Under the pieces are notes generated by a model. The model was not told where the DNA came from. It ran no database searches and saw only the letters and a program-made list of their open reading frames with translations. From Acidobacteriota bacterium (lineage in GTDB: Bacteria > Acidobacteriota > Vicinamibacteria > Vicinamibacterales > 2-12-FULL-66-21): a stretch of DNA of 61,896 nt. Shown piece by piece: positions 1 through 61,896 of this stretch (positions are counted from its first letter, which is position 1; the number at the start of each line of letters is the position of its first letter). Location of the stretch: positions 1 through 61,896 of the forward strand of contig JBKPLP010000010.1 in NCBI GenBank assembly GCA_046731735.1, given 5' to 3'. The position numbers were made by a program, and so were the translations under genes.

Positions 1-880
1 TTCGATCCAGCATCGCTTCGAATTCTCCCGCCGCAAGGACTCTGGCTTCGACGTGCTGCACGAAACGCTGCGCGAGCAGGTCGCGCACGCGAAACTCGGC
101 GCGTGCACGCCGGCGGCTTCCCTGCGTGTCAGCCATGTGCGTGCGGAAACGGTCAATCGCCGCCACCAATTCGGGCACGCCTTTGCCGGTCGTTGCCTCC
201 GTCTTCATGATCGGCGGTCGCCACTGGCCCGCCGTGAACGTCTGCAGTGAGAGATTCCCCTCGATGGACGCAGCCGTACGATCCGCTCCCTCGCGATCGG
301 CTTTGTTGACCACGAAAATGTCGGCGATTTCCATGATGCCCGCCTTCAGCGCCTGCACTTCGTCGCCTGAACCTGGTACGAAGGTCACGATCGAGACGTC
401 CGCCGTCCGCACGATATCGATCTCGTCCTGACCGACGCCGACCGTTTCGATGAGGACGATGTCCTTGCCGGCCGCGTCGAGCACCAGCGCCGCTTCGCCC
501 GTGGATCGCGCGAGGCCGCCGAGATGACCGCGGGTTGCCATGCTCCGGATGAAGACGCCAGTGTCGCCGGCGTGCGCCTGCATACGGACGCGATCCCCAA
601 GGAGGGCACCGCCGCTGAACGGACTGGTTGGATCGACGGCTACGATGCCGACGCTGCGCGAAGTCGCGCGAATTTCAGTGGTAAGACGATCGACGAGCGT
701 GCTCTTGCCCGCGCCCGGTGGTCCGGTCACGCCGACGAGGTACGCCCGGCCGGTGGAGGGAAAGATGCGCCGGATCAGGTCCGCCGCTGCGGGCGATTCA
801 TCCTCGATGAGCGAGATCGCCCGTGCGATCGCTCGCGGATCCCCGGCGAGCACGCGGTCTGACAGGCTGCCCGTCGTCAC
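1..880 (-). CDS. meaB: MeaB/ArgK-family GTPase chaperone of B12-dependent acyl-CoA mutases (3' end outside window)
   Basis: Manual translation from GTG at 880, overlapping the upstream stop (GTGA): [27 protein letters not shown]...[13 protein letters not shown]...[19 protein letters not shown]...[14 protein letters not shown]...[10 protein letters not shown]. Not in the ORF track because it runs off the edge. Confidence 0.93.
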
Positions 881-2019
881 TGGCCGAGCAGCTGCCGCGC
901 GATGACGAGCCGCTGAATCTCGCTCGTGCCCTCGCCGATCGTCACCAGCTTGACATCGCGGAAGTACTTCTCGGCAGGATAGTCCTTCACGAACCCGTAG
1001 CCGCCGTGGATCTGGACGCAGTCATCGGCCGCCTTGACGGCGGCCTCGCTCGCGAAGAGCTTCGCCATGGACGACTCTCGAGTCGTGCGCACGCCGCGAT
1101 CCTTGAGATACGCCGCCCGGTAGGTGAGCAGCCGCGCCGCCTCGATGCGCGTCGCGTTGTCCGCGAGTTTCCACTGGATCGCCTGGAACGCCGCGATCGG
1201 CTGGCCGAACTGCCGCCGCTCGAGCGCGTAGTTGCGCGCCGCCTCGTAGGCGCCTTGCGCCAGGCCGACCGACAGCGCGGCGATTCCGATCCGGCCCGCG
1301 TCGAGCACCTGGAGGGTGTTGATGAACCCCTGCCCTTCGTCGCCCAGCATCTCGGCCGCAGGCACGCGGCAGTTGTCGAACAGGACCTCGCTGGTGTCGC
1401 TCGCGCGCATGCCGAGCTTGTTCTCTTTTTTTCCGGCGCTCATCCCGCGCGTCCCGTGCTCGACGATGAACGCGGTGATCCCGCGGTGTCCTTTCGTGCG
1501 GTCCGTAACCGCAATGACGACCATGACACCGCCGATCGTACCGTGGGTGATGAACTGCTTCGAGCCGTTGATGACCCAGCAATCACCCCGGCGCACCGCG
1601 GTGGTGCGCATCGCGGCGGCGTCGCTCCCGGCGTTCGCCTCGGTGAGGCCCCAGGCGCCGAGCACCTCGCCGCCGACCAGTCGCGGCAGATACCGGGTCT
1701 TCTGCGCGGCAGTGCCGAACATCGCGATGTGCGCCGAACAGAGGCCGTTGTGCGCCGCGACAGAGAGGGCGATCGCCGGGCATACTCGGGCGAGCTCCTC
1801 GATGCAGATGCAGTAGTCGACCGCCGACATCGCCGCGCCGCCGTACTCCTCCGCGAACTGGATGCCGGTGAGGCCCAGGCCGGCGAGCTTCGGCAGCAGC
1901 TCCATGGGGAAATGCTGCGCCTCGTCCCACTCCATGACGTGGGGGCGGATTTCCGCTTCGGCGAATTCGCGCACCGTTCGCCGCAGGAGCTGCTGGTCGT
2001 CGGACAAGCGGAAGTCCAT
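877..2019 (-). CDS. Acyl-CoA dehydrogenase (short/branched-chain type)
   Basis: [48 protein letters not shown] motifs. Confidence 0.93.
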
Positions 2020-2027
2020 GCTCTGTC

Positions 2028-2120
2028 AAGGTAGAAGGTAAAAGGAAAAAGGTAAAGCGATATGCTCATCCAATGAAGCGACCCTTTACCTTTTACCTTT
2101 TACCTTTGACCTTTTTCCTT
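2028..2120. repeat. Inverted pair of heptamer arrays (AAGGTAA x4 / TTACCTT x5)
   Basis: Left arm 2028-2055, right arm 2086-2120, read directly. Confidence 0.9.
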
Positions 2121-2573
2121 TTCGCAGCGCAGCCCGCTGCAGCAGACGTCACCGGATTTCTCGGCACGAATTCAACGCCAAACACGCGGTCCGTGAGAGG
2201 CTTCGCCATCGGCACCGGTCTCTTGATCGTCGGATTCGAGTTCGAGTACGCGCACACGAGCGACGACCTCGAGCACGCCGCGCCGGAACTCCGCACGTTC
2301 ATGTTCAACGGCCTCGTCCAGACCCCGATTCCGATCGCCCGCATGCAGTTCTATGGGACCGCCGGCGGCGGCGTCTTCCGCGAGACGCTCGATCTGATTT
2401 CGGGCGACCGGATTTCGGAAACGAACGTGGGAATCAACGTCGGAGGCGGGGTGAAGATCACACTCATCGGCCCGCTACGGCTGCGGCTCGATTACCGGGT
2501 GCACACGCTGCGCGGCACCTCGCTCTACAGCAATCCGAAACGGTTCTATGCGGGAATCAACCTGAAGTTCTAG
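2073..2573 (+). CDS. Small outer-membrane beta-barrel protein
   Basis: Signal peptide ending AAA-D, amphipathic strands (NVGINVGGGVK, LRLRLDYR), C-terminal YAGINLKF barrel signature. Confidence 0.75.
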   Translation: MKRPFTFYLLPLTFFLFAAQPAAADVTGFLGTNSTPNTRSVRGFAIGTGLLIVGFEFEYAHTSDDLEHAAPELRTFMFNGLVQTPIPIARMQFYGTAGGGVFRETLDLISGDRISETNVGINVGGGVKITLIGPLRLRLDYRVHTLRGTSLYSNPKRFYAGINLKF

Positions 2574-2577
2574 CGAC

Positions 2578-2628
2578 GTGCCGTCCGGGTTCAGGCGCGT
2601 GGCGACGCCCCGAACCCGGAACGGCGGC
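2578..2628. terminator. GC-rich hairpin between convergent genes
   Basis: gccgtccgggttc...gaacccggaacggc imperfect inverted repeat. Confidence 0.5.
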
Positions 2629-2633
2629 AATAC

Positions 2634-3167
2634 CTACTTCACTTCGGTCAGATTCAGGATGTTCATCGCGGCAACCGAACCCGCCCACTTCGTGTACGTG
2701 TCGCGCATCGCGGGGTCGCGCTGCTGCTCCGGCGTCAAGGTCGAATTGATGACCGTGAGCCAGTTGTATTCCGCGCCGGGCGTCGCCGGATCGTACAGGA
2801 GCACGTAAAACGCGTTGCCGCCGGCGCCCGGCTCCGACGACTTGTAAACCTTCACCGAGGCCTGCTGCTTCAGTTTCTCGTCCGTCGCCGCCGCGGCGCC
2901 GGTGCGGAGCTTCGCGATCATCTCTTCGAAGGCCGCCGTCTGATCGGGCTTGACCTGGACGAGGAGTATGCCGGAATTCGTCTTGAACGTTAACTTCGGC
3001 GCCGCCGGCTGCGCGGGAGCCGCCGCCGCGGGCGGCTGGCCGGTCGGGGCCGGCGTGGGCGGCTGCTGAGCCGGCGGCTGCTGCGCCGGAGCGGCCTGTG
3101 CGAACAGCACGGCAGGTGACAACGCCAGTGCCAAGGCAAAAGTCGAACTAACGAGCGGGCGACCCAT
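2634..3167 (-). CDS. Secreted hypothetical protein with Pro/Gln-rich linker
   Basis: Signal peptide (LFA-Q), strong AGGAGGAG RBS, PQ-rich linker followed by a globular domain. Confidence 0.8.
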   Translation of the reverse strand: MGRPLVSSTFALALALSPAVLFAQAAPAQQPPAQQPPTPAPTGQPPAAAAPAQPAAPKLTFKTNSGILLVQVKPDQTAAFEEMIAKLRTGAAAATDEKLKQQASVKVYKSSEPGAGGNAFYVLLYDPATPGAEYNWLTVINSTLTPEQQRDPAMRDTYTKWAGSVAAMNILNLTEVK

Positions 3168-3248
3168 TCAATCTCCTCCTTGATCGAACTCGCAAATACA
3201 CGGAAGCGGACACTTTACCGTACAGGACGCTCAACCGCCTAAATTTGT

Positions 3249-3310
3249 CCGCCTTCGCGCGAAGCGCTACGGCGAGACCTCGACGCAGCTCGAAAGAGCG
3301 GAGTCGGGGC
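3249..3310. repeat. Palindromic repeat, CCGCCTTCGC...GCTACGGCG family (copy 1)
   Basis: Same terminal motifs recur at 58343-58380. Confidence 0.7.
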
Positions 3311-3315
3311 GGGGC

Positions 3316-3376
3316 GCCGGGGCATAAAGTCCCGGTCTCCACTGCGCCGGTGTAGGGCGGCCCTTTACGGGCCGCC
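3316..3376. repeat. Pair of opposed GTAG/GTGG-type REP-like palindromes
   Basis: GTAG-GGCGGCCC-TTTAC-GGGCCGCC at 3352-3376; opposite-strand GTGG copy at 3316-3342. Confidence 0.75.
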
Positions 3377-3381
3377 AGGAT

Positions 3382-4509
3382 CTATACAAAAACCGACAGG
3401 ATTTCATTAGCGAGAAGCATGCCTTCCCGCGTCAGCCTCAGACGTGCGCCCTCGCGAATTGCCAGTCCGGCATCGATCGAGGGCTGGAGGGCGCCGCCAA
3501 ACGTCCGCCAGACGTCCCTGCCATATCGCGCGCCGACGCGATCGATGTCGAGGCCTTCAGACAACCGCAGACCGGTGAAGAGTGCCTCCTCCAGCTGCAT
3601 ATCGCAGGTCAGCTCGCGACGCTCAACCATGACCGGCTGGTTGGCTTGCACGCGATTCACGTAATCCTCGGTCGAGGAGACATTCTTCCACCGGACGCCG
3701 CCGCTCGTCGAGTGGGCCCCGCAGCCGAACCCGATCCACGCGCCGTCCTGCCAGTATTTGAGGTTGTGGCGTGACGCCTTGCCGGGACGGGCGACATTCG
3801 AGATCTCGTACTGCTGATACCCCTCACGCTCGAGCCGTTCCATGCTCCACAGATACATATCCGCCGCGTCGTCGTCCGGCGCGAGCGACCAGCCCGCACG
3901 TGCCATGTCCTCCTTCAGCGGCGCGTTGGGATACAGCTCGAGCAGATACAGCGAGGCATGCTCCGGTGCGACCTCGATCAGGCTCTCGACGTTGTCGCGC
4001 CAGTGCGCCGCGGTTTGCTGCGGCAGCCACATCATCAGGTCGAGCGAGATGTTGTCGATGCCCGCGCCGCGGGCCTCGCCGATCGCCGCGCGCGCTCGTT
4101 CAACCGAATGAATGCGCCCCAGGCGTTTGAGTTCCTCCTCGCGAAAGGATTGGACACCGAAACTAACCCGATTGACCCCCGCTGCTCTGAACCCGGCCAT
4201 CCGCTCCGTCGTCGAGGTCTCGGGGTTGGCTTCCAGTGTGACCTCGGCGTCGGCCGCGAGGTCGAACGAGTCGCGGCACGCGCGGATGAGGCCCGCGATC
4301 TCTGCCGGCTCGAGAAGGGACGGGGTGCCGCCGCCAAAAAAAATCGTGTCGGCGGCCTCACCGGAGTGTGCGGTACCCCTGATTTCCCGGTCGAGGGCGG
4401 ACAGGTATCGGTCCTTCAACCCGGAGTCGAACAGGCCGCGGTTGAAGTTGCAGTAACTACAAATTGCCGAACAGAAAGGAACGTGGACGTAGAGACCCAG
4501 AATCGCCAT
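3382..4509 (-). CDS. hemW: Radical SAM heme chaperone HemW (HemN-like)
   Basis: LYVHVPFCSAICSYCNF (CxxxCxxC), FFGGGTPS, YEISN, HNLKYW; start set at ATG 4509. Confidence 0.9.
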   Translation of the reverse strand: MAILGLYVHVPFCSAICSYCNFNRGLFDSGLKDRYLSALDREIRGTAHSGEAADTIFFGGGTPSLLEPAEIAGLIRACRDSFDLAADAEVTLEANPETSTTERMAGFRAAGVNRVSFGVQSFREEELKRLGRIHSVERARAAIGEARGAGIDNISLDLMMWLPQQTAAHWRDNVESLIEVAPEHASLYLLELYPNAPLKEDMARAGWSLAPDDDAADMYLWSMERLEREGYQQYEISNVARPGKASRHNLKYWQDGAWIGFGCGAHSTSGGVRWKNVSSTEDYVNRVQANQPVMVERRELTCDMQLEEALFTGLRLSEGLDIDRVGARYGRDVWRTFGGALQPSIDAGLAIREGARLRLTREGMLLANEILSVFV

Positions 4510-4597
4510 AATCGCCGGTAATTGCCAGAATCGCCGTAATTCAAATTCGATCAATCAATTATGGCAATTATTGAAATTATGGCATTTATGGCAATTC
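4497..4597. repeat. Inverted pair of nonamer arrays (AATYGCCAG-like / TGGCAATT-like)
   Basis: aatcgccat aatcgccgg aattgccag aatcgccgt ... aattatggc aattattga aattatggc atttatggc; overlaps the hemW start. Confidence 0.85.
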
Positions 4598-4598
4598 C

Positions 4599-5465
4599 TT
4601 AGCTTCCCGCCTTGCCGCCGGTCCAGCCGAGATCCTTCCCCTTCGGCTCCGGCTGCTTGATGTGAGCGCGGATTGGACCTTTGGCGCGCGACGGCAGGGC
4701 CCGCCGGCCGCCGTTGGGACCTTTACGCTTCCACAGCGCGAGCAGGTCGTCCGCCCCGGCATTGGTCGGCGCGTGACGGTAGTCGGCTCCGTCGAACTCC
4801 AGGAATTCGCACATCTCGTGCAACCGCGAATGAATCCGGAAGCCGATGCGCTCCTTGAGCGTGAAGTCTTGACTCTCCGCCGACGCGTCCTCCGGCGTGT
4901 CTTCGTAGTTCGACGTGAAAATCGTGTGCCGGCGCTCGTTGTAGCGCGTGTTGACTATCAGGTTCATCGTCTCCTCGACCCACTCGGACGTCTTTTCGGA
5001 TCCGATGTCGTCGAGCACGAGGAGATCGGCTTCCACGACGGGCCGGAGGATGTCCATCTCGGCGGTGCGCACGAGCGGGTTGTACGTGCTCCTGATGACG
5101 CGGAGCAGGTCGCGCACGTCGTAGAACAGCCCACGCGCGCCTTTGTTCAGAATCACGTGGCGGAGCACCGCGACCGAGAGATGCGTCTTGCCGATGCCCG
5201 GCGGTCCGATCAGGCACAGGCTCTTGCGCGGCTCGGGAAAATCGTCGGCGAACTTCCGCGCCTGTTTCACCGCGTTCAGCAGCTTCTCGTTAGGGTAGGT
5301 GACGAACGTCGCGAGATCGCACTTGCGATACCGCGGTGGAATCCGCGCGTCCTCGAGCAGACGTGCGGAGAGTCCTTCGCGCCAGCAGTCGCAGCGGACG
5401 ACGCGGCGGATGCCATCGCGATCGACGGGTTTCCAGCCGGTATCGTCGCAGAGTGGACAGGGCAT
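4599..5465 (-). CDS. DnaC/DnaI-like (IstB-family) AAA+ ATPase, probable helicase loader
   Basis: N-terminal CPLC...CDC, Walker A GPPGIGKT, Walker B LLVLDDIG, TIFTSN, SRLHEMC. Confidence 0.8.
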   Translation of the reverse strand: MPCPLCDDTGWKPVDRDGIRRVVRCDCWREGLSARLLEDARIPPRYRKCDLATFVTYPNEKLLNAVKQARKFADDFPEPRKSLCLIGPPGIGKTHLSVAVLRHVILNKGARGLFYDVRDLLRVIRSTYNPLVRTAEMDILRPVVEADLLVLDDIGSEKTSEWVEETMNLIVNTRYNERRHTIFTSNYEDTPEDASAESQDFTLKERIGFRIHSRLHEMCEFLEFDGADYRHAPTNAGADDLLALWKRKGPNGGRRALPSRAKGPIRAHIKQPEPKGKDLGWTGGKAGS

Positions 5466-5489
5466 GAGTGCGCGGGAAGCCGATTGTAC

Positions 5490-5527
5490 CTCAGTTCAGG
5501 TACGATGTGACTCAGTTCAGGTACGAT
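5490..5527. repeat. 17-bp direct duplication of the sigma gene 3' end
   Basis: CTCAGTTCAGGTACGAT at 5490-5506 and 5511-5527. Confidence 0.9.
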
Positions 5528-6369
5528 CGCAGCTCGCGCGCGCGCTTCGAGCGTCGGAGTTTTTCTTTCGCGCGCGATTCGATCTGGCGGATCCGCTCAC
5601 GCGAGAGACCGAGCGTGTCGCCGACTTCCTGCAACGTGCGCGGATCGCCGTCGCGGTCGAGGCCGAAACGCAGCTCGATCACTTCGCGCTCCTTGTCGTC
5701 GAGCTCGTCGAGCGCGTCCTGGACATCGGCATGCAGCTGCCGATGGATCATCTGCTCCTCGGCGGGAGGGACACTCGCTTGCTGCAGCATGTCGCCTAGT
5801 TCGGGACTGTCGGTATCGTCGTCCCCACCGATATGACTGCTCAGCGACACGTCGCGATCGCCGATGCGGATCAGTGCTTCGGCTTCCCCGGGAGAAATGT
5901 CGAGGTCGTCGGCGATCTCGCGTGGCGTCGGCGTGCGGTGGAGTTCCTCGGTGAGCTCGGAGACTTCGCGTCCGAACCGCGCCGCGACCGCCGACAGCTT
6001 CTGCGGGAGCGTGAAGGCGCGCGTCTGCCCCGACAGCGCGTGGGTGATCGCCTGCCGGATCCACCAGACCGCGTAGGTGATGAACTTGACGTTGCGGTCC
6101 GGATCGAATCGCCGCGCCGCCTCCATCAAACCGAGATTGCCTTCGTGAATGAGATCGAGGAAGGGGACGCCCAGTCCCCGGTAGCGCTTGGCGTAGCTGA
6201 CCACGAATCGGAGGTTGCCTTCGACGAGCCTGCGCAGGGCGGCTTCGTCGCCGCGCTTGATGCGCCGCGCGAGATCCTGCTCCTCTTCCTGGGTGAGCCG
6301 GGGGAGTTTGGCGATGGTGCGCAGGTATGCCTTCAGCGAATCATCGGGCTCGCCGCCGCCATCGCGCAT
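5512..6369 (-). CDS. Sigma-70 family factor lacking region 1.1 (RpoS/SigB-like)
   Basis: DSLKAYL, NLRFVV, DLIHEGNLGL, KFITYAVWWIRQAI, TLQEVG...SRERIRQIE. Confidence 0.9.
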   Translation of the reverse strand: MRDGGGEPDDSLKAYLRTIAKLPRLTQEEEQDLARRIKRGDEAALRRLVEGNLRFVVSYAKRYRGLGVPFLDLIHEGNLGLMEAARRFDPDRNVKFITYAVWWIRQAITHALSGQTRAFTLPQKLSAVAARFGREVSELTEELHRTPTPREIADDLDISPGEAEALIRIGDRDVSLSSHIGGDDDTDSPELGDMLQQASVPPAEEQMIHRQLHADVQDALDELDDKEREVIELRFGLDRDGDPRTLQEVGDTLGLSRERIRQIESRAKEKLRRSKRARELRSYLN

Positions 6370-6412
6370 GGCCCGATTGTACCAGCGGCGGCCTCATCAC
6401 CGACAGGCGCGC

Positions 6413-6868
6413 TTACGCTTTGCGGCGCGGGGGTTCTTCGATGTGGTCCGGCTCGACGGTGGTCTCGGTCTGCGGCGGCGGCGCCGCCGCGCGCACGAGA
6501 TCGGTCGGCGACGACTTCACCAGCGCGGTGCTGAGCCGCTGTTCCCAGTCGCCGATGCCGCGCGAGAGCTCGCGCTTGACGTAGTCGATGAACTCGTTGA
6601 CCTCGTGCTGCATCGCCTCGATCTTCCGCCGCATGTTCAGGATGATTTCGACGCCCGCGAGGTTCACGCCGAGGTCGCGCGTGAGCGACAGGATCGTTTC
6701 CAGCTGCTCGAGATCTTCTTCGGAATACAGCCTCGTGTTGCCTTCTGTGCGCGACGGCTTCAGCAACCCTTCACGTTCGTACAGGCGCAGCGTCTGCGGG
6801 TGGATGTTGTACTTCTGCGCCACCGCGCTGATCATGTAATACGCCTTGCCGGAGCGCTTCGCGGTCAT
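6413..6868 (-). CDS. hspR: MerR-family heat-shock repressor HspR
   Basis: YMISAVA...IHPQTLRLYEREGLLKPSRTEGNTRLYS...LGVNLAGVEII; directly downstream of dnaK-dnaJ. Confidence 0.88.
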   Translation of the reverse strand: MTAKRSGKAYYMISAVAQKYNIHPQTLRLYEREGLLKPSRTEGNTRLYSEEDLEQLETILSLTRDLGVNLAGVEIILNMRRKIEAMQHEVNEFIDYVKRELSRGIGDWEQRLSTALVKSSPTDLVRAAAPPPQTETTVEPDHIEEPPRRKA

Positions 6869-7950
6869 ACGTGCAAATCTCGTCTCACGTCTTCCCCGTT
6901 CAACCGTCCGAACTCACGCATCAGTTCCTTCGAACGTTCGTCCGCGACCGCGGGAAGCACGAGCTTCACTTCGACAATCAGGTCGCCGCGCGTGCCCGCG
7001 GGGGTGGGCGCACCGCGGCCGCTCATGCGGAACCGCTGTCCCGCCTGCGTGCCAGGAGGAATCCTCAGTTTCACGGCGCCGTCGAGCGTGGGCACATCGA
7101 TGCGGGCGCCGAGCACCGCTTCATGCACGGCGACAGGAACGACAATGAACAGGTCGTCCCCTTCTCTGCGCAGAAGCGGATGCGGCGGCACGCGAACGTC
7201 CACGTAGAGGTCGCCGGTGCGGCCGCCGCGCAGCCCCGCGTGGCCGCGCTCCGCGACCCGCAGCTGCGCGCCGTCGCGCACGCCGGCAGGCACGCGGACG
7301 GGCACAGGCTCGCTTCTCACCAGACGGCCGTGCGCGGCGCACACCTCACACCGCTGATACCGCTGACGGCCGGTGCCACCGCATGCGGCACACGATTTCG
7401 AGAAAACCATATGGCCGCGCGCCCAGCGCACCTTGCCGGTCGCCTGGCAGTGCGGGCAGCGTCCCTCTGGCGTCCGAATCCGGCCTGCCCCTGCACACGC
7501 GCCGCACGGCACCTGCCGCATCACCACGACCTGGCGATCGACACCCCGCAGCGACTCCTCGAACGTGACCGTCAGCGTGGCGTGGAGATCCGCACCGGGC
7601 TCGGCGCGGGCGTCGTCGTGCACGGGAGGATGCAGGACGTCGGCAAACAGTTCGCTGAACGTCGCCGCGTCCGTGCCGTGGGCGGCAAATGAAAAGTCGA
7701 ATCCGGCGAATTCGAACGCAGCCGATTGCACCCCCGCGGACGACGCGGCACCTCCCGTGTCGTAGCGACGCCGTCGATCCGGATCACTGAGGGTGTCGTA
7801 TGCCTCGGTGATCCGTTCGAACAGCGCCTCTGCTTGACGGTCGCCCGGGTTGAGACCCGGGTGATACCGCCGCGACAGCCGCCGATATGCCCGCTTGATC
7901 TCGGCCAGGCTTGCGCCGGGGCCGAGCCCAAGGACCGCGTAGTAATCCAT
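6865..7950 (-). CDS. dnaJ: DnaJ-like co-chaperone (J domain with HPG, four CxxC motifs, C-terminal domain)
   Basis: MDYYAVLGL...IKRAYRRL...YHPG; CGAC, CPHC, CAAC, CEVC; GDLYV; EAVLGA. Confidence 0.85.
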   Translation of the reverse strand: MDYYAVLGLGPGASLAEIKRAYRRLSRRYHPGLNPGDRQAEALFERITEAYDTLSDPDRRRRYDTGGAASSAGVQSAAFEFAGFDFSFAAHGTDAATFSELFADVLHPPVHDDARAEPGADLHATLTVTFEESLRGVDRQVVVMRQVPCGACAGAGRIRTPEGRCPHCQATGKVRWARGHMVFSKSCAACGGTGRQRYQRCEVCAAHGRLVRSEPVPVRVPAGVRDGAQLRVAERGHAGLRGGRTGDLYVDVRVPPHPLLRREGDDLFIVVPVAVHEAVLGARIDVPTLDGAVKLRIPPGTQAGQRFRMSGRGAPTPAGTRGDLIVEVKLVLPAVADERSKELMREFGRLNGEDVRRDLHV

Positions 7951-7956
7951 AAGGGT

Positions 7957-7983
7957 GCGGCGGGGTCTGAAGACCCCGTTTAC
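7957..7983. repeat. Degenerate REP-like palindrome between dnaK and dnaJ
   Basis: CGGGGTCT-GA-AGACCCCG, same core as 39902-39931. Confidence 0.6.
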
Positions 7984-9893
7984 TTCTTCTCCTCTTCGAC
8001 AACCTCCGCGTCGATGACGTCGCCTTGTGCCCCGGCCGACGGCCCGGCGCCGCCGCCCGGCTGCCCGCCGCTCGCGCCAGCACCCCCGCCCGCGTTCGCC
8101 GCGCGGTAGAGCGCTTCGGCGGCCCGGTGTTGCGCGCTGTTCAACGCATCCATCGCCCGCTTCATCTCCGCGACGTCGTTCTTCTCGATCGCGCGCTTGA
8201 GATCCTGCACCGCCGATTCGATCGGCTGCTTATCGGACGCCGACAGCTTGTCGCCGTTGTCCTTCAGCATCCGCTCGGCCGCATAGGCCGCCTGGTCGGC
8301 ATGGTTGCGCGTCTCGATCTCTTCCTTGCGCTTGCGATCGTCCTCGGCGTGCGACTCCGCCTCCTTCATCATCTTGTCGACCTCGTCCTTCGAGAGGCCG
8401 CTCGACGACGTGATGGTGATCTTCTGTTCCTTCTGCGTCGCCATGTCCTTGGCCGACACGTTGACGATGCCGTTGGCATCGATGTCGAACGTGACCTCGA
8501 TCTGCGGCACGCCTCGCGGCGCCGGCGGCAGCCCCGCCAGATGGAACTTGCCGAGCGGACGGTTGTCACGCGCCATCGGCCGTTCGCCCTGGAGGACGTG
8601 GACCTCGACGCTCGTCTGGTTGTCCGCCGCGGTCGAGAACGTCTCGCTCTTGCGCGTCGGGATGGTCGTGTTGCGCGGGATCAGCGTCGTCATCACGCCG
8701 CCCAGCGTCTCGATGCCGAGCGACAGCGGCGTCACGTCGAGCAGCAGCAGGTCCTTGACCTCGCCGGCAAGCACACCCGCCTGAATCGCCGCCCCGACCG
8801 CGACCACTTCGTCAGGGTTCACACCCTTGTGCGGTTCCTTGCCGAACAGGTCCTTGACGATTGCCTGCACGCGCGGGATCCGCGTTGAACCGCCGACGAG
8901 CACGACCTCGTCGATTTTCGACGGATCGATCCCCGCGTCCGCGAGCGCCTGCTTGGTGGGTCCGACGGTCTTCTGCAGCAGGTCTTCGACTATCTGCTCG
9001 AACTTGGCCCGCGTGAGCTTCATCGTCAGGTGCTTGGGCCCGGTCTGATCGGCGGTGATGAACGGCAGGTTGATGTCGGTCTCCATCACCGTGGAGAGCT
9101 CCATCTTCGCCTTCTCCGCCGCTTCCTTCAGCCGCTGCAGCGCCATGCGATCCTTCGAAAGATCGATGCCTTCCTGCTTCTTGAACTCCGCGACAATCCA
9201 GTCCATGATCCGCTGGTCGAGGTTGTCGCCGCCGAGATGGGTGTCGCCGTTGGTGGCCTTGACTTCCACGACCCCTTCGCCGACTTCCAGAATCGAGATG
9301 TCGAAGGTGCCGCCGCCGAAGTCGTACACGGCGATGGTCTCGTCCTTCTTCTTGTCCAGGCCGTAGGCGAGCGCGGCGGCCGTCGGCTCGTTGACGATGC
9401 GCATCACTTCCAGGCCGGCGATCTGACCGGCGTCCTTTGTCGCCTGGCGCTGCGCGTCGTTGAAATACGCCGGCACCGTGATCACGGCCTTCTTCACCGG
9501 CTGTCCGAGATACTCCTCGGCGGCCTGCTTCAACTTCTGCAGAATCATCGCGGAGATCTCGGGAGGCGAGAACTCCTTGCCGCCGGCGTTTACGCGCACG
9601 TCGCCGTTCCCGGCCCGCACGACCGAATACGGCACCATCTTCATCTCTTCGTTGACTTCATCGAACTTGCGTCCCATGAACCGCTTGATCGAGAAGACGG
9701 TGTTTTCGGGATTGGTGACCGCCTGCCGCTTGGCCACCTGGCCGACCAGGCGCTCGCCCGACTTGGTGAACCCCACGACCGAAGGCGTGATGCGGCTGCC
9801 TTCCGGATTGGTGATCACCACCGGCTCCCCGCCTTCCATAACGGCCACAACCGAGTTGGTGGTGCCCAGGTCGATACCGATAATCTTGCTCAT
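7980..9893 (-). CDS. dnaK: Chaperone DnaK (Hsp70)
   Basis: [56 protein letters not shown]. Confidence 0.99.
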
Positions 9894-9950
9894 GCCGTTG
9901 CCCTCACGTCCTGCCGCCTAGCTGAAGCGGCAAATCTTTATAACGTTCAT

Positions 9951-9979
9951 AATATAAAATGTGAGCGCTAACTAGTCAA
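9951..9979 (-). promoter_or_regulatory. Sigma-70 promoter of dnaK
   Basis: Minus strand TTGACT-17 nt-TATATT. Confidence 0.8.
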
Positions 9980-9980
9980 G
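9960..9980. promoter_or_regulatory. HAIR-like HspR operator overlapping the dnaK -35
   Basis: Minus strand CTTGACT-N7-GCTCACA versus consensus CTTGAGT-N7-ACTCAAG (6/7 and 4/7); hspR is in the operon. Confidence 0.6.
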
Positions 9981-9989
9981 CTGTTCCAC

Positions 9990-10017
9990 TGGACTTCTCC
10001 TAAGTGAGTGCTACAAT
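9990..10017 (+). promoter_or_regulatory. Divergent sigma-70 promoter with extended -10
   Basis: TGGACT-16 nt-TACAAT, with TGn immediately before the -10. Confidence 0.55.
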
Positions 10018-10104
10018 GACGCTTGCCAGCCTGTCAGAATGACAGCCCGAAAGGGCTGCCCGACGGAGCCGGGTGTTGAGCCCGGCAAGACCGAAGAGGT
10101 CGAT

Positions 10105-12102
10105 ATGTCCCGCCTCTCGAGTTCGATTCCAAGAGCCAGGAAGTTAGTGTTTGCGTGCATGCTGCTGGGGTGCTGGGTGCCGCTGCATGCCGGGGGACAA
10201 GTCCCCGACAACCCTGCCGCGCCGGAAACGATTGCCGCGGATCAGCCCGCGCACGTGTCCTTCGTCGACGGCGCCGCGGTTCTCGAACGCGACGGCCAGT
10301 CCGATTCGGCGCCCGTGAACATGCCGCTCCTTGCCGGCGATCGCATCCGCACACAAGGAGGGCGCGTCGAGATTCTGTTCGCTGACGGCAGCACGCTGCA
10401 TCTCGATGCGAATACCACCGCCGATTTCCAGTCGGATGAACTTCTGCGCCTTCTCGACGGGCGCGTCCGCCTCGCAATTCCCGGCCCATCGAGCCGGCGC
10501 GTGACGTATCGCATCGACGCGCCGTCGGCGTCGGCCGTAATCCTGCAGCCCGGCGAGTACAAAGTGTCGATCCTGCATTCCACGCGCGACGGAGAGATCG
10601 AGCTCGCCGTGTTGCGCGGCGGCGCGGAGCTCGTAAACGACGAGGGGCGCACGCCGCTGCGCGCGGGTGAACGCGCGTACGCTCGCATGAACGCCGCCCC
10701 CTCGTACGCCTACGCGTTCAACTCGGCATCGTGGGATGCGTTCGATCGCTGGTCCGAGACGCGGCGGGAGCAGCGGCTCGGCGTCTCGACGCAATACCTG
10801 CCCGAGGAAGTGCGCCCTTATGCGACGTCGTTCGATGAGTACGGCTCCTGGCAGTACGCGCCGGCCTATGGCTACGTGTGGTATCCGCGCGTCGCGGTTG
10901 GCTGGCGTCCGTACTATCACGGCCGCTGGGTCACCCTGCGACCATACGGGTGGACGTGGGTCGGCCTCGATCCGTTCGCATGGCCAACGCACCACTTCGG
11001 CCGCTGGGGTTTCTCGGCTGGCGCGTGGTTCTGGATTCCGGGGCACACGTGGGGACCCGCCTGGGTGTCGTGGGGGTATGCGCCAGGTTACGTGAGCTGG
11101 TGTCCTCTCGGGTGGAACAACCGGGCCGTCATCCAGATCAACGCGTTCAGCGGCGCGTACTACCCATGGCACGCGTGGACGGTGGTGCCGCGGCCCTATT
11201 TCGGCGTCGGCTACGTTCACGGGCACTACGTGAACCACGTCGCGCCGCAGGTCTGGCGTACGTTCACGCCGCGCTCCACGGCGCCGGTAACGACGGGCCA
11301 TGCGGTGCCCCGTTCGGCGCAGCCGATTCGCGTCGCCGGCACCGCGGCAGCGGGCCGTTCATCCTCGATCGTTTACACGAATCTGGAACCTGGAGCAGCG
11401 CGGGTACCGTCTGGCGGCCAGCGCGTCATCGTCGGCCAGCCGCGCAGCACTGTCGCGCCCGACTCTCCGCGCCGAAGCGCCGAAACGACGAGAGCGGACG
11501 ATTCGTCCACCGCAGGTCGCGGCACGGCCGTCGATCGCGGTGCCCGGACGTTAACGCCGGTTGAATCGACTCGTGCGTTCGGCGCCGCGGGACAGGTGTC
11601 AACGGATGATCGAAGCGGCGATGTGAATGCGCGCCGTGCGGTGCCCCGCGATCAGCCGATGTATCGCACGCCAACGCCGTCGGTTCCGATCTACGGCCCG
11701 GGCGGCAGGGCTGCAGCCGACTCACGCGCGAATGATGGTCTCTCGCGACGAGGCCCCGCCGGAGCCGAGGCCGATCGGCCTGAGAACGTGTACGGCCGCC
11801 GACCGCCTGCCAGCGATTCGCCAACCTATGGTGTGGCGGTTCCGCGCGAGCGGCCGGGCGTCGCGGGGTCAGGCAGTCAATCGCGCCCGCCGGGCGGATT
11901 CGAGCGTCCCGCACCGGGCAGTGACAGACCGGCGCAGGGTCCACCGTCGCCGCCGCCGTCCGGCTCCGGTGACCGGGGTGGACCCGGAAGCGATCGCGGT
12001 CAGGGCAGCACGGCGCCTCCGCCGGCGGCAGGTGGCAGCGGCGGGCACACACGCGGCGGCGGACAGTCCACCGGGCGCGCCGTCCCGCGGGGCAGGGGCT
12101 AG
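10105..12102 (+). CDS. Secreted FecR-like / DUF6600-type protein with disordered C-terminus
   Basis: Signal peptide, NMPLLAGDRIRT FecR-like region, W/Y/P-rich repeats (WRPYYHGRW, PTHHFGRW, WGPAWVSW), G/P/R/S-rich tail; GAGGT RBS before ATG 10105. Confidence 0.8.
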   Translation: MSRLSSSIPRARKLVFACMLLGCWVPLHAGGQVPDNPAAPETIAADQPAHVSFVDGAAVLERDGQSDSAPVNMPLLAGDRIRTQGGRVEILFADGSTLHLDANTTADFQSDELLRLLDGRVRLAIPGPSSRRVTYRIDAPSASAVILQPGEYKVSILHSTRDGEIELAVLRGGAELVNDEGRTPLRAGERAYARMNAAPSYAYAFNSASWDAFDRWSETRREQRLGVSTQYLPEEVRPYATSFDEYGSWQYAPAYGYVWYPRVAVGWRPYYHGRWVTLRPYGWTWVGLDPFAWPTHHFGRWGFSAGAWFWIPGHTWGPAWVSWGYAPGYVSWCPLGWNNRAVIQINAFSGAYYPWHAWTVVPRPYFGVGYVHGHYVNHVAPQVWRTFTPRSTAPVTTGHAVPRSAQPIRVAGTAAAGRSSSIVYTNLEPGAARVPSGGQRVIVGQPRSTVAPDSPRRSAETTRADDSSTAGRGTAVDRGARTLTPVESTRAFGAAGQVSTDDRSGDVNARRAVPRDQPMYRTPTPSVPIYGPGGRAAADSRANDGLSRRGPAGAEADRPENVYGRRPPASDSPTYGVAVPRERPGVAGSGSQSRPPGGFERPAPGSDRPAQGPPSPPPSGSGDRGGPGSDRGQGSTAPPPAAGGSGGHTRGGGQSTGRAVPRGRG

Positions 12103-12104
12103 AG

Positions 12105-12206
12105 CATTACCAGAATTGCCAGAATTGTCAGAATTGCCAGAATCCATCGGTCAATTCAGGGGACGAAATTCTGGCAATTTTGGCAATTTAGCAATTTTGG
12201 CAATTC
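12105..12206. repeat. Inverted pair of nonamer arrays (AATTGCCAG x4 / TGGCAATT-like x4)
   Basis: attaccag aattgccag aattgtcag aattgccag ... ctggcaatt ttggcaatt tagcaatt ttggcaatt. Confidence 0.9.
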
Positions 12207-12210
12207 ACTG

Positions 12211-14508
12211 ATGGCCACCTACGTCGTCAAGTTCGCGCGCAACGCGGGGATCATCGCGCTCTTCATGATCGCGGCGCTGCTCGGCGTTGCGAGTGGCGCG
12301 ATCTTCGCGTTTGCCGGGGATGTCCCGCAGATCTCCGCCCTCGACGACTATGCGCCGAGCACGATCACACGCGTCTACGGATCGCGCGGCGAGGTGGTCG
12401 GCGAGTTCGCGGTGCAGCGGCGTGAGGTGATTGCCTACGACGCCATGGCGCCGAAGCTGCGGCAGGCGATCATGGCCGCCGAAGACGCGGATTTCGAGCG
12501 GCACATGGGCCTCAGCATCCCCCACATTGTCATGGCCGCCACGCGCGACGTGCTCGGCGCAATCCGCGACCGCGTCACCGGACGCAGGACGCGGCCGAAA
12601 GGCGCGAGCACCATCACCCAGCAGCTCGCCCGCGGGCTTTTCCCGGAGGCGGTCGGCTTCCAGATCGGCGACATCAGCCTCGAACGCAAGATCAAGGAAG
12701 CCATCGTCGCGATCCAGATCGAGAAGCGCTATACGAAGCGCGAGATCTTCACTCTCTATGCCAACCAGATGTATCTGGGCGAGGGCGCATACGGCGTCGA
12801 GGCGGCCGCGCGCGCCTACTATGGGAAATCGGCGAAGGATCTGACGCTCGACGAGGCCGCGATGATCGCGGGCGTGTTCCAGACCTGGCGCAATGCGCCG
12901 ACGGTCAACATGGATCGCGCGAAACGTCGTCAGAACTACGTGCTCCAGCGGATGGCGGAAGAGGGCTACATCACGAAGAAGGAAGCAGACGAGGCCGCCC
13001 AGCGCCCGATCGTCCTGGCGACCGCCGCCACGCAGAACAATTCCATCGCGCCCTATTTCGTCGAAGAGGTCCGTAAGGAGCTGGAAGCGCGATACGGGGC
13101 GAAGCGGCTTTACGAGAACGGTCTGTCGGTTCACACGGCGCTCGACGTGAAGCTGCAGGACGCGGCGAGCCGGGCGCTCGATGATGGATTGAGGCGCATC
13201 GACCGGCGGCGCGGCTTCCGCAAGCCGAAGTCCAACGTGATTGCGGAGGGACGCACGATCGAGGGCTTCCGTCACGCGCGCTGGGATCGGCCGATGGCAG
13301 TGAATGACGTCGTGCCGGCGGTGGTGACGGGAGCCGACGCCGCCACGATCCAGCTTCGCGCCGGCGCACTGCGCGTCATCGTCGACAAGAAAGGATTCGC
13401 GTGGAGCGGTAAGTCCGCCGGCACGCAGCTCGTTACCGCTGGAGATGTCGTCGAAACAAGGCTGGTGACCATCGACGACACGGCCCATACGGCAACCGGT
13501 TCGCTCGAACAACCACCGATCGTCGAAGGCGCCGTGCTGGCTCTCGACAACCACACCGGCCAGATCAAGGCGCTCATCGGCGGCTACAGTTTCGAGCGCA
13601 GCAAATTCGATCGCGCGATGCAGGCGTATCGGCAGGTCGGTTCCGCGTTCAAACCCATCGTCTACACCGCAGCCATCGATCGCGGATATACGCCGGCCAC
13701 CATCATCATGGACACGCCGGCGACCTTCCCCGGCGGCACCGGATCCCCGGCCTACACGCCGCTGAACTACGACAAAGCGTTCGAAGGTCCTGTCACGCTG
13801 CGGCACGCGCTCGAGGAATCGCGGAATGTGCCCGCGGTGCGGGTGATGGACCAGGTGGGCCCGGCGCACGTCATTCAGTACGCACGCAAACTCGGACTGC
13901 AATCCCCGATTCCGCCTTACCTGGCGGTCGCGCTCGGCGCCGCGGAGGCGACGCTGTTCGAGATGACGTCCGCATATTCCGTCTTCCCGAACCAGGGCGT
14001 GCGGATGCGCCCCTATCCGATCATGAAAGTGCTGGATCGCGAGGGCAACGTCCTCGAGGACAACCGGCCGGAGCCGAAGGACGCGATCCGGGCGGACACG
14101 GCGTTCGTGATGACCAACCTCCTGCGCGGCGTGGTGCAGCGCGGCACTGCGGCGAAGGCAGCCTCGCTCAACTGGCCGCTCGGCGGCAAGACCGGCACCA
14201 CCGACGATTACACGGATGCGTGGTTCATCGGCTTCGACCCGGACATCACCGTCGGCGTGTGGGTCGGACTGGATCAGAAGAAGCCGATCGGACACAACAT
14301 GACCGGTGCGGAAGCCGCGCTTCCGATCTGGATGGACATCATGAAGGCGTGGATCGGCGATCGGAAGGAGCCACCCTCGTTCACACCCCCCGGCAACATC
14401 ATCTTCGTCAATGTCGACAAGAGCACGGGCTCAGCCGCCGACCCGACGACGCCGGGCACGATCCCGGAGGCGTTCATTGCCGGCACGCAGCCTGGGAGCA
14501 TCCGGTGA
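12211..14508 (+). CDS. mrcA: Class A penicillin-binding protein (PBP1A)
   Basis: EDADF, GASTITQQL, RKIKE transglycosylase motifs; SAFK, SRN, KTGT transpeptidase motifs. Confidence 0.92.
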   Translation: MATYVVKFARNAGIIALFMIAALLGVASGAIFAFAGDVPQISALDDYAPSTITRVYGSRGEVVGEFAVQRREVIAYDAMAPKLRQAIMAAEDADFERHMGLSIPHIVMAATRDVLGAIRDRVTGRRTRPKGASTITQQLARGLFPEAVGFQIGDISLERKIKEAIVAIQIEKRYTKREIFTLYANQMYLGEGAYGVEAAARAYYGKSAKDLTLDEAAMIAGVFQTWRNAPTVNMDRAKRRQNYVLQRMAEEGYITKKEADEAAQRPIVLATAATQNNSIAPYFVEEVRKELEARYGAKRLYENGLSVHTALDVKLQDAASRALDDGLRRIDRRRGFRKPKSNVIAEGRTIEGFRHARWDRPMAVNDVVPAVVTGADAATIQLRAGALRVIVDKKGFAWSGKSAGTQLVTAGDVVETRLVTIDDTAHTATGSLEQPPIVEGAVLALDNHTGQIKALIGGYSFERSKFDRAMQAYRQVGSAFKPIVYTAAIDRGYTPATIIMDTPATFPGGTGSPAYTPLNYDKAFEGPVTLRHALEESRNVPAVRVMDQVGPAHVIQYARKLGLQSPIPPYLAVALGAAEATLFEMTSAYSVFPNQGVRMRPYPIMKVLDREGNVLEDNRPEPKDAIRADTAFVMTNLLRGVVQRGTAAKAASLNWPLGGKTGTTDDYTDAWFIGFDPDITVGVWVGLDQKKPIGHNMTGAEAALPIWMDIMKAWIGDRKEPPSFTPPGNIIFVNVDKSTGSAADPTTPGTIPEAFIAGTQPGSIR

Positions 14509-14517
14509 ACCCCTGAT

Positions 14518-14559
14518 CCCTCGACGACGCTCAGGATCAGCCTGAGCCCAGTCGAAGGG
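14518..14559. repeat. Palindromic repeat, CCTCGAC..CTCAGG/CCTGAG..GTCGAAGG family
   Basis: Hairpin; related degenerate copies at 36898-36950. Confidence 0.65.
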
Positions 14560-14588
14560 CTGATTGGCGATTGCTGATGCGTAAGCCC

Positions 14589-14963
14589 ATGCAAACCGCT
14601 GCAATTCTGGCGCTGCCCGTGTTGCTGTGCGCCGCTGCATGCGGCTCACCGACATCCCCGACCTCCACGGGCGTCGCGGGAACCGTGTTCCGCGGGCCGG
14701 TCGCGCCGGTCTGTACGCTCAATCAGCCGTGCGAGGCGCCCTTCAAGGCAAGTTTCAGCGTTCAACGCGGAACGACGCGGGTCACGTCTTTCCAGTCGGA
14801 CGAGCAAGGGCATTTCGAGGTGCGTCTCTCACCCGGCAGCTACGTCGTCGTCCCTGAAGCGGACGCGCCGATCATCTCACCGCAGTCGCAGGCCAAGGAC
14901 GTTACCGTCGGCGCGACCGGCCTGACGATGGTGGAGCTGCATTTCGATACGGGGATCCGGTAG
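14589..14963 (+). CDS. Lipoprotein with a carboxypeptidase-regulatory-like beta-sandwich domain
   Basis: Lipobox AAAC, SDEQGHFEVRLSPGSYVV; start could be 14577. Confidence 0.7.
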   Translation: MQTAAILALPVLLCAAACGSPTSPTSTGVAGTVFRGPVAPVCTLNQPCEAPFKASFSVQRGTTRVTSFQSDEQGHFEVRLSPGSYVVVPEADAPIISPQSQAKDVTVGATGLTMVELHFDTGIR

Positions 14964-14984
14964 CAACTGCGGTATCGGCGTGAC

Positions 14985-16122
14985 TCAGTCCTCGTCCGCG
15001 ACCGCTGCGGACAACGTGCCCGACGCCTTCTTCATCAGATAGCTCTTGATGAATCCATCGATGTCGCCGTCGAGCACGCGGTTGACATCTCCCACCTGCT
15101 CCTTGGTGCGGTGGTCCTTGATCATCTGGTAGGGATGCAGCACGTAGCTGCGAATCTGGCTGCCGAAGGCGATGTCTTTCTTCTCACCCCCGAGCTGATC
15201 GAGTTTCGCCTGCTGCTCCTTCATCTTCAGATCGAACAGCCGCGCCTTCAGCACCTTCATGGCCGAGTCGCGGTTGCGGTGCTGCGAACGCTCGTTCTGC
15301 GACGAGACGACGATCCCGGTCGGCAGATGGGTGATCCGGACCGCGGAGTCGGTGACGTTGACGTGCTGGCCGCCGGCGCCGCTCGACCGGTAGGTGTCAA
15401 TCCGCAGATCCTTCTCCTCGATCTCGACGTCGACGTCTTCGGGCAACTCCGGCCAGACGAAGACGGAGGCGAACGACGTGTGCCGACGCGACGCCTGGTC
15501 GAAGGGAGAGATGCGCACCAGCCGGTGCACCCCGGCCTCCGCGAGCAGCATCCCGTAGGCGTAATCTCCTTGCATCAGGACGGTCGCGCTCTTGATTCCC
15601 GCCTCGTCGCCGGGCTGCAGGTCGATGACGTCGCGTTTGAAGCCGCGCCGCTCCGACCAGCGCAGGTACATGCGCAGGAGCATCTCCGCCCAGTCCTGCG
15701 ATTCGGTTCCGCCGGCGCCCGGGTGAATCGTCACGATCGCGTTCTTGCGATCGTGCTCGCCGCCAAGCATCTTCTTGGTTTCGCCGGCGTCGACCACCGA
15801 TGCGAGATCGTCGAGTCCGCGTGCCAGATCGTCGAGTACCGGCTCGCCCGCCTCGGCCCATTCGACGAGCACGGCAAGATCCTCGGTCTTGCTGCGAATC
15901 GATTCGCCGAGCTCGCGATCTTCCTCGAGCCGGCGCCGCCGCTGCATCACCTTCTGCGCGGCGGCCTGATCCTTCCAGAAATCCGGCGCAGAGACGCGGT
16001 GCTCGATCTCGGAGAGTTCCTGTGCGGGGTGAGCGGCGTCAAAGATAGCTCCGCAGATCGGCGGCCCGGCGCGTCAGGTCCTGGTATCTGCGGAGCTGGT
16101 CATCGAGTTGTTGTAAAGGCAT
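14985..16122 (-). CDS. prfB: Peptide chain release factor 2 with programmed +1 frameshift
   Basis: 27 codons from ATG 16122 to CTT-TGA-C (16044-16038), then +1 frame DAAHPAQEL...PDFWKD; SPF and GGQ motifs. Confidence 0.96.
16038..16053 (-). promoter_or_regulatory. prfB autoregulatory frameshift site
   Basis: CGGAGC TAT CTT TGA C: SD-like element, slippery CTT-T and UGA. Confidence 0.92.
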
Positions 16123-17668
16123 TTCCGCTTGATTCTATTCTACGAAACGTGACCAGCAGCGCCGCCATGACGATCGCCAGCGACAGCCACGCGACCAGAT
16201 CTCCGATCCGGTTGTAGATCGTACGGTCTTTCAGGAAGCGAATATCGCGCACCACGACGGCGGGCTCGAAGAGCGAAGTCTTCGCAATGACGCGGCCGTA
16301 GGGATCGACGAAGCCGCTGATCCCCGTATTGGCCGCGCGTGCGAGGTACCGGCCCCCTTCGATGGCCCGCATCGAGGCCTGGTCCCAGTGCTGGTAAGCG
16401 GCTGACGATCGGCCGTACCAGGCGTCATTGGTAATCGTCGTCAGGAGCTCGCTTCCGTCGCGGACGAATCGCCGGATGAGATCGGGATAGATGACTTCAT
16501 AACAGATCGCCGTGCTCGCGACATGGGAGCCGATCGGCAGCATTACCGGATCGGTCCCGGGCGTGAATGGCGAGAAATCGGCGACGGCGCCGATGATCGG
16601 CCCCGCAAAAAACAGGAGCGATTGCAGCGGCACGTACTCGCCGAACGGGACCAGATGCATCTTTCGGTAGACCGCGCCGACGGTCCCGTCAGGCTTTACG
16701 AGAAACGCGGCGTTGTAGTAACGCGCCGTCACCTTGTCAGCCGCCGGTGACGTCTTCACAGGCTCCACCTGATCGCTGCCGATGAGGAGTGTCGCGCCCG
16801 ACTGGGCGGCGAGTCGCCGAATCGCTCCGCCCCCCAGAATGTCCTGTTCGAACGGCAGCGGGGTCGCCGATTCCGGCCACAGGATGAACGTCGCGCCTTG
16901 CCCCAGCGCCTGACGCGTCATCGCGATGTAGCGCTCGGTAATCTCCCCGCGCATCGCCGGATCCCACTTCTGGTCCTGCGCGATGTTGCCCTGCACGACG
17001 GCGACCCGCACCGGTTCGCCGTGCGAGAGAAGGTTCGAGGCGCGAAGCCGCGCGCTCCCCCAGACGGCGATCAGCACGACGAGTGCGACGCTCGAACCGC
17101 TGACCATCCACCTCGACCGGTCGCGCGAGATTGATGCATACGCGACGGCTGTGCCCGTCAACGCGAGCAGTCCGGAAAGACCATACACGCCAACGACCGA
17201 CGCCAGCTGCGCGACAGGAAGCACCGTCACCTGGCTGTAACCGAGCAGCGTCCAGGGGAAGCCGTCCCAGACGTACTGTCGACCGAGCTCGCCGCTCACC
17301 CACACAGCCGGCGCCAGCAGCAGCCCGATCGGACCGAAGCGCGCGCGAAACCGCGACGTAATGAGTGCGAACAGCGCCGGAAACAGTGCGAGATATGCCA
17401 CGAGGAGCGCCGCGGCGAAGATCGCGACGGGTGTCGCGAGCCCGCCAAACGTCGTCATCGTCTCGACAAGCCAGTAGAGGGTTCCGCCGAACGCGACGAG
17501 GCCGGTGGTGAGACCCATGAGGAACGCGCGGCGCGGCGCCATGCGAGGGGCGCGCGCGAGTGAGGAAATCAACGGTGTCAGCGCCAGCCAGGCGCACGCG
17601 GGATGGCCGAATTTCGGAAAGCTGAGCGCGAGCAGAGCGCCCGAGAGCAGTGCTAACGGGTAATCCAG
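16100..17668 (-). CDS. lnt: Apolipoprotein N-acyltransferase (start uncertain, probably CTG 17668)
   Basis: GFPW, VQGNI, WPESA, YRKMHLVPFGEYVP, ICYE, TNDAWY, RAANTGIS. Confidence 0.92.
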   Translation of the reverse strand: MDYPLALLSGALLALSFPKFGHPACAWLALTPLISSLARAPRMAPRRAFLMGLTTGLVAFGGTLYWLVETMTTFGGLATPVAIFAAALLVAYLALFPALFALITSRFRARFGPIGLLLAPAVWVSGELGRQYVWDGFPWTLLGYSQVTVLPVAQLASVVGVYGLSGLLALTGTAVAYASISRDRSRWMVSGSSVALVVLIAVWGSARLRASNLLSHGEPVRVAVVQGNIAQDQKWDPAMRGEITERYIAMTRQALGQGATFILWPESATPLPFEQDILGGGAIRRLAAQSGATLLIGSDQVEPVKTSPAADKVTARYYNAAFLVKPDGTVGAVYRKMHLVPFGEYVPLQSLLFFAGPIIGAVADFSPFTPGTDPVMLPIGSHVASTAICYEVIYPDLIRRFVRDGSELLTTITNDAWYGRSSAAYQHWDQASMRAIEGGRYLARAANTGISGFVDPYGRVIAKTSLFEPAVVVRDIRFLKDRTIYNRIGDLVAWLSLAIVMAALLVTFRRIESSGNAFTTTR

Positions 17669-18402
17669 GACTGGAACTGTTCTTCCTTCTTGATGCGCGC
17701 CGACACCTGCTCTGCTTCGCCACGGTCGCTGTAGCGGCCGACGTGCACCTTGTAAAACGGCTGCGCCGCGCCTGCCGCCGGGCTCACGAGAAATGCCGGA
17801 TACCCCTTCCCGGCGAGCTTCTTCACCACGCTGCCCGCGACCTCGCGATTGGGAGTCGCGATTACCTGGACCACCCAGGCTCCCGGTTTTCCGGATGTCG
17901 GCACGCCGGCATCGACAGGCGGCGCGGCCTGCCTGGCGGAAGCCGCGGGCGGATTTGCGGGAGTGGCCACGGGCGGCGTGGGTGCCGCAGCCTGACGCCC
18001 GGTGGCGCCGGAAGCGTTCTTGGGACCGGAGCCGGAGGAAGCCGCCGGCTTGGGTTCGGTCTGGGGCTTCAACGTTTCCGCGGGCGCGCTGTCTCCCTGC
18101 AGGCGCTTGTGATAGCTGAGCTCCTCGGGCGTTTCGGCCGCTGGGGCGGGAGGTTCGGTCGCCGGCGGCCCGGCCTCGGCGGCGGGCTTTGGCTGCGACT
18201 GGGGAGCGGCGGCAGCCGTGGCGGCAACCTGGTCGGGTTCGTCGCCCTGCACCGCGCGAACGCCGCGTCCGACTTTGACTCCGCACAGGAACACGACGAC
18301 GATGACGGTCGTGGACGCGATGAACAGGAAGACGAGCTGCTTCCCGCTCAACTGAATCTCGTGGAACCCGTCCTCCGCGGCGTCGTGTGAAAGCTCGGTC
18401 AA
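17653..18402 (-). CDS. SPOR-domain cell division protein (FtsN/DedD-like)
   Basis: N-terminal TM helix, Pro/Ala linker, WVVQV...LAGKGY...YKVHVGRY. Confidence 0.85.
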   Translation of the reverse strand: MTELSHDAAEDGFHEIQLSGKQLVFLFIASTTVIVVVFLCGVKVGRGVRAVQGDEPDQVAATAAAAPQSQPKPAAEAGPPATEPPAPAAETPEELSYHKRLQGDSAPAETLKPQTEPKPAASSGSGPKNASGATGRQAAAPTPPVATPANPPAASARQAAPPVDAGVPTSGKPGAWVVQVIATPNREVAGSVVKKLAGKGYPAFLVSPAAGAAQPFYKVHVGRYSDRGEAEQVSARIKKEEQFQSWITR

Positions 18403-18405
18403 CGT

Positions 18406-19161
18406 CTACGTCCTGCCCGTACCTTTGATCAGATTCATCAGCTCAATGGGCAGCGGAAAGATGATCGTGGAGTTCTTTTCGGACGCGATCTCGGTGAGCG
18501 TCTGCAGGTAGCGCAGAGTAATCGTCATCGGCTCAACCGCCATTACTGAGGCCGCCGATGCGAGCTTCTCAGACGCTTCGAGCTCGCCCGCTGCATGGAT
18601 GATCTTAGCACGCTTCTCGCGCTCGGCTTCCGCCTGCTTGGCCATCGCGCGCTGCATATCGGGGGGCAGGTCGACGTGCTTCACCTCGACTGACGAGACC
18701 TTGATCCCCCACGGGTCCGTGTGCTGGTCGAGGATCTGCTGCAGCTGCTGATTCAGCCGCTCCCGCTCGGAGAGCAGGTCGTCGAGATCCACCTGACCGA
18801 GCACGCTTCGCAGGGTCGTCTGCGCGAGCTGCGACGTGGCATAGTGATAGCTCTCGACCTCCACGATCGCGCGCCTGGGATCCATGACACGAAAGTACAC
18901 GACGGCATTGACTTTGACGGAGACGTTGTCGCGCGTGATGACATCCTGCGGAGGCACGTCCATGACGATCGTGCGCAGGCTGACGCGCACCATCCGATCG
19001 ATGGGCGCGAAGACCAGGATGACCCCCGGCCCCTTCGGGCTGGCGAGCAGCTTTCCGAGCCGGAAGATGACGGCGCGCTCGTACTCGTTCAGGATCTTGA
19101 TCGAGGTGAGCAGATAGAAGACGACAATCGCGGCGATGATCAGCACTGGCGAAAATGGCAC
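18406..19161 (-). CDS. SPFH/stomatin (slipin) family protein
   Basis: [39 protein letters not shown]; GGAGG RBS before GTG 19161. Confidence 0.93.
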
Positions 19162-19204
19162 GGGGCGCCTCCGCGGCGATGATATCACCCGGGTCAGACC
19201 GCGG

Positions 19205-20542
19205 TCAGACGACCGGCAGGGCCCTGGTGTGACTCCGGTCTGAGCCCACTGGCGACACATGCAGGTGCAAGCCGTCCACCGCCGTGATTCGGACGGGATC
19301 GCCGGCCCCAACCGGGCCATCGGTGCTCGCGTTCCAGATCTCGCCGTGGGCGCGCACGCGCCCCACCTCGCCCGGCTGGATCGCGGTCAGCGCCGTGCCA
19401 ATCTCATCGACCATCCCAGACGTGCCGGTCACCGGACGGGTGCGCTGTGAGTTCACGGCAAGCGTCACGAGGAACAGCAGGATACCGGCAATCGCCACGG
19501 TGACCGGAATGATCAGCCGCAGCCCAATCTGCATCTCCGGCAGCGGCGAATCGATCAACATGAGCGATCCGAAGAACAACGACAGGACGCCGCCGACCCC
19601 AAGCAGTCCGTAGCTCGTCACCTTCACTTCCAGCACGAGGAGCGCCAGGCCGAACATGATCAGCAGCACGCCGGCGTAGCTGACCGGCAGAACCTGGAAG
19701 GCGAAGAACGCCAGCAGCAGGCAGAGTCCGCCGGCGATGCCTGGCAATATGGCGCCGGGACTCCACAGTTCGATCGTCAAACCGAGCGTACCGAGCGTCA
19801 GCAGCAGGTACGCGATCTGCGGATGCGCGACCGCGCTCAGAACCCGCTGCTGCCAGGACATCGGAACCGCGACGGTGGACGTCCCGGCCGTGTGAAGCAC
19901 TTCAGTGCGTCCATCGAAGCGTGTCACGGTCTTTCCGTCCAGCTTCCGTACGAGATCCGGCACGTCGTTGGCGACCACGTCGATGAGCGGCGGCTGAGCG
20001 GAGATGGCCTCCTGTTCCGTGAACGAGCGGCTCTCGAGGACGCCCTGTTCGACGAGGCCGACGTTCCGCTTGCGCTGGGTCGCGAGCGTCCGGGCGTAGG
20101 CCGCGATGTCGGACGCCATTTTCTTCGCCATCGTGTCGTCGATCTTTTCGCCGTTTCCGGCCACCGGATGCGCGGCGCCGATGTGCGTGCCAGGCGCCAT
20201 GGCCGCCACGTCGGCGGCAATCGTGATCAGGAACCCGGCGGAGGCGGCCCGATTCCCTGACGGCCCGACGAACACGGCTACCGGAGTCTTCGCCTTGATG
20301 ATCGAGTTGTTGATATCGCGCGTGGAGTCGACGAGCCCGCCCGGCGTCCGCAGCGTGATGACGACGAGCGCCGCATTGGCGGCGTCCGCCCGTTCAATCA
20401 CCTGACGCACGTAGTCCGCCGCGACGGGGTGGATGATGCCGTCGATTTCGGCGGTGTACACGCCTCCCGTCGGCGACGGTGTGGGGAGCGCTGAAGAGGC
20501 GAACCACGCGATCGTGAGAAGCCGAAGAAGTGGTGTCCGCAT
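19205..20542 (-). CDS. nfeD: NfeD-family membrane-bound serine protease (long form)
   Basis: [26 protein letters not shown] region, C-terminal GEIWNA domain; paired with SPFH gene. Confidence 0.9.
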
Positions 20543-22152
20543 CATTTCATCTCCGCGAGCATCCGTTTGGCGTCGGCTGAGTTCGGATCGAGTGCCAGCG
20601 CGCGCGTCAGCTGCTCACGAGCCGCGGCGCTGTCACGTAATGTGACGTAAGCCTCGGCGAGCGCGATCCGGGCCGCCGCGGTGTCCTGACTCCAGATCGA
20701 GATTTTCAGCGCCTCGACCGCTTCCTGGGGACGTCCTCCCCTCAGGTGGATACGCCCGATGAGCAGGTGCGCCTGTGCTTCGTAGGGCGAGAGATACACC
20801 GCGCGGCGGAGTTCCGCCATCGCCTCTGTGTCCTCCTCGCGTTCGTAGAGCCGCCGGCCCCGTTCGAGATGGAACGTGGCCAGCTCGCGCTGGTCGCGCT
20901 GTGCCGAGTTGGCGATCGCCTGCTCCGGCCGAAGGCCGCGCGGCGCCTCGATATCGGTTCTGACGCGCTCGAGCTCCTTGGGAACGGGAAGCTTGTCGGC
21001 CGCCGCGCGTCGCTCGAGTTCCTCATACCGCGACGACAATTGCCGGGCGAGCGCCTTCTCCCGCTCCGCCTCCACCGTGCTGCCCGACGCAAGCAGCGCC
21101 GCGGCGAGGACGTAATGAGCGTCGGCATCGGCAGGATTCCGCCGCAGCGCTTCGCGCAGCCAGTAGATCGCCCCCTGAGTATTGTGTTCGAGAACGTAGG
21201 CGTAGCCCAAATTGAACAGCGAATCGGGGTCTCCGGGATCCGCGTCCGCCGCCTTCGTCAGGTAGTACGTCGCGCTGCCCGCCTGCAGCGAGGCGCCGCG
21301 GCGGATCTGCACGACCCCCAGGTTGTTCAACGCCGCCGCGTTCGACGCTGTGGCGGCACCCGCGCCCTCGAGCCACGTCTTGAACGTGTCGAACGCTTCG
21401 TCGTACCGCTTCAGATCCAGCAGCGACAGGCCGGCGAGGAACCGGGCGTGGCGCGCGAGCGTCGACGTCGCCGGCACACGGCGTGCGGCGGCCAGGGCGG
21501 CCGCATCATCGCCCTGGTCTGTGCGCACGTTCCACAGCGCGAGCTCCGCGCGGTCGTACCCGGCGTACTGTTGCGCCGCGGTTTCCAGGAACTTCGCCTG
21601 CGTGGCCGGACTCTCGGCGATGAGTCCCTTCACGTAATTCTCGAATGCGTCGAGCGGTGGACGGGCCGCGCTCGCGCTCGGGCGCGCCTCAGGGGCAAGC
21701 CGCTGCGCGAGGCGTTGGTAGATCCCGAAGAGGTCCTTCAGCGGCGCACGATCCGAAACCGGCGGCTGCAACCGGCCGACGTCGATCCGGATGCTGTGCG
21801 CATCTACTTTCAGGGTATCGCCCTCGAGGGTGAAGGTGCCGACGATGACTTCGGATGCTCCGACGAGGTTTCCAACCTTGATGATCGTGGCGCGGCTCAA
21901 CGATGCCGACGACGGCACGTGGAGCTCGTCGAGCGCACGCACGCGTTCGTCGCGCCCGATTGCTGGAAGACCACGCGCGTTCAGCTCGTCGGTAAGCAGA
22001 ATCGCGGAGGCCTCCGAGAGCCAGTAGACTCGTGCGTCACGCTGCGTGTTTTCGAACGGGACCACGAGAATACGAGTGCCTGGCGCCTGGGCCGCCGCCG
22101 GCTGGACGGCCGTCACCGCCAGCGCCGCCGCAAGAATCCAGGCCCCCACCAT
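20542..22152 (-). CDS. Secreted TPR protein with a CsgG/TolB-N-like N-terminal domain
   Basis: Signal peptide, ILVVPFEN, TPR motifs (ALNNLG, LFNLGY, ALALDP). Confidence 0.8.
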   Translation of the reverse strand: MVGAWILAAALAVTAVQPAAAQAPGTRILVVPFENTQRDARVYWLSEASAILLTDELNARGLPAIGRDERVRALDELHVPSSASLSRATIIKVGNLVGASEVIVGTFTLEGDTLKVDAHSIRIDVGRLQPPVSDRAPLKDLFGIYQRLAQRLAPEARPSASAARPPLDAFENYVKGLIAESPATQAKFLETAAQQYAGYDRAELALWNVRTDQGDDAAALAAARRVPATSTLARHARFLAGLSLLDLKRYDEAFDTFKTWLEGAGAATASNAAALNNLGVVQIRRGASLQAGSATYYLTKAADADPGDPDSLFNLGYAYVLEHNTQGAIYWLREALRRNPADADAHYVLAAALLASGSTVEAEREKALARQLSSRYEELERRAAADKLPVPKELERVRTDIEAPRGLRPEQAIANSAQRDQRELATFHLERGRRLYEREEDTEAMAELRRAVYLSPYEAQAHLLIGRIHLRGGRPQEAVEALKISIWSQDTAAARIALAEAYVTLRDSAAAREQLTRALALDPNSADAKRMLAEMK

Positions 22153-22751
22153 CACGCCACCGCCGGTTGTTCGACGGACGCGCCGTTGACGACCACAGAC
22201 AGGAGACAACCCTTACGTCCCCCCGCGGCGCGGCATTCGCTCACCCGCGCGGCGGCGTCCAGGGCAAAGAGCTGCATGACGCGCCTGGTCGCCGACGCAT
22301 AGAACCCGCACAGCGGCAGGATCGACGTCTCGCGCACCTCGCAGAAGAGCGACCCGCGCAGATCAATGGAGGCGTTTCCCCGCTTCACCTTCACGATGGC
22401 ACGTGATCCCGGGTAGGTCGCGCGAACGAGGTGACGCGCGGTCCGCAGCCCCGCTCGGATGCGAAGTCCCGCTGGCAGGGAGAGGATGACCCGCCGCTCG
22501 AACCCGCTGATGCTGTTGACGGTCCAGTCTGCGGCGTATTCGCCGGCCCGCGACGTAACCCGGTCGTACGCATCCCCTTCGGTGCGGAGGAAACTGAGCA
22601 CCGCGGAGAGCGGCGCCAGCCCGATCGTTCCCTCACGCAAGCCGGAGACGTTCAGCCAGTTCTCGTAGAACTCGAGCCGGTTCGGCAAGACATCGCCGAT
22701 TGCCTGGTGCAGGCTTGCGACCAGCACTCGTCCAATCCTGGGTTCGCTCAT
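22152..22751 (-). CDS. V4R-domain (BchJ-like) protein
   Basis: FC...LCGFY...VSECRAAGG..C cysteine pattern of V4R domains. Confidence 0.55.
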   Translation of the reverse strand: MSEPRIGRVLVASLHQAIGDVLPNRLEFYENWLNVSGLREGTIGLAPLSAVLSFLRTEGDAYDRVTSRAGEYAADWTVNSISGFERRVILSLPAGLRIRAGLRTARHLVRATYPGSRAIVKVKRGNASIDLRGSLFCEVRETSILPLCGFYASATRRVMQLFALDAAARVSECRAAGGRKGCLLSVVVNGASVEQPAVA

Positions 22752-22804
22752 CGCTGGTGGGTCCGCCCGAAAGCAAACCGAACAGATTTGATACCCTTGA
22801 GCGC

Positions 22805-23455
22805 TTGGAGACTGGCAACCGGCCCGCGCTGGCGGCGGCGATCCTCGCCGGTGGCCGGGCGAGACGGCTCGGCGGCATCAACAAAGCGGCGATGGAGATC
22901 GGCGGCACGCCGATTGTCGATCGCCAGCTGGCAGCGCTGCGGTCCGTGGCCAGCGACGTATTCGTCGTCGGGCATCCCGATCCCCTCTGGACGGCGCGCG
23001 CGCTGCGAGTCGTTGCCGACGAGATCGCCGACGCGGGGCCGCTGGGCGGCATTTATACCGCGTTGCTCCACTCCCCTGCCGACCGGACGCTCGTCGTGGC
23101 CTGCGACATGCCCTTCATCGCGCCCGACGTGCTCGAGCGGCTCGCCGCCGTGGCGGACGCGGATGTGGTCGTGGCGCGCAGCGGACGCGGCCTCGAGCCG
23201 CTCTGCGCCATTTACTCGCGCGCCTGTGCCGCCAAGATCCGGGAACGGATCGAGCGGGGGGAGTACGCGGCGTCGACGATCCCTGAGGGCTTCCGGGTCG
23301 CCGAAGTGGGCGTGGAACGTGCCCTCGTATTCGTGAACGTCAACACGCCGCATGATTACGAGCGCGCCAAAGGACTGATTGAAAGGCAGCTTGAACCGGA
23401 AGAAGATCGTATCACGACTGGACGAGACGGCCCCATGACGGACACCGATTCATGA
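22805..23455 (+). CDS. mobA: Molybdenum cofactor guanylyltransferase
   Basis: ILAGGRARRLGG.NKA, GPLGGI, VACDMPF, EPLCAIY, NVNTP; start at TTG 22805 is inferred. Confidence 0.88.
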   Translation: METGNRPALAAAILAGGRARRLGGINKAAMEIGGTPIVDRQLAALRSVASDVFVVGHPDPLWTARALRVVADEIADAGPLGGIYTALLHSPADRTLVVACDMPFIAPDVLERLAAVADADVVVARSGRGLEPLCAIYSRACAAKIRERIERGEYAASTIPEGFRVAEVGVERALVFVNVNTPHDYERAKGLIERQLEPEEDRITTGRDGPMTDTDS

Positions 23456-25458
23456 TTCTCCCGATCCACCGCCTGGTCCGCGCGCGGATCGCCGAGGCGG
23501 TCACGCGCCTGTACAGCGTTCCACCGGACGATCCCGTGCTCGCGGCGATCCCGATCGAGCCCGCGCCGCGGCGTGCCCTCGGAGACCTCGCGGTCCCGGT
23601 CGCATTCGAGCTCGCCCGCCGGTTGCGCAAGGCGCCGCGGGTCATCGCCCAGGAACTCGCCGGCGCTCTCGGAACCATCGAAGGCGTTTCGCGCATCGAG
23701 GCCGCTCCGAACGGTTACGTCAACCTGTTTCTCGATCGTCCGGCCTTCGTCCGTCAGTGGCTGGCGGGCACCACCCCGTCCACATCGTCCGACGGCAAGG
23801 CCATCGTAGAGCACACCGCGATCAATCCCAACAAGGCGGCGCACATCGGACACCTGCGCAATGCCGCGCTGGGTGACTCGTTCGGCCGCCTGCTGCGGTT
23901 CCTGGGTCGCGACGTCGAGGTCCAGAACTACATCGACGACACCGGCGTGCAGGTCGCGGACGTGGCGCTCGGATTCCGCGAGCTCGAACACAAGACGCTC
24001 GACGAGGTCCGCGCGATCGCCGACGCCGGCCGCTTCGACTACTACTGCTGGGATCTGTATGCGCGGGTCACCGAATGGTACGAGGAAGACAAGGAGCGCC
24101 TGCAGGTCCGCGCGCGTGCCCTGCACGACATCGAGCGCGGCGGGAACGACACCTCCGACCTGGCTCACTTCATCGCGGATCGGATCGTCCGCGCCCATTT
24201 GCAGACGATGCGCAGGATGAATATCGGATACGACCTGCTTACCTGGGAAGGCGACATCCTGCGGCTGCACTTCTGGACGCACGCGTTCGAATTCCTGAAG
24301 CGGACGGGCGCCGTGTTCCTGCAGACGGAAGGCAAACTGAACGGCTGCTGGGTGATGCGGATCGACGACGCAGCCGGTGACACGCCGTCAGCCGGCGAGC
24401 CGGCCCCTGAGGGCGAAGAAGAGCCGCGCGAGAAAGTGATCGTCCGATCCGACGGGACCGTGACTTACGTCGGCAAGGACATGGCCTACCAGCTGTGGAA
24501 GTTCGGCCTGCTCGGCAAGGACTTTCACTACCGCGTGTTCGACAACGGCCCGCCGGCGTTGTGGTCGACCACGTCCAATCCCGGTACGCCGGCCCCCGGA
24601 ACGCCGGCGTTCGGCCGGGCGTCCTGGGTATGCAACGTGATCGACACGCGGCAGTCGTACTTGCAGAAGCTGTTGAAGCAGGCGCTCGCCGCGCTCGGCT
24701 ACACGGAACAGGCCGCGCATTCTATTCACTATTCCTATGAGATGGTTGTGCTCTCGCATGCGACCGCTCGCGAGCTCGGGTACGACACGAGCGAAGACGC
24801 GGAACGCCCGTTCGTCGAGGTTTCAGGGCGGAAGGGGCTTGGCGTCAAAGCGGACGATCTGCTGGATCGGCTCTCGGAAAAGGCGGCACACGAGGTGTCC
24901 AAGCGCAACCCGGAGCTTGCGCCCGCCGAGGTTCGCGCGATCGCCAGCGCCATCGCGACCGCCGCCGTGCGCTACTTCATGGTGAAGTTCTCGCGCGGCA
25001 AGGTCATCATCTTCGATATCGACGAGGCGCTCAGCTTCGAAGGGGAAAGCGGCCCGTACCTGCAGTACGCGGTCGTCCGTGCGAACAACATTTTCAACAA
25101 GCTGCAGGAACGGCACGGGGTTGATGCGGCTGGGGTGGTCGCGGCGCTCGGTCATACACCAGTCGACGTGCTCACTGCACAGGATGATGAGGCGCACGAT
25201 CTGTGGGGACTCGTCCTCGAAGCGGCGCGGCTGGACGAAATCGTGGAACAGGCGGTCCGCACCCTGGAGCTGTCAGTCGTGGCCAAATACGCGTTCGGGC
25301 TCGCGCAGAGGTTCAACGGGTTCTACCACAAGTATTCCATCCTCAACGAAGAGCGTGCCGACGTGCGCACCTGGCGTGCCGCGGCTGTCGCCTACTACCG
25401 CACCCAGCTCGCCAAGGCGCTGGAATTGATGGGATGTGCGGTACCGGCCAAGATGTGA
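23452..25458 (+). CDS. argS: Arginyl-tRNA synthetase
   Basis: EHTAINPNKAAHIGHLRN, VSGRKG, FEGESGPYLQY. Confidence 0.95.
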   Translation: MILPIHRLVRARIAEAVTRLYSVPPDDPVLAAIPIEPAPRRALGDLAVPVAFELARRLRKAPRVIAQELAGALGTIEGVSRIEAAPNGYVNLFLDRPAFVRQWLAGTTPSTSSDGKAIVEHTAINPNKAAHIGHLRNAALGDSFGRLLRFLGRDVEVQNYIDDTGVQVADVALGFRELEHKTLDEVRAIADAGRFDYYCWDLYARVTEWYEEDKERLQVRARALHDIERGGNDTSDLAHFIADRIVRAHLQTMRRMNIGYDLLTWEGDILRLHFWTHAFEFLKRTGAVFLQTEGKLNGCWVMRIDDAAGDTPSAGEPAPEGEEEPREKVIVRSDGTVTYVGKDMAYQLWKFGLLGKDFHYRVFDNGPPALWSTTSNPGTPAPGTPAFGRASWVCNVIDTRQSYLQKLLKQALAALGYTEQAAHSIHYSYEMVVLSHATARELGYDTSEDAERPFVEVSGRKGLGVKADDLLDRLSEKAAHEVSKRNPELAPAEVRAIASAIATAAVRYFMVKFSRGKVIIFDIDEALSFEGESGPYLQYAVVRANNIFNKLQERHGVDAAGVVAALGHTPVDVLTAQDDEAHDLWGLVLEAARLDEIVEQAVRTLELSVVAKYAFGLAQRFNGFYHKYSILNEERADVRTWRAAAVAYYRTQLAKALELMGCAVPAKM

Positions 25459-25471
25459 CATGGAAAATGCG

Positions 25472-26173
25472 ATGGCCGATAGAGTGCCTGTGATTGGCGT
25501 GACCCGCTGCAGCAGACTGGACGACTACCTGGCGTCGGTCGAGCAGGCTGGAGCACGAGCGCGCGTGCTCGAAGTGAGCGAGAGTCCCCGCGCACTCGTC
25601 GAAACGCTGGACGCCGTCCTTCTCACCGGCGGCGGCGACGTCGATCCCGTGCTGTATGGCGAAGAACGACATCCCAGCGTAGAGGATGCGGAGCCGGGAC
25701 GCGACGAGTTCGAGATCGATCTCGCGCGGCGCGCAATGGAAGCAGATATGCCGCTGCTCGCCATCTGCCGCGGCGCGCAGGTACTCAACGTCGCTGCCGG
25801 CGGCACGCTGGTCCAGGACATCCCGTCGTCGGTCACGACCGACCTTTCGCACACGCTCACGGAGCCGAAGGACTGCGTCGCGCATCCGATTGAAGTCGCG
25901 CGCGGCTCCCGGCTCCACGCCGCGCTCGGCGACGCCGTGGACGCCGCGTGCACGTGCCGCGTGAACAGCCGGCATCATCAATCGGTGGGAATGCTGGGCC
26001 GCGAGCTTGTGGCGTCAGCGGTCGCGCCAGACGGCGTGATTGAAGCGATCGAGGCGCCGAAGAGCAGGTTTTGCGTCGGTGTGCAGTGGCACCCGGAGAA
26101 TTTCTGGCGAACCGGAGAGTTCAGACCGCTGTTCGACGCCTTCGTGGAGGCCGCACGGCTTCGGGAGGAGTGA
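25472..26173 (+). CDS. Class I glutamine amidotransferase (PuuD / peptidase C26 family)
   Basis: LTGGGDVDP, AICRGAQ, NSRHHQ, GVQWHPE; start could be 25460. Confidence 0.88.
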   Translation: MADRVPVIGVTRCSRLDDYLASVEQAGARARVLEVSESPRALVETLDAVLLTGGGDVDPVLYGEERHPSVEDAEPGRDEFEIDLARRAMEADMPLLAICRGAQVLNVAAGGTLVQDIPSSVTTDLSHTLTEPKDCVAHPIEVARGSRLHAALGDAVDAACTCRVNSRHHQSVGMLGRELVASAVAPDGVIEAIEAPKSRFCVGVQWHPENFWRTGEFRPLFDAFVEAARLREE

Positions 26174-26563
26174 CTACTCCGGTGCGGCGGGGCTCTCGCC
26201 GGCCCAGCCGAATGCCTCCAGGGCGACGGCCGCGAGTTCCCTGATTTGCCCCCAATTGGGGTCATGCCTGAGCGCAGCTTCAGACCACATATCCGCGTCG
26301 ACCTCGCTCGCGAGGCGCGACATGGTGGCAAGTTGATCGTCGATCGCGGCCAGGCTGGCAAGCTGGGCTTCCGACAACTCGCGGTCCTCCCGGCCGCGAA
26401 CGGCGGCAGCGCTGTTATCAAAATCCAAGACGAGCTCGTCGGCTTGCGCGACCGCGTCGGGAAACAACGCCAATTGCTCCGAAGGCGGAGCCGCCAGCGC
26501 CTGCAGGCTCCATTTCAAGTGGCGGAACTGGGCGTCTTTATCGAGCGACTCGTTGGTGAACAT
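26174..26563 (-). CDS. Hypothetical acidic protein
   Basis: 129-aa ORF filling the gap with plausible composition; no motif recognised. Confidence 0.6.
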   Translation of the reverse strand: MFTNESLDKDAQFRHLKWSLQALAAPPSEQLALFPDAVAQADELVLDFDNSAAAVRGREDRELSEAQLASLAAIDDQLATMSRLASEVDADMWSEAALRHDPNWGQIRELAAVALEAFGWAGESPAAPE

Positions 26564-26615
26564 CCGCAGGTCGTTTATACATCAAGCCGCGCGTTCAATC
26601 GTGCCGCGCGACCCC

Positions 26616-27899
26616 TCATTTTATGAATACGCCCAGCGTCTCCACATGCGGCGTATTAGGAAACAGATCGAATCCCTCGAGTGATTCCATCGAGTACCCG
26701 GCATCGAGCAACCGCCGCGCATCCCGGGCCATCGTGGGCGGATCGCAGGAGACGTAAGCCACTCGCGACGCGCCATGATGGGCGATAGCCTCCATGGCCT
26801 CTCTCGAAATTCCGGTCCGCGGCGGATCGACCAGGATTGTGTCGGCGGCATGTCGTCGCGGGGCGACCTGATCTTCAACGCGACCGACGACGACCTTCAG
26901 GGCTGCCGCGTAAGGCGCCGCGTTCTCCTTCAGATCCGCAGCCGAGCTGCGATCCCCTTCAACCGCGACGATGCGCGGGTGTCCGGTCGCGGCGAGCGCC
27001 ACGCAAAACAACCCCACGCCCGCGTACAGATCCAGCACGACTCCGTCCGCCGGGACCGCATCGAGCACGCGCGTGACGAGCGACGGGAGCAGAAAACGGT
27101 TCCCCTGAAAGAACGAGACCGGGCGGCGGCGCAGTAACCCCGTACTGCTGCGTCCGGCCGTCAAGCGAAGCAGCGTATCGCCGACGACCGCATCACCTGC
27201 ATGAACGAGCGGCCCGACGGGTCCGCGCGCGGTACACCCGGTCAGCTGTGCGGTTTCCACCGCGGCGATGAGCGCGTCGTGCGCCGGCTGCGCATCCTCG
27301 GCCAGATCGATGTGCATCGCGCGCTCGTCCGCCGGAATGTTCTCGCTGACGACGATGGTCAGCGGTCGGACGCCGCGCGCCAGAAGAACCGCGACGACCT
27401 CCTCGACGGCGGCGATTGTCTGCGCCGACAGCAGCCGGGACGCGCGCCCGTCGCACACATCGTGCGTGCCTTCTCGATAGAAGCCCACCCGCTCATCTTT
27501 CACGTGGAAGCGCGCGCGCATGCGGTAGTCGTGTTCGGGCGACGCGGCGACGTGAACTCCGGCAGACTCGTCCAGGGGAATCCGCCCGATACGCGTGAAT
27601 GCGTCGACGATGATCTGTGCCTTGAGCGCAACCTGGCGGGGATACGCGATGTGCGCGAAGAGGACCCCGCCGCACGCAGGATCGGAAGGCGGATCGCGCC
27701 GGTCGGAAGACGGCTCGAGAATCTCCGTCGCCGACGCGAACGCCATACGTTTTTCTGCGCGGTCGATGCGGACGGTGGCGCGCTCGCCGGGAATCACGCC
27801 GGCAACCAGCAAGACCTGGCCTTCGTAGCGCGCAATCATGCGGCCGCCCGCGGCGGGCTTTTCGATCGTGACGTCGATCAGAGCGCCGGGACTCAACAT
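26616..27899 (-). CDS. RlmD/RumA-family RNA m5U methyltransferase with TRAM domain
   Basis: IPGE, YRMRARF, FFQGN, LDLYAGVGLF, VDPPRTG, YVSCDP..ARD, DLFPNTPHVE. Confidence 0.88.
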   Translation of the reverse strand: MLSPGALIDVTIEKPAAGGRMIARYEGQVLLVAGVIPGERATVRIDRAEKRMAFASATEILEPSSDRRDPPSDPACGGVLFAHIAYPRQVALKAQIIVDAFTRIGRIPLDESAGVHVAASPEHDYRMRARFHVKDERVGFYREGTHDVCDGRASRLLSAQTIAAVEEVVAVLLARGVRPLTIVVSENIPADERAMHIDLAEDAQPAHDALIAAVETAQLTGCTARGPVGPLVHAGDAVVGDTLLRLTAGRSSTGLLRRRPVSFFQGNRFLLPSLVTRVLDAVPADGVVLDLYAGVGLFCVALAATGHPRIVAVEGDRSSAADLKENAAPYAAALKVVVGRVEDQVAPRRHAADTILVDPPRTGISREAMEAIAHHGASRVAYVSCDPPTMARDARRLLDAGYSMESLEGFDLFPNTPHVETLGVFIK

Positions 27900-28594
27900 C
27901 ACTCGTAGGTCAGAACCGGGAGGCCGATCGCGTCCCGCACCAGCCGCCTGAACGCCGCGGCGCGCGCCCGTTCGAGCGCCGCCCCCGGCATGCGCTGCGC
28001 AAAGGGGGCGAGTTCCCCGTCCGCCTCTGTATGGAGGACGGCTTTCGTCTCCGCATCGACTTCCTGCGCCGCCGCTTCCACCATTTCGTCGTCGAGCACG
28101 CGAAGGCGATTGATGATATCGGCGCGTGCCTCCCCTCGCACGGTCCGCGCGTCGGCCGCCAGGTGATCGAGCTGGCGGACAATGCCGTCGATGCGCTCGC
28201 CAAACCCGTCACTGCGGCTGCCGCCGGCGCGCAAAGACGTCAGCCGCGCGACGACGCGCTCGATATGCGCCGCCAGCGCGGGCTTCTTCGGCGCCGGCTC
28301 CCCAGGCCCGGCGCCCGACGCTGTCGCGACGCCAACCGCGCGCCGCCAGCCGTCGAACAGATCGAGGATGTCCGCCTCGCAGAACTCGATGCGCACGGGA
28401 CGCCGTCGCGGCCCTTTGGCGTAATAGCGCTCGCAGTACTGGTCGATGCCGCGGAATGCGATCTTCAACGGTACGCCCTGGGTCGCCCAGCCGCACACCT
28501 GTTCGAAGGCAGGGCCGACAATGCGGATCAAGTGGCCTTCGTTCTTGCGGCACAGATAGGCTTCGACTTCCCGGCAATAGTCTTCGGGGTTCAT
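27899..28594 (-). CDS. Hypothetical protein, possibly DnaD-like
   Basis: ORF coupled to its neighbours; W..QGVPLKIAFRGID helical motif; start could be 28603. Confidence 0.7.
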   Translation of the reverse strand: MNPEDYCREVEAYLCRKNEGHLIRIVGPAFEQVCGWATQGVPLKIAFRGIDQYCERYYAKGPRRRPVRIEFCEADILDLFDGWRRAVGVATASGAGPGEPAPKKPALAAHIERVVARLTSLRAGGSRSDGFGERIDGIVRQLDHLAADARTVRGEARADIINRLRVLDDEMVEAAAQEVDAETKAVLHTEADGELAPFAQRMPGAALERARAAAFRRLVRDAIGLPVLTYE

Positions 28595-28607
28595 GCAGCT
28601 CACAAAT

Positions 28608-28685
28608 GCCGGGGCTGAAGCCCCGGCCTACGCGGCGCGCGGCCCTTATGAGCCGCCAGTGTAGGGCGGCCCTCTATGGGCCGCC
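28608..28685. repeat. Cluster of three GTAG-type REP-like palindromes
   Basis: GCCGGGGCTGAAGCCCCGGC-CTAC, a degenerate middle copy, and GTAG-GGCGGCCC-TCTAT-GGGCCGCC. Confidence 0.8.
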
Positions 28686-29468
28686 GCTTCGATTTCGCTT
28701 CCAGACCAAGCGAAGCCCTTGCAGCGTCAGGTCGGGATCGACGCGCTCGATGGCGGCCGACTCGCCGGCGATGATGTCTGCCATGCCGCCGGTCGCGATG
28801 CACGCGGCTTCGCCGCCGCGCTCGAGCTCGGCGCGCATGCGCGCCACGATGCCGTCCACCATGCAGACGTAACCAAAAAACAGTCCCGACTGCATCGACG
28901 TCACGGTCGTGCGGCCGATGACCGCGGGAGGCTTGCGCACGTCGACGCGCGGCAGCCGCGCCGCGCGCTGAAACAACGCATCCGCGGAGATGCCGATTCC
29001 CGGACAGATCACGCCGCCGATGTATTCACCTGCCGCCGAAATCGCGTCGAAGGTAGTCGCGGTGCCGAAGTCGACGACAATCACGGGCGACTTCGACCGG
29101 CGGCCATAGGCTTCGTAGGCGGCCACCGCGTTGACGACGCGGTCCGCACCGACGTCGGCTATTGGCTCATACAGGACCGGCATGCCGGTGTTGGAAACAG
29201 GATCCACGGTGAGCGGTGAGCGCCCGAAGTAGCGGAGCGCCATTTCCTCCATCGTGCCGGTCAGCGGCGGCACGACCGAAGAAAGGATGATCCCGTCGAC
29301 GCGTTCGAGGGGGATGCGGCTGCGCTCGAAGAGATGGGTGACCAGGATGCCGATCTCATCGGCCGTCCGTTCGCGCAGCGTCGCGAGGCGCCAGCTCTCG
29401 GCGAGCCGATCGCCGTCGAAGACGCCGAGGACGATATTGGTGTTGCCGACGTCAATGGCGAGCAACAT
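28674..29468 (-). CDS. coaX: Type III pantothenate kinase
   Basis: LAIDVGNTN, GADR, VDFGTATTFD, ATGG. Confidence 0.95.
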   Translation of the reverse strand: MLLAIDVGNTNIVLGVFDGDRLAESWRLATLRERTADEIGILVTHLFERSRIPLERVDGIILSSVVPPLTGTMEEMALRYFGRSPLTVDPVSNTGMPVLYEPIADVGADRVVNAVAAYEAYGRRSKSPVIVVDFGTATTFDAISAAGEYIGGVICPGIGISADALFQRAARLPRVDVRKPPAVIGRTTVTSMQSGLFFGYVCMVDGIVARMRAELERGGEAACIATGGMADIIAGESAAIERVDPDLTLQGLRLVWKRNRSGGP

Positions 29469-29488
29469 ACATTACTTCCCGCGCAGCG

Positions 29489-30292
29489 CTATCGCCAGCG
29501 AAGCTCGCCGGAGATGATCCGCTCGATGCGCGCGCCGACCTTGACCAGCAGCGCGCCGTCATCATCGACGCCAGCCGCGGTGCCGCGCAGATCGCCCGCG
29601 TCCGTCGTCCATTCAACCGTCGCGCCGCGTGAGGACGGCGCCAGCGCCCGCCAGCGCGCAAGCACGTCGCCGCGCTCGCCCGACGCCAGCCGATCGAATA
29701 CCGAACGGAACGACGCCAGGGTTTCGACGAGCACCGCACCCGCGTCCGCTGGACGTCCGAGCTCGGTCTCAATCGATGTTGCGCGATCGGCAAGCTCCGG
29801 CGGATACGCCGCCGGCCGCAGGTTGATGCCGAATCCAAGGATGACGTACTGCAGACCGTCGGCGCCAGTCGAGGCCTCGGCGAGAATGCCGGCGACCTTC
29901 CGGCGCGCACGGCCCCCCTGCTCGCTGACGATGTCGTTCGGCCACTTGATGAACACCGGAAGGCCGGTCGCGCTACGGATGCCATCGGCGACGGCCACGC
30001 CAGCCGCGAGCGTCAGCAGCGGTGCCGCGGCGGCATTGCGGCAGACCAGTGAAACGTAGAGACCTGCGCCCTCCGGCGAGAACCACGGCCGGCCGAAGCG
30101 GCCACGGCCAGCGGTCTGGCGTTCCGCCATGACGGCCGCGCCTTCCGGCGCACCGTGTTCGGCGAGCATTGCCGCCACGTCGTTGGTCGAACCGGTCTCA
30201 GCGAAGAAATAGAGCGGCTCGCCAAAACAGCCTCGCCGTGCCACGCTGCTCGCGAGGGCCGCGGCGATGTGCTGCGGGACAGGATCAGACAT
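29489..30292 (-). CDS. birA: Biotin--protein ligase (no DNA-binding domain)
   Basis: STND, QTAGRGRFGRPW, KWPND, KVAGIL, GIN. Confidence 0.93.
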   Translation of the reverse strand: MSDPVPQHIAAALASSVARRGCFGEPLYFFAETGSTNDVAAMLAEHGAPEGAAVMAERQTAGRGRFGRPWFSPEGAGLYVSLVCRNAAAAPLLTLAAGVAVADGIRSATGLPVFIKWPNDIVSEQGGRARRKVAGILAEASTGADGLQYVILGFGINLRPAAYPPELADRATSIETELGRPADAGAVLVETLASFRSVFDRLASGERGDVLARWRALAPSSRGATVEWTTDAGDLRGTAAGVDDDGALLVKVGARIERIISGELRWR

Positions 30293-31148
30293 TCACGTCG
30301 GGTTCGAGCTCGAAGCTGAGGTCGGCGGCGGGCGCCGAGTGGGTGAGCGCGCCGACCGACACGTAGTCGGCGCCGGTCTTCGCCAGCTCCGCGATCCGTT
30401 CGAGCGTCACACCGCCCGAGAGCTCCGTCTTGGCGCGCCCGCCAATCCGCCGCACCGCCTCCCGGATCTGCTCTAGTGGAAGATTGTCGATCAGGATGAT
30501 GTGCGCGCCGGCGGCAATCGCCTCGTCGACCTGCTCGAGGCTCTGCGCCTCGATCTCGATCGGCATCTCCTGGCGCGCCGCTTTCATCCGGCGCACCACT
30601 TCCTGGACGCCGCCGCCGAGGCGGATATGGTTGTCCTTGATCAGAATCCCGTCGTCCAGGCCGGCACGGTGATTGGTGCCGCCACCGGCGCGCACAGCGT
30701 ATTTTTCCAGTGCACGGAGGGTCGGCGTCGTCTTGCGCGTGTCCAGGATGGTGATGCCGCCGGCGGCCGCGTCGACGTAGCGCCTGGTCAGCGTCGCGAT
30801 GCCGGAAAGGCGTTGCAGAAAGTTGAGCGCGGTGCGCTCCGCGGTCAGCATCGCGGCTGCGGAGCCGCGGACGTCGGCAACGACAGTGCCGCTCGAGGCG
30901 CGCGCGCTGTCGCGCACACGCTGGGTGAAGACCGCCGAAGGATCGAGCTGGCGAAATGCTTCGGCCGCGACGTCGAGCCCGGCGATGACGCAGTCGCACT
31001 TGGCGAGGATCACGCCACGCGCGTGCAACGCCGCATCGACGGTGGCTTCGGTGGTGACGTCGCCCCACCCCAGATCCTCGGCGAGCGCGCGGCGGACTGC
31101 CTCCCGGTAGAGCGCCGGTTCGAGCGGCGCAAACGGCACCGATTTCAC
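30285..31148 (-). CDS. nadC: Quinolinate phosphoribosyltransferase
   Basis: ERTALNFLQRLSGIAT, DTRKTTP, NHR, LIKDNH, SVGALTHS. Confidence 0.96.
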   Translation of the reverse strand: MKSVPFAPLEPALYREAVRRALAEDLGWGDVTTEATVDAALHARGVILAKCDCVIAGLDVAAEAFRQLDPSAVFTQRVRDSARASSGTVVADVRGSAAAMLTAERTALNFLQRLSGIATLTRRYVDAAAGGITILDTRKTTPTLRALEKYAVRAGGGTNHRAGLDDGILIKDNHIRLGGGVQEVVRRMKAARQEMPIEIEAQSLEQVDEAIAAGAHIILIDNLPLEQIREAVRRIGGRAKTELSGGVTLERIAELAKTGADYVSVGALTHSAPAADLSFELEPDVNV

Positions 31149-33745
31149 GTCGTCCGCTCCTCGCCGACGGAAGCGAGCTCGACGTCGACCTCCAACGCGT
31201 CGGCGGGAGCGGTCTCGAGCCGGGCGATCAGCCCGGCGGCACGCAAGTCTGCTTCGACCTCGCCAAGCAACGACAGCAGCGGTTCCGGCCCGCGCACGAT
31301 CGCACGCGCCACGGGAGTCTTCAGCGGCCGCTGCTCTTCCGACTTCTTCTTGCGAATGGCACCCAGCACCGCCGCCGCGAATTGCAGCGCGTCGACGCCG
31401 CGGGCATCCTCACGCCCTCCACACACCGACAGCACGCCGTCGGCCGACGGCCACGTCGCTCGATGAACCGATCCCTCGCGCCACCATGACCACACTTCTT
31501 CGCTGGCGAAGGGGATGAACGGGGCGAACAGGCGCAGCATGGTCGACAGCGCGGTCAGCAGCGCAGTGTTCGCGGACGCCGCCAGCGCGTCTCCCTGATC
31601 ACCGTAGCGGCGGCCTTTGACCAGCTCGAGGTAGTCGTCGCAGAACGACCAGAAGAACGTTTCCGTACGCTCGAGCGCCCGCGTGTAATTGAAGTCCTCG
31701 AGGTCGTTCGTCGCTTCACGGACGATCCGTGCGAGCGACGTCAGCAGTCCCCGGTCGACCATGGCGGTCACATCACCCTGTGGATCGGGACGGCCCAAAA
31801 CGAACTTGGAGGCGTTGAGCAGCTTGATCGCGAGCCGCCTTCCGACCTTCATCTGGGCCGGGTCGAACGCGGTATCGGTCCCTGGACGTCCACTCGCCGC
31901 CCAGTACCGTACGCCATCCGATCCGTGCTCCTCGAGGAGCCCCATCGGCGTCACGACGTTCCCCTTCGACTTCGACATCTTCTTGCGATCGGGGTCGAGG
32001 ACCCATCCGGAAATCGCCGCGTGCTTCCACGGCAGCGAGCCGAATTCGTAATGCGAGCGCAGCACCGTGTCGAACAGCCAGGTGCGGATGATGTCGTGCG
32101 CCTGCGGGCGAACGTCCATTGGGAAGACGCGCCCGAACAGGTCGGGATCTTCTTCCCATCGCGACACGATCAGAGGCGTCAACGACGACGTCGCCCAGGT
32201 GTCCATGATGTCGGGATCGCCGGCAAAGCCGCCCGGCTGATGACGTTGATCCTCGCGATACCCGTCGGGCACGTCCGTCGATGGATCGATCGGCAACCGC
32301 GCTTCAGCGGGAAGCAGCCGGGCCTCGTAGTCGATCGTCCCATCGGGCCGGACCTTGTACCAGAGCGGAAACGGGACGCCGAAAAACCTCTGCCGGCTGA
32401 TGCACCAATCCCCGGCGAGCCCGTTGACCCAGTTCTCGTACCGCGCCCGCATGTACGGCGGATGCCATTCCAGCTCGCGCCCGCAATGCAGCATCCCTTC
32501 GCGTGCTTCCATCGTCTTCACGAACCACTGACGGCTCGTCACGATCTCGAGCGGCCGATCGCCTTTCTCGTAGAACTTGACCTGGTGGGTGATCGCGCGC
32601 GGCTCGCCGGCCATGTCCCCCGCGGCCCTCAACTGATCGACGATACGCGCACGCGCCTTGGGGGCGGACAGGCCCGCGAGCTGGTTGTAGTGTTCCTGCG
32701 CCCGTGCGGCGTCGGTCGTTTCCCATCCCGTATCGCCCCATGTGACGGACTTGAACGCGCCGTTCGGCTGGATGATCGCGCGAACCGGAAGGCCCAGCTC
32801 TCGCCACCAGACCACGTCCGTGACGTCCCCAAAGGTACAAATCATCGCCACGCCCGTTCCCTTTTCCGGATCGGCCAGCGCGTGCGGCTTGACCGGCACG
32901 CGGACGCCGAAGAGCGGCGTGATCACGTCCCGTCCGAACAGCGGCTTGTACCGCTCGTCATCGGGATGCGCGACGAGCGCGACGCAGGCCGGAATCAGTT
33001 CAGGGCGCGTCGTGTCGATTTCGACGAACTGATCCGGGGCATCCGCCTGGCGAAAGCGGATCCGGTGGTACGCGCCGGGCTGCTCGCGATCCTCGAGCTC
33101 CGCCTGCGCGACCGCCGTACGGAAATCCACGTCCCAGAGCGTCGGAGCTTCGAGCTGATACGCGAGGTTCCGGCCAAGGAGGCGCAGGAACGATTTCTGC
33201 GACATGCACTGGGCGCGGCGATCGATCGTGGCGTAGGTGAGCGACCAGTCGACCGACAGCCCGAGATACCGCCATAACGCTTCAAACGCCTTCTCGTCCT
33301 CAGCTGTCAGCCTCGTGCAGAGCTCGATGAAGTTTGGACGCGAGACCGGAATCGGTTGCTTGCCCGGTTTGTCCGGCGGCGCGAACGCCGGATCGTACGG
33401 CAGCGACGGGTCGCAGCGGACGCCGAAATAGTTCTGGACGCGGCGTTCCGTCGGTAGCCCGTTGTCGTCCCAGCCCATCGGGTAGAACACGGCCTTGCCG
33501 CGCATCCGCTGATAGCGCGCGATCACATCGGTGTGGGTAAAGGAGAACACATGACCGACGTGGAGCGACCCGCTGACCGTGGGGGGCGGCGTGTCGATCG
33601 AGAAGATCTCCGCACGCGGGCGCGTGCGATCGAAGCCGTAGACCGCGTCGGCATCCCAACGCGCCATCCACTTCTGTTCGAGACCTTCGAGCGCCGGTTT
33701 ATCGGGAACGGTAACAGGATGATTCAGATCGAAGCCAGCAGGCAT
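31145..33745 (-). CDS. valS: Valyl-tRNA synthetase (type 2)
   Basis: PPPTVSGSLHVGH, GWDDNGLPTE, WCISRQR, KMSKS. Confidence 0.96.
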   Translation of the reverse strand: MPAGFDLNHPVTVPDKPALEGLEQKWMARWDADAVYGFDRTRPRAEIFSIDTPPPTVSGSLHVGHVFSFTHTDVIARYQRMRGKAVFYPMGWDDNGLPTERRVQNYFGVRCDPSLPYDPAFAPPDKPGKQPIPVSRPNFIELCTRLTAEDEKAFEALWRYLGLSVDWSLTYATIDRRAQCMSQKSFLRLLGRNLAYQLEAPTLWDVDFRTAVAQAELEDREQPGAYHRIRFRQADAPDQFVEIDTTRPELIPACVALVAHPDDERYKPLFGRDVITPLFGVRVPVKPHALADPEKGTGVAMICTFGDVTDVVWWRELGLPVRAIIQPNGAFKSVTWGDTGWETTDAARAQEHYNQLAGLSAPKARARIVDQLRAAGDMAGEPRAITHQVKFYEKGDRPLEIVTSRQWFVKTMEAREGMLHCGRELEWHPPYMRARYENWVNGLAGDWCISRQRFFGVPFPLWYKVRPDGTIDYEARLLPAEARLPIDPSTDVPDGYREDQRHQPGGFAGDPDIMDTWATSSLTPLIVSRWEEDPDLFGRVFPMDVRPQAHDIIRTWLFDTVLRSHYEFGSLPWKHAAISGWVLDPDRKKMSKSKGNVVTPMGLLEEHGSDGVRYWAASGRPGTDTAFDPAQMKVGRRLAIKLLNASKFVLGRPDPQGDVTAMVDRGLLTSLARIVREATNDLEDFNYTRALERTETFFWSFCDDYLELVKGRRYGDQGDALAASANTALLTALSTMLRLFAPFIPFASEEVWSWWREGSVHRATWPSADGVLSVCGGREDARGVDALQFAAAVLGAIRKKKSEEQRPLKTPVARAIVRGPEPLLSLLGEVEADLRAAGLIARLETAPADALEVDVELASVGEERTT

Positions 33746-33771
33746 CGAGCTGATCGTAACGCATTACCGCC

Positions 33772-34794
33772 TCAGCCCCGCTTGACGCGCTCGATTTCTT
33801 CCCGGACGAGCCGCTCCGCCGCCGCGAGGACGCTGTCTCCCATGCGCGCGATGACCCGCCGCACCACCTCGTCGATGACGTCGTCGCCGATCTGCGCTCC
33901 GGCTGGTCCGATCGTCGACGGCGGGATCTGCCGCGACTGCTCGGCTGAAAGAAGCGCCGCAAACGCCTCCGCCAGCGACGGCACCGGCACCGCAGCGGCC
34001 GGCGGTGGCACGCTCGGCGCGGCGGCTGGAGCAGCCGGTGTCAACGGCGGCGCCGGCGCGGCCGCGGGCGTGTGGTTCGGGATCACGTCAACAGGCCGCG
34101 GCTCGATGGCACCCGGCTTCGACGGATCGCCCGTCAGATCGGGATCCCAGCCGCCCAGTGCGTCGGGAGAGAACACTGCCGGCGCGGGCGGAGCCGATGG
34201 GGCCGAAGGAAGCGGGGCCGTCGTCGCATCCGCAGGAGTCCCGCCGTCGAGATTGGCAAACGCCGCGTCGAGTCGATCGAAGTAATCCTCGAGCGAGGCG
34301 GAGGTGGCCGGTGCGGCCTCGGATGACGCGACGCCTCCCCGATCGAAATCAGTGTTGGAGGGCCCCCCGGGCCGCGGCGCCGGCTGCGAGCCGGTCTGCG
34401 GCTGTGCCCACAGGCCCGTGGGCCGCCGCCCTGCGAGCAGATCCTTGACGCGGTTGATGACCATTTGCGGCTCGAACGGCTTGACGAGGACGCCGTCGCA
34501 TCCGACGGCGCGCGCGCGCGTCTCGTCGACCGGCTCGAACGCACCGGTCAAGAGAAGCACGGGAATGTGCGCGAGCTGCGGATCCCCCTTGATGAAGGCG
34601 GCGACTTCGTAGCCGTCGCGCTCGGGCATGCCGACGTCGGCGAGCACGATGTCGGGGCGCTCCGCCTGGATACTGGCGATCGCTTTCATCCCGTCGCCGA
34701 CTGCCTGGACCTGTACGTCCTCGTCGGCAAACGTCAGCTCGATGACGCGCTGAATGGTGACGCTATCGTCGGCAAGCAGCAGCTTGTGCGGCAT
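33772..34794 (-). CDS. Response regulator: REC domain, Pro-rich linker, short helical tail (RomR-like)
   Basis: LLADDS, LADVGMP, KPFE; no DNA-binding output domain; tail AERLVREEIER. Confidence 0.85.
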   Translation of the reverse strand: MPHKLLLADDSVTIQRVIELTFADEDVQVQAVGDGMKAIASIQAERPDIVLADVGMPERDGYEVAAFIKGDPQLAHIPVLLLTGAFEPVDETRARAVGCDGVLVKPFEPQMVINRVKDLLAGRRPTGLWAQPQTGSQPAPRPGGPSNTDFDRGGVASSEAAPATSASLEDYFDRLDAAFANLDGGTPADATTAPLPSAPSAPPAPAVFSPDALGGWDPDLTGDPSKPGAIEPRPVDVIPNHTPAAAPAPPLTPAAPAAAPSVPPPAAAVPVPSLAEAFAALLSAEQSRQIPPSTIGPAGAQIGDDVIDEVVRRVIARMGDSVLAAAERLVREEIERVKRG

Positions 34795-35201
34795 CAGATC
34801 TGCTCCACCCGCGGGCGCACGTTCTGCGAGATGAAGTCGATGATCTCCTGCATCGGCGTGCCCGGCAGAAAGATGCCCTTCACGCCGAGGGTGCGCAGCT
34901 TCGCGATGTCGACATCCGGAATGATGCCGCCGACCACGACAAGGACGTCATCCAGCCCTTTCTCCCTGAGCAGCTCCATGACGCGCGGACAGATGTGCAT
35001 GTGCGCGCCGGAAAGAATCGACAAACCGATGGCATCCGCGTCCTCCTGGAGCGCCGCGGCGACGATCTGTTCGGGCGTCTGGCGCAGGCCGGTGTAGATG
35101 ACCTCCATGCCGGCATCGCGCAGCGCACGGGCAATCACCTTCGCGCCGCGATCGTGGCCATCGAGCCCGGGCTTGGCGATGACGACGCGGATTTTGCTCA
35201 A
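34794..35201 (-). CDS. Acyl-CoA mutase small (B12-binding) subunit
   Basis: [11 protein letters not shown] (DxHxxG), SILSGAH, GGII; TTG start overlaps the upstream stop. Confidence 0.93.
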
Positions 35202-36865
35202 ATCAACGGCTCCTCTTCGTATTCGCCCCAGACCTCCCGGAGCGCATCGCACATCTCGCCGACCGTGGCATAAGCCCGGACACAGTCGAGGAGCGGGTAC
35301 ATCGTGTTCCCGGAACCGCGGGCGCTGTCCCGGAGTGCGTCCAGCGAGCGCCGGACCGCATCCTTGTCTCGCGTCCGCTTCAAGTCGGCGAGGCGGGCAA
35401 GTTGTGTTTCGGCCGTTGTCTCGTCGATATACAGGATCGGGAAGGGCGGCTCGTCTTCCTGAACGTAGTCGTTGACTCCGACGATGATCTTCTCGCGCTT
35501 CTCAACCGCCTGCTGGAACGTGTACGACGCCTCCGCAATCTCGCGCTGGGGATAGCCCCGCTCGATCGCCTCGACCATCCCGCCCATGCGATCGATCGTC
35601 GAGAAGTAGTCGTAGGCGCCGCGCTCCATGTCGAGCGTGAGACGTTCGAGGAACCACGATCCCCCGAGCGGGTCGACGACATTCGTGACGCCGCTTTCGT
35701 GAGCGATCAGCTGCTGCGTGCGCAGCGCCAGCGTCGCGGCTTCGGCCGTCGGCAGCGCGAGCGCCTCGTCGAGCGAGTTGGTGTGCAGCGAATTGGTGCC
35801 GCCGAGGACTGCCGCCAGCGCCTGGAGCGCGGTGCGGACGACATTGTTGTACGGCTGCTGGGCGGTGAGCGATACGCCAGCGGTCTGGGTGTGGAATCGG
35901 AGCTTCCACGACCGCTCGTGCTTCGCGTGGAAGCGATCGCGCATGACCTGCGCCCAGATCTTTCGTGCGGCGCGGAACTTGGCGATTTCCTCGAAGAAAT
36001 CGCTGTGCGAGTTGAAAAAGAAAGAGATACGGGGCGCGAACTCGTCAACGTCGAGGCCGGCGTCGATGCCGTACCGGATGTACTCGATGCCATCTCGCAA
36101 CGTGAACGCGAGCTCTTGCAGCGCGGTCGCCCCGGCCTCGCGAATGTGATACCCGCTGACCGACACGGTATTCCACCGCGGCACTTCCTTCGCGCAGAAC
36201 GCGAAGATGTCGGTGATCAGCCGCATCGATTCGCGCGGCGGGTAGATGTACTCCTTCTGCGCGATGAATTCCTTCAGGATGTCGTTCTGGATCGTCCCCG
36301 ACAGCGTCCGCCAGTCAGCTCCCTGCTTCTCGGCAACGACGAGGTACATCGCGAAAATCATCGGCGCAGGCGAGTTGATCGTCATCGACGTCGTGATCTC
36401 GCCGAGGCCAATCCCTTCGAAGAGACGCTCCATGTCGGCTAACGACGCGATGCTCACGCCACACTTCCCGACCTCGCCGAGCGAAAGATCGTGGTCCGGA
36501 TCGCGCCCCATGAGCGTCGGCAGATCGAATGCCACGCTCAACCCGGTTCCTCCAGCGGCGAGCAGCGCCTTGTAGCGGCTGTTCGTTTCCTCCGGCGTTC
36601 CGAATCCAGCGAACTGCCGCATCGTCCAGAGCTTGCCGCGGTAGCCGGTTGGATGAATACCGCGCGTGTAGGGAAACTCGCCGGGATTGTTGAGCTCGCG
36701 ACCGTAATCGAAGCCGGGCAGATCCTCCGGCACGTAAAGGCGATCAATCGGCCGGCCGGAGATTGTCGTGAACGGGACAGTGCGCTCGGGCGCCTTCTTC
36801 AGCGTCGGTTCGAGCACCTCGCGCTCCCACCTCTGCTTCGCTGTATCCGACGCCGCAGTTTTCAT
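35198..36865 (-). CDS. Acyl-CoA mutase large subunit (isobutyryl-CoA mutase-like residues)
   Basis: [45 protein letters not shown]. Confidence 0.93.
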
Positions 36866-36897
36866 GCTGAAGGCATTATACGGGCCCTTGGAGTGTC

Positions 36898-36950
36898 CTC
36901 AGGCCGGCCTGAGTGTTGTCGAAGGTCGTGTGCTGAGCGTTGTTCGAAGG
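36898..36950. repeat. Degenerate CTGAG..GTCGAAGG repeat copies
   Basis: ctcaggccggcctgagtgttgtcgaagg and ctgagcgttgttcgaagg, related to 14518-14559. Confidence 0.55.
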
Positions 36951-36979
36951 AGAGTCGGGTGGTCAGGACTGGCGGAGCG

Positions 36980-37006
36980 ATGCGCGGGGCAAGATGCCCC
37001 GCGCAT
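36980..37006. terminator. Hairpin just downstream of the collagen-like gene
   Basis: ATGCGCGGGGCA-AGA-TGCCCCGCGCAT. Confidence 0.6.
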
Positions 37007-37017
37007 TCTGGGGAGCC

Positions 37018-38337
37018 TCAGTTAAGCACGTTGGCGCATACGGCGTAGACACGGAGTTGGACGGTCGCCGCGCTCTCCTGGTTGAGGCGAAGCGTGACCT
37101 TCCACGTATCAACGGTCAACGGGTACGACGCGACCGGGGCCAGGTTGAAGCCGATGGAGCTCTCATGGCCGCCGCCCAGGACGCGTTTGCCGGTCGGGCA
37201 CGTGACGGTCATCGTGGTGGTGCCGTTGCCGGCGACGCCCACGCTCACCAATCCCGTCGAGACCACCTGATACCCGCTTACCCCCGGGTCGCCCTTATCA
37301 CCTTTCGGTCCCTGCGCCCCGGTGGCGCCGGTCGGACCTGCCGGACCTGTGGCACCTGCCGGACCTGTGGGACCTGTGGGCCCTGCCGGGCCGGCGGGAC
37401 CTGCCGCGCCGGTGTCCCCCTTCGGGCCAATCGGACCAATCTCACCTTGAAGTCCCTGCGGACCCTGTGGTCCCTGCGGACCTGCCGCACCCGTGTCGCC
37501 CTTCGGGCCGATCGGGCCGACCTCACCTTGAGGTCCCTGCGGACCCTGTGGCCCCTGCGGACCTGCGGCGCCCGTGTCGCCCTTCGGGCCCTGCGGGCCA
37601 ATTTCGCCCTGCGATCCCGCAGGCCCCATCGGGCCGGCTTCACCCTGAGGTCCTGCCGGACCCGCTGCGCCCGTGTCACCCTTCGGCCCTGCGGGCCCAG
37701 CTTCGCCAGGAAGCCCCGGCGCTCCCTGTGGCCCTTGCGGCCCCAGTGGGCCTGCTGGTCCTGCTGGCCCGGTGAAGCCCTGCGGCCCCTGGGCACCAGT
37801 CTCGCCCTTCGGCCCCTGCGAACCCGCCGGGCCCTGCGGTCCTGCCGGACCCGCTGGACCCGCCGGGCCTGCCGGACCCTGTGAACCTGCTGCGCCGGTA
37901 TCTCCCTTCAGGCCCTGCGGACCCGCCGGGCCGGCCGGTCCCTGCGGACCCTGACCTGGGGTGCCGACGCCGACGTTGAACACATCGCGATCTTTCTCCG
38001 CCGTGCCGCGCTGCACGGTCAAGAGGTAGGTGCCATCCGGGACCGCCGCCGGAAGGAAAACAACGAGCTGCGTGCTCGTCGAGCTGATGACCGTCATCGA
38101 CTGCGTTTCGAGCCAGACCTGCGGCGGCTGGTTGCCAAACGCGATTCCCTGGACCATCAGCGTCTGGCTCGTGCGATTGACGGTCGCGCTCGTGATCACG
38201 AGTTGATCCGAAGCTGCCGTCGTCGTTGCCACCGACAGCGGCTGCGAGAGCGATTTTTTCTGCTGTGCATAAGCGAGCGTCGTCCCCAGCAGGACGAACA
38301 TCAGCGCCACGGCGAAGCTTCTGGTGGTCAAACGCAT
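37018..38337 (-). CDS. Secreted collagen-like protein (75 uninterrupted Gly-X-Y triplets)
   Basis: Signal peptide (AYA-Q), beta-rich N-domain, [12 protein letters not shown] repeats, C-domain [12 protein letters not shown]...VYAVC; GGAGG RBS. Confidence 0.9.
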
Positions 38338-38370
38338 AAAATGGCCTCCGGGCATTCGCCTACCGGTTGA

Positions 38371-38385
38371 GCAAGCCCAAGGCCA
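38371..38385 (-). promoter_or_regulatory. Sigma-54 (-24/-12) promoter
   Basis: Minus strand TGGCCTTGGGCTTGC (GG-N10-GC), 33 nt upstream of the collagen-like ATG. Confidence 0.65.
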
Positions 38386-38401
38386 GCCCGGCCATAAACT
38401 G

Positions 38402-38477
38402 TAACTTGTTGATGTATCAGGAGTTAGCAGTGCGCTGTGGGTGTGCGGCGCGCGCCGTAGTGCGCAGATTTGGTGCA
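38402..38477. promoter_or_regulatory. IHF-like site and two NtrC-like enhancer boxes
   Basis: Minus strand ATCAA-CAAG-TTA (38402-38413); TGCGC-N7-GTGCG (38431-38447) and TGCGC-N7-GTGCA (38461-38477). Confidence 0.55.
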
Positions 38478-38635
38478 CTAAGAACAGATTTGAGATGCCA
38501 TTGAATGACTTTGGAGGACATTATAGTCATACATAACCCACCTTGACTTGCCAGGAAAGGCAGCGGTAGCTTGGTCCGTTTGTGTTGCGACGACCGCGCA
38601 CGTTCAGGCATCGCCCGCACGGAAGCAGGAGTCAC

Positions 38636-39886
38636 ATGGAAGCAGGCGGCAGCATCTTCAACGCGATGCTCCAGGAATTCGATGGAGCGGCGCGTCTGCT
38701 CGGCCTCGACCCGGGCATCTGGAAAATCCTCACACACCCCAAGCGGCAGATCACGGTCTCGTGCCCGATTCAGATGGACAACGGGGAAATCGAGGTCTTC
38801 ACCGGCTACCGGGTTCAGTACAACATCACGCTCGGTCCCGCGAAGGGAGGCATTCGCTACCATCCGGATGTGACGCTCGACGAAGTCACCGCGCTCGCCG
38901 CGTGGATGACGTGGAAATGCGCCGTGGCTCACGTGCCGTTCGGCGGCGGCAAGGGAGGCGTCATCTGCGATCCGACCCGCATGTCGCGCCGCGAGCTCGA
39001 GGCGCTGACGCGGCGGTACGTCGCGGAAATCATCGACGCGATCGGCCCGGAGAAGGACGTCCCGGCGCCCGACGTCAACACGAACGATCAGATCATGGCG
39101 TGGGTGATGGACACCTACAGCATGCACGTGGGCCATACCTCGACCGCCGTCGTGACCGGCAAGCCGGTCGAGATGGGCGGCTCGCTGGGGCGGCGCGAAG
39201 CGACGGGACGCGGCGTGATGATCGTCACGCGCGAGGCGGCCAAACATCTTGGCTTCGACATCAAGGGCGCGACGGTTGCCGTCCAGGGATTCGGTAACGT
39301 CGGCTCGGTGTCGGCGGATCTGCTCGCGAAGATCGGCGCGCGGATCGTCGCGGTGACCGACTGGAAGGGAGGCGTCTACAACGCGACGGGACTCGACATC
39401 GAAAAGATGCTCGACTACGCGAAACAGCACAAGACGATCGACGGCTTCCCCGGCGGCGAGCCGCTCGAGAACGATCAGCTGTTCGGACTCGACGTCGACG
39501 TCCTCGTGCCCGCGGCCCTCGAGAACCAGATCACGATGGAGAACGCCCCCATCATCAAGGCGAAAGTGGTCGCGGAAGGCGCCAACGGGCCGACCACGCC
39601 GGAGGCGCACAAGCACCTGCACGAACGCGGCATCTTCGTGATCCCCGACATCCTCGCCAATGCCGGTGGGGTAACGACGTCATATTTCGAGTGGGTGCAG
39701 GACCGGCACGGCTACTTCTGGTCGGAGGACGAGGTCAACAAGCGCCTCGAAGCGAAAATGTGCGAAGCCTTCGACGACGTGCTGAAGACGTCGGTCAAAT
39801 ACAAGGCCGACATGCGTACCGCCGCCTACATCGTGGCCATCAATCGGGTAGCGACGGTGACGAAGATGCGGGGGATGTATGCGTGA
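38636..39886 (+). CDS. gdhA: Glu/Leu/Phe/Val dehydrogenase (glutamate dehydrogenase)
   Basis: [48 protein letters not shown]; AGGAG RBS. Confidence 0.9.
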
Positions 39887-39901
39887 AGTTCAGCTTGGGT
39901 T

Positions 39902-39931
39902 GTAGGGCGGGGTCTTAAGACCCCGCCCTAC
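39902..39931. repeat. Perfect 30-bp palindrome with GTAG at both ends
   Basis: GTAGGGCGGGGTCTT-AAGACCCCGCCCTAC between convergent genes. Confidence 0.85.
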
Positions 39932-39944
39932 CGACCGGAACGCC

Positions 39945-41999
39945 CTACCTGCTGATCCTGAAGGCGATCAGTTCCTGCGCCGTGCTTCCGCCTTCCGATT
40001 TTGCGTTCAACTCGATCAGATATTCCCCCGCGGCCAGCGACGAGAGCGGCAGTTCGAGCTCGGGGGACATCCCCGGGCGCTGCTGCACGGGCAGATCCGC
40101 CATCGACTGGCCCGCGCGATTGAGCAGGCGCGCGGTCACCGGCGGCGTGAGCCCGCCGGGCGCGTAGGCTTCGGCGCGGATCAAGAGACGATCGGTGCGG
40201 CTGAACTCACGGTTCGTGGTCGGCAGCGCCTCTGGGTTCGCCTTGACCGCCTGCAGTTCCGGCAGCGTGCGCGCACGATAGACGCGCGGCGTAGCAAACG
40301 CCATCGTCACGCGGGTGAAATCCGGGACCGTGATCTCCCGGGTGACCGTATCGATCACCTGTCCGCGCGATCCTTCGACGATCATCTTCAAATCGATGCG
40401 ACCCGGCGAGGCGTCGAACGAGGCGGAAGTCCCCTTGGGCAGCGCGGCCGCGTCTTCGGGAAGCTTGCCGCGAAACACCGGGCGGCCGTCCGGATCCAGC
40501 GCGGTCAGCGCGACGCGCGCGGCGGCCTCCTGGTCGCGTTGACCCGGGATCACGGCGGCCGGCTCCCAGAGGAACGTCACCTTCGTCTTGCCGTCGCTGC
40601 CGCGCGACGTGCCGATCCAGAAATGCGCGGAGCGATCGCGCATCGGGGCGGCGAGGTCGCCGAGCGCGGTCATCACCGGGGTGGTCACCTCCGACTTCCG
40701 CGGCGCCTCCGCGCGCGCCACGTCTTCAGCGGTGTACGCCCAATACCCTTTGCGCGCCCGGACGTCGACGCCGCGCCGCTTCACGGTGACCTTGATGCTG
40801 TGGAACTTGCCGTCCATCGGCGCCTGCGACGAGTTGTAGCCGAGCAGGTAGTACCCGCTCGAGTCGCGAATGATCTGCTTCATCCCCGTCGCGAGGTCGT
40901 TGCGATTCACGATGGCGCGCCCGTCGGTATTGGCGGCGATCGAGTGCAGGGAGTCCAGCGAGTCGCGCAGGCTTTTCGCATCCTGCTGAATGCCGATGCC
41001 CTGATTGATGTCGTACTCGAACGCCGCAAGTCCGCGCGGATCGACGGCGTAAACGGACGTGTTCTGCCGATTCAGGTCGCCAAACATCCGGTTCATGTCG
41101 GAATACATGTCGGCATCCGCCATGAGCTGCTGCTGGGGGGTCGCCTGCGCCGCCCCGGCGTTGCCGCGGTTCGGATTCCCGTACCCGGGCATGGACGCGA
41201 CGGGATCGGACAATTGCGACGGCAGCAGGCTCGTGAAACCCTCGCTCACGAAGATGATCGCCTTGCGTCCCTCGCGTAGCGCGCCCATCCGGAACGCGGC
41301 GGCCTTGAGCGCATCCATCGTGATCTGCATGCGAACACGTTCGACCGTCTGCGCGGGGTAATTCGCGTACTTCTCCTCCATCATGTTCCGTGGCCGGTAG
41401 TCGAACTTCCTCCCTTCGAAACGGTCGATGGCGGAAATCGCCGCGGCGCGATCGCGGCTGAAATGAATGTCTTCGATCGGGGTCAGCGGGTACATGAGCG
41501 CAAGCATGTCCGCCGGGCCGAGCTGGTTCTGGACGAAATCGATGAGCGGCTTCTTCACGGCGAGGTCGTTGCCCCGCTTGACGTGGTAATCGTCGAGCAG
41601 AATCACGAACAACCGCACGTCAGGCCGTGCCGATTCACGCTCCTCGTCGAAATCGGATCGAATCGCCCGCGGTGGTCCGGTTTCCACGGTTTCGGTGGCA
41701 TCCACCTTCACGACGGCGAACGAATCGATCTTCTGGGGCTTGCCGTCCTCAGCGAGGGAAAAATCCTCCTGGGTCATGTCCATCACCGGCTTGCCGTCCT
41801 TGTCGGTCACGATGGCATCGACCCGGACGTAGTTGATGCCGGTCCGGATCGTGGGCGGCTGCGGCTGTTGCGGCGGCTGCGCTTGCGGTTGTGGCGGGGT
41901 CTGGGTCGCCGGCGGCGGGTTCTGCGGTCTGCCCTGCGCGGCCGGCTGCACCACCACGGCCAATGCCACCGCCGCGATTAAACGGCTGAAAAACTTCAT
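39945..41999 (-). CDS. Acidobacterial VWFA-domain secreted protein
   Basis: VRVDAIVTDKDG, ILLDD, GRKAIIFVSEG, YAVDPRGL, YYLLGY, VRARKGY. Confidence 0.85.
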   Translation of the reverse strand: MKFFSRLIAAVALAVVVQPAAQGRPQNPPPATQTPPQPQAQPPQQPQPPTIRTGINYVRVDAIVTDKDGKPVMDMTQEDFSLAEDGKPQKIDSFAVVKVDATETVETGPPRAIRSDFDEERESARPDVRLFVILLDDYHVKRGNDLAVKKPLIDFVQNQLGPADMLALMYPLTPIEDIHFSRDRAAAISAIDRFEGRKFDYRPRNMMEEKYANYPAQTVERVRMQITMDALKAAAFRMGALREGRKAIIFVSEGFTSLLPSQLSDPVASMPGYGNPNRGNAGAAQATPQQQLMADADMYSDMNRMFGDLNRQNTSVYAVDPRGLAAFEYDINQGIGIQQDAKSLRDSLDSLHSIAANTDGRAIVNRNDLATGMKQIIRDSSGYYLLGYNSSQAPMDGKFHSIKVTVKRRGVDVRARKGYWAYTAEDVARAEAPRKSEVTTPVMTALGDLAAPMRDRSAHFWIGTSRGSDGKTKVTFLWEPAAVIPGQRDQEAAARVALTALDPDGRPVFRGKLPEDAAALPKGTSASFDASPGRIDLKMIVEGSRGQVIDTVTREITVPDFTRVTMAFATPRVYRARTLPELQAVKANPEALPTTNREFSRTDRLLIRAEAYAPGGLTPPVTARLLNRAGQSMADLPVQQRPGMSPELELPLSSLAAGEYLIELNAKSEGGSTAQELIAFRISR

Positions 42000-42095
42000 A
42001 ACGATTAGACTCCGGCCCGGGATGGGCGGCTTCGGGGCGGCTCAGGCTTCCGCTGGGGAGATGATACCATCCGAAAGAACCGCCCAGGAGCTTCC

Positions 42096-43265
42096 GTGCC
42101 CCAAGAAACCGCCGAACAAGCTGCGCTTCCGCTCACCGTTTTCTGCGACGACGAAGTCATCCTCCGCGACAGCGTGCGCGAGTTCGCGGAGGCGCAGGTG
42201 CGTCCGCTCGTCCGAGATATGGACGAGCACGCGGCGATCCCCCGCACGCTGCTCGACAAGCTGTTCGACCTCGGCGTCATGGGGATCGAGATCCCCGAGA
42301 GTTACGGCGGGTCCGGCGGGCGGTTCTTTCACGCCGTCCTCGCCGTCGAAGAGCTGTCGCGCGTCGACCCGTCCGTCGGCGTCCTCGTCGACGTCCAGAA
42401 CACGCTCGTCATCAATGCCCTGCTGCGGTGGGGTAACGACGATACCAAGCAGCGCTACCTGCCGCGGCTGGCAGCGAAGACAGTCGGCGCGTACGCGCTC
42501 TCCGAGGCGGGATCGGGCAGCGACGCGTTCGCCTTGACGACGCGGGCGCGGGAGGACGGCGACGCGTTCGTGCTGAGCGGACGCAAGCTGTGGATTACCA
42601 ACGGTAACGAGGCGGATCTCTTCATCGTGTTCGCGACCCTGAATCCCGAAGCGGGGTATCGCGGCATCACCGCGTTCCTGGTCGAGCGCGGCTTCGCCGG
42701 CTTCACGGTGGGCAAGAAGGAAGACAAGCTGGGCATCCGCGCGAGCAGCACGTGCGAGCTGATTCTGGACGGCTGCCGCGTGCCGCGCGCGAATATCCTC
42801 GGCGAGGCCGGAAAGGGCTACAAGGTCGCGATTGAAACGTTGAACGAAGGCCGTATCGGCATCGGCGCCCAGATGATCGGCCTCGCGAAGGGCGCGTTGC
42901 ATCACGCCATCGCGTATACGAAGGAGCGCAAGCAGTTCGGGAAGCCGGTGGCCGAATTCCAGGCCGTGCAGCACCAGCTGGCGCGGGCCGCGGTCGACGT
43001 CGAAGCCGCAACGCTCAGCGTCTACAACGCCGCGCGGCTCCGCGAAGCGGGACGCCCGTTCCTCACGGAGGCGGCCATCTGCAAGATTCTGTCGTCCGAA
43101 GTGGCCGAGCGCGTGACGTCGCTGGCGGTGAACCTGTTCGGCGGCAATGGTTTCGTCAAGGAATATCCGGTTGAGAAACTGTTCCGCGACGCCAAAATCG
43201 GACAGATTTACGAGGGGACCTCGAACCTTCAGCTGCAGACGATCGCGAAGCAGCTCCTCTCCTGA
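42096..43265 (+). CDS. Acyl-CoA dehydrogenase (short/branched-chain-like)
   Basis: YALSEAGSGSDAFA, KLGIRASSTC, GRIGIGAQM, RDAKIGQIYEGTSN. Confidence 0.93.
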   Translation: MPQETAEQAALPLTVFCDDEVILRDSVREFAEAQVRPLVRDMDEHAAIPRTLLDKLFDLGVMGIEIPESYGGSGGRFFHAVLAVEELSRVDPSVGVLVDVQNTLVINALLRWGNDDTKQRYLPRLAAKTVGAYALSEAGSGSDAFALTTRAREDGDAFVLSGRKLWITNGNEADLFIVFATLNPEAGYRGITAFLVERGFAGFTVGKKEDKLGIRASSTCELILDGCRVPRANILGEAGKGYKVAIETLNEGRIGIGAQMIGLAKGALHHAIAYTKERKQFGKPVAEFQAVQHQLARAAVDVEAATLSVYNAARLREAGRPFLTEAAICKILSSEVAERVTSLAVNLFGGNGFVKEYPVEKLFRDAKIGQIYEGTSNLQLQTIAKQLLS

Positions 43266-43281
43266 GAATCCTTCGGCTCGA

Positions 43282-44421
43282 TTACGACAACAGGTTCTCC
43301 GCGATGACCATGCGCTGAATCTCGGACGTTCCCTGGTAGATTTCCGTCGCGCGCACGTCGCGGAACAGCCGTTCGACGACCGAGCCGCGGCGATATCCTT
43401 TGGACGCCAGAATCTGCATCGCCTTGTCGGCGGCGCGATGCGCGCTCTCCGAGGCGAACAGCTTCGCCATCGAGGCGTCCATCGTCGGCCGCGCTTCGCG
43501 CTGGCGCGAATCCGCAGCCTTGAGCGTGAGCATCCGCGCCGCGTCGAGTTCCGTCGCGATGTCGGCCAGCATCCATTGGATTGCCTGGTAATTGCCGATC
43601 GGCTGTCCGAAGGCTTCGCGCGACTTGGCGTGCTGCAGCGCCTCTCGCAGCGCCGCCGCACCGACGCCGAGCGCCTGCGCCGCAATCGCCACGCGTCCGC
43701 CGTCGAGGGCCCACATGGCGATACGGAATCCTTCGCCCGGACCGCCCAGGAGCGCGTCGGTATCCAGCTGGACGTTGTCGAGCTGGAGGTCCGCGCAGCC
43801 GAGGCCGCGCACGCCGAGCGAGTCCTGCGTACCGGCGCGCGTGATTCCGGGGGTGTCCATCGGCACGACGAACGCGCTGACGCCGCGTCCGCGGATGCCC
43901 GGCTGCGTCGCGGCGAACACGATCATGACATCGGCGGCCTCGGCGTTCGCCACCCACACCTTGCGGCCGCTAATCATGTAGCCGCGCTCGTCGAGCCTCG
44001 CGACGGACTGCTGGTTGGCGGCGTCGGAGCCAGCGTGCTCCTCCGACAAGGCAAACGCGCCGAGCGCAGCGCCTGACGCCAGCCGCCGCAGCCAGGTCTC
44101 CTTCTGGTCGTCGCTGCCGAACCGTGCAATCGGTTCAGCGACCAGCGAGTTGTGCACCGCCGCAATCACCGCAATCACCGCGCTGGCGCTCGCCAGCGCT
44201 TCCACGGCCAGCGCGTAACTGACGTAATCGAGGCCGGCGCCCCCCCATTCCTTCGGAATCGTGATTCCCATCAACCCGAGGGCGGCGGCTTCGCGGATCA
44301 GATCGCGCGGAAACGCGCCGGTCTCGTCGATCTCTGCCGCGCGCGGGGCGACGCGATCGGCGGCGAACTGCTGCACGCGCGCCTGGTATGCCTGCTGGTC
44401 GGGCGTGAGCTCGAGGATCAT
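43282..44421 (-). CDS. Acyl-CoA dehydrogenase family protein
   Basis: FALSEEHAGSD, LDGGRVAIAAQALG, ERLFRD, EIYQGTSEIQR. Confidence 0.9.
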   Translation of the reverse strand: MILELTPDQQAYQARVQQFAADRVAPRAAEIDETGAFPRDLIREAAALGLMGITIPKEWGGAGLDYVSYALAVEALASASAVIAVIAAVHNSLVAEPIARFGSDDQKETWLRRLASGAALGAFALSEEHAGSDAANQQSVARLDERGYMISGRKVWVANAEAADVMIVFAATQPGIRGRGVSAFVVPMDTPGITRAGTQDSLGVRGLGCADLQLDNVQLDTDALLGGPGEGFRIAMWALDGGRVAIAAQALGVGAAALREALQHAKSREAFGQPIGNYQAIQWMLADIATELDAARMLTLKAADSRQREARPTMDASMAKLFASESAHRAADKAMQILASKGYRRGSVVERLFRDVRATEIYQGTSEIQRMVIAENLLS

Positions 44422-44470
44422 GACGGCAACTGTACTTCACGACGAAGTTCGCGGGAACAGTGTCGCGTCG

Positions 44471-44550
44471 CAACGGACTCCGTCACATCCCAACGGACAG
44501 CGTCAGCTCGAAACGGACTGTGTCAGATCCAAACGGACCCCGTTACATCG
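44471..44550. repeat. Four tandem 20-bp repeats in a divergent intergenic region
   Basis: caacggactccgtcacatcc / caacggacagcgtcagctcg / aaacggactgtgtcagatcc / aaacggaccccgttacatcg. Confidence 0.85.
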
Positions 44551-44610
44551 GAAGTAGGGTATTCTCCCCGTCACGAAAGCTCAGCCGGAAACTGGCGGAG
44601 GAGGGCAATC

Positions 44611-45198
44611 ATGAAAGTTCGAATTCTGCTCGCGTGCCTGGCAGTAGCCTGCCTCGGAGGACTCACCGCGGTGCTGGCGCAGGAGACGGCGAAGAAGCCG
44701 GCCGCGCCGCAGCACGCCACGGGCGGCAGCGATGCGGACATCGTCAAGAGCGCGATGACCGCGGCGCCTGCGGCGATCGCGAAGGCCGCAACCATCATCG
44801 CCGTCGGCGCGGATCACCAGATGCGCACGGTCCGCAAGGGCACGAACAACTTCACGTGCATGGCCGACAATCCCGACACCCCCGGTCCTGACCCGATGTG
44901 CGCCGACGCCAACGCGATGGAGTGGGTGCAGGCGTGGCTCGGCAAGAAGCAGCCGCCCGCGAGCAAGGTCGGCGTCATGTACATGCTCGAAGGAGGCACC
45001 GACGCGAGCAACACCGATCCGTACGCGACGAAGCCGGACGCGACGAACAACTGGATCAAGACCGGACCGCACGTGATGATCGTCGGCGCGAAAGGCATGA
45101 TGGATGCCTACTCCCGCCAGCCGAAACCGGACACAGCGCAACCGTACGTGATGTGGGCGGGCACGCCGTACGAGCATGTGATGCTGCCGGTGAAGTAG
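44611..45198 (+). CDS. Secreted hypothetical protein with Cys/Met/His motifs
   Basis: GGAGGAGG RBS, signal peptide (VLA-Q), FTCM, PMC, YML.GG, GPHVM, YEHVM. Confidence 0.8.
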   Translation: MKVRILLACLAVACLGGLTAVLAQETAKKPAAPQHATGGSDADIVKSAMTAAPAAIAKAATIIAVGADHQMRTVRKGTNNFTCMADNPDTPGPDPMCADANAMEWVQAWLGKKQPPASKVGVMYMLEGGTDASNTDPYATKPDATNNWIKTGPHVMIVGAKGMMDAYSRQPKPDTAQPYVMWAGTPYEHVMLPVK

Positions 45199-45294
45199 GG
45201 CTTCAGGTCTCCAGGGCTTCAAGGCTTCAGGGTTACGATGCTTCAGGGCTTGAAGTCTTGAAGCCATGAAGCCTTGAAGCCTTTAAGCCTTGAA
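45199..45294. repeat. Inverted pair of octamer arrays (GGCTTCAG / CCTTGAAG)
   Basis: About six units per arm between convergent genes; the HIT stop codon lies in the right arm. Confidence 0.88.
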
Positions 45295-45774
45295 CCGTTC
45301 GAAGAGCGGTCTGAGCTTCGCGGCGGTCACGTGCAGTTCCTCGGGCAACACGCGCGTGTCGCCGACGACCGTCATGAAGTTGGTATCGCCGTTCCATCGC
45401 GGCACGACGTGCATGTGGACGTGATCGAGAACGCCGGCGCCCGCCGGCTTTCCCAGGTTGATCCCCATGTTCATGCCGTGCGGATTGAAGGCCTCGCCGA
45501 GCGCCAGCTCTGAACGGCGCGTGAGCTCGATCAACTCACAGAGCTCGTCGGCCGTGGCTGCCGCCAGCGAGGCGATGTGGCGGTTCGGTACGACCATGAG
45601 GTGGCCGTTGTTGTACGGATAGAGATTGAGAATGACGTAGCAGGTCTTGCCGCGGAAAACGATGAGCGAGGACTGTTCTTCCGACGGATTCTGCGCGTCG
45701 CAGAACACACACCCTGGAGACTTACCGCTGCCGGTCACGTAGGCAAGTCTCCAGGGCGACCACAGGCGATCCAG
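45283..45774 (-). CDS. HIT-family nucleotide hydrolase (probable CTG start)
   Basis: DRLWSPWR, CVFC, LNLYPYNNGHLMVVP, HVHMHVVPRW. Confidence 0.9.
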   Translation of the reverse strand: MDRLWSPWRLAYVTGSGKSPGCVFCDAQNPSEEQSSLIVFRGKTCYVILNLYPYNNGHLMVVPNRHIASLAAATADELCELIELTRRSELALGEAFNPHGMNMGINLGKPAGAGVLDHVHMHVVPRWNGDTNFMTVVGDTRVLPEELHVTAAKLRPLFERFKA

Positions 45775-45778
45775 CGCC

Positions 45779-46144
45779 CTACACTCCTGCGATGTCGGGG
45801 TCGACGGCCAGTGGAGCGGGCGTCGGCGGAACCGGCGCCGCTTCGGGTTCGCGATTGATCAGCTCCTTCAGCTCCTTGCCGGGCTTGAAGTAGGGGACTT
45901 TCTTCGGCGGAACGTCCACCTTGTCGCCCGTCTTCGGATTGCGCCCCTTGCGCGGTTCGCGCCGGCGCAGGCGGAAGCTCCCGAAGCCCCGCAGCTCGAT
46001 CTTCTCCCCGCGGTGCAGGGCGTCGATGATGCTCTTGAAGACCGTGTCGACGATGACCTCCGAGTGTTTCTTCGTGAGATCCGAAACGCGCGAGACTTCC
46101 TCGACGAGCTCCGCTTTCGTCATGCTGCCGTTGGTCATGGGCAC
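45779..46144 (-). CDS. ihfB: HU/IHF family protein (IHF-beta-like)
   Basis: MTKAELV, IELRGFGSF, GRNPKTG, FKPGKELK; follows rpsA; exact start uncertain. Confidence 0.85.
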   Translation of the reverse strand: MPMTNGSMTKAELVEEVSRVSDLTKKHSEVIVDTVFKSIIDALHRGEKIELRGFGSFRLRRREPRKGRNPKTGDKVDVPPKKVPYFKPGKELKELINREPEAAPVPPTPAPLAVDPDIAGV

Positions 46145-46153
46145 TCCTCGAAA

Positions 46154-46192
46154 CAGCTGTCAGCTATCAGTTCTCAGCAAAGGCTGACAGCT
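46154..46192. repeat. Short heptamer array (CAGCTRT) with inverted tail
   Basis: cagctgt cagctat cagttct cagc...gctgacagct. Confidence 0.6.
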
Positions 46193-46194
46193 TC

Positions 46195-47961
46195 TTACTG
46201 CTGATGCTTGAAGTGATCGCCAAGCGTCACTTCGGGCCGTCCGGTCGTCTCCGTATACGCTTCCCAGTCCGCGCGGAACTCGTCGCTCTTCAGCGCGCGG
46301 ATGCTCAGACCGATCTTCCGCTCCGCCGGGATCAGCTTGATGATCTTCATCTGGTAGGTCTCCCCCACCTTCAGATCCAGCTTCTCGTCCTTGCCGGCGT
46401 GCTGCGAGTCGTCGAACTCCGACACGTGAATCAGCCCTTCGATGCCCTCTACCAGCTCGACGAACGCGCCGAAGTTGGTCAACCGGACCACCTTCCCTTC
46501 GACGACGTCGCCGCCGTGGTGCTGCTGGAAGAACTCATCCCACACATCCGTCTGCAGCTGTTTCAGTCCCAGCGACAGCCGCTGGTTCTCGGCGTCGATG
46601 TTGAGCACCATCGCCTCGACGGTGTCGCCCTTCTTCAGCACTTCCGAGGGGTGCTTGAGGCGCTTGCTCCATGACATGTCGGAGATGTGAATCAGGCCGT
46701 CGATGCCCTCCTCGACCTCGACGAAGGCGCCGAACTCCGTCAGGTTGCGCACCTTGCCGGTGATCGTCGTCCCGATCGGATACTTCTCCGTCAGCTCGTG
46801 CCAGGGGTTGCTCTCGACCTGTTTCAAGCCGAGCGAGATGCGCCGCGCGCCGGGATCGACGCCGAGCACCATCGCTTCGACGCTGTCGCCGACGTTGAGG
46901 ATCTTCGACGGATGCTTGACCCGCTTGCTCCACGACATTTCGCTGACGTGGATCAGCCCTTCGACCCCGGGCTCGAGCTCCACGAACGCGCCGTAGTCGG
47001 TGAGACTGACGACCTTGCCGCTCATCCGCGCGCCGACCGGATACCGCTCGATCACGTTCGACCACGGATCGTTCATCAGCTGCTTGTGCCCGAGCGACAC
47101 GCGCTCGGTCGCCGGGTCGTACTTGAGCACGATGACGTCGATCTCGTCGTTGACCTTGAAGAGCTCCGACGGATGTGAGACCCGGCCCCACGACATGTCG
47201 GTGATGTGGAGAAGCCCGTCGATGCCGCCGAGGTCGATGAACGCGCCGTAGTCGGTAATGTTCTTGACGACGCCACGGAGGACCTTCCCCTCGGCGAGCG
47301 TGTCGAGCGTGTGCTTCTTCTTCTCGGCGTTCTCTTCTTCGAGGAGCACCTTGCGCGACAGCACGATGTTGCCGCGCTTCTTGTTCACCTTGATCACGCG
47401 CATCCGCAGCTCCTGGCCGCGCAGCGCGTCCAGATTGCGGACCGGACGCACATCGATCTGCGAACCGGGGAGAAACGCGCGCACGCCGATGTCGACCGCC
47501 AGACCGCCCTTGATCCGTTCGATCACGCGGCCGATGACGACTTTCTTCTCGGCGTAGGCCTTCTCGACCTCGTCCCAGATCTTCATCTTCTCGGCCTTTT
47601 CGCGCGAGAGGACGACGTAGCCTTCACGGTCTTCGGTGCGTTCGAGCAGCACGTCGACGGTGTCGCCCGGCTGCACGGAAATCTGTCCGTTCTCGTCGAT
47701 GAACTCGTCGACGGGAATGATCCCTTCCGACTTGTAGCCGACGTCGACGATGACTTCTGAAGGGGTCACTTTCAGAACGGTGCCCTTCACGACCTCGCCT
47801 TCCGCGATGTTGCGGAAGCTGTTATCGTAAAGGTCGAGAAGGCGGGCGTATTCCTGCGGATCGACCTGATCGTCCATCTGGGAGAAACCTGATGTCTTCA
47901 GATCAGCGGTTCCGGTGCCACCTCCTTTGGGATTGGTGTGCGAGTGGTTGTCGGTTGCCAT
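46195..47961 (-). CDS. rpsA: 30S ribosomal protein S1
   Basis: Repeated S1 domains: DVGYKSEG, AFLPGSQ, YGAFIDLGGIDGLLHITDMSW, YGAFVEL, FGAFVE. Confidence 0.98.
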   Translation of the reverse strand: MATDNHSHTNPKGGGTGTADLKTSGFSQMDDQVDPQEYARLLDLYDNSFRNIAEGEVVKGTVLKVTPSEVIVDVGYKSEGIIPVDEFIDENGQISVQPGDTVDVLLERTEDREGYVVLSREKAEKMKIWDEVEKAYAEKKVVIGRVIERIKGGLAVDIGVRAFLPGSQIDVRPVRNLDALRGQELRMRVIKVNKKRGNIVLSRKVLLEEENAEKKKHTLDTLAEGKVLRGVVKNITDYGAFIDLGGIDGLLHITDMSWGRVSHPSELFKVNDEIDVIVLKYDPATERVSLGHKQLMNDPWSNVIERYPVGARMSGKVVSLTDYGAFVELEPGVEGLIHVSEMSWSKRVKHPSKILNVGDSVEAMVLGVDPGARRISLGLKQVESNPWHELTEKYPIGTTITGKVRNLTEFGAFVEVEEGIDGLIHISDMSWSKRLKHPSEVLKKGDTVEAMVLNIDAENQRLSLGLKQLQTDVWDEFFQQHHGGDVVEGKVVRLTNFGAFVELVEGIEGLIHVSEFDDSQHAGKDEKLDLKVGETYQMKIIKLIPAERKIGLSIRALKSDEFRADWEAYTETTGRPEVTLGDHFKHQQ

Positions 47962-48128
47962 GCTAAACGGGTCCTCCTCGGTCGTGCTTGGGCCGGGATC
48001 TCAGCTCCGGCGGGCTGTAGGATTGCTTCGCTGCAATGTGCGATAAGCAATAGAAGATACATCACTTACAGGCCTCCAGTCAACGTGGTCAGGGCGGCGG
48101 GGCGCCCTGCTTTCCAGAGGTTGAAACC

Positions 48129-48953
48129 ATGGCCAAGAAAGCGGTGAAGCGGCGGGCCGGCGGCTCCGCTCGGACAGGTTCCACGAAGCGCCAGAAGGCG
48201 GCGGGGCGGAAGAAGCGCGCCGGCTCAGGTGCGCGCGCGGCCCGCGGCCGTGCCGCCACGAATCGCCGGAAAAAAGCCGCACGCACCACCGGGCGCCGGG
48301 CAGCCGCGGCGAAAACGGCGAAGACGAAGAAGCGGAAGCGCTCCCTCCGGGATCTTCGCGCCGGTGCGCGCGCGAAAAAGCGACCGGTGACCAGGCGACG
48401 CGGCGCCTCGACGAAACCGAGAGCCGGCGGCACCGGCCGCGAGGAAGAGCTCGATCAGACGCCGCAGACCGGGCGCAGCGTGCAGGGTCCCACCAATCCG
48501 ATGCCAACGCGGCGATCGACCGGCACGGCGTCGGGCGCCGGCAGCACGCGCCGCGCGCCCGGACTGGAGCGCGCCCGCAAGCAGCTTCGCGAGATCGAAG
48601 AGACGATTCCCGGTCCGCCCTCGAGCCTTGGGCTGGATCGGCGTCCCTCCGCCGCGCGCAGCGGCCGCCACGAGCTCGCCGAAACGCGCCGCGAGCACAA
48701 CGAGGTGAGTCCGGACCTCACGGCGGGCGACGTCGACGCCGACTGGGAGGACGCATACTCGGTCGGCGACGAAGCGCCCGGCGGCGACAATCCGACGCCG
48801 GATCAGGATCGCGTCGACGACATCGGCAAGGCGCTCGGCGTCCAGTACGACGACAACGAGGAGCTCAAGGCTGCCGACAAGATCGCCGAACGCGACAAGC
48901 ACCGCTGGGAGCTGGATCCCGCGTCATCGGACGACTATCGCGATCGCGACTGA
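48129..48953 (+). CDS. Protein with very basic N-terminus and acidic DUF6335-like C-terminus
   Basis: K/R/A-rich first ~100 aa; LTAGDVDADW...VGDEAPGGDNPTPDQD.VDDIG.ALG. Confidence 0.75.
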   Translation: MAKKAVKRRAGGSARTGSTKRQKAAGRKKRAGSGARAARGRAATNRRKKAARTTGRRAAAAKTAKTKKRKRSLRDLRAGARAKKRPVTRRRGASTKPRAGGTGREEELDQTPQTGRSVQGPTNPMPTRRSTGTASGAGSTRRAPGLERARKQLREIEETIPGPPSSLGLDRRPSAARSGRHELAETRREHNEVSPDLTAGDVDADWEDAYSVGDEAPGGDNPTPDQDRVDDIGKALGVQYDDNEELKAADKIAERDKHRWELDPASSDDYRDRD

Positions 48954-49612
48954 GCGGCCGCGACGACTTCCATCACTCGTGCGACGGCGTCCTCGATGGA
49001 GAGCGCCGTCGTATCGATCCGCACGGCATCATCGGCCATCTTCAGCGGCGAAGCACTCCTGGTGCTGTCGATCCGATCGCGCTCGGCGAGCGCGGTGGCG
49101 ACTTCCTGGATGGTCCCCGTCCCCGTGCCGGCGGCGTGCGCGGGATCGGTCGCCCGCCGCCGCGCTCGTTCCTCGGGTGAGGCGTCGAGAAAGATTTTGA
49201 CATCCGCGCGAGGAAACACCACCGTTCCGATGTCGCGGCCTTCCATCACCACTCCACCGCCGGCGCCATCGGCGCGCTGACGCGTGATCAGCGCTTCGCG
49301 GACGCGCGGCTGACGCGCGACGATCGCGGCCGCCTTGTCGATGTCAGGCGTGCGGATCTCTCTGGCCACGTCGTGGCCGTCGATGCTGACCCTCCCGTCG
49401 CCGACATCGAACCGCGCGCGTCGGGCGAGCTCCGCCACCAGCGGCTCGTTCTCGAGATCCAGCCCCTCGTGGCGCGCCTTCCACGCGACCGCGCGATACA
49501 TCGCGCCCGTGTCGACGTGGTGGTACCCGAGGCGCGCCGCGACCGCGCGCGCAATCGTTCCCTTCCCGGCGCCGGACGGGCCGTCGATGGCGATGATGAG
49601 GTGCTTACGCAT
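48935..49612 (-). CDS. cmk: Cytidylate kinase
   Basis: IAIDGPSGAGKGT, DTGAMYR, MEGRDIGTVVFP, ERARRR; start at ATG 49612. Confidence 0.96.
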   Translation of the reverse strand: MRKHLIIAIDGPSGAGKGTIARAVAARLGYHHVDTGAMYRAVAWKARHEGLDLENEPLVAELARRARFDVGDGRVSIDGHDVAREIRTPDIDKAAAIVARQPRVREALITRQRADGAGGGVVMEGRDIGTVVFPRADVKIFLDASPEERARRRATDPAHAAGTGTGTIQEVATALAERDRIDSTRSASPLKMADDAVRIDTTALSIEDAVARVMEVVAAAQSRSR

Positions 49613-49613
49613 A

Positions 49614-49718
49614 CCGGGATCCGGGATCCGGGATCCGGGATCCGGGATCCGGGATCCGATCTTTTCGGATTCCGAATCCGATGCTTTCGGATCCCGCATC
49701 CCGGATCCCGCATCCCGA
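49614..49718. repeat. Inverted pair of heptamer arrays (CCGGGAT x6 / GSATCCC x4)
   Basis: Read directly in the cmk leader; the same unit occurs inside uvrC. Confidence 0.92.
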
Positions 49719-49737
49719 TACAGTATTATCCCCCGCA

Positions 49738-50892
49738 ATGCCCGTGAGAAGGAGCGCGCTGGTCGCGGGGATTCCGGTGTTCGTCGTCGCCCTCGCGCTC
49801 GTCCTCTCCAATTCGTATTTTCGCGCGGCCGCATTCGTGATCCAGGCGGCGGGAATGCAGGGACTCGCGCGGACCGCAGCGTCGCTCGAGACGAGCACGT
49901 TTTCCGAGCGGGCGCTGATGATTCCCTGGCGCGGCGGACAGCTGCGCGCGCGGCTGTATCGGCCCGTCGGCGCGTCAGATCGCGCAATGCTGCTGGTCCC
50001 GGGCGTGCACGCCTCAGGCGTCGACGAGCCGCGGCTGGTGCAGTTCGCCAAGGATCTCGCATCCGTGCGCCATACCGTGCTGACGGCAGAACTCGCCGAT
50101 TTGACTCAGTACCGCATCACGCCGAGAACGACGGACATGATCGAGGACGCCGCGCGGTGGCTCAGCGGCCAGCACGACCTCGCGCCGGACGGCCGGATCG
50201 GCATGATGGGAATCAGCTTCGCTGGCGGCCTTTCGATCATCGCGGCGTCGCGGTCGCCGCTTCGCGATCGCGTCGCCTTCGTGATGTCCTTCGGCGGCCA
50301 CGGCGACTTGCCGCGGACGCTGCGCTATCTCTGCACCGGCATTCAGCCCGACGGCTCGACGTTTCCCCCGCACGATTACGGCGTGGTCGTCATCCTGTTG
50401 AGCGTCGCCGATCAGGTCGTGCCCGCCGATCAAGTCGAGCCACTCCGGCGGGTGATCCTGACCTACCTCGACGCGTCGCGGCTCGATCTGATCGACAAGA
50501 ACGAATCGTGGAATACGTACCAGCGCGCGCGCGCGATGACCGCCACGCTGCCGGAGCCGGCGAAAACGCTGATGGGCTACGTGAACGAGCGGGATGTCGC
50601 GCATCTTGGGGCCATCCTGCTGCCGCACGTGACGAAGCTCGGCGACGATCGCGCGCTGTCGCCGGCGAGCGAAGCGAAGCCCGCTGCCACGGTGTATCTG
50701 CTGCATGGAACCGGGGACAACGTGATTCCCGCGATCGAGTCCACGCTGTTGGCGCAGACGCTCAGGGCGCGCGGCGTCACCGTGCATCAGCTCGCGACGC
50801 CGCTCATCACCCACGCAGAGGTCGATCGGTCCGCGACCGCAGCCGCGATGTGGAATCTGGTGTCGTTCTGGGAAAAGCTGCTGACGGAGTAA
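49738..50892 (+). CDS. Alpha/beta hydrolase with N-terminal anchor
   Basis: GISFAG nucleophile elbow, LLHGTGDNVIP, ITHAE. Confidence 0.75.
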   Translation: MPVRRSALVAGIPVFVVALALVLSNSYFRAAAFVIQAAGMQGLARTAASLETSTFSERALMIPWRGGQLRARLYRPVGASDRAMLLVPGVHASGVDEPRLVQFAKDLASVRHTVLTAELADLTQYRITPRTTDMIEDAARWLSGQHDLAPDGRIGMMGISFAGGLSIIAASRSPLRDRVAFVMSFGGHGDLPRTLRYLCTGIQPDGSTFPPHDYGVVVILLSVADQVVPADQVEPLRRVILTYLDASRLDLIDKNESWNTYQRARAMTATLPEPAKTLMGYVNERDVAHLGAILLPHVTKLGDDRALSPASEAKPAATVYLLHGTGDNVIPAIESTLLAQTLRARGVTVHQLATPLITHAEVDRSATAAAMWNLVSFWEKLLTE

Positions 50893-50896
50893 ACGA

Positions 50897-50927
50897 AGGA
50901 GATAGGAGATAGGAGATAGGAGGTAGG
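50897..50927. repeat. Heptamer array AGGAGAT x3 + AGGAGGT, forming the rluB RBS
   Basis: Runs directly into ATG 50928. Confidence 0.9.
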
Positions 50928-51665
50928 ATGCCCGAGCGCCTGCAGAAGATACTCTCGGCCGCCGGAGTTGCGTCGCGGAGGGCCGCCGAGGCGTACATCA
51001 CGGACGGGCGTGTGTCCGTCAATGGGCGCACAGTGACGGAGCTCGGCACCAAGGCCGATCCTCAGGTCGACGACATTCGAGTCGACGGGCGTCGCGTCAG
51101 ACCTGCCGCGCGCCGGCTGTATATCCTGATGTACAAGCCGCGTGGATACATCACCAGCCGGTCGGATCCGCAGCGGCGGCCAACCGTGATCGACCTCCTC
51201 ACGAAAGGCGGCGTTCGCGAGTACGTGTACCCCGTCGGGCGTCTGGATTACGAGTCGGAGGGTCTGCTCCTGCTGACGAGCGACGGCGATCTCGCCGCGC
51301 GCCTGACGCATCCGAGTCACGAGGTGGAACGTGAGTACCACGCGCGAGTGCGCGGGGTGCCCGATCGCTCCACGATCGAGCGGCTCGCGAAAGGGATCGT
51401 TCTTGACGGACGGAAGACGGCGCCAGCGCAGGTAACGCTGCTGAAAGTCATCGAAGGCGAACACGGCTCCGATGCCGTGATATCACTCGTCTTGCATGAA
51501 GGACGAAATCGCCAGGTCCGCAATATGTGCGAGGCGATCGGTCATCCGGTGGTACGCCTGCGGCGCGTCCGGATCGGACCTATTACGGACGAACGGATTC
51601 GACCGGGCGAATTCAGGCAGCTCGAAGCCAAAGAGATTGCAGCTCTACGTCGAGCCGCCCGGTAA
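50928..51665 (+). CDS. rluB: Pseudouridine synthase, RluB/RsuA family
   Basis: ERLQKIL..AGVASRR (S4 domain), YPVGRLD, EGRNRQVR. Confidence 0.9.
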   Translation: MPERLQKILSAAGVASRRAAEAYITDGRVSVNGRTVTELGTKADPQVDDIRVDGRRVRPAARRLYILMYKPRGYITSRSDPQRRPTVIDLLTKGGVREYVYPVGRLDYESEGLLLLTSDGDLAARLTHPSHEVEREYHARVRGVPDRSTIERLAKGIVLDGRKTAPAQVTLLKVIEGEHGSDAVISLVLHEGRNRQVRNMCEAIGHPVVRLRRVRIGPITDERIRPGEFRQLEAKEIAALRRAAR

Positions 51666-51698
51666 CTCCTACGTCCTACGTCCTACCTCCTACATCCT
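51666..51698. repeat. Heptamer array (TCCTACG/TCCTACC), inverted relative to 50897-50927
   Basis: ctcctacgtcctacgtcctacctcctacatcct. Confidence 0.88.
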
Positions 51699-51701
51699 CG
51701 T

Positions 51702-52361
51702 TCAGTGCACCGTCTCAGTTTCGTCCTCCGGCAGCTCCGCGCGCTGGGGTGGTTCCGCAGCCGCATCCGCGTCGGCGTCGAACGGCAGCGGGCTCGTCGT
51801 CTGCGGCGGCTCGCCGAGTGCGCCTGGCAGCTCGAAGCCAAGCGCGTCGGACATCTCTTCGACTTTCGGCAGATCGCCGATATCGTTCAGGCCGAAGCGC
51901 TGCAGGAACTCGCGTGTTGTCGCATACATGAATGGCCGGCCGATGACCTGCTTCCGGCCAACGGTTTTGATCAGGTGACGCTCGACGAGCGTTGCGAGCA
52001 CGCCCCCGCTGCTGGTCACGCCGCGGATCTCTGCGATTTCCGGCGCGGTGATCGGCTGTTTGTAGGCAATGACCGCGAGCGTCTCGAGCGCCGGCACCGA
52101 CAGCTTCTGCGTCGTCCGCTCGTGAAACAGCTTGCGCACCCAGTCGTGCAGCTCGGCACGGGTGACGAGCTGGTAGCCCCCCGCGACCTCGACGATCTGG
52201 AGGCCGCCCGGTCGATCGTAGTCCGCTCGCAACGCGGCCAGCGCGGCGTCGACGTCCTCCCGCGGCTCTCCTTCGAGCAGTTTGTACAGCGTCTTCGGCG
52301 TGAGCGGCTCCGGCGACGCGAAGATGAGCGCCTCGACAATCGGTTTCAGTTGGTCACTCAT
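51702..52361 (-). CDS. scpB: SMC-Scp subunit ScpB
   Basis: EALIFAS, EVAGGYQL, ALETLAVIAYKQPIT, GRPFMYATT..FL..FGL. Confidence 0.95.
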   Translation of the reverse strand: MSDQLKPIVEALIFASPEPLTPKTLYKLLEGEPREDVDAALAALRADYDRPGGLQIVEVAGGYQLVTRAELHDWVRKLFHERTTQKLSVPALETLAVIAYKQPITAPEIAEIRGVTSSGGVLATLVERHLIKTVGRKQVIGRPFMYATTREFLQRFGLNDIGDLPKVEEMSDALGFELPGALGEPPQTTSPLPFDADADAAAEPPQRAELPEDETETVH

Positions 52362-52368
52362 AGGGCAA

Positions 52369-53190
52369 TCATTCTTCGGTGTTCAGCTTTTCGATTTCCG
52401 CGGCGTGGCGCGTTTCCGGATCGAGAAGCGGCTTCGGCGCATCGGCCGGCCGCGCGCGTTTGTAAACGCGTATCGGGCCCATCGCGCCCGACTGGAAGAC
52501 GCGAATCAGCTTCAGCCGAATCATCTCCAGCATCGCCAGAAACGTGACGACGACGCCGGAGCGCGACTGGACGTCGGCGAACAGGTCCTCGAAGCCGCAG
52601 GCTTCGGTTTCCGAGAGCTTCGCCATCAGCTGCTCGATTCGATCCTCGATCGGAATCTGCTCACCCGGCAGATAGATCTGCGGTCGCTGCCTGGCGCGTT
52701 CAACCACCGTGCGAAACGCCGCAATGAGGCTGAACAGATCGACCTCGACTTCCGGTTCCGGTGCCTCGCCGGCGATCTCCGCGATCGGACCGTCGGGACG
52801 CGTCCATTGCGCGCTGCGCAGCGTCTCGCGCTCATGGAGGAGTTCGGCCGCCGCCTTGAACTTCTGGTGCTCGAGCAGGCGCCTCACCAGCGCTTCGCGC
52901 GGATCCTCCTCGGGATCTTCCTGCGTCGGGTCCGCGCGCGGCAGCAGCATGCGCGACTTGATGTGGATGAGCGTGGCCGCCATCACCAGGAACTCTCCGG
53001 CGACATCGAGATTGAGCTCCTGCATCAGGTCGATATACGCAAGATACTGCTCGGTAATGCGCGCGATCGGAATGTCGTAGATGTCGACCTCGTGCTTCTT
53101 GATGAGGTGCAACAGCAGATCGAGCGGGCCCTCGAACGTGTCGAGCCGGACGGGATAGGCTTCGAGGATCGATTCGAATTCCGGTTCCAT
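52369..53190 (-). CDS. scpA: Kleisin ScpA
   Basis: FEGPLDLLLHLI, EFLVMAATLIHIKSRMLLP, TFLAMLE. Confidence 0.95.
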   Translation of the reverse strand: MEPEFESILEAYPVRLDTFEGPLDLLLHLIKKHEVDIYDIPIARITEQYLAYIDLMQELNLDVAGEFLVMAATLIHIKSRMLLPRADPTQEDPEEDPREALVRRLLEHQKFKAAAELLHERETLRSAQWTRPDGPIAEIAGEAPEPEVEVDLFSLIAAFRTVVERARQRPQIYLPGEQIPIEDRIEQLMAKLSETEACGFEDLFADVQSRSGVVVTFLAMLEMIRLKLIRVFQSGAMGPIRVYKRARPADAPKPLLDPETRHAAEIEKLNTEE

Positions 53191-53196
53191 TTAGTA

Positions 53197-53231
53197 AATT
53201 GCCAAAATTGCCATAATTGCCAGAATCGCCG
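53197..53231. repeat. Single-arm nonamer array (AATTGCCAN x4)
   Basis: aattgccaa aattgccat aattgccag aatcgccg. Confidence 0.85.
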
Positions 53232-53242
53232 AAAAGACGTGT

Positions 53243-54232
53243 TCAGTATTTGAGTTTTACCGCCGCGCGGACTCGTTCCATCGTCTCTTGAGCGATCCCA
53301 CGGGCCTTCCGCGACCCCTCGTGCAGAATCTCGCGAACGCGCTCCGGTCTGGCCGCGATCTCGGCCCGGCGTGCGCGCATCGGATCGAGGTGGGCGTTCA
53401 ACGCTTTCGCGAGTTTCGTTTTTACTTCCACGTCGCCGACCTTGCCGGCGCGATAGCGGGTCTTCAACTCCTCGACTTCGGCCTTATCCGGATTGAACGC
53501 GTCGTGATACGTGAATACCGGGTTGCCCTCGACGGTGCCGGGAATATCCGCGCGCACCCGTTTCGGGTCCGTGTACATCTGCATCACCTTCTTCCGCACC
53601 ATCTCGGCGTCGTCCGAGAGGTCGATGGTGTTGCCGTAGCTCTTCGACATCTTGCGGTTGTCGAGGCCAGGCAACCGCGGAAAAGTCGTGAGCAGCTGCT
53701 CCGGCTCGACAAACAGTTCACCATAGAAGTTGTGAAACCGCCGGACGATCTCGCGGCTGAGTTCGAGGTGCGGTACTTGATCCTCCCCGACCGGCACGTA
53801 GTGCGCGTTGTACATGATGATGTCGGCGGTCTGGAGCAGCGGGTAACCGAGGAAACCGAGGGTCGACAGATCTTTCTCCGACAACTGCTCGATCTGCTCC
53901 TTGTAGGTCGGCACCCGTTCGAGCCACGGAATCGGAATCGTCATCGAAAGAAGCAAGAACAGCTCGGCGTGTTCCGGTACCAGCGATTGGATGAACAGCG
54001 TGCTGCGTTCGGGATCGAGTCCCGCTGCGATCCAGTCGGCCGCGTTGTCGTACGCATTGGCGACGACTTCGGACGTGTTCGCGTAGTCGCTCGTCAGCGC
54101 GTGCCAGTCCGCGACGAAATAAAAGCAGTCGTATTGCTCCTGGAGCGAAGCCCACTTATTGAGAGCTCCGACGAGGTGACCGAGGTGGAGCTTCCCGGTC
54201 GGGCGCATGCCCGAAACAACGCGCGGCTTCAT
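53243..54232 (-). CDS. trpS: Tryptophanyl-tRNA synthetase
   Basis: SGMRPTGKLHLGH, YPLLQTADI, VPVGEDQ, KMSKS. Confidence 0.96.
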   Translation of the reverse strand: MKPRVVSGMRPTGKLHLGHLVGALNKWASLQEQYDCFYFVADWHALTSDYANTSEVVANAYDNAADWIAAGLDPERSTLFIQSLVPEHAELFLLLSMTIPIPWLERVPTYKEQIEQLSEKDLSTLGFLGYPLLQTADIIMYNAHYVPVGEDQVPHLELSREIVRRFHNFYGELFVEPEQLLTTFPRLPGLDNRKMSKSYGNTIDLSDDAEMVRKKVMQMYTDPKRVRADIPGTVEGNPVFTYHDAFNPDKAEVEELKTRYRAGKVGDVEVKTKLAKALNAHLDPMRARRAEIAARPERVREILHEGSRKARGIAQETMERVRAAVKLKY

Positions 54233-54298
54233 CAGGAGTCTGAATGCCCAGACTAAGCGAAAAGTCACGCAGTATCAAGGACTTGGATCCCCGCCGAT

Positions 54299-56224
54299 TC
54301 AAGAATGCGCTGCGAAGTGCGCGAGAACCGCATCGGCGCACCTCGCGCCGACGACCTTCATCAACTCCTCGCGCGTTGCCCGCCGCACACCGGCAAGACT
54401 GCCGAACGCCGTCAGCAGCGCCTTGCGACGACGTGGACCGATGCCTTCGATTACGTCCAGCTCGGATCGCAGATCGCGCTTCGTGCGCGACAGGCGATGA
54501 AACGTGACGGCGAACCGATGCGCTTCGTCGCGAATGCGCCGAATCAGCAGCAGCGCGGGACTGTCTTCCGCGAGCGCGATGGCGTTCTCGCGATCGCGCG
54601 TGTAGAGCAGCTCCTCTTTCTTGGCAATGCCCACCGCGATAAGGCTGCCCAACCCCAGCTCTTCGAGTGCCTGATAGGCCGAAGTGAGTTGGCCTTTACC
54701 GCCGTCGATGAGGATGAGATCCGGGAAGGGCCCGCCGCTTTCCAGCAGCTTGCGATAGCGGCGCAGGACGACTTCGTGCATTGCCGCGAAGTCGTTGAGG
54801 AATCGTGCGTCACGGGATCCGGGATCCGGGATCCGGGATCCGGAGGAATCGGCAATCCGGGATCCGACGGATCCCGGATCCCGCATCCCGGATCGCGGAA
54901 CGATCGCATTCCCCCGAATCCGAAACTTCTTGTACTCCGACCGCTTCATCCTCCCGTCTTCGCACACGACCAGCGACGCGACGGTTTCCGCCCCCTGAAT
55001 CGTGGAGATGTCGAAGCACTCGATCCGGCGCGGGGCCGCCGGCAGCGCGAGCACCGCGCGCAACGTTTCGAGCGCGTCGTAGTTCGCCGCGACGTTCTCG
55101 TTGAAGCGGGCCTGGTAGGCGACCTCCGCATTGCGAGCGGCGAGCTCGAGCAACCCGCGCTTCTCGCCACGCTTCGGGACGACGAGCCGCACGCGCCGCC
55201 CTGCCTCGCCCGAGAGCCATCCTTCCAGCAGCTCGGCATCGGCAGCGGGAAACGGAACCGGGATGTGCACTTCCGGCGCCGCGATGCGCTCCGCATAGAA
55301 CTGTTGCAGCGCAGCCTGGAGCACATCGCACTCGTCGAGGACGACGATGGTGCTCCCCGCGGCCTCGGTGACCAGCTCGGTCCGCTCGACCACCTTCCCG
55401 TTTCGCGTCTGGAACACCTGGACGACGGCGCCGGCGGGACCAATCTTCAGGCCAAAGGCGTCGCGGTCGCCAAACTGCGGCGACGCCATCTTCTGCTGGC
55501 GGGTGCGCAGCGTCTCGATCGTGCGGATGGCGTCCCGAAGCTGTGCTGCCTGCTCGTATCGTTCCTCAGCCGCGGCCTCCGCCATCCGTTCCCGCAGCGT
55601 ATAGAGCAGCTCGTCGTTGCGCCCTTCCAGGAACAGCTTGGTATGTTCGACGGCCACGCGGTATTCGCCCTCCGAACAGAGCGTGTGGACGCACGGCGCG
55701 ACACAGCGTTTGATGTCGAATTCGAGGCACGCCCGCGCCCGCTCGCCCGTGATCACCTCGTTGCAGGATCGGATCCCGAACAGCTTGTGGGTCAGCGACA
55801 TCGTCCGGCGCGCGAGCGACGCCGGCATGAACGGTCCGGCATAGAAATGTTCGTCGCGCTCGACGCGGCGCGCCACCAGCACGCGCGGGTACGCTTCGCC
55901 GGTGGTCAGCTGCAGATACGGGTAAGTCTTGTCGTCGCGGAGCAGGATGTTGTATTTCGGCGCACGCTGCTTGATCAGGTTGTTCTCGAGCGCGAGCGCC
56001 TCGACGACCGAGTCGGTCACTATCACCTCGAGGTGCTCGGCCTCGTCGAGCAGCGCGTCGATGCGTGGGCTCGTGCCATAGGCGCCCAGATAGCTGCGCA
56101 CGCGGTCGCGCAGCACCCGAGCCTTGCCGACGTACAGCGTTTCCCCCTGCCCGTTCGCATACAGGTAGACGCCGGGCTGCTCCGGCAGCCGCGCTATCTG
56201 GGTCTTGAGATCACGGATCGGCAT
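54299..56224 (-). CDS. uvrC: Excinuclease ABC subunit C with an in-frame repeat-derived insertion
   Basis: PGVYL...YVGKA (GIY-YIG), RIECFDIS, LIDGGKGQ, IRDEAHRFA, GIGPRR. Confidence 0.96.
   Translation of the reverse strand: MPIRDLKTQIARLPEQPGVYLYANGQGETLYVGKARVLRDRVRSYLGAYGTSPRIDALLDEAEHLEVIVTDSVVEALALENNLIKQRAPKYNILLRDDKTYPYLQLTTGEAYPRVLVARRVERDEHFYAGPFMPASLARRTMSLTHKLFGIRSCNEVITGERARACLEFDIKRCVAPCVHTLCSEGEYRVAVEHTKLFLEGRNDELLYTLRERMAEAAAEERYEQAAQLRDAIRTIETLRTRQQKMASPQFGDRDAFGLKIGPAGAVVQVFQTRNGKVVERTELVTEAAGSTIVVLDECDVLQAALQQFYAERIAAPEVHIPVPFPAADAELLEGWLSGEAGRRVRLVVPKRGEKRGLLELAARNAEVAYQARFNENVAANYDALETLRAVLALPAAPRRIECFDISTIQGAETVASLVVCEDGRMKRSEYKKFRIRGNAIVPRSGMRDPGSVGSRIADSSGSRIPDPGSRDARFLNDFAAMHEVVLRRYRKLLESGGPFPDLILIDGGKGQLTSAYQALEELGLGSLIAVGIAKKEELLYTRDRENAIALAEDSPALLLIRRIRDEAHRFAVTFHRLSRTKRDLRSELDVIEGIGPRRRKALLTAFGSLAGVRRATREELMKVVGARCADAVLAHFAAHS
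54813..54893. repeat. CCGGGAT inverted array inside uvrC
   Basis: cgggatc x4 ... ggatcccggatcccgcatcccggatc. Confidence 0.9.
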
Positions 56225-56288
56225 GCGGTACACTGCGCGTTTTGGCGCAATTCTGAACCTTCTATTATAGCGCGCGGCATCAGCACCT

Positions 56289-56888
56289 ATGACGTTTACG
56301 GGGCTCATCGGGCGGATCTGTATGGCTCCGCTCCGGCTCATCATCAATCTCTGCGTCGCACTAGGGATTCATCCCAACACGCTGACCTTCATCGGCGTGC
56401 TGATCAACGTCGCCGCCGCGTTCGAGCTGGCGGCCGGACGCTTCATCCGCGCCGGCGTCATCATGGTGGTGGCCAACATCTTCGACTTCATCGACGGCAA
56501 GGTGGCCCACGAATCGAACGCGGTCAGCGCGTTCGGCGGTTTCTGGGATTCCGTGATCGACCGGTTCTCCGACATCGCGCTGTTCCTCGGGCTGATTTAC
56601 CTGTACTCGCACCTGGGGCGCACCGATTACGCGATGGTGGCCGCGATCGCGATGATGTTCGCGATCATGACGAGCTACACGCGCGCCCGTGCCGAATCGC
56701 TGATCAAGAAATGCAAGGTCGGATTCATGGAACGGCCCGAGCGGATCGTCCTCTTCATGATCGGCGCGTTCACCAACCGGATGGCCGCCGTGCTGTGGGT
56801 CATCGGCGTGTTGTCGGTGTTCACGGTTGCCGACCGGATCATCTACACCTATCGCGAGCTGCGCGATACCGAGCAGGCTATCGCATGA
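56289..56888 (+). CDS. CDP-alcohol phosphatidyltransferase
   Basis: HPNTLT, DFIDGKVAH...FGGFWDSVIDRFSD, SYTRARAE, ERPER. Confidence 0.92.
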   Translation: MTFTGLIGRICMAPLRLIINLCVALGIHPNTLTFIGVLINVAAAFELAAGRFIRAGVIMVVANIFDFIDGKVAHESNAVSAFGGFWDSVIDRFSDIALFLGLIYLYSHLGRTDYAMVAAIAMMFAIMTSYTRARAESLIKKCKVGFMERPERIVLFMIGAFTNRMAAVLWVIGVLSVFTVADRIIYTYRELRDTEQAIA

Positions 56889-57068
56889 AGAACCCAGCCA
56901 CGCTTCCGGGGCGCATCCTCTGGAACGCGTTCTTCTGGACTTACGAGCGTGCCACCTGGCAGTACGACGTCATGGTGATCGCCATTCTGGCATTCGTCTG
57001 GCTCACGCCGCCCGGCTGGCTGCACGATCCGATGGCGTCAGGCGAGGGACCCATCGGGTGGATTCTCA

Positions 57069-57088
<20 letters not shown>
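56885..57088 (+). CDS. Small membrane protein (67 aa)
   Basis: ATGA overlap with the upstream stop; FWTYERATWQYDVMVIAILAFVWLTP. In the ORF track it appears only as the tail of 54305..57088. Confidence 0.7.
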
Positions 57089-57132
<44 letters not shown>

Positions 57133-57135
57133 CGT

Positions 57136-57705
57136 TCACACGTCATCCCGCTCATCGTGCATACCGAGATCGAGCGGCTTTCCCGCAAAGTGGATGTCGT
57201 AGGTGGCGATCTTGTCGCGGAGCAGGCGCCGCGCCGCGCCGTAGTACACCTCGGGCACGACCAGGCTGCGCGCGAACGCGCGCATGCGATAGATGACCAC
57301 CAGCGTCGGCTTCTCTCCCTGCCGCCACGACAGCCCGCCGATCTTCCAGTACGGAACGAAGCCGGCATCGGCCCAGATCCCGTCCTGGTAGAACCCCCGC
57401 CCGATCTTCGCGCTGAGCGGCATCGCGTAGACGTAATACACGAGCATCGTCGTCTCGCCGAACACGTTGATGATGCTCATGCGCAGGAACGCGAGCTTGT
57501 AGACGATGAGCAGGCTCAGCACCGCGCCGAGCACGACCACGAGGCCGGAGAACGGGGGGTTCGTGGCCGGCCAGGTGAGCAGGGCGGAATGACGCAGCCG
57601 GCGGAACCGAAGAAACTGATAGAACAGCCGCAGGTCGGCGACAAAGAAACCGACACCAAGCAAGACCAGCAGGTTTGCGGGGTTCGCGAGGAATTCGTTG
57701 TACAA
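57136..57705 (-). CDS. Hypothetical membrane protein
   Basis: Three hydrophobic segments, then GFYQDGIW; TTG 57705 start inferred. Confidence 0.7.
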   Translation of the reverse strand: MYNEFLANPANLLVLLGVGFFVADLRLFYQFLRFRRLRHSALLTWPATNPPFSGLVVVLGAVLSLLIVYKLAFLRMSIINVFGETTMLVYYVYAMPLSAKIGRGFYQDGIWADAGFVPYWKIGGLSWRQGEKPTLVVIYRMRAFARSLVVPEVYYGAARRLLRDKIATYDIHFAGKPLDLGMHDERDDV

Positions 57706-57731
57706 CGCCGGGCCTGACCCCCGGCATTTTA

Positions 57732-58304
57732 TTACTGACCGAGTCGCGGGTCGAAACAGTGCCGGCAGCGGGCCTCGTACGTCCCTTGCGCGCCGACGAG
57801 CACGCGCTCGCTGCTCGCGACAAGACGCTGCGTGTGGTTCGCCGGGGCGCCGCAGACCATGCAGATGGCCAGCGTCTTGGTGATGTATTCGGCGATCGAC
57901 AGCAGCTGCGGCATCGGCTCGAAGGGCTTGCCGAGGTAATCCTGGTCGAGCCCCGCGACGATGACGCGCTTGCCCTGGTCGGCGAGCGTGCTGCACACCA
58001 GCGGCAGGTCCGAGTCGAAGAACTGTCCCTCGTCGATGCCGACCACTTCGGTTTCCGGAAGCACTTCGGCGAGAAGTTCGCGCGAGGATGACAGGTTGAC
58101 CGACGGGATCCGCATGTCGCTGTGCGAGATGATGTGATCGTCTGCGTAGCGGTTGTCGAGCCGCGGTTTGAAGATCTGCACCTTCCGCTTCGCGATCTGC
58201 GCGCGGCGCAGCCGGCGGATGAGCTCCTCGCTCTTGCCGCTGAACATGCTGCCGGTGATCACTTCAATCCACCCGGAATTCGGCCGGTGCTGGCTTATGT
58301 CCAT
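57732..58304 (-). CDS. tdk: Thymidine kinase
   Basis: [30 protein letters not shown]...YEARCRHC. Confidence 0.96.
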
Positions 58305-58342
58305 CTGTTACTTCGCTCGGTGGGGGCCCTTTGACATTCCCC

Positions 58343-58402
58343 CCGCCTTCGCTCACCCGCTACGCGCGTGAGCTACGGCGGGCAGGCCGCCGGCCGAAGG
58401 CG
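58343..58402. repeat. CCGCCTTCGC...GCTACGGCG family (copy 2)
   Basis: Same ends as the copy at 3249-3274 with a different internal hairpin. Confidence 0.7.
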
Positions 58403-58404
58403 CT

Positions 58405-58968
58405 CTACGCACGAGAGAGGTACTCTCCGGTTTCGGTGTTGACGCGGATCTTGTCGCCATTGTTGACGAAGGGGGGCACGTTCACGACGAGGCCGGTTTC
58501 GAGCCGCGCCGGCTTGATCTGGTTGCTCGCCGTCGCGCCCTTGATACCAGGTGCGGTTTCCTCGACTACCAGATCCACCGTCTGCGGCAGCTCGATCCCG
58601 ACCGGCTCGCTGCCGTAGAACTCCACCTTGATGAGCGCATCCGGAATCAGGTAGTTGACGTTGTCGCCGAGCGCTTCCGCGTCGATGTGGAGCTGCTCGT
58701 ACGAGCTCGTATCCATGAAATGGAACGAATCCCCGTCGCGGTAGAGATACTGCATCTCGCGCTCATCCAGCGTGGCGCGTTCAACGAAGTCCTCCGACCG
58801 CAGCTTCTGATCGGCCAGCGTTCCGGTCCGGATGTTGCGGAACTTGACCCGCACGAATCCGCGCAGGTTCCCCGGCGTCACGTGTTGGAGCTCGAGCACG
58901 CGGAACAGATCCTGACCGACCTTGATCAGCATGCCTTTCTTCATTCTCGTCGCTTGTATGGAGGCCAT
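58405..58968 (-). CDS. efp: Elongation factor P (loop TPGNLRG)
   Basis: HVTPGN, MQYLY.DG..FHFMD..SYEQ, KPARLETG..V.VP.F, GEYLSRA. Confidence 0.95.
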   Translation of the reverse strand: MASIQATRMKKGMLIKVGQDLFRVLELQHVTPGNLRGFVRVKFRNIRTGTLADQKLRSEDFVERATLDEREMQYLYRDGDSFHFMDTSSYEQLHIDAEALGDNVNYLIPDALIKVEFYGSEPVGIELPQTVDLVVEETAPGIKGATASNQIKPARLETGLVVNVPPFVNNGDKIRVNTETGEYLSRA

Positions 58969-59038
58969 GTGTCGATGTCCAGAACCTTTCGATGTTAGCA
59001 CAGGGCGCCTAGGGCGCATTACACGCGCCTGCGGGCGT

Positions 59039-59268
59039 ATTGCCGATTGCCGGTTTCCGGGTGCCGAGTTATCGATTGTCGATTGCTGGTCGAGATCGGC
59101 GATTGTCGGTTCAGATTGCCGGTTTTCGAATCAGTTCCCGAGTCGCAATCGTCTGTCTCAATCGGCAATCTCAGTCGGCAATCGTCAATCTCAATCGGCA
59201 ATCATCAATCTCAATCGCCAATCGACAATCGCAAAAATCGGCACTCGGCAATCGTCAATCTGCAATCG
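59039..59268. repeat. Largest inverted heptamer array (GATTGYC / GGCAATC-like)
   Basis: Many degenerate units in two opposed arms filling the efp-Hsp20 divergent gap. Confidence 0.88.
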
Positions 59269-59287
59269 ATCCGGTAAGATCCCCCAT

Positions 59288-59683
59288 ATGCCCTGGGACC
59301 CCATGCGCGACCTGCGGGCGTGGCAGGAGCGGCTGGCCTCGCCTCGCGCCGACGCCTGGGCGCCCCCCATCGACGTCTACGAAACCGCCGACCGCTACGT
59401 CGTCGCGGCCGAAGTTCCGGGGATGACGCGCGAGCAGATCGAGCTGGCGCTCGAGGACGCGCGGCTCATCATCAGCGGGCACCGGACGGACAAAACCGCG
59501 GCGAGCGGAGCCGTCACGCATTTTCACCAGGTGGAGCGCGGCCACGGGGCCTTCGCACGGTCGCTCGAGTTCGCCTCGAAAATCGACACCGCCGCCGTGT
59601 CTGCCGACCTGACCCTCGGCGTGCTGACGATTACGCTGCCGAAGGCGGCGCCGCCGCCGCTCCGCAAGATCGAGGTCCGATAA
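59288..59683 (+). CDS. Small heat-shock protein (Hsp20)
   Basis: WAPPIDVYET, AEVPG, ERGHGAFARS, GVLTITLPK. Confidence 0.92.
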   Translation: MPWDPMRDLRAWQERLASPRADAWAPPIDVYETADRYVVAAEVPGMTREQIELALEDARLIISGHRTDKTAASGAVTHFHQVERGHGAFARSLEFASKIDTAAVSADLTLGVLTITLPKAAPPPLRKIEVR

Positions 59684-60837
59684 TGGTACGCCGTGCGACA
59701 CTTCTGATCCTGTGCATGTCGATCGCGTTCTTCGCCGGCCTCGTGCTGACGGGGCGGATGCGCACCGCCGACGAGAGCGCGGCGGCGAACCGCGAACAGG
59801 CCGTTGCCAAGCCGGCGGTCACGATCAGCGGCGGCCTTCCCGATCTCACCGGCGTCGCCCAGCGCGCGGTGGCGAGCGTCACCAACATCTCGTCGACCCA
59901 GATCGTCCGCACCTCGAATTCTCCGTTCGCGAACGATCCGTTCTATCGCTTCTTCTTCGGCGATCAGGACGATGCGTTCGGCTATCGCGAGCGGCGCGCG
60001 CAGAGCCTCGGCTCGGGGGTCATCGTTTCGGCCGACGGCTACGTGCTCACCAACAACCATGTCGTCGACCGCGGGGTCGAGGTCACGGTCACCATGCCCG
60101 ACAAGCGGGAGCTGCGCGCCAAGATCGTGGGCGCCGATGAAGCGACCGACATCGCGGTGCTGAAAATCGACGCCAACAATCTGCCGACGCTCCCCTGGGG
60201 GGACTCGTCGAGGCTGAAAGTCGCGGAGTGGGTCCTCGCCATCGGCAATCCGTATCAGCTGAACCAGTCGGTGACGCTTGGCATCGTCAGCGCCCTCGGG
60301 CGCACGCTTGAAGGACGGACGCTGCAGGACTTCATCCAGACCGACGCCGCGATCAACCCGGGAAATTCCGGCGGCGCGCTCGTCAACTCGCGCGGTGAGC
60401 TCGTGGGCATCAACACCGCCATTTTCAGCGAGACCGGCGGCTACCAAGGGATCGGGTTCGCGGTACCGAGCAACCTCGCCCGGCACATCATGGATGAGCT
60501 CGTCAAGTACGGCCAGGTACAGCGCGGCACGATCGTCGGGATCACGCTCGCGCCGCTCACGACACGGCTTGCCGAGGAGCTCGGCGCGCCGAACACGCGG
60601 GGAATGGTCGTCGTCAGCATGCAGCAGCGGTCCGACGCGTACGCCGCCGGCCTCCGTCCGGGCGACATCGTGGTCAGCTTCAACGCCACCACGATTGAAG
60701 ACCAGGCGCAATTCGCGCGGCTGCTGTCCGAGGCCAAGATCGGCAGCACCGTCACGCTGGGGATCCTCCGTGAGGGCCGGCAGATGACGGTGAAAGTGCC
60801 GGTCGTGAAGGCGACCGACGGCATGCGGCGGCGCTGA
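59683..60837 (+). CDS. HtrA/DegS-family serine protease with one PDZ domain
   Basis: GSGVI, TNNHVV, TDIAVLKI, QTDAAINPGNSGGAL; TAATG overlap with Hsp20. Confidence 0.93.
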   Translation: MVRRATLLILCMSIAFFAGLVLTGRMRTADESAAANREQAVAKPAVTISGGLPDLTGVAQRAVASVTNISSTQIVRTSNSPFANDPFYRFFFGDQDDAFGYRERRAQSLGSGVIVSADGYVLTNNHVVDRGVEVTVTMPDKRELRAKIVGADEATDIAVLKIDANNLPTLPWGDSSRLKVAEWVLAIGNPYQLNQSVTLGIVSALGRTLEGRTLQDFIQTDAAINPGNSGGALVNSRGELVGINTAIFSETGGYQGIGFAVPSNLARHIMDELVKYGQVQRGTIVGITLAPLTTRLAEELGAPNTRGMVVVSMQQRSDAYAAGLRPGDIVVSFNATTIEDQAQFARLLSEAKIGSTVTLGILREGRQMTVKVPVVKATDGMRRR

Positions 60838-60843
60838 CGAGGT

Positions 60844-60901
60844 GCCGGACGATAAAGGCCCGGCCTACATGTAGGGCGCCGCTTTACGCGCCGCCGCCTA
60901 C
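60844..60901. repeat. Back-to-back GTAG REP-like palindromes
   Basis: ...GCCCGGC-CTAC-AT-GTAG-GGCG...GCCTAC; contains the mpg stop codon. Confidence 0.7.
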
Positions 60902-61512
60902 CTCAAATATCGTTTCATGCCGGACAGCGCGGGACTGTCGACGGCCACGCATCGCCATTCGGATTCCACGCCCACGTTGATCCCGATGCGCGGCGTCCAA
61001 GCGACCTCGCGCGCGGGAAGTCCGCGATCCTCGACGCGCAGCGCGCTCGAGGTGAGATCCAGCTTGTTCTGCCGCAGGGTAATCCCCAGCGCGCGCGTCA
61101 GGTTGCCGGGGCCGCGGCACAAGTCCGCCGCCGCGAATGCACTCGCGGGACGTCCGGTTCCTCGCGCGCGCCGGCGCCGCATGAGCGCCTCGCCGCCGAG
61201 CGGTTCGAGCGCGCGGATCAGCACCGCCGCGGGGGATCCTTCCTCCTCGGTGACCGCGTTCACCAGATAGTGAATCCCGTAATTGAGGTAGACGTAGGCG
61301 ATGCCGGGAGGGCCGTAGAGCGGCGCGTTCCGGTGCGTCGGTCCTGGCGCCGCATGACAGGCCGGATCCGACTCGCCGATGTAGGCCTCGGTCTCGACGA
61401 TGACGCCCGACGCCGTGCCCGCCGTGGTGTGATGGACGAGCACCTTGCCGATGAGGTCTCGCGCGACATCGAGCGTCGCCCGCTGGTAGAAACTCCGCGC
61501 CAGGACCTTCAA
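60898..61512 (-). CDS. mpg: 3-methyladenine DNA glycosylase (MPG/AAG family)
   Basis: IVETEAY, AYVYLNYGIHY, AVLIRALEP, GPGNL, PRIGI; TTG 61512 start inferred. Confidence 0.92.
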   Translation of the reverse strand: MKVLARSFYQRATLDVARDLIGKVLVHHTTAGTASGVIVETEAYIGESDPACHAAPGPTHRNAPLYGPPGIAYVYLNYGIHYLVNAVTEEEGSPAAVLIRALEPLGGEALMRRRRARGTGRPASAFAAADLCRGPGNLTRALGITLRQNKLDLTSSALRVEDRGLPAREVAWTPRIGINVGVESEWRCVAVDSPALSGMKRYLR

Positions 61513-61513
61513 T

Positions 61514-61896
61514 CTACTGACGCGCTGTGAGGCGCTCGATCGCCCGGGCGGCCGCCTGCGCCACGCCGCGATCCTTGTCCTGCGTGAGCGGCTGCAGAGC
61601 GGCCACGGTCGTGGTGTCGCCGATCGCGCCGAGCACCGTCGCCACGTTCGCGCGAATCTCGGCGGATGGATCCTGAAGATGCGACGCGAGCTGCGGCGCC
61701 ACGGCGGTCCCGAGCTCGAGGAAATACTCCGCGACCTGCGGCGCCGCCTTCGAGTCGAGCGATTCGACGAGCCGCGGCACGTAGTTGCGTCCGAGCTTCT
61801 GCAGCGCAAACGCCATCGCGGCGCGAACCATTTCCGATGCGTCGTTGCCCGCGCCGATTTCGAGCGCTGGCAGCTCCGACGAATCGCCCGCCCGGC
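61514..61896 (-). CDS. HEAT-repeat protein (5' end outside window)
   Basis: VRAAMAFAL, IRANVATVLGAIG, VAQAAARAI. Confidence 0.75.
   Translation of the reverse strand, partial: RAGDSSELPALEIGAGNDASEMVRAAMAFALQKLGRNYVPRLVESLDSKAAPQVAEYFLELGTAVAPQLASHLQDPSAEIRANVATVLGAIGDTTTVAALQPLTQDKDRGVAQAAARAIERLTARQ

Follow-up and report, generated by a model that had tools for sequence, protein, structure and literature searches.

[quoted passage not shown] Invertons are phase-variable segments that combine inverted repeats with a dedicated invertase, and they are defined by the recombinase together with mixed orientations in one population (bioRxiv 10.1101/2023.03.11.532203; PMC11892184). A third body of work concerns the TAACTGA heptamer repeats of Beggiatoaceae, cyanobacteria and Bacteroidetes, for which a part in translation control and in the rearrangement of genomes has been suggested (PMC4679880).

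Here we describe the gene rluB in a stretch of 61,896 nucleotides (the window) from the genome of a soil acidobacterium of the Vicinamibacterales, where it lies between two opposed heptamer arrays and is reversed relative to its close relatives. Like the strand-switching inversions of that report (PMC11040001), rluB is a gene that has changed strand, putatively by way of flanking inverted repeats that survive the event, so that it now faces the other way with respect to its neighbours and probably also to replication. It differs from the known inversions in that the repeats are short intergenic heptamer arrays and not insertion sequences, rRNA operons or long dispersed repeats; that exactly one housekeeping gene is turned together with its ribosome-binding site; that the match is perfect over 12 nt; and that two independent flips have taken place. 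With invertons, rluB shares a short segment between inverted repeats (10-30 nt) and an inversion that changes the expression context. The flanking inverted repeats of an inverton are present at rluB. No invertase was found in the 55 ORF translations of the window that were scanned, a whole gene is turned rather than a promoter or part of a gene, and the arms are generic tandem arrays rather than recombinase sites.

The two rluB arrays have a period of 7, several copies and a position between genes, and the arrays of these genomes resemble the TAACTGA repeats in their period of 7, in having 2-20 copies, in being almost entirely intergenic and in often preceding start codons (PMC4679880). TAACTGA genomes carry one or a few units genome-wide, mostly in direct arrays: in the Guaymas genome, 169 sets are direct and 1 is inverted (PMC4679880). 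In the Vicinamibacterales arrays, by contrast, the unit varies by locus and opposed hairpin pairs dominate: among 73 pairs of arrays at most 100 nt apart, 25 share at least 12 nt in inverted orientation and only 2 do so directly. Cyanobacterial STRR repeats are another intergenic heptamer tandem repeat. REP/BIME elements are like the present arrays in being abundant intergenic repeats that form hairpins and can provide dispersed homology for rearrangements; REP elements differ from them in having one consensus per genome and in not being tandem heptamers. Among the papers listed on repeats in Acidobacteria or Vicinamibacteria, we found no description of heptamer arrays of this kind.

rluB and its neighbours

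The product of rluB carries S4 (PF01479) and PseudoU_synth_2 (PF00849) domains in Pfam, as in the RsuA/RluB family of pseudouridine synthases, and passes the NCBIfam model TIGR00093 with 167.6 bits (cut-off 109.3). Against NF007976, the equivalog model for RluB (23S rRNA pseudouridine 2605 synthase), it reaches 167.4 bits, below the curated cut-off of 290. Because NF007976 is still the best equivalog-level model and because the gene occupies a conserved place after scpB, we use the name RluB.

An earlier note on this DNA had assigned rluB to the plus strand and trpS, scpA, scpB, cmk and rpsA to the minus strand; Pfam and NCBIfam agree with that assignment, and uvrC is on the minus strand too (Table 1). 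The note did not mention hyd, a putative hydrolase gene that adjoins rluB directly upstream and is co-directional with it, so rluB is not a lone plus-strand gene. The true start of hyd may fall downstream of 49717. The divergent spacer between cmk and hyd holds an array hairpin of its own, whose ATCCCGG-type unit is conserved in the sister genome L005 at 5653-5728; this spacer is likely to be the promoter region of the hyd-rluB unit.

A promoter and terminator scan of positions 48800-53400 gave one promoter-like site (0.6 expected) and three terminator-like sites (2.3 expected), none of them in either spacer of rluB, and an Rfam search of 44000-60000 returned 0 families at gathering score. Third-position GC skew was compared between rluB and its neighbours in order to date the flip and proved uninformative: the value for rluB is +0.017, beside averages of -0.007 (sd 0.10) in minus-strand genes and -0.052 (sd 0.10) in plus-strand genes.

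Table 1 Positions in the window of rluB, its flanking arrays and the neighbouring genes
Feature	Position	Strand	Basis
rpsA	46195-47961	-	Pfam S1, six stretches
cmk	48935-49600	-	Pfam Cytidylate_kin; NCBIfam cmk 235.6 bits
Opposed ATCCCGG-type arrays, hairpin in divergent cmk/hyd spacer	49614-49717		TRF; fold -82.7 kcal/mol
hyd, putative alpha/beta-hydrolase-fold gene	49681-50892	+	Weak Pfam matches below cut-off; tblastn maps
Hydrolase-side heptamer array	50897-50928	+	TRF: period 7, 4.6 copies, 96% matches
Perfect 12-nt arm of inverted match	50917-50928	+	0 mismatches
rluB, intact, 245 aa; the inverted segment	50928-51665	+	Pfam, NCBIfam, translation
scpB-side heptamer array	51667-51698	+	TRF: period 7, 4.6 copies, 92% matches
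Second arm of perfect 12-nt inverted match	51681-51692	-	Exact reverse complement of 50917-50928
scpB, convergent with rluB	51702-52361	-	Pfam SMC_ScpB 1.5e-53
scpA	52369-53190	-	Pfam SMC_ScpA 1.6e-44
trpS	53243-54268	-	Pfam tRNA-synt_1b 1.4e-70
uvrC	54299-56347	-	Pfam/NCBIfam

Opposed heptamer arrays fill both spacers of rluB

Direct reading places the stop codon of the hydrolase ORF at 50890-50892, followed by a spacer of 35 nt and the rluB ATG at 50928; at the other end, the rluB TAA (51663-51665) is followed by a spacer of 36 nt and the scpB stop at 51702-51704 on the minus strand. Arrays occupy 31 of the 35 bases of the first spacer and 32 of the 36 bases of the second. The hydrolase-side array is built of the unit AGGAGAT, with AGGAGGT as its final full unit; it contains the AGGAGG ribosome-binding motif 4 nt 5' of the rluB ATG, and its terminal base is the A of that ATG. 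The scpB-side array, between the convergent stops of rluB and scpB, has the unit TCCTACG, whose reverse complement is of the AGGACGT/AGGAGGT type. The bracket of two arrays with a perfect 12-bp inverted match that the earlier note had drawn around rluB was located accurately, as direct reading and TRF both confirm, and the match extends to 18 nt at 89% (16/18).

With up to two mismatches, the 12-mer matches the window 10 times against 0.84 expected, a count that none of 100 shuffles reached. Since 8 of these 10 matches sit within the two rluB arrays, the unit is private to these two spacers within the 62 kb. The rluB pair is also the sole array pair in the window whose arms are parted by a gene.

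rluB alone has been inverted, at least twice

A scan with the RluB protein, taking one genome per species, returned 80 loci, of which the closest came from Vicinamibacterales/Acidobacteriota metagenome-assembled genomes with 64-82% RluB identity; no genome in the scan was more than 82% identical in RluB. Among the 52 loci that hold scpB, it lies upstream of and co-directional with rluB in 45 (within 400 nt in 35) and on the opposite strand in 7, so the conserved co-directional order scpA-scpB-rluB on which the earlier note had drawn is real. When ten proteins of the window were mapped to the loci with tblastn, 22 Vicinamibacterales relatives fell into two arrangements. In arrangement A, uvrC-trpS-scpA-scpB-rluB lie on one strand and hyd on the other, followed by cmk-rpsA-HU-HIT; arrangement B, which is that of the window, differs from A solely by the reversed rluB. 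Relatives of both configurations agree in how hyd is oriented with respect to cmk and scpB.

In blastn comparisons of the window with ten close relatives, the rluB segment alone was inverted and both flanks were collinear in 10 of 10. Against L005, scpA and scpB are collinear up to 51701 and hyd and cmk from 50893, with 50932-51625 inverted, which confines the breakpoints to 50893-50932 and 51625-51701. The proposal that rluB was turned on its own, exactly between the arrays, is thereby upheld, with both breakpoints inside the two array-filled spacers. The locus thus shows an inverted segment with collinear flanks and inverted repeats at both breakpoints, as expected of inversion mediated by inverted repeats.

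A maximum-likelihood tree was computed from eight flanking proteins, with rluB and hyd excluded (26 rows, 2415 columns; IQ-TREE quick search, LG+G4; L008 and L010 dropped as too short). The window is sister to L005 (SH-aLRT 99; 93% amino-acid identity) and is nested in a starred set of 12 rows, 11 of which have arrangement A. Seven genomes with arrangement B (L009 and L011-L016) form a clade of their own, whose sister L017 has arrangement A, and the outgroups, which are without hyd, have arrangement A as well. The tree requires at least two changes of orientation, and an AU test rejected a single clade of all inverted genomes (p 1.1e-33). Taken together, the tree and the AU test demonstrate a historic and recurrent single-gene inversion: rluB was inverted at least twice independently, in the ancestor of the seven-genome clade and in the lineage of the window, there after its split from the L005 lineage.

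The earlier note had held that relatives with the same orientation and no arrays would count against its reading. Such relatives exist: L009, L013 and L015 are free of arrays between hyd and rluB, two genes that in L013 and L015 all but abut. The tree assigns these genomes to the other, separate event.

Heptamer arrays are abundant and usually form adjacent hairpins

We surveyed the window and 22 related loci (458 kb) for arrays of period 2-20 with at least 2.8 copies. Among the 256 short tandem arrays found, 137 have period 7, and 106 of these 137 lie mostly outside the crude gene calls, which cover 81% of bases. The two rluB arrays are one pair among very many intergenic heptamer arrays and are not special objects. 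Units vary between orthologous spacers of related genomes and recur inside one genome, and typically two opposed arrays stand next to each other and make a strong hairpin; in the window, the folds of such opposed-array hairpins range from -31 to -140 kcal/mol.

As a gauge of the level due to chance, inverted matches of at least 12 nt occur in 119 of 23010 pairs of arrays from different genomes and in 35 of 1008 same-locus pairs more than 2.5 kb apart. They occur in 10 of 197 same-locus pairs 300-2500 nt apart, so that inverted pairs spanning a gene are not clearly more frequent than distant ones of the same locus. Counted by gene, an inverted match of at least 12 nt links the two flanking spacers in 7 cases among 396 crudely called genes, all others having at most 10 nt. 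These seven are rluB of the window (12 nt), rluB of L005 (37 nt), cmk of L003 (21 nt), hyd of L002 (22 nt), the HIT gene of L014 (20 nt) and two more with 16 and 17 nt, and gene-spanning brackets are thus rare but recurrent. Two of the seven are genes shown to have flipped, against a few of the roughly 390 others, numbers that are too few for a test.

Bracketed and flipped genes in related genomes

In the sister genome L005, rluB is un-inverted, and each of the two corresponding spacers contains an array (3606-3664 and 4410-4484); the two arrays share a 37-nt perfect inverted match across 745 nt. A substrate for exchange is therefore present in the nearest relative. The L005 arrays are built of a unit different from that of the window (the best rotations agree at 5-6 of 7 positions by eye, an agreement for which homology is not claimed), so that common descent of the two brackets is only plausible. 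Because rluB of L005 is un-inverted yet bracketed, the bracket architecture probably predates the flip in the window, and it occurs in both orientations, as exchange would predict. Set beside the roughly 20% DNA divergence between the genomes, the perfect 37-nt match suggests that the arms still undergo exchange or that selection acts on their pairing.

Two further single-gene flips lie between inverted arrays. In L003, cmk alone (12031-12659) is inverted relative to L020 and L007, and 21 nt match perfectly in inverted orientation between its two TAGGAGG-type arrays (11905-11936 and 12737-12757). An acyl-CoA dehydrogenase gene (15693-16847 in L001; homologue of window 43282-44421) is flipped in L001 only, where the flanking inverted GCTGA-type arrays share an 11-nt perfect match. 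A small membrane-protein gene without a Pfam match (window 57136-57672, minus strand) is flipped in L001 (3688-4228), L004 (3182-3719) and L003 (2862-3370) and is not flipped in their sisters L018 and L020, which implies at least three events. In these three flips, the longest inverted match between the 220-nt flanks is 7-8 nt, equal to background in a null distribution, and the older rluB flip, that of the seven-genome clade, likewise lacks a matching pair of inverted arrays around rluB alone.

A model for inversion through the arrays

The reading that we favour, with moderate confidence, is a historic and precise inversion of rluB by exchange between pre-existing inverted arrays. In the ancestral order, uvrC-trpS-scpA-scpB-rluB lay on one strand, followed by the oppositely oriented hydrolase gene and then by cmk-rpsA. 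Exchange between the two arrays, either by homologous recombination or by RecA-independent strand or template switching at close short inverted repeats, would flip everything between the crossover points (the 738-nt gene) and leave both arrays in place. The inner units would travel with the gene, so that rluB would retain its AGGAGG site and its ATG while leaving the trpS-scpA-scpB unit for a position 35 nt downstream of hyd, convergent on scpB.

When worked out from the sequence, a crossover in the 12-mer does place rluB 20 nt after the scpB stop with AGGAGG and ATG intact, much as the earlier note had predicted. This predicted ancestral scpB-rluB spacer of 20 nt resembles the short spacers of L004 and L019 and has AGGAGG 4 nt before the ATG. 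The note's further expectation that a flip alters the transcription context of rluB also holds, the gene having moved from after scpB to after the hydrolase gene. As rluB begins 35 nt after hyd and no promoter-like site lies between them, the two genes are probably co-transcribed from the divergent cmk/hyd spacer.

We infer that the arrays existed before the event and served as its substrate, as well as the kind of recombination involved, and the array-mediated mechanism appears to be the best-supported explanation. In its favour are the perfect inverted matches in L005 (37 nt), around cmk in L003 (21 nt) and in L001 (11 nt), and the two flipped genes among the seven bracketed ones. Efficient RecA recombination usually needs roughly 20-30 nt. 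Against the mechanism stands the perfect match in the window, which at 12 nt is under the RecA length, whereas those of L005 and L003 are above it; the window arrays may have matched better at the time of the event, as those of L005 do today, or a RecA-independent route may have been taken. Moreover, an inversion that spares all three genes must break in these array-rich spacers, and the presence of arrays at the breakpoints is therefore partly forced.

Two other origins of the bracket were rejected. Had an inversion split an ordinary adjacent hairpin at the loop, the arrays on the two sides of the gene would be direct repeats instead of inverted ones. A replicative-transposition-like origin, in which the second array is made together with the flip, is at odds with L005, where the bracket exists without the inversion.

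rluB offers a clean and comparatively dated case in which a single gene of an essential pathway was turned, precisely to the base, between short repeats. This happened on two independent occasions, and in a phylum whose genome dynamics have been little studied. It ties abundant intergenic heptamer hairpin arrays to the local reshuffling of operons. If the arrays drive such flips, they would be a genome-wide source of change in gene orientation and would bear on the debate over how genes come to switch between the leading and the lagging strand. Flips that proved reversible would amount to phase variation without a recombinase.

Alternative explanations

The strongest rival, which we consider unlikely though deserving of serious weight, holds that the arrays are bystanders and that rluB was inverted in some other way, for example by breaks at hairpin-forming spacers with end joining, or by illegitimate recombination. 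The arrays would then match through a limited genome-wide vocabulary of units, or because selection favours base pairing between the untranslated 5' and 3' ends of the rluB transcript, by which the ribosome-binding site would be concealed or the RNA made more stable. Much of the survey is in keeping with this rival: heptamer arrays are everywhere and mostly outside gene calls, gene-spanning inverted pairs are not clearly commoner than distant same-locus pairs, and both the three flips of the membrane-protein gene and the older rluB flip took place where no matching inverted repeats flank the gene. A shared vocabulary, however, poorly explains a unit that in 62 kb occurs only at the two rluB spacers, and the bystander reading has also to accommodate both the flips of two in seven array-bracketed genes and the 37-nt perfect inverted pair at rluB in the sister genome.

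Pairing in the transcript receives support from the minimum-free-energy RNA fold of 50885-51705 (-384.9 kcal/mol for the whole fold, z -5.7), in which the outermost helix joins the 5' array to the 3' array and covers AGGAGG. The pairing is imperfect outside the 12-mer, though, and RNA pairing and DNA exchange are compatible. On the basis of this predicted fold, a transcript role of the rluB arrays is possible and would be compatible with a DNA-level mechanism.

A bolder extension of array-mediated exchange, which we regard as quite doubtful, is that self-complementary heptamer arrays flanking a gene make a recombinase-free invertible cassette in Vicinamibacterales, so that rluB would still be flipping between the scpAB and hydrolase units on ecological or short evolutionary time scales. 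The 37-nt match of L005 would then be kept identical by repeated exchange, and the arrays might in addition pair in the transcript and gate translation.

An active reversible switch in the sense of phase variation, with a mixed population in which rluB toggles between the scpAB and hyd units, seems improbable. Inverted repeats are still present at both ends in the window, the L005 arms match perfectly over 745 nt despite about 20% DNA divergence, which suggests continuing exchange, and rluB has flipped at least twice in 24 genomes. These points are set against the 12 perfect nt that are all the window retains, a stable orientation throughout the seven-genome clade with hyd and rluB tightly joined in L013 and L015, and the housekeeping nature of rluB, for which a benefit of on/off control is not obvious. 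Nor was any site-specific recombinase, integrase or transposase domain detected in the 55 ORF translations searched, which cover the window minus 9.9-12.2 and 15.9-17.6 kb, the sole related domain being an IstB/DnaA-like ATPase at 4599-5465.

That the plus orientation is an assembly error is scarcely credible: repeats do flank the rluB segment, but the arrangement also occurs naturally in 7 independent assemblies of the related clade, rluB and both its neighbours are intact with sensible spacers, and a repeat of 12-18 nt falls far below the read or k-mer length of any current assembler.

Further repeats and gene-content differences

Opposed-array pairs with units of 7-9 nt are found in the window at 2028-2122, 4497-4596, 12106-12205, 45197-45294, 49614-49717, 57069-57133 and 59039-59268. 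The unit differs at most of these loci; the spacers concerned are divergent, convergent and co-directional, and relatives are alike in carrying such pairs with other units. A few units are re-used per genome at several loci, as with CTACTGA at 7 sites of L014. In the trpS-scpA unit, just before the scpA start, a lone 9-nt array of 4.3 copies with no partner lies at 53196-53234; 'ATTGCC'-type units related to it recur at 4497-4596, 12106-12205 and 59039-59268.

Within uvrC, an in-frame ATCCCGG/CCGGGAT opposed-array hairpin at 54813-54899 encodes about 30 residues between conserved blocks. The corresponding part of uvrC holds other arrays in relatives and marks a break in blastn homology. Dense periodic repeats of 9, 18, 27 and 81 nt occupy 37322-37953 and overlap a minus-strand ORF without a Pfam match (37278-37796); they may be a collagen-like Gly-X-Y coding repeat.

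Besides its TAGGAGG-type arrays, cmk of L003 is flanked by ACAGAAA-type arrays (11905-12781). The flipped acyl-CoA dehydrogenase gene of L001 has long heptamer arrays of the GCTGA type to both sides, and one side also carries a short inverted set. At 3660-3690 of L005, the conserved start position of rluB reads AGG in place of the ATG of the window and L007, and no in-frame ATG, GTG or TTG is nearby; faulty sequencing, an atypical start codon or damage to the gene could account for this.

The hydrolase gene is missing between rluB and cmk in the sister pair L001 (10732-10919) and L018 (8484-8666). As the remaining Vicinamibacterales loci spanning this interval all have the gene, its absence suggests secondary loss. 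Finally, a REP-like palindrome, GCTTCCGCC ... GGCGGAAGC, is absent beside rluB of the window and is repeated in the rluB-adjoining spacers of several relatives (L001 at about 9925-9965, L002 at about 10785-10810 and L007 at about 9925-9990).
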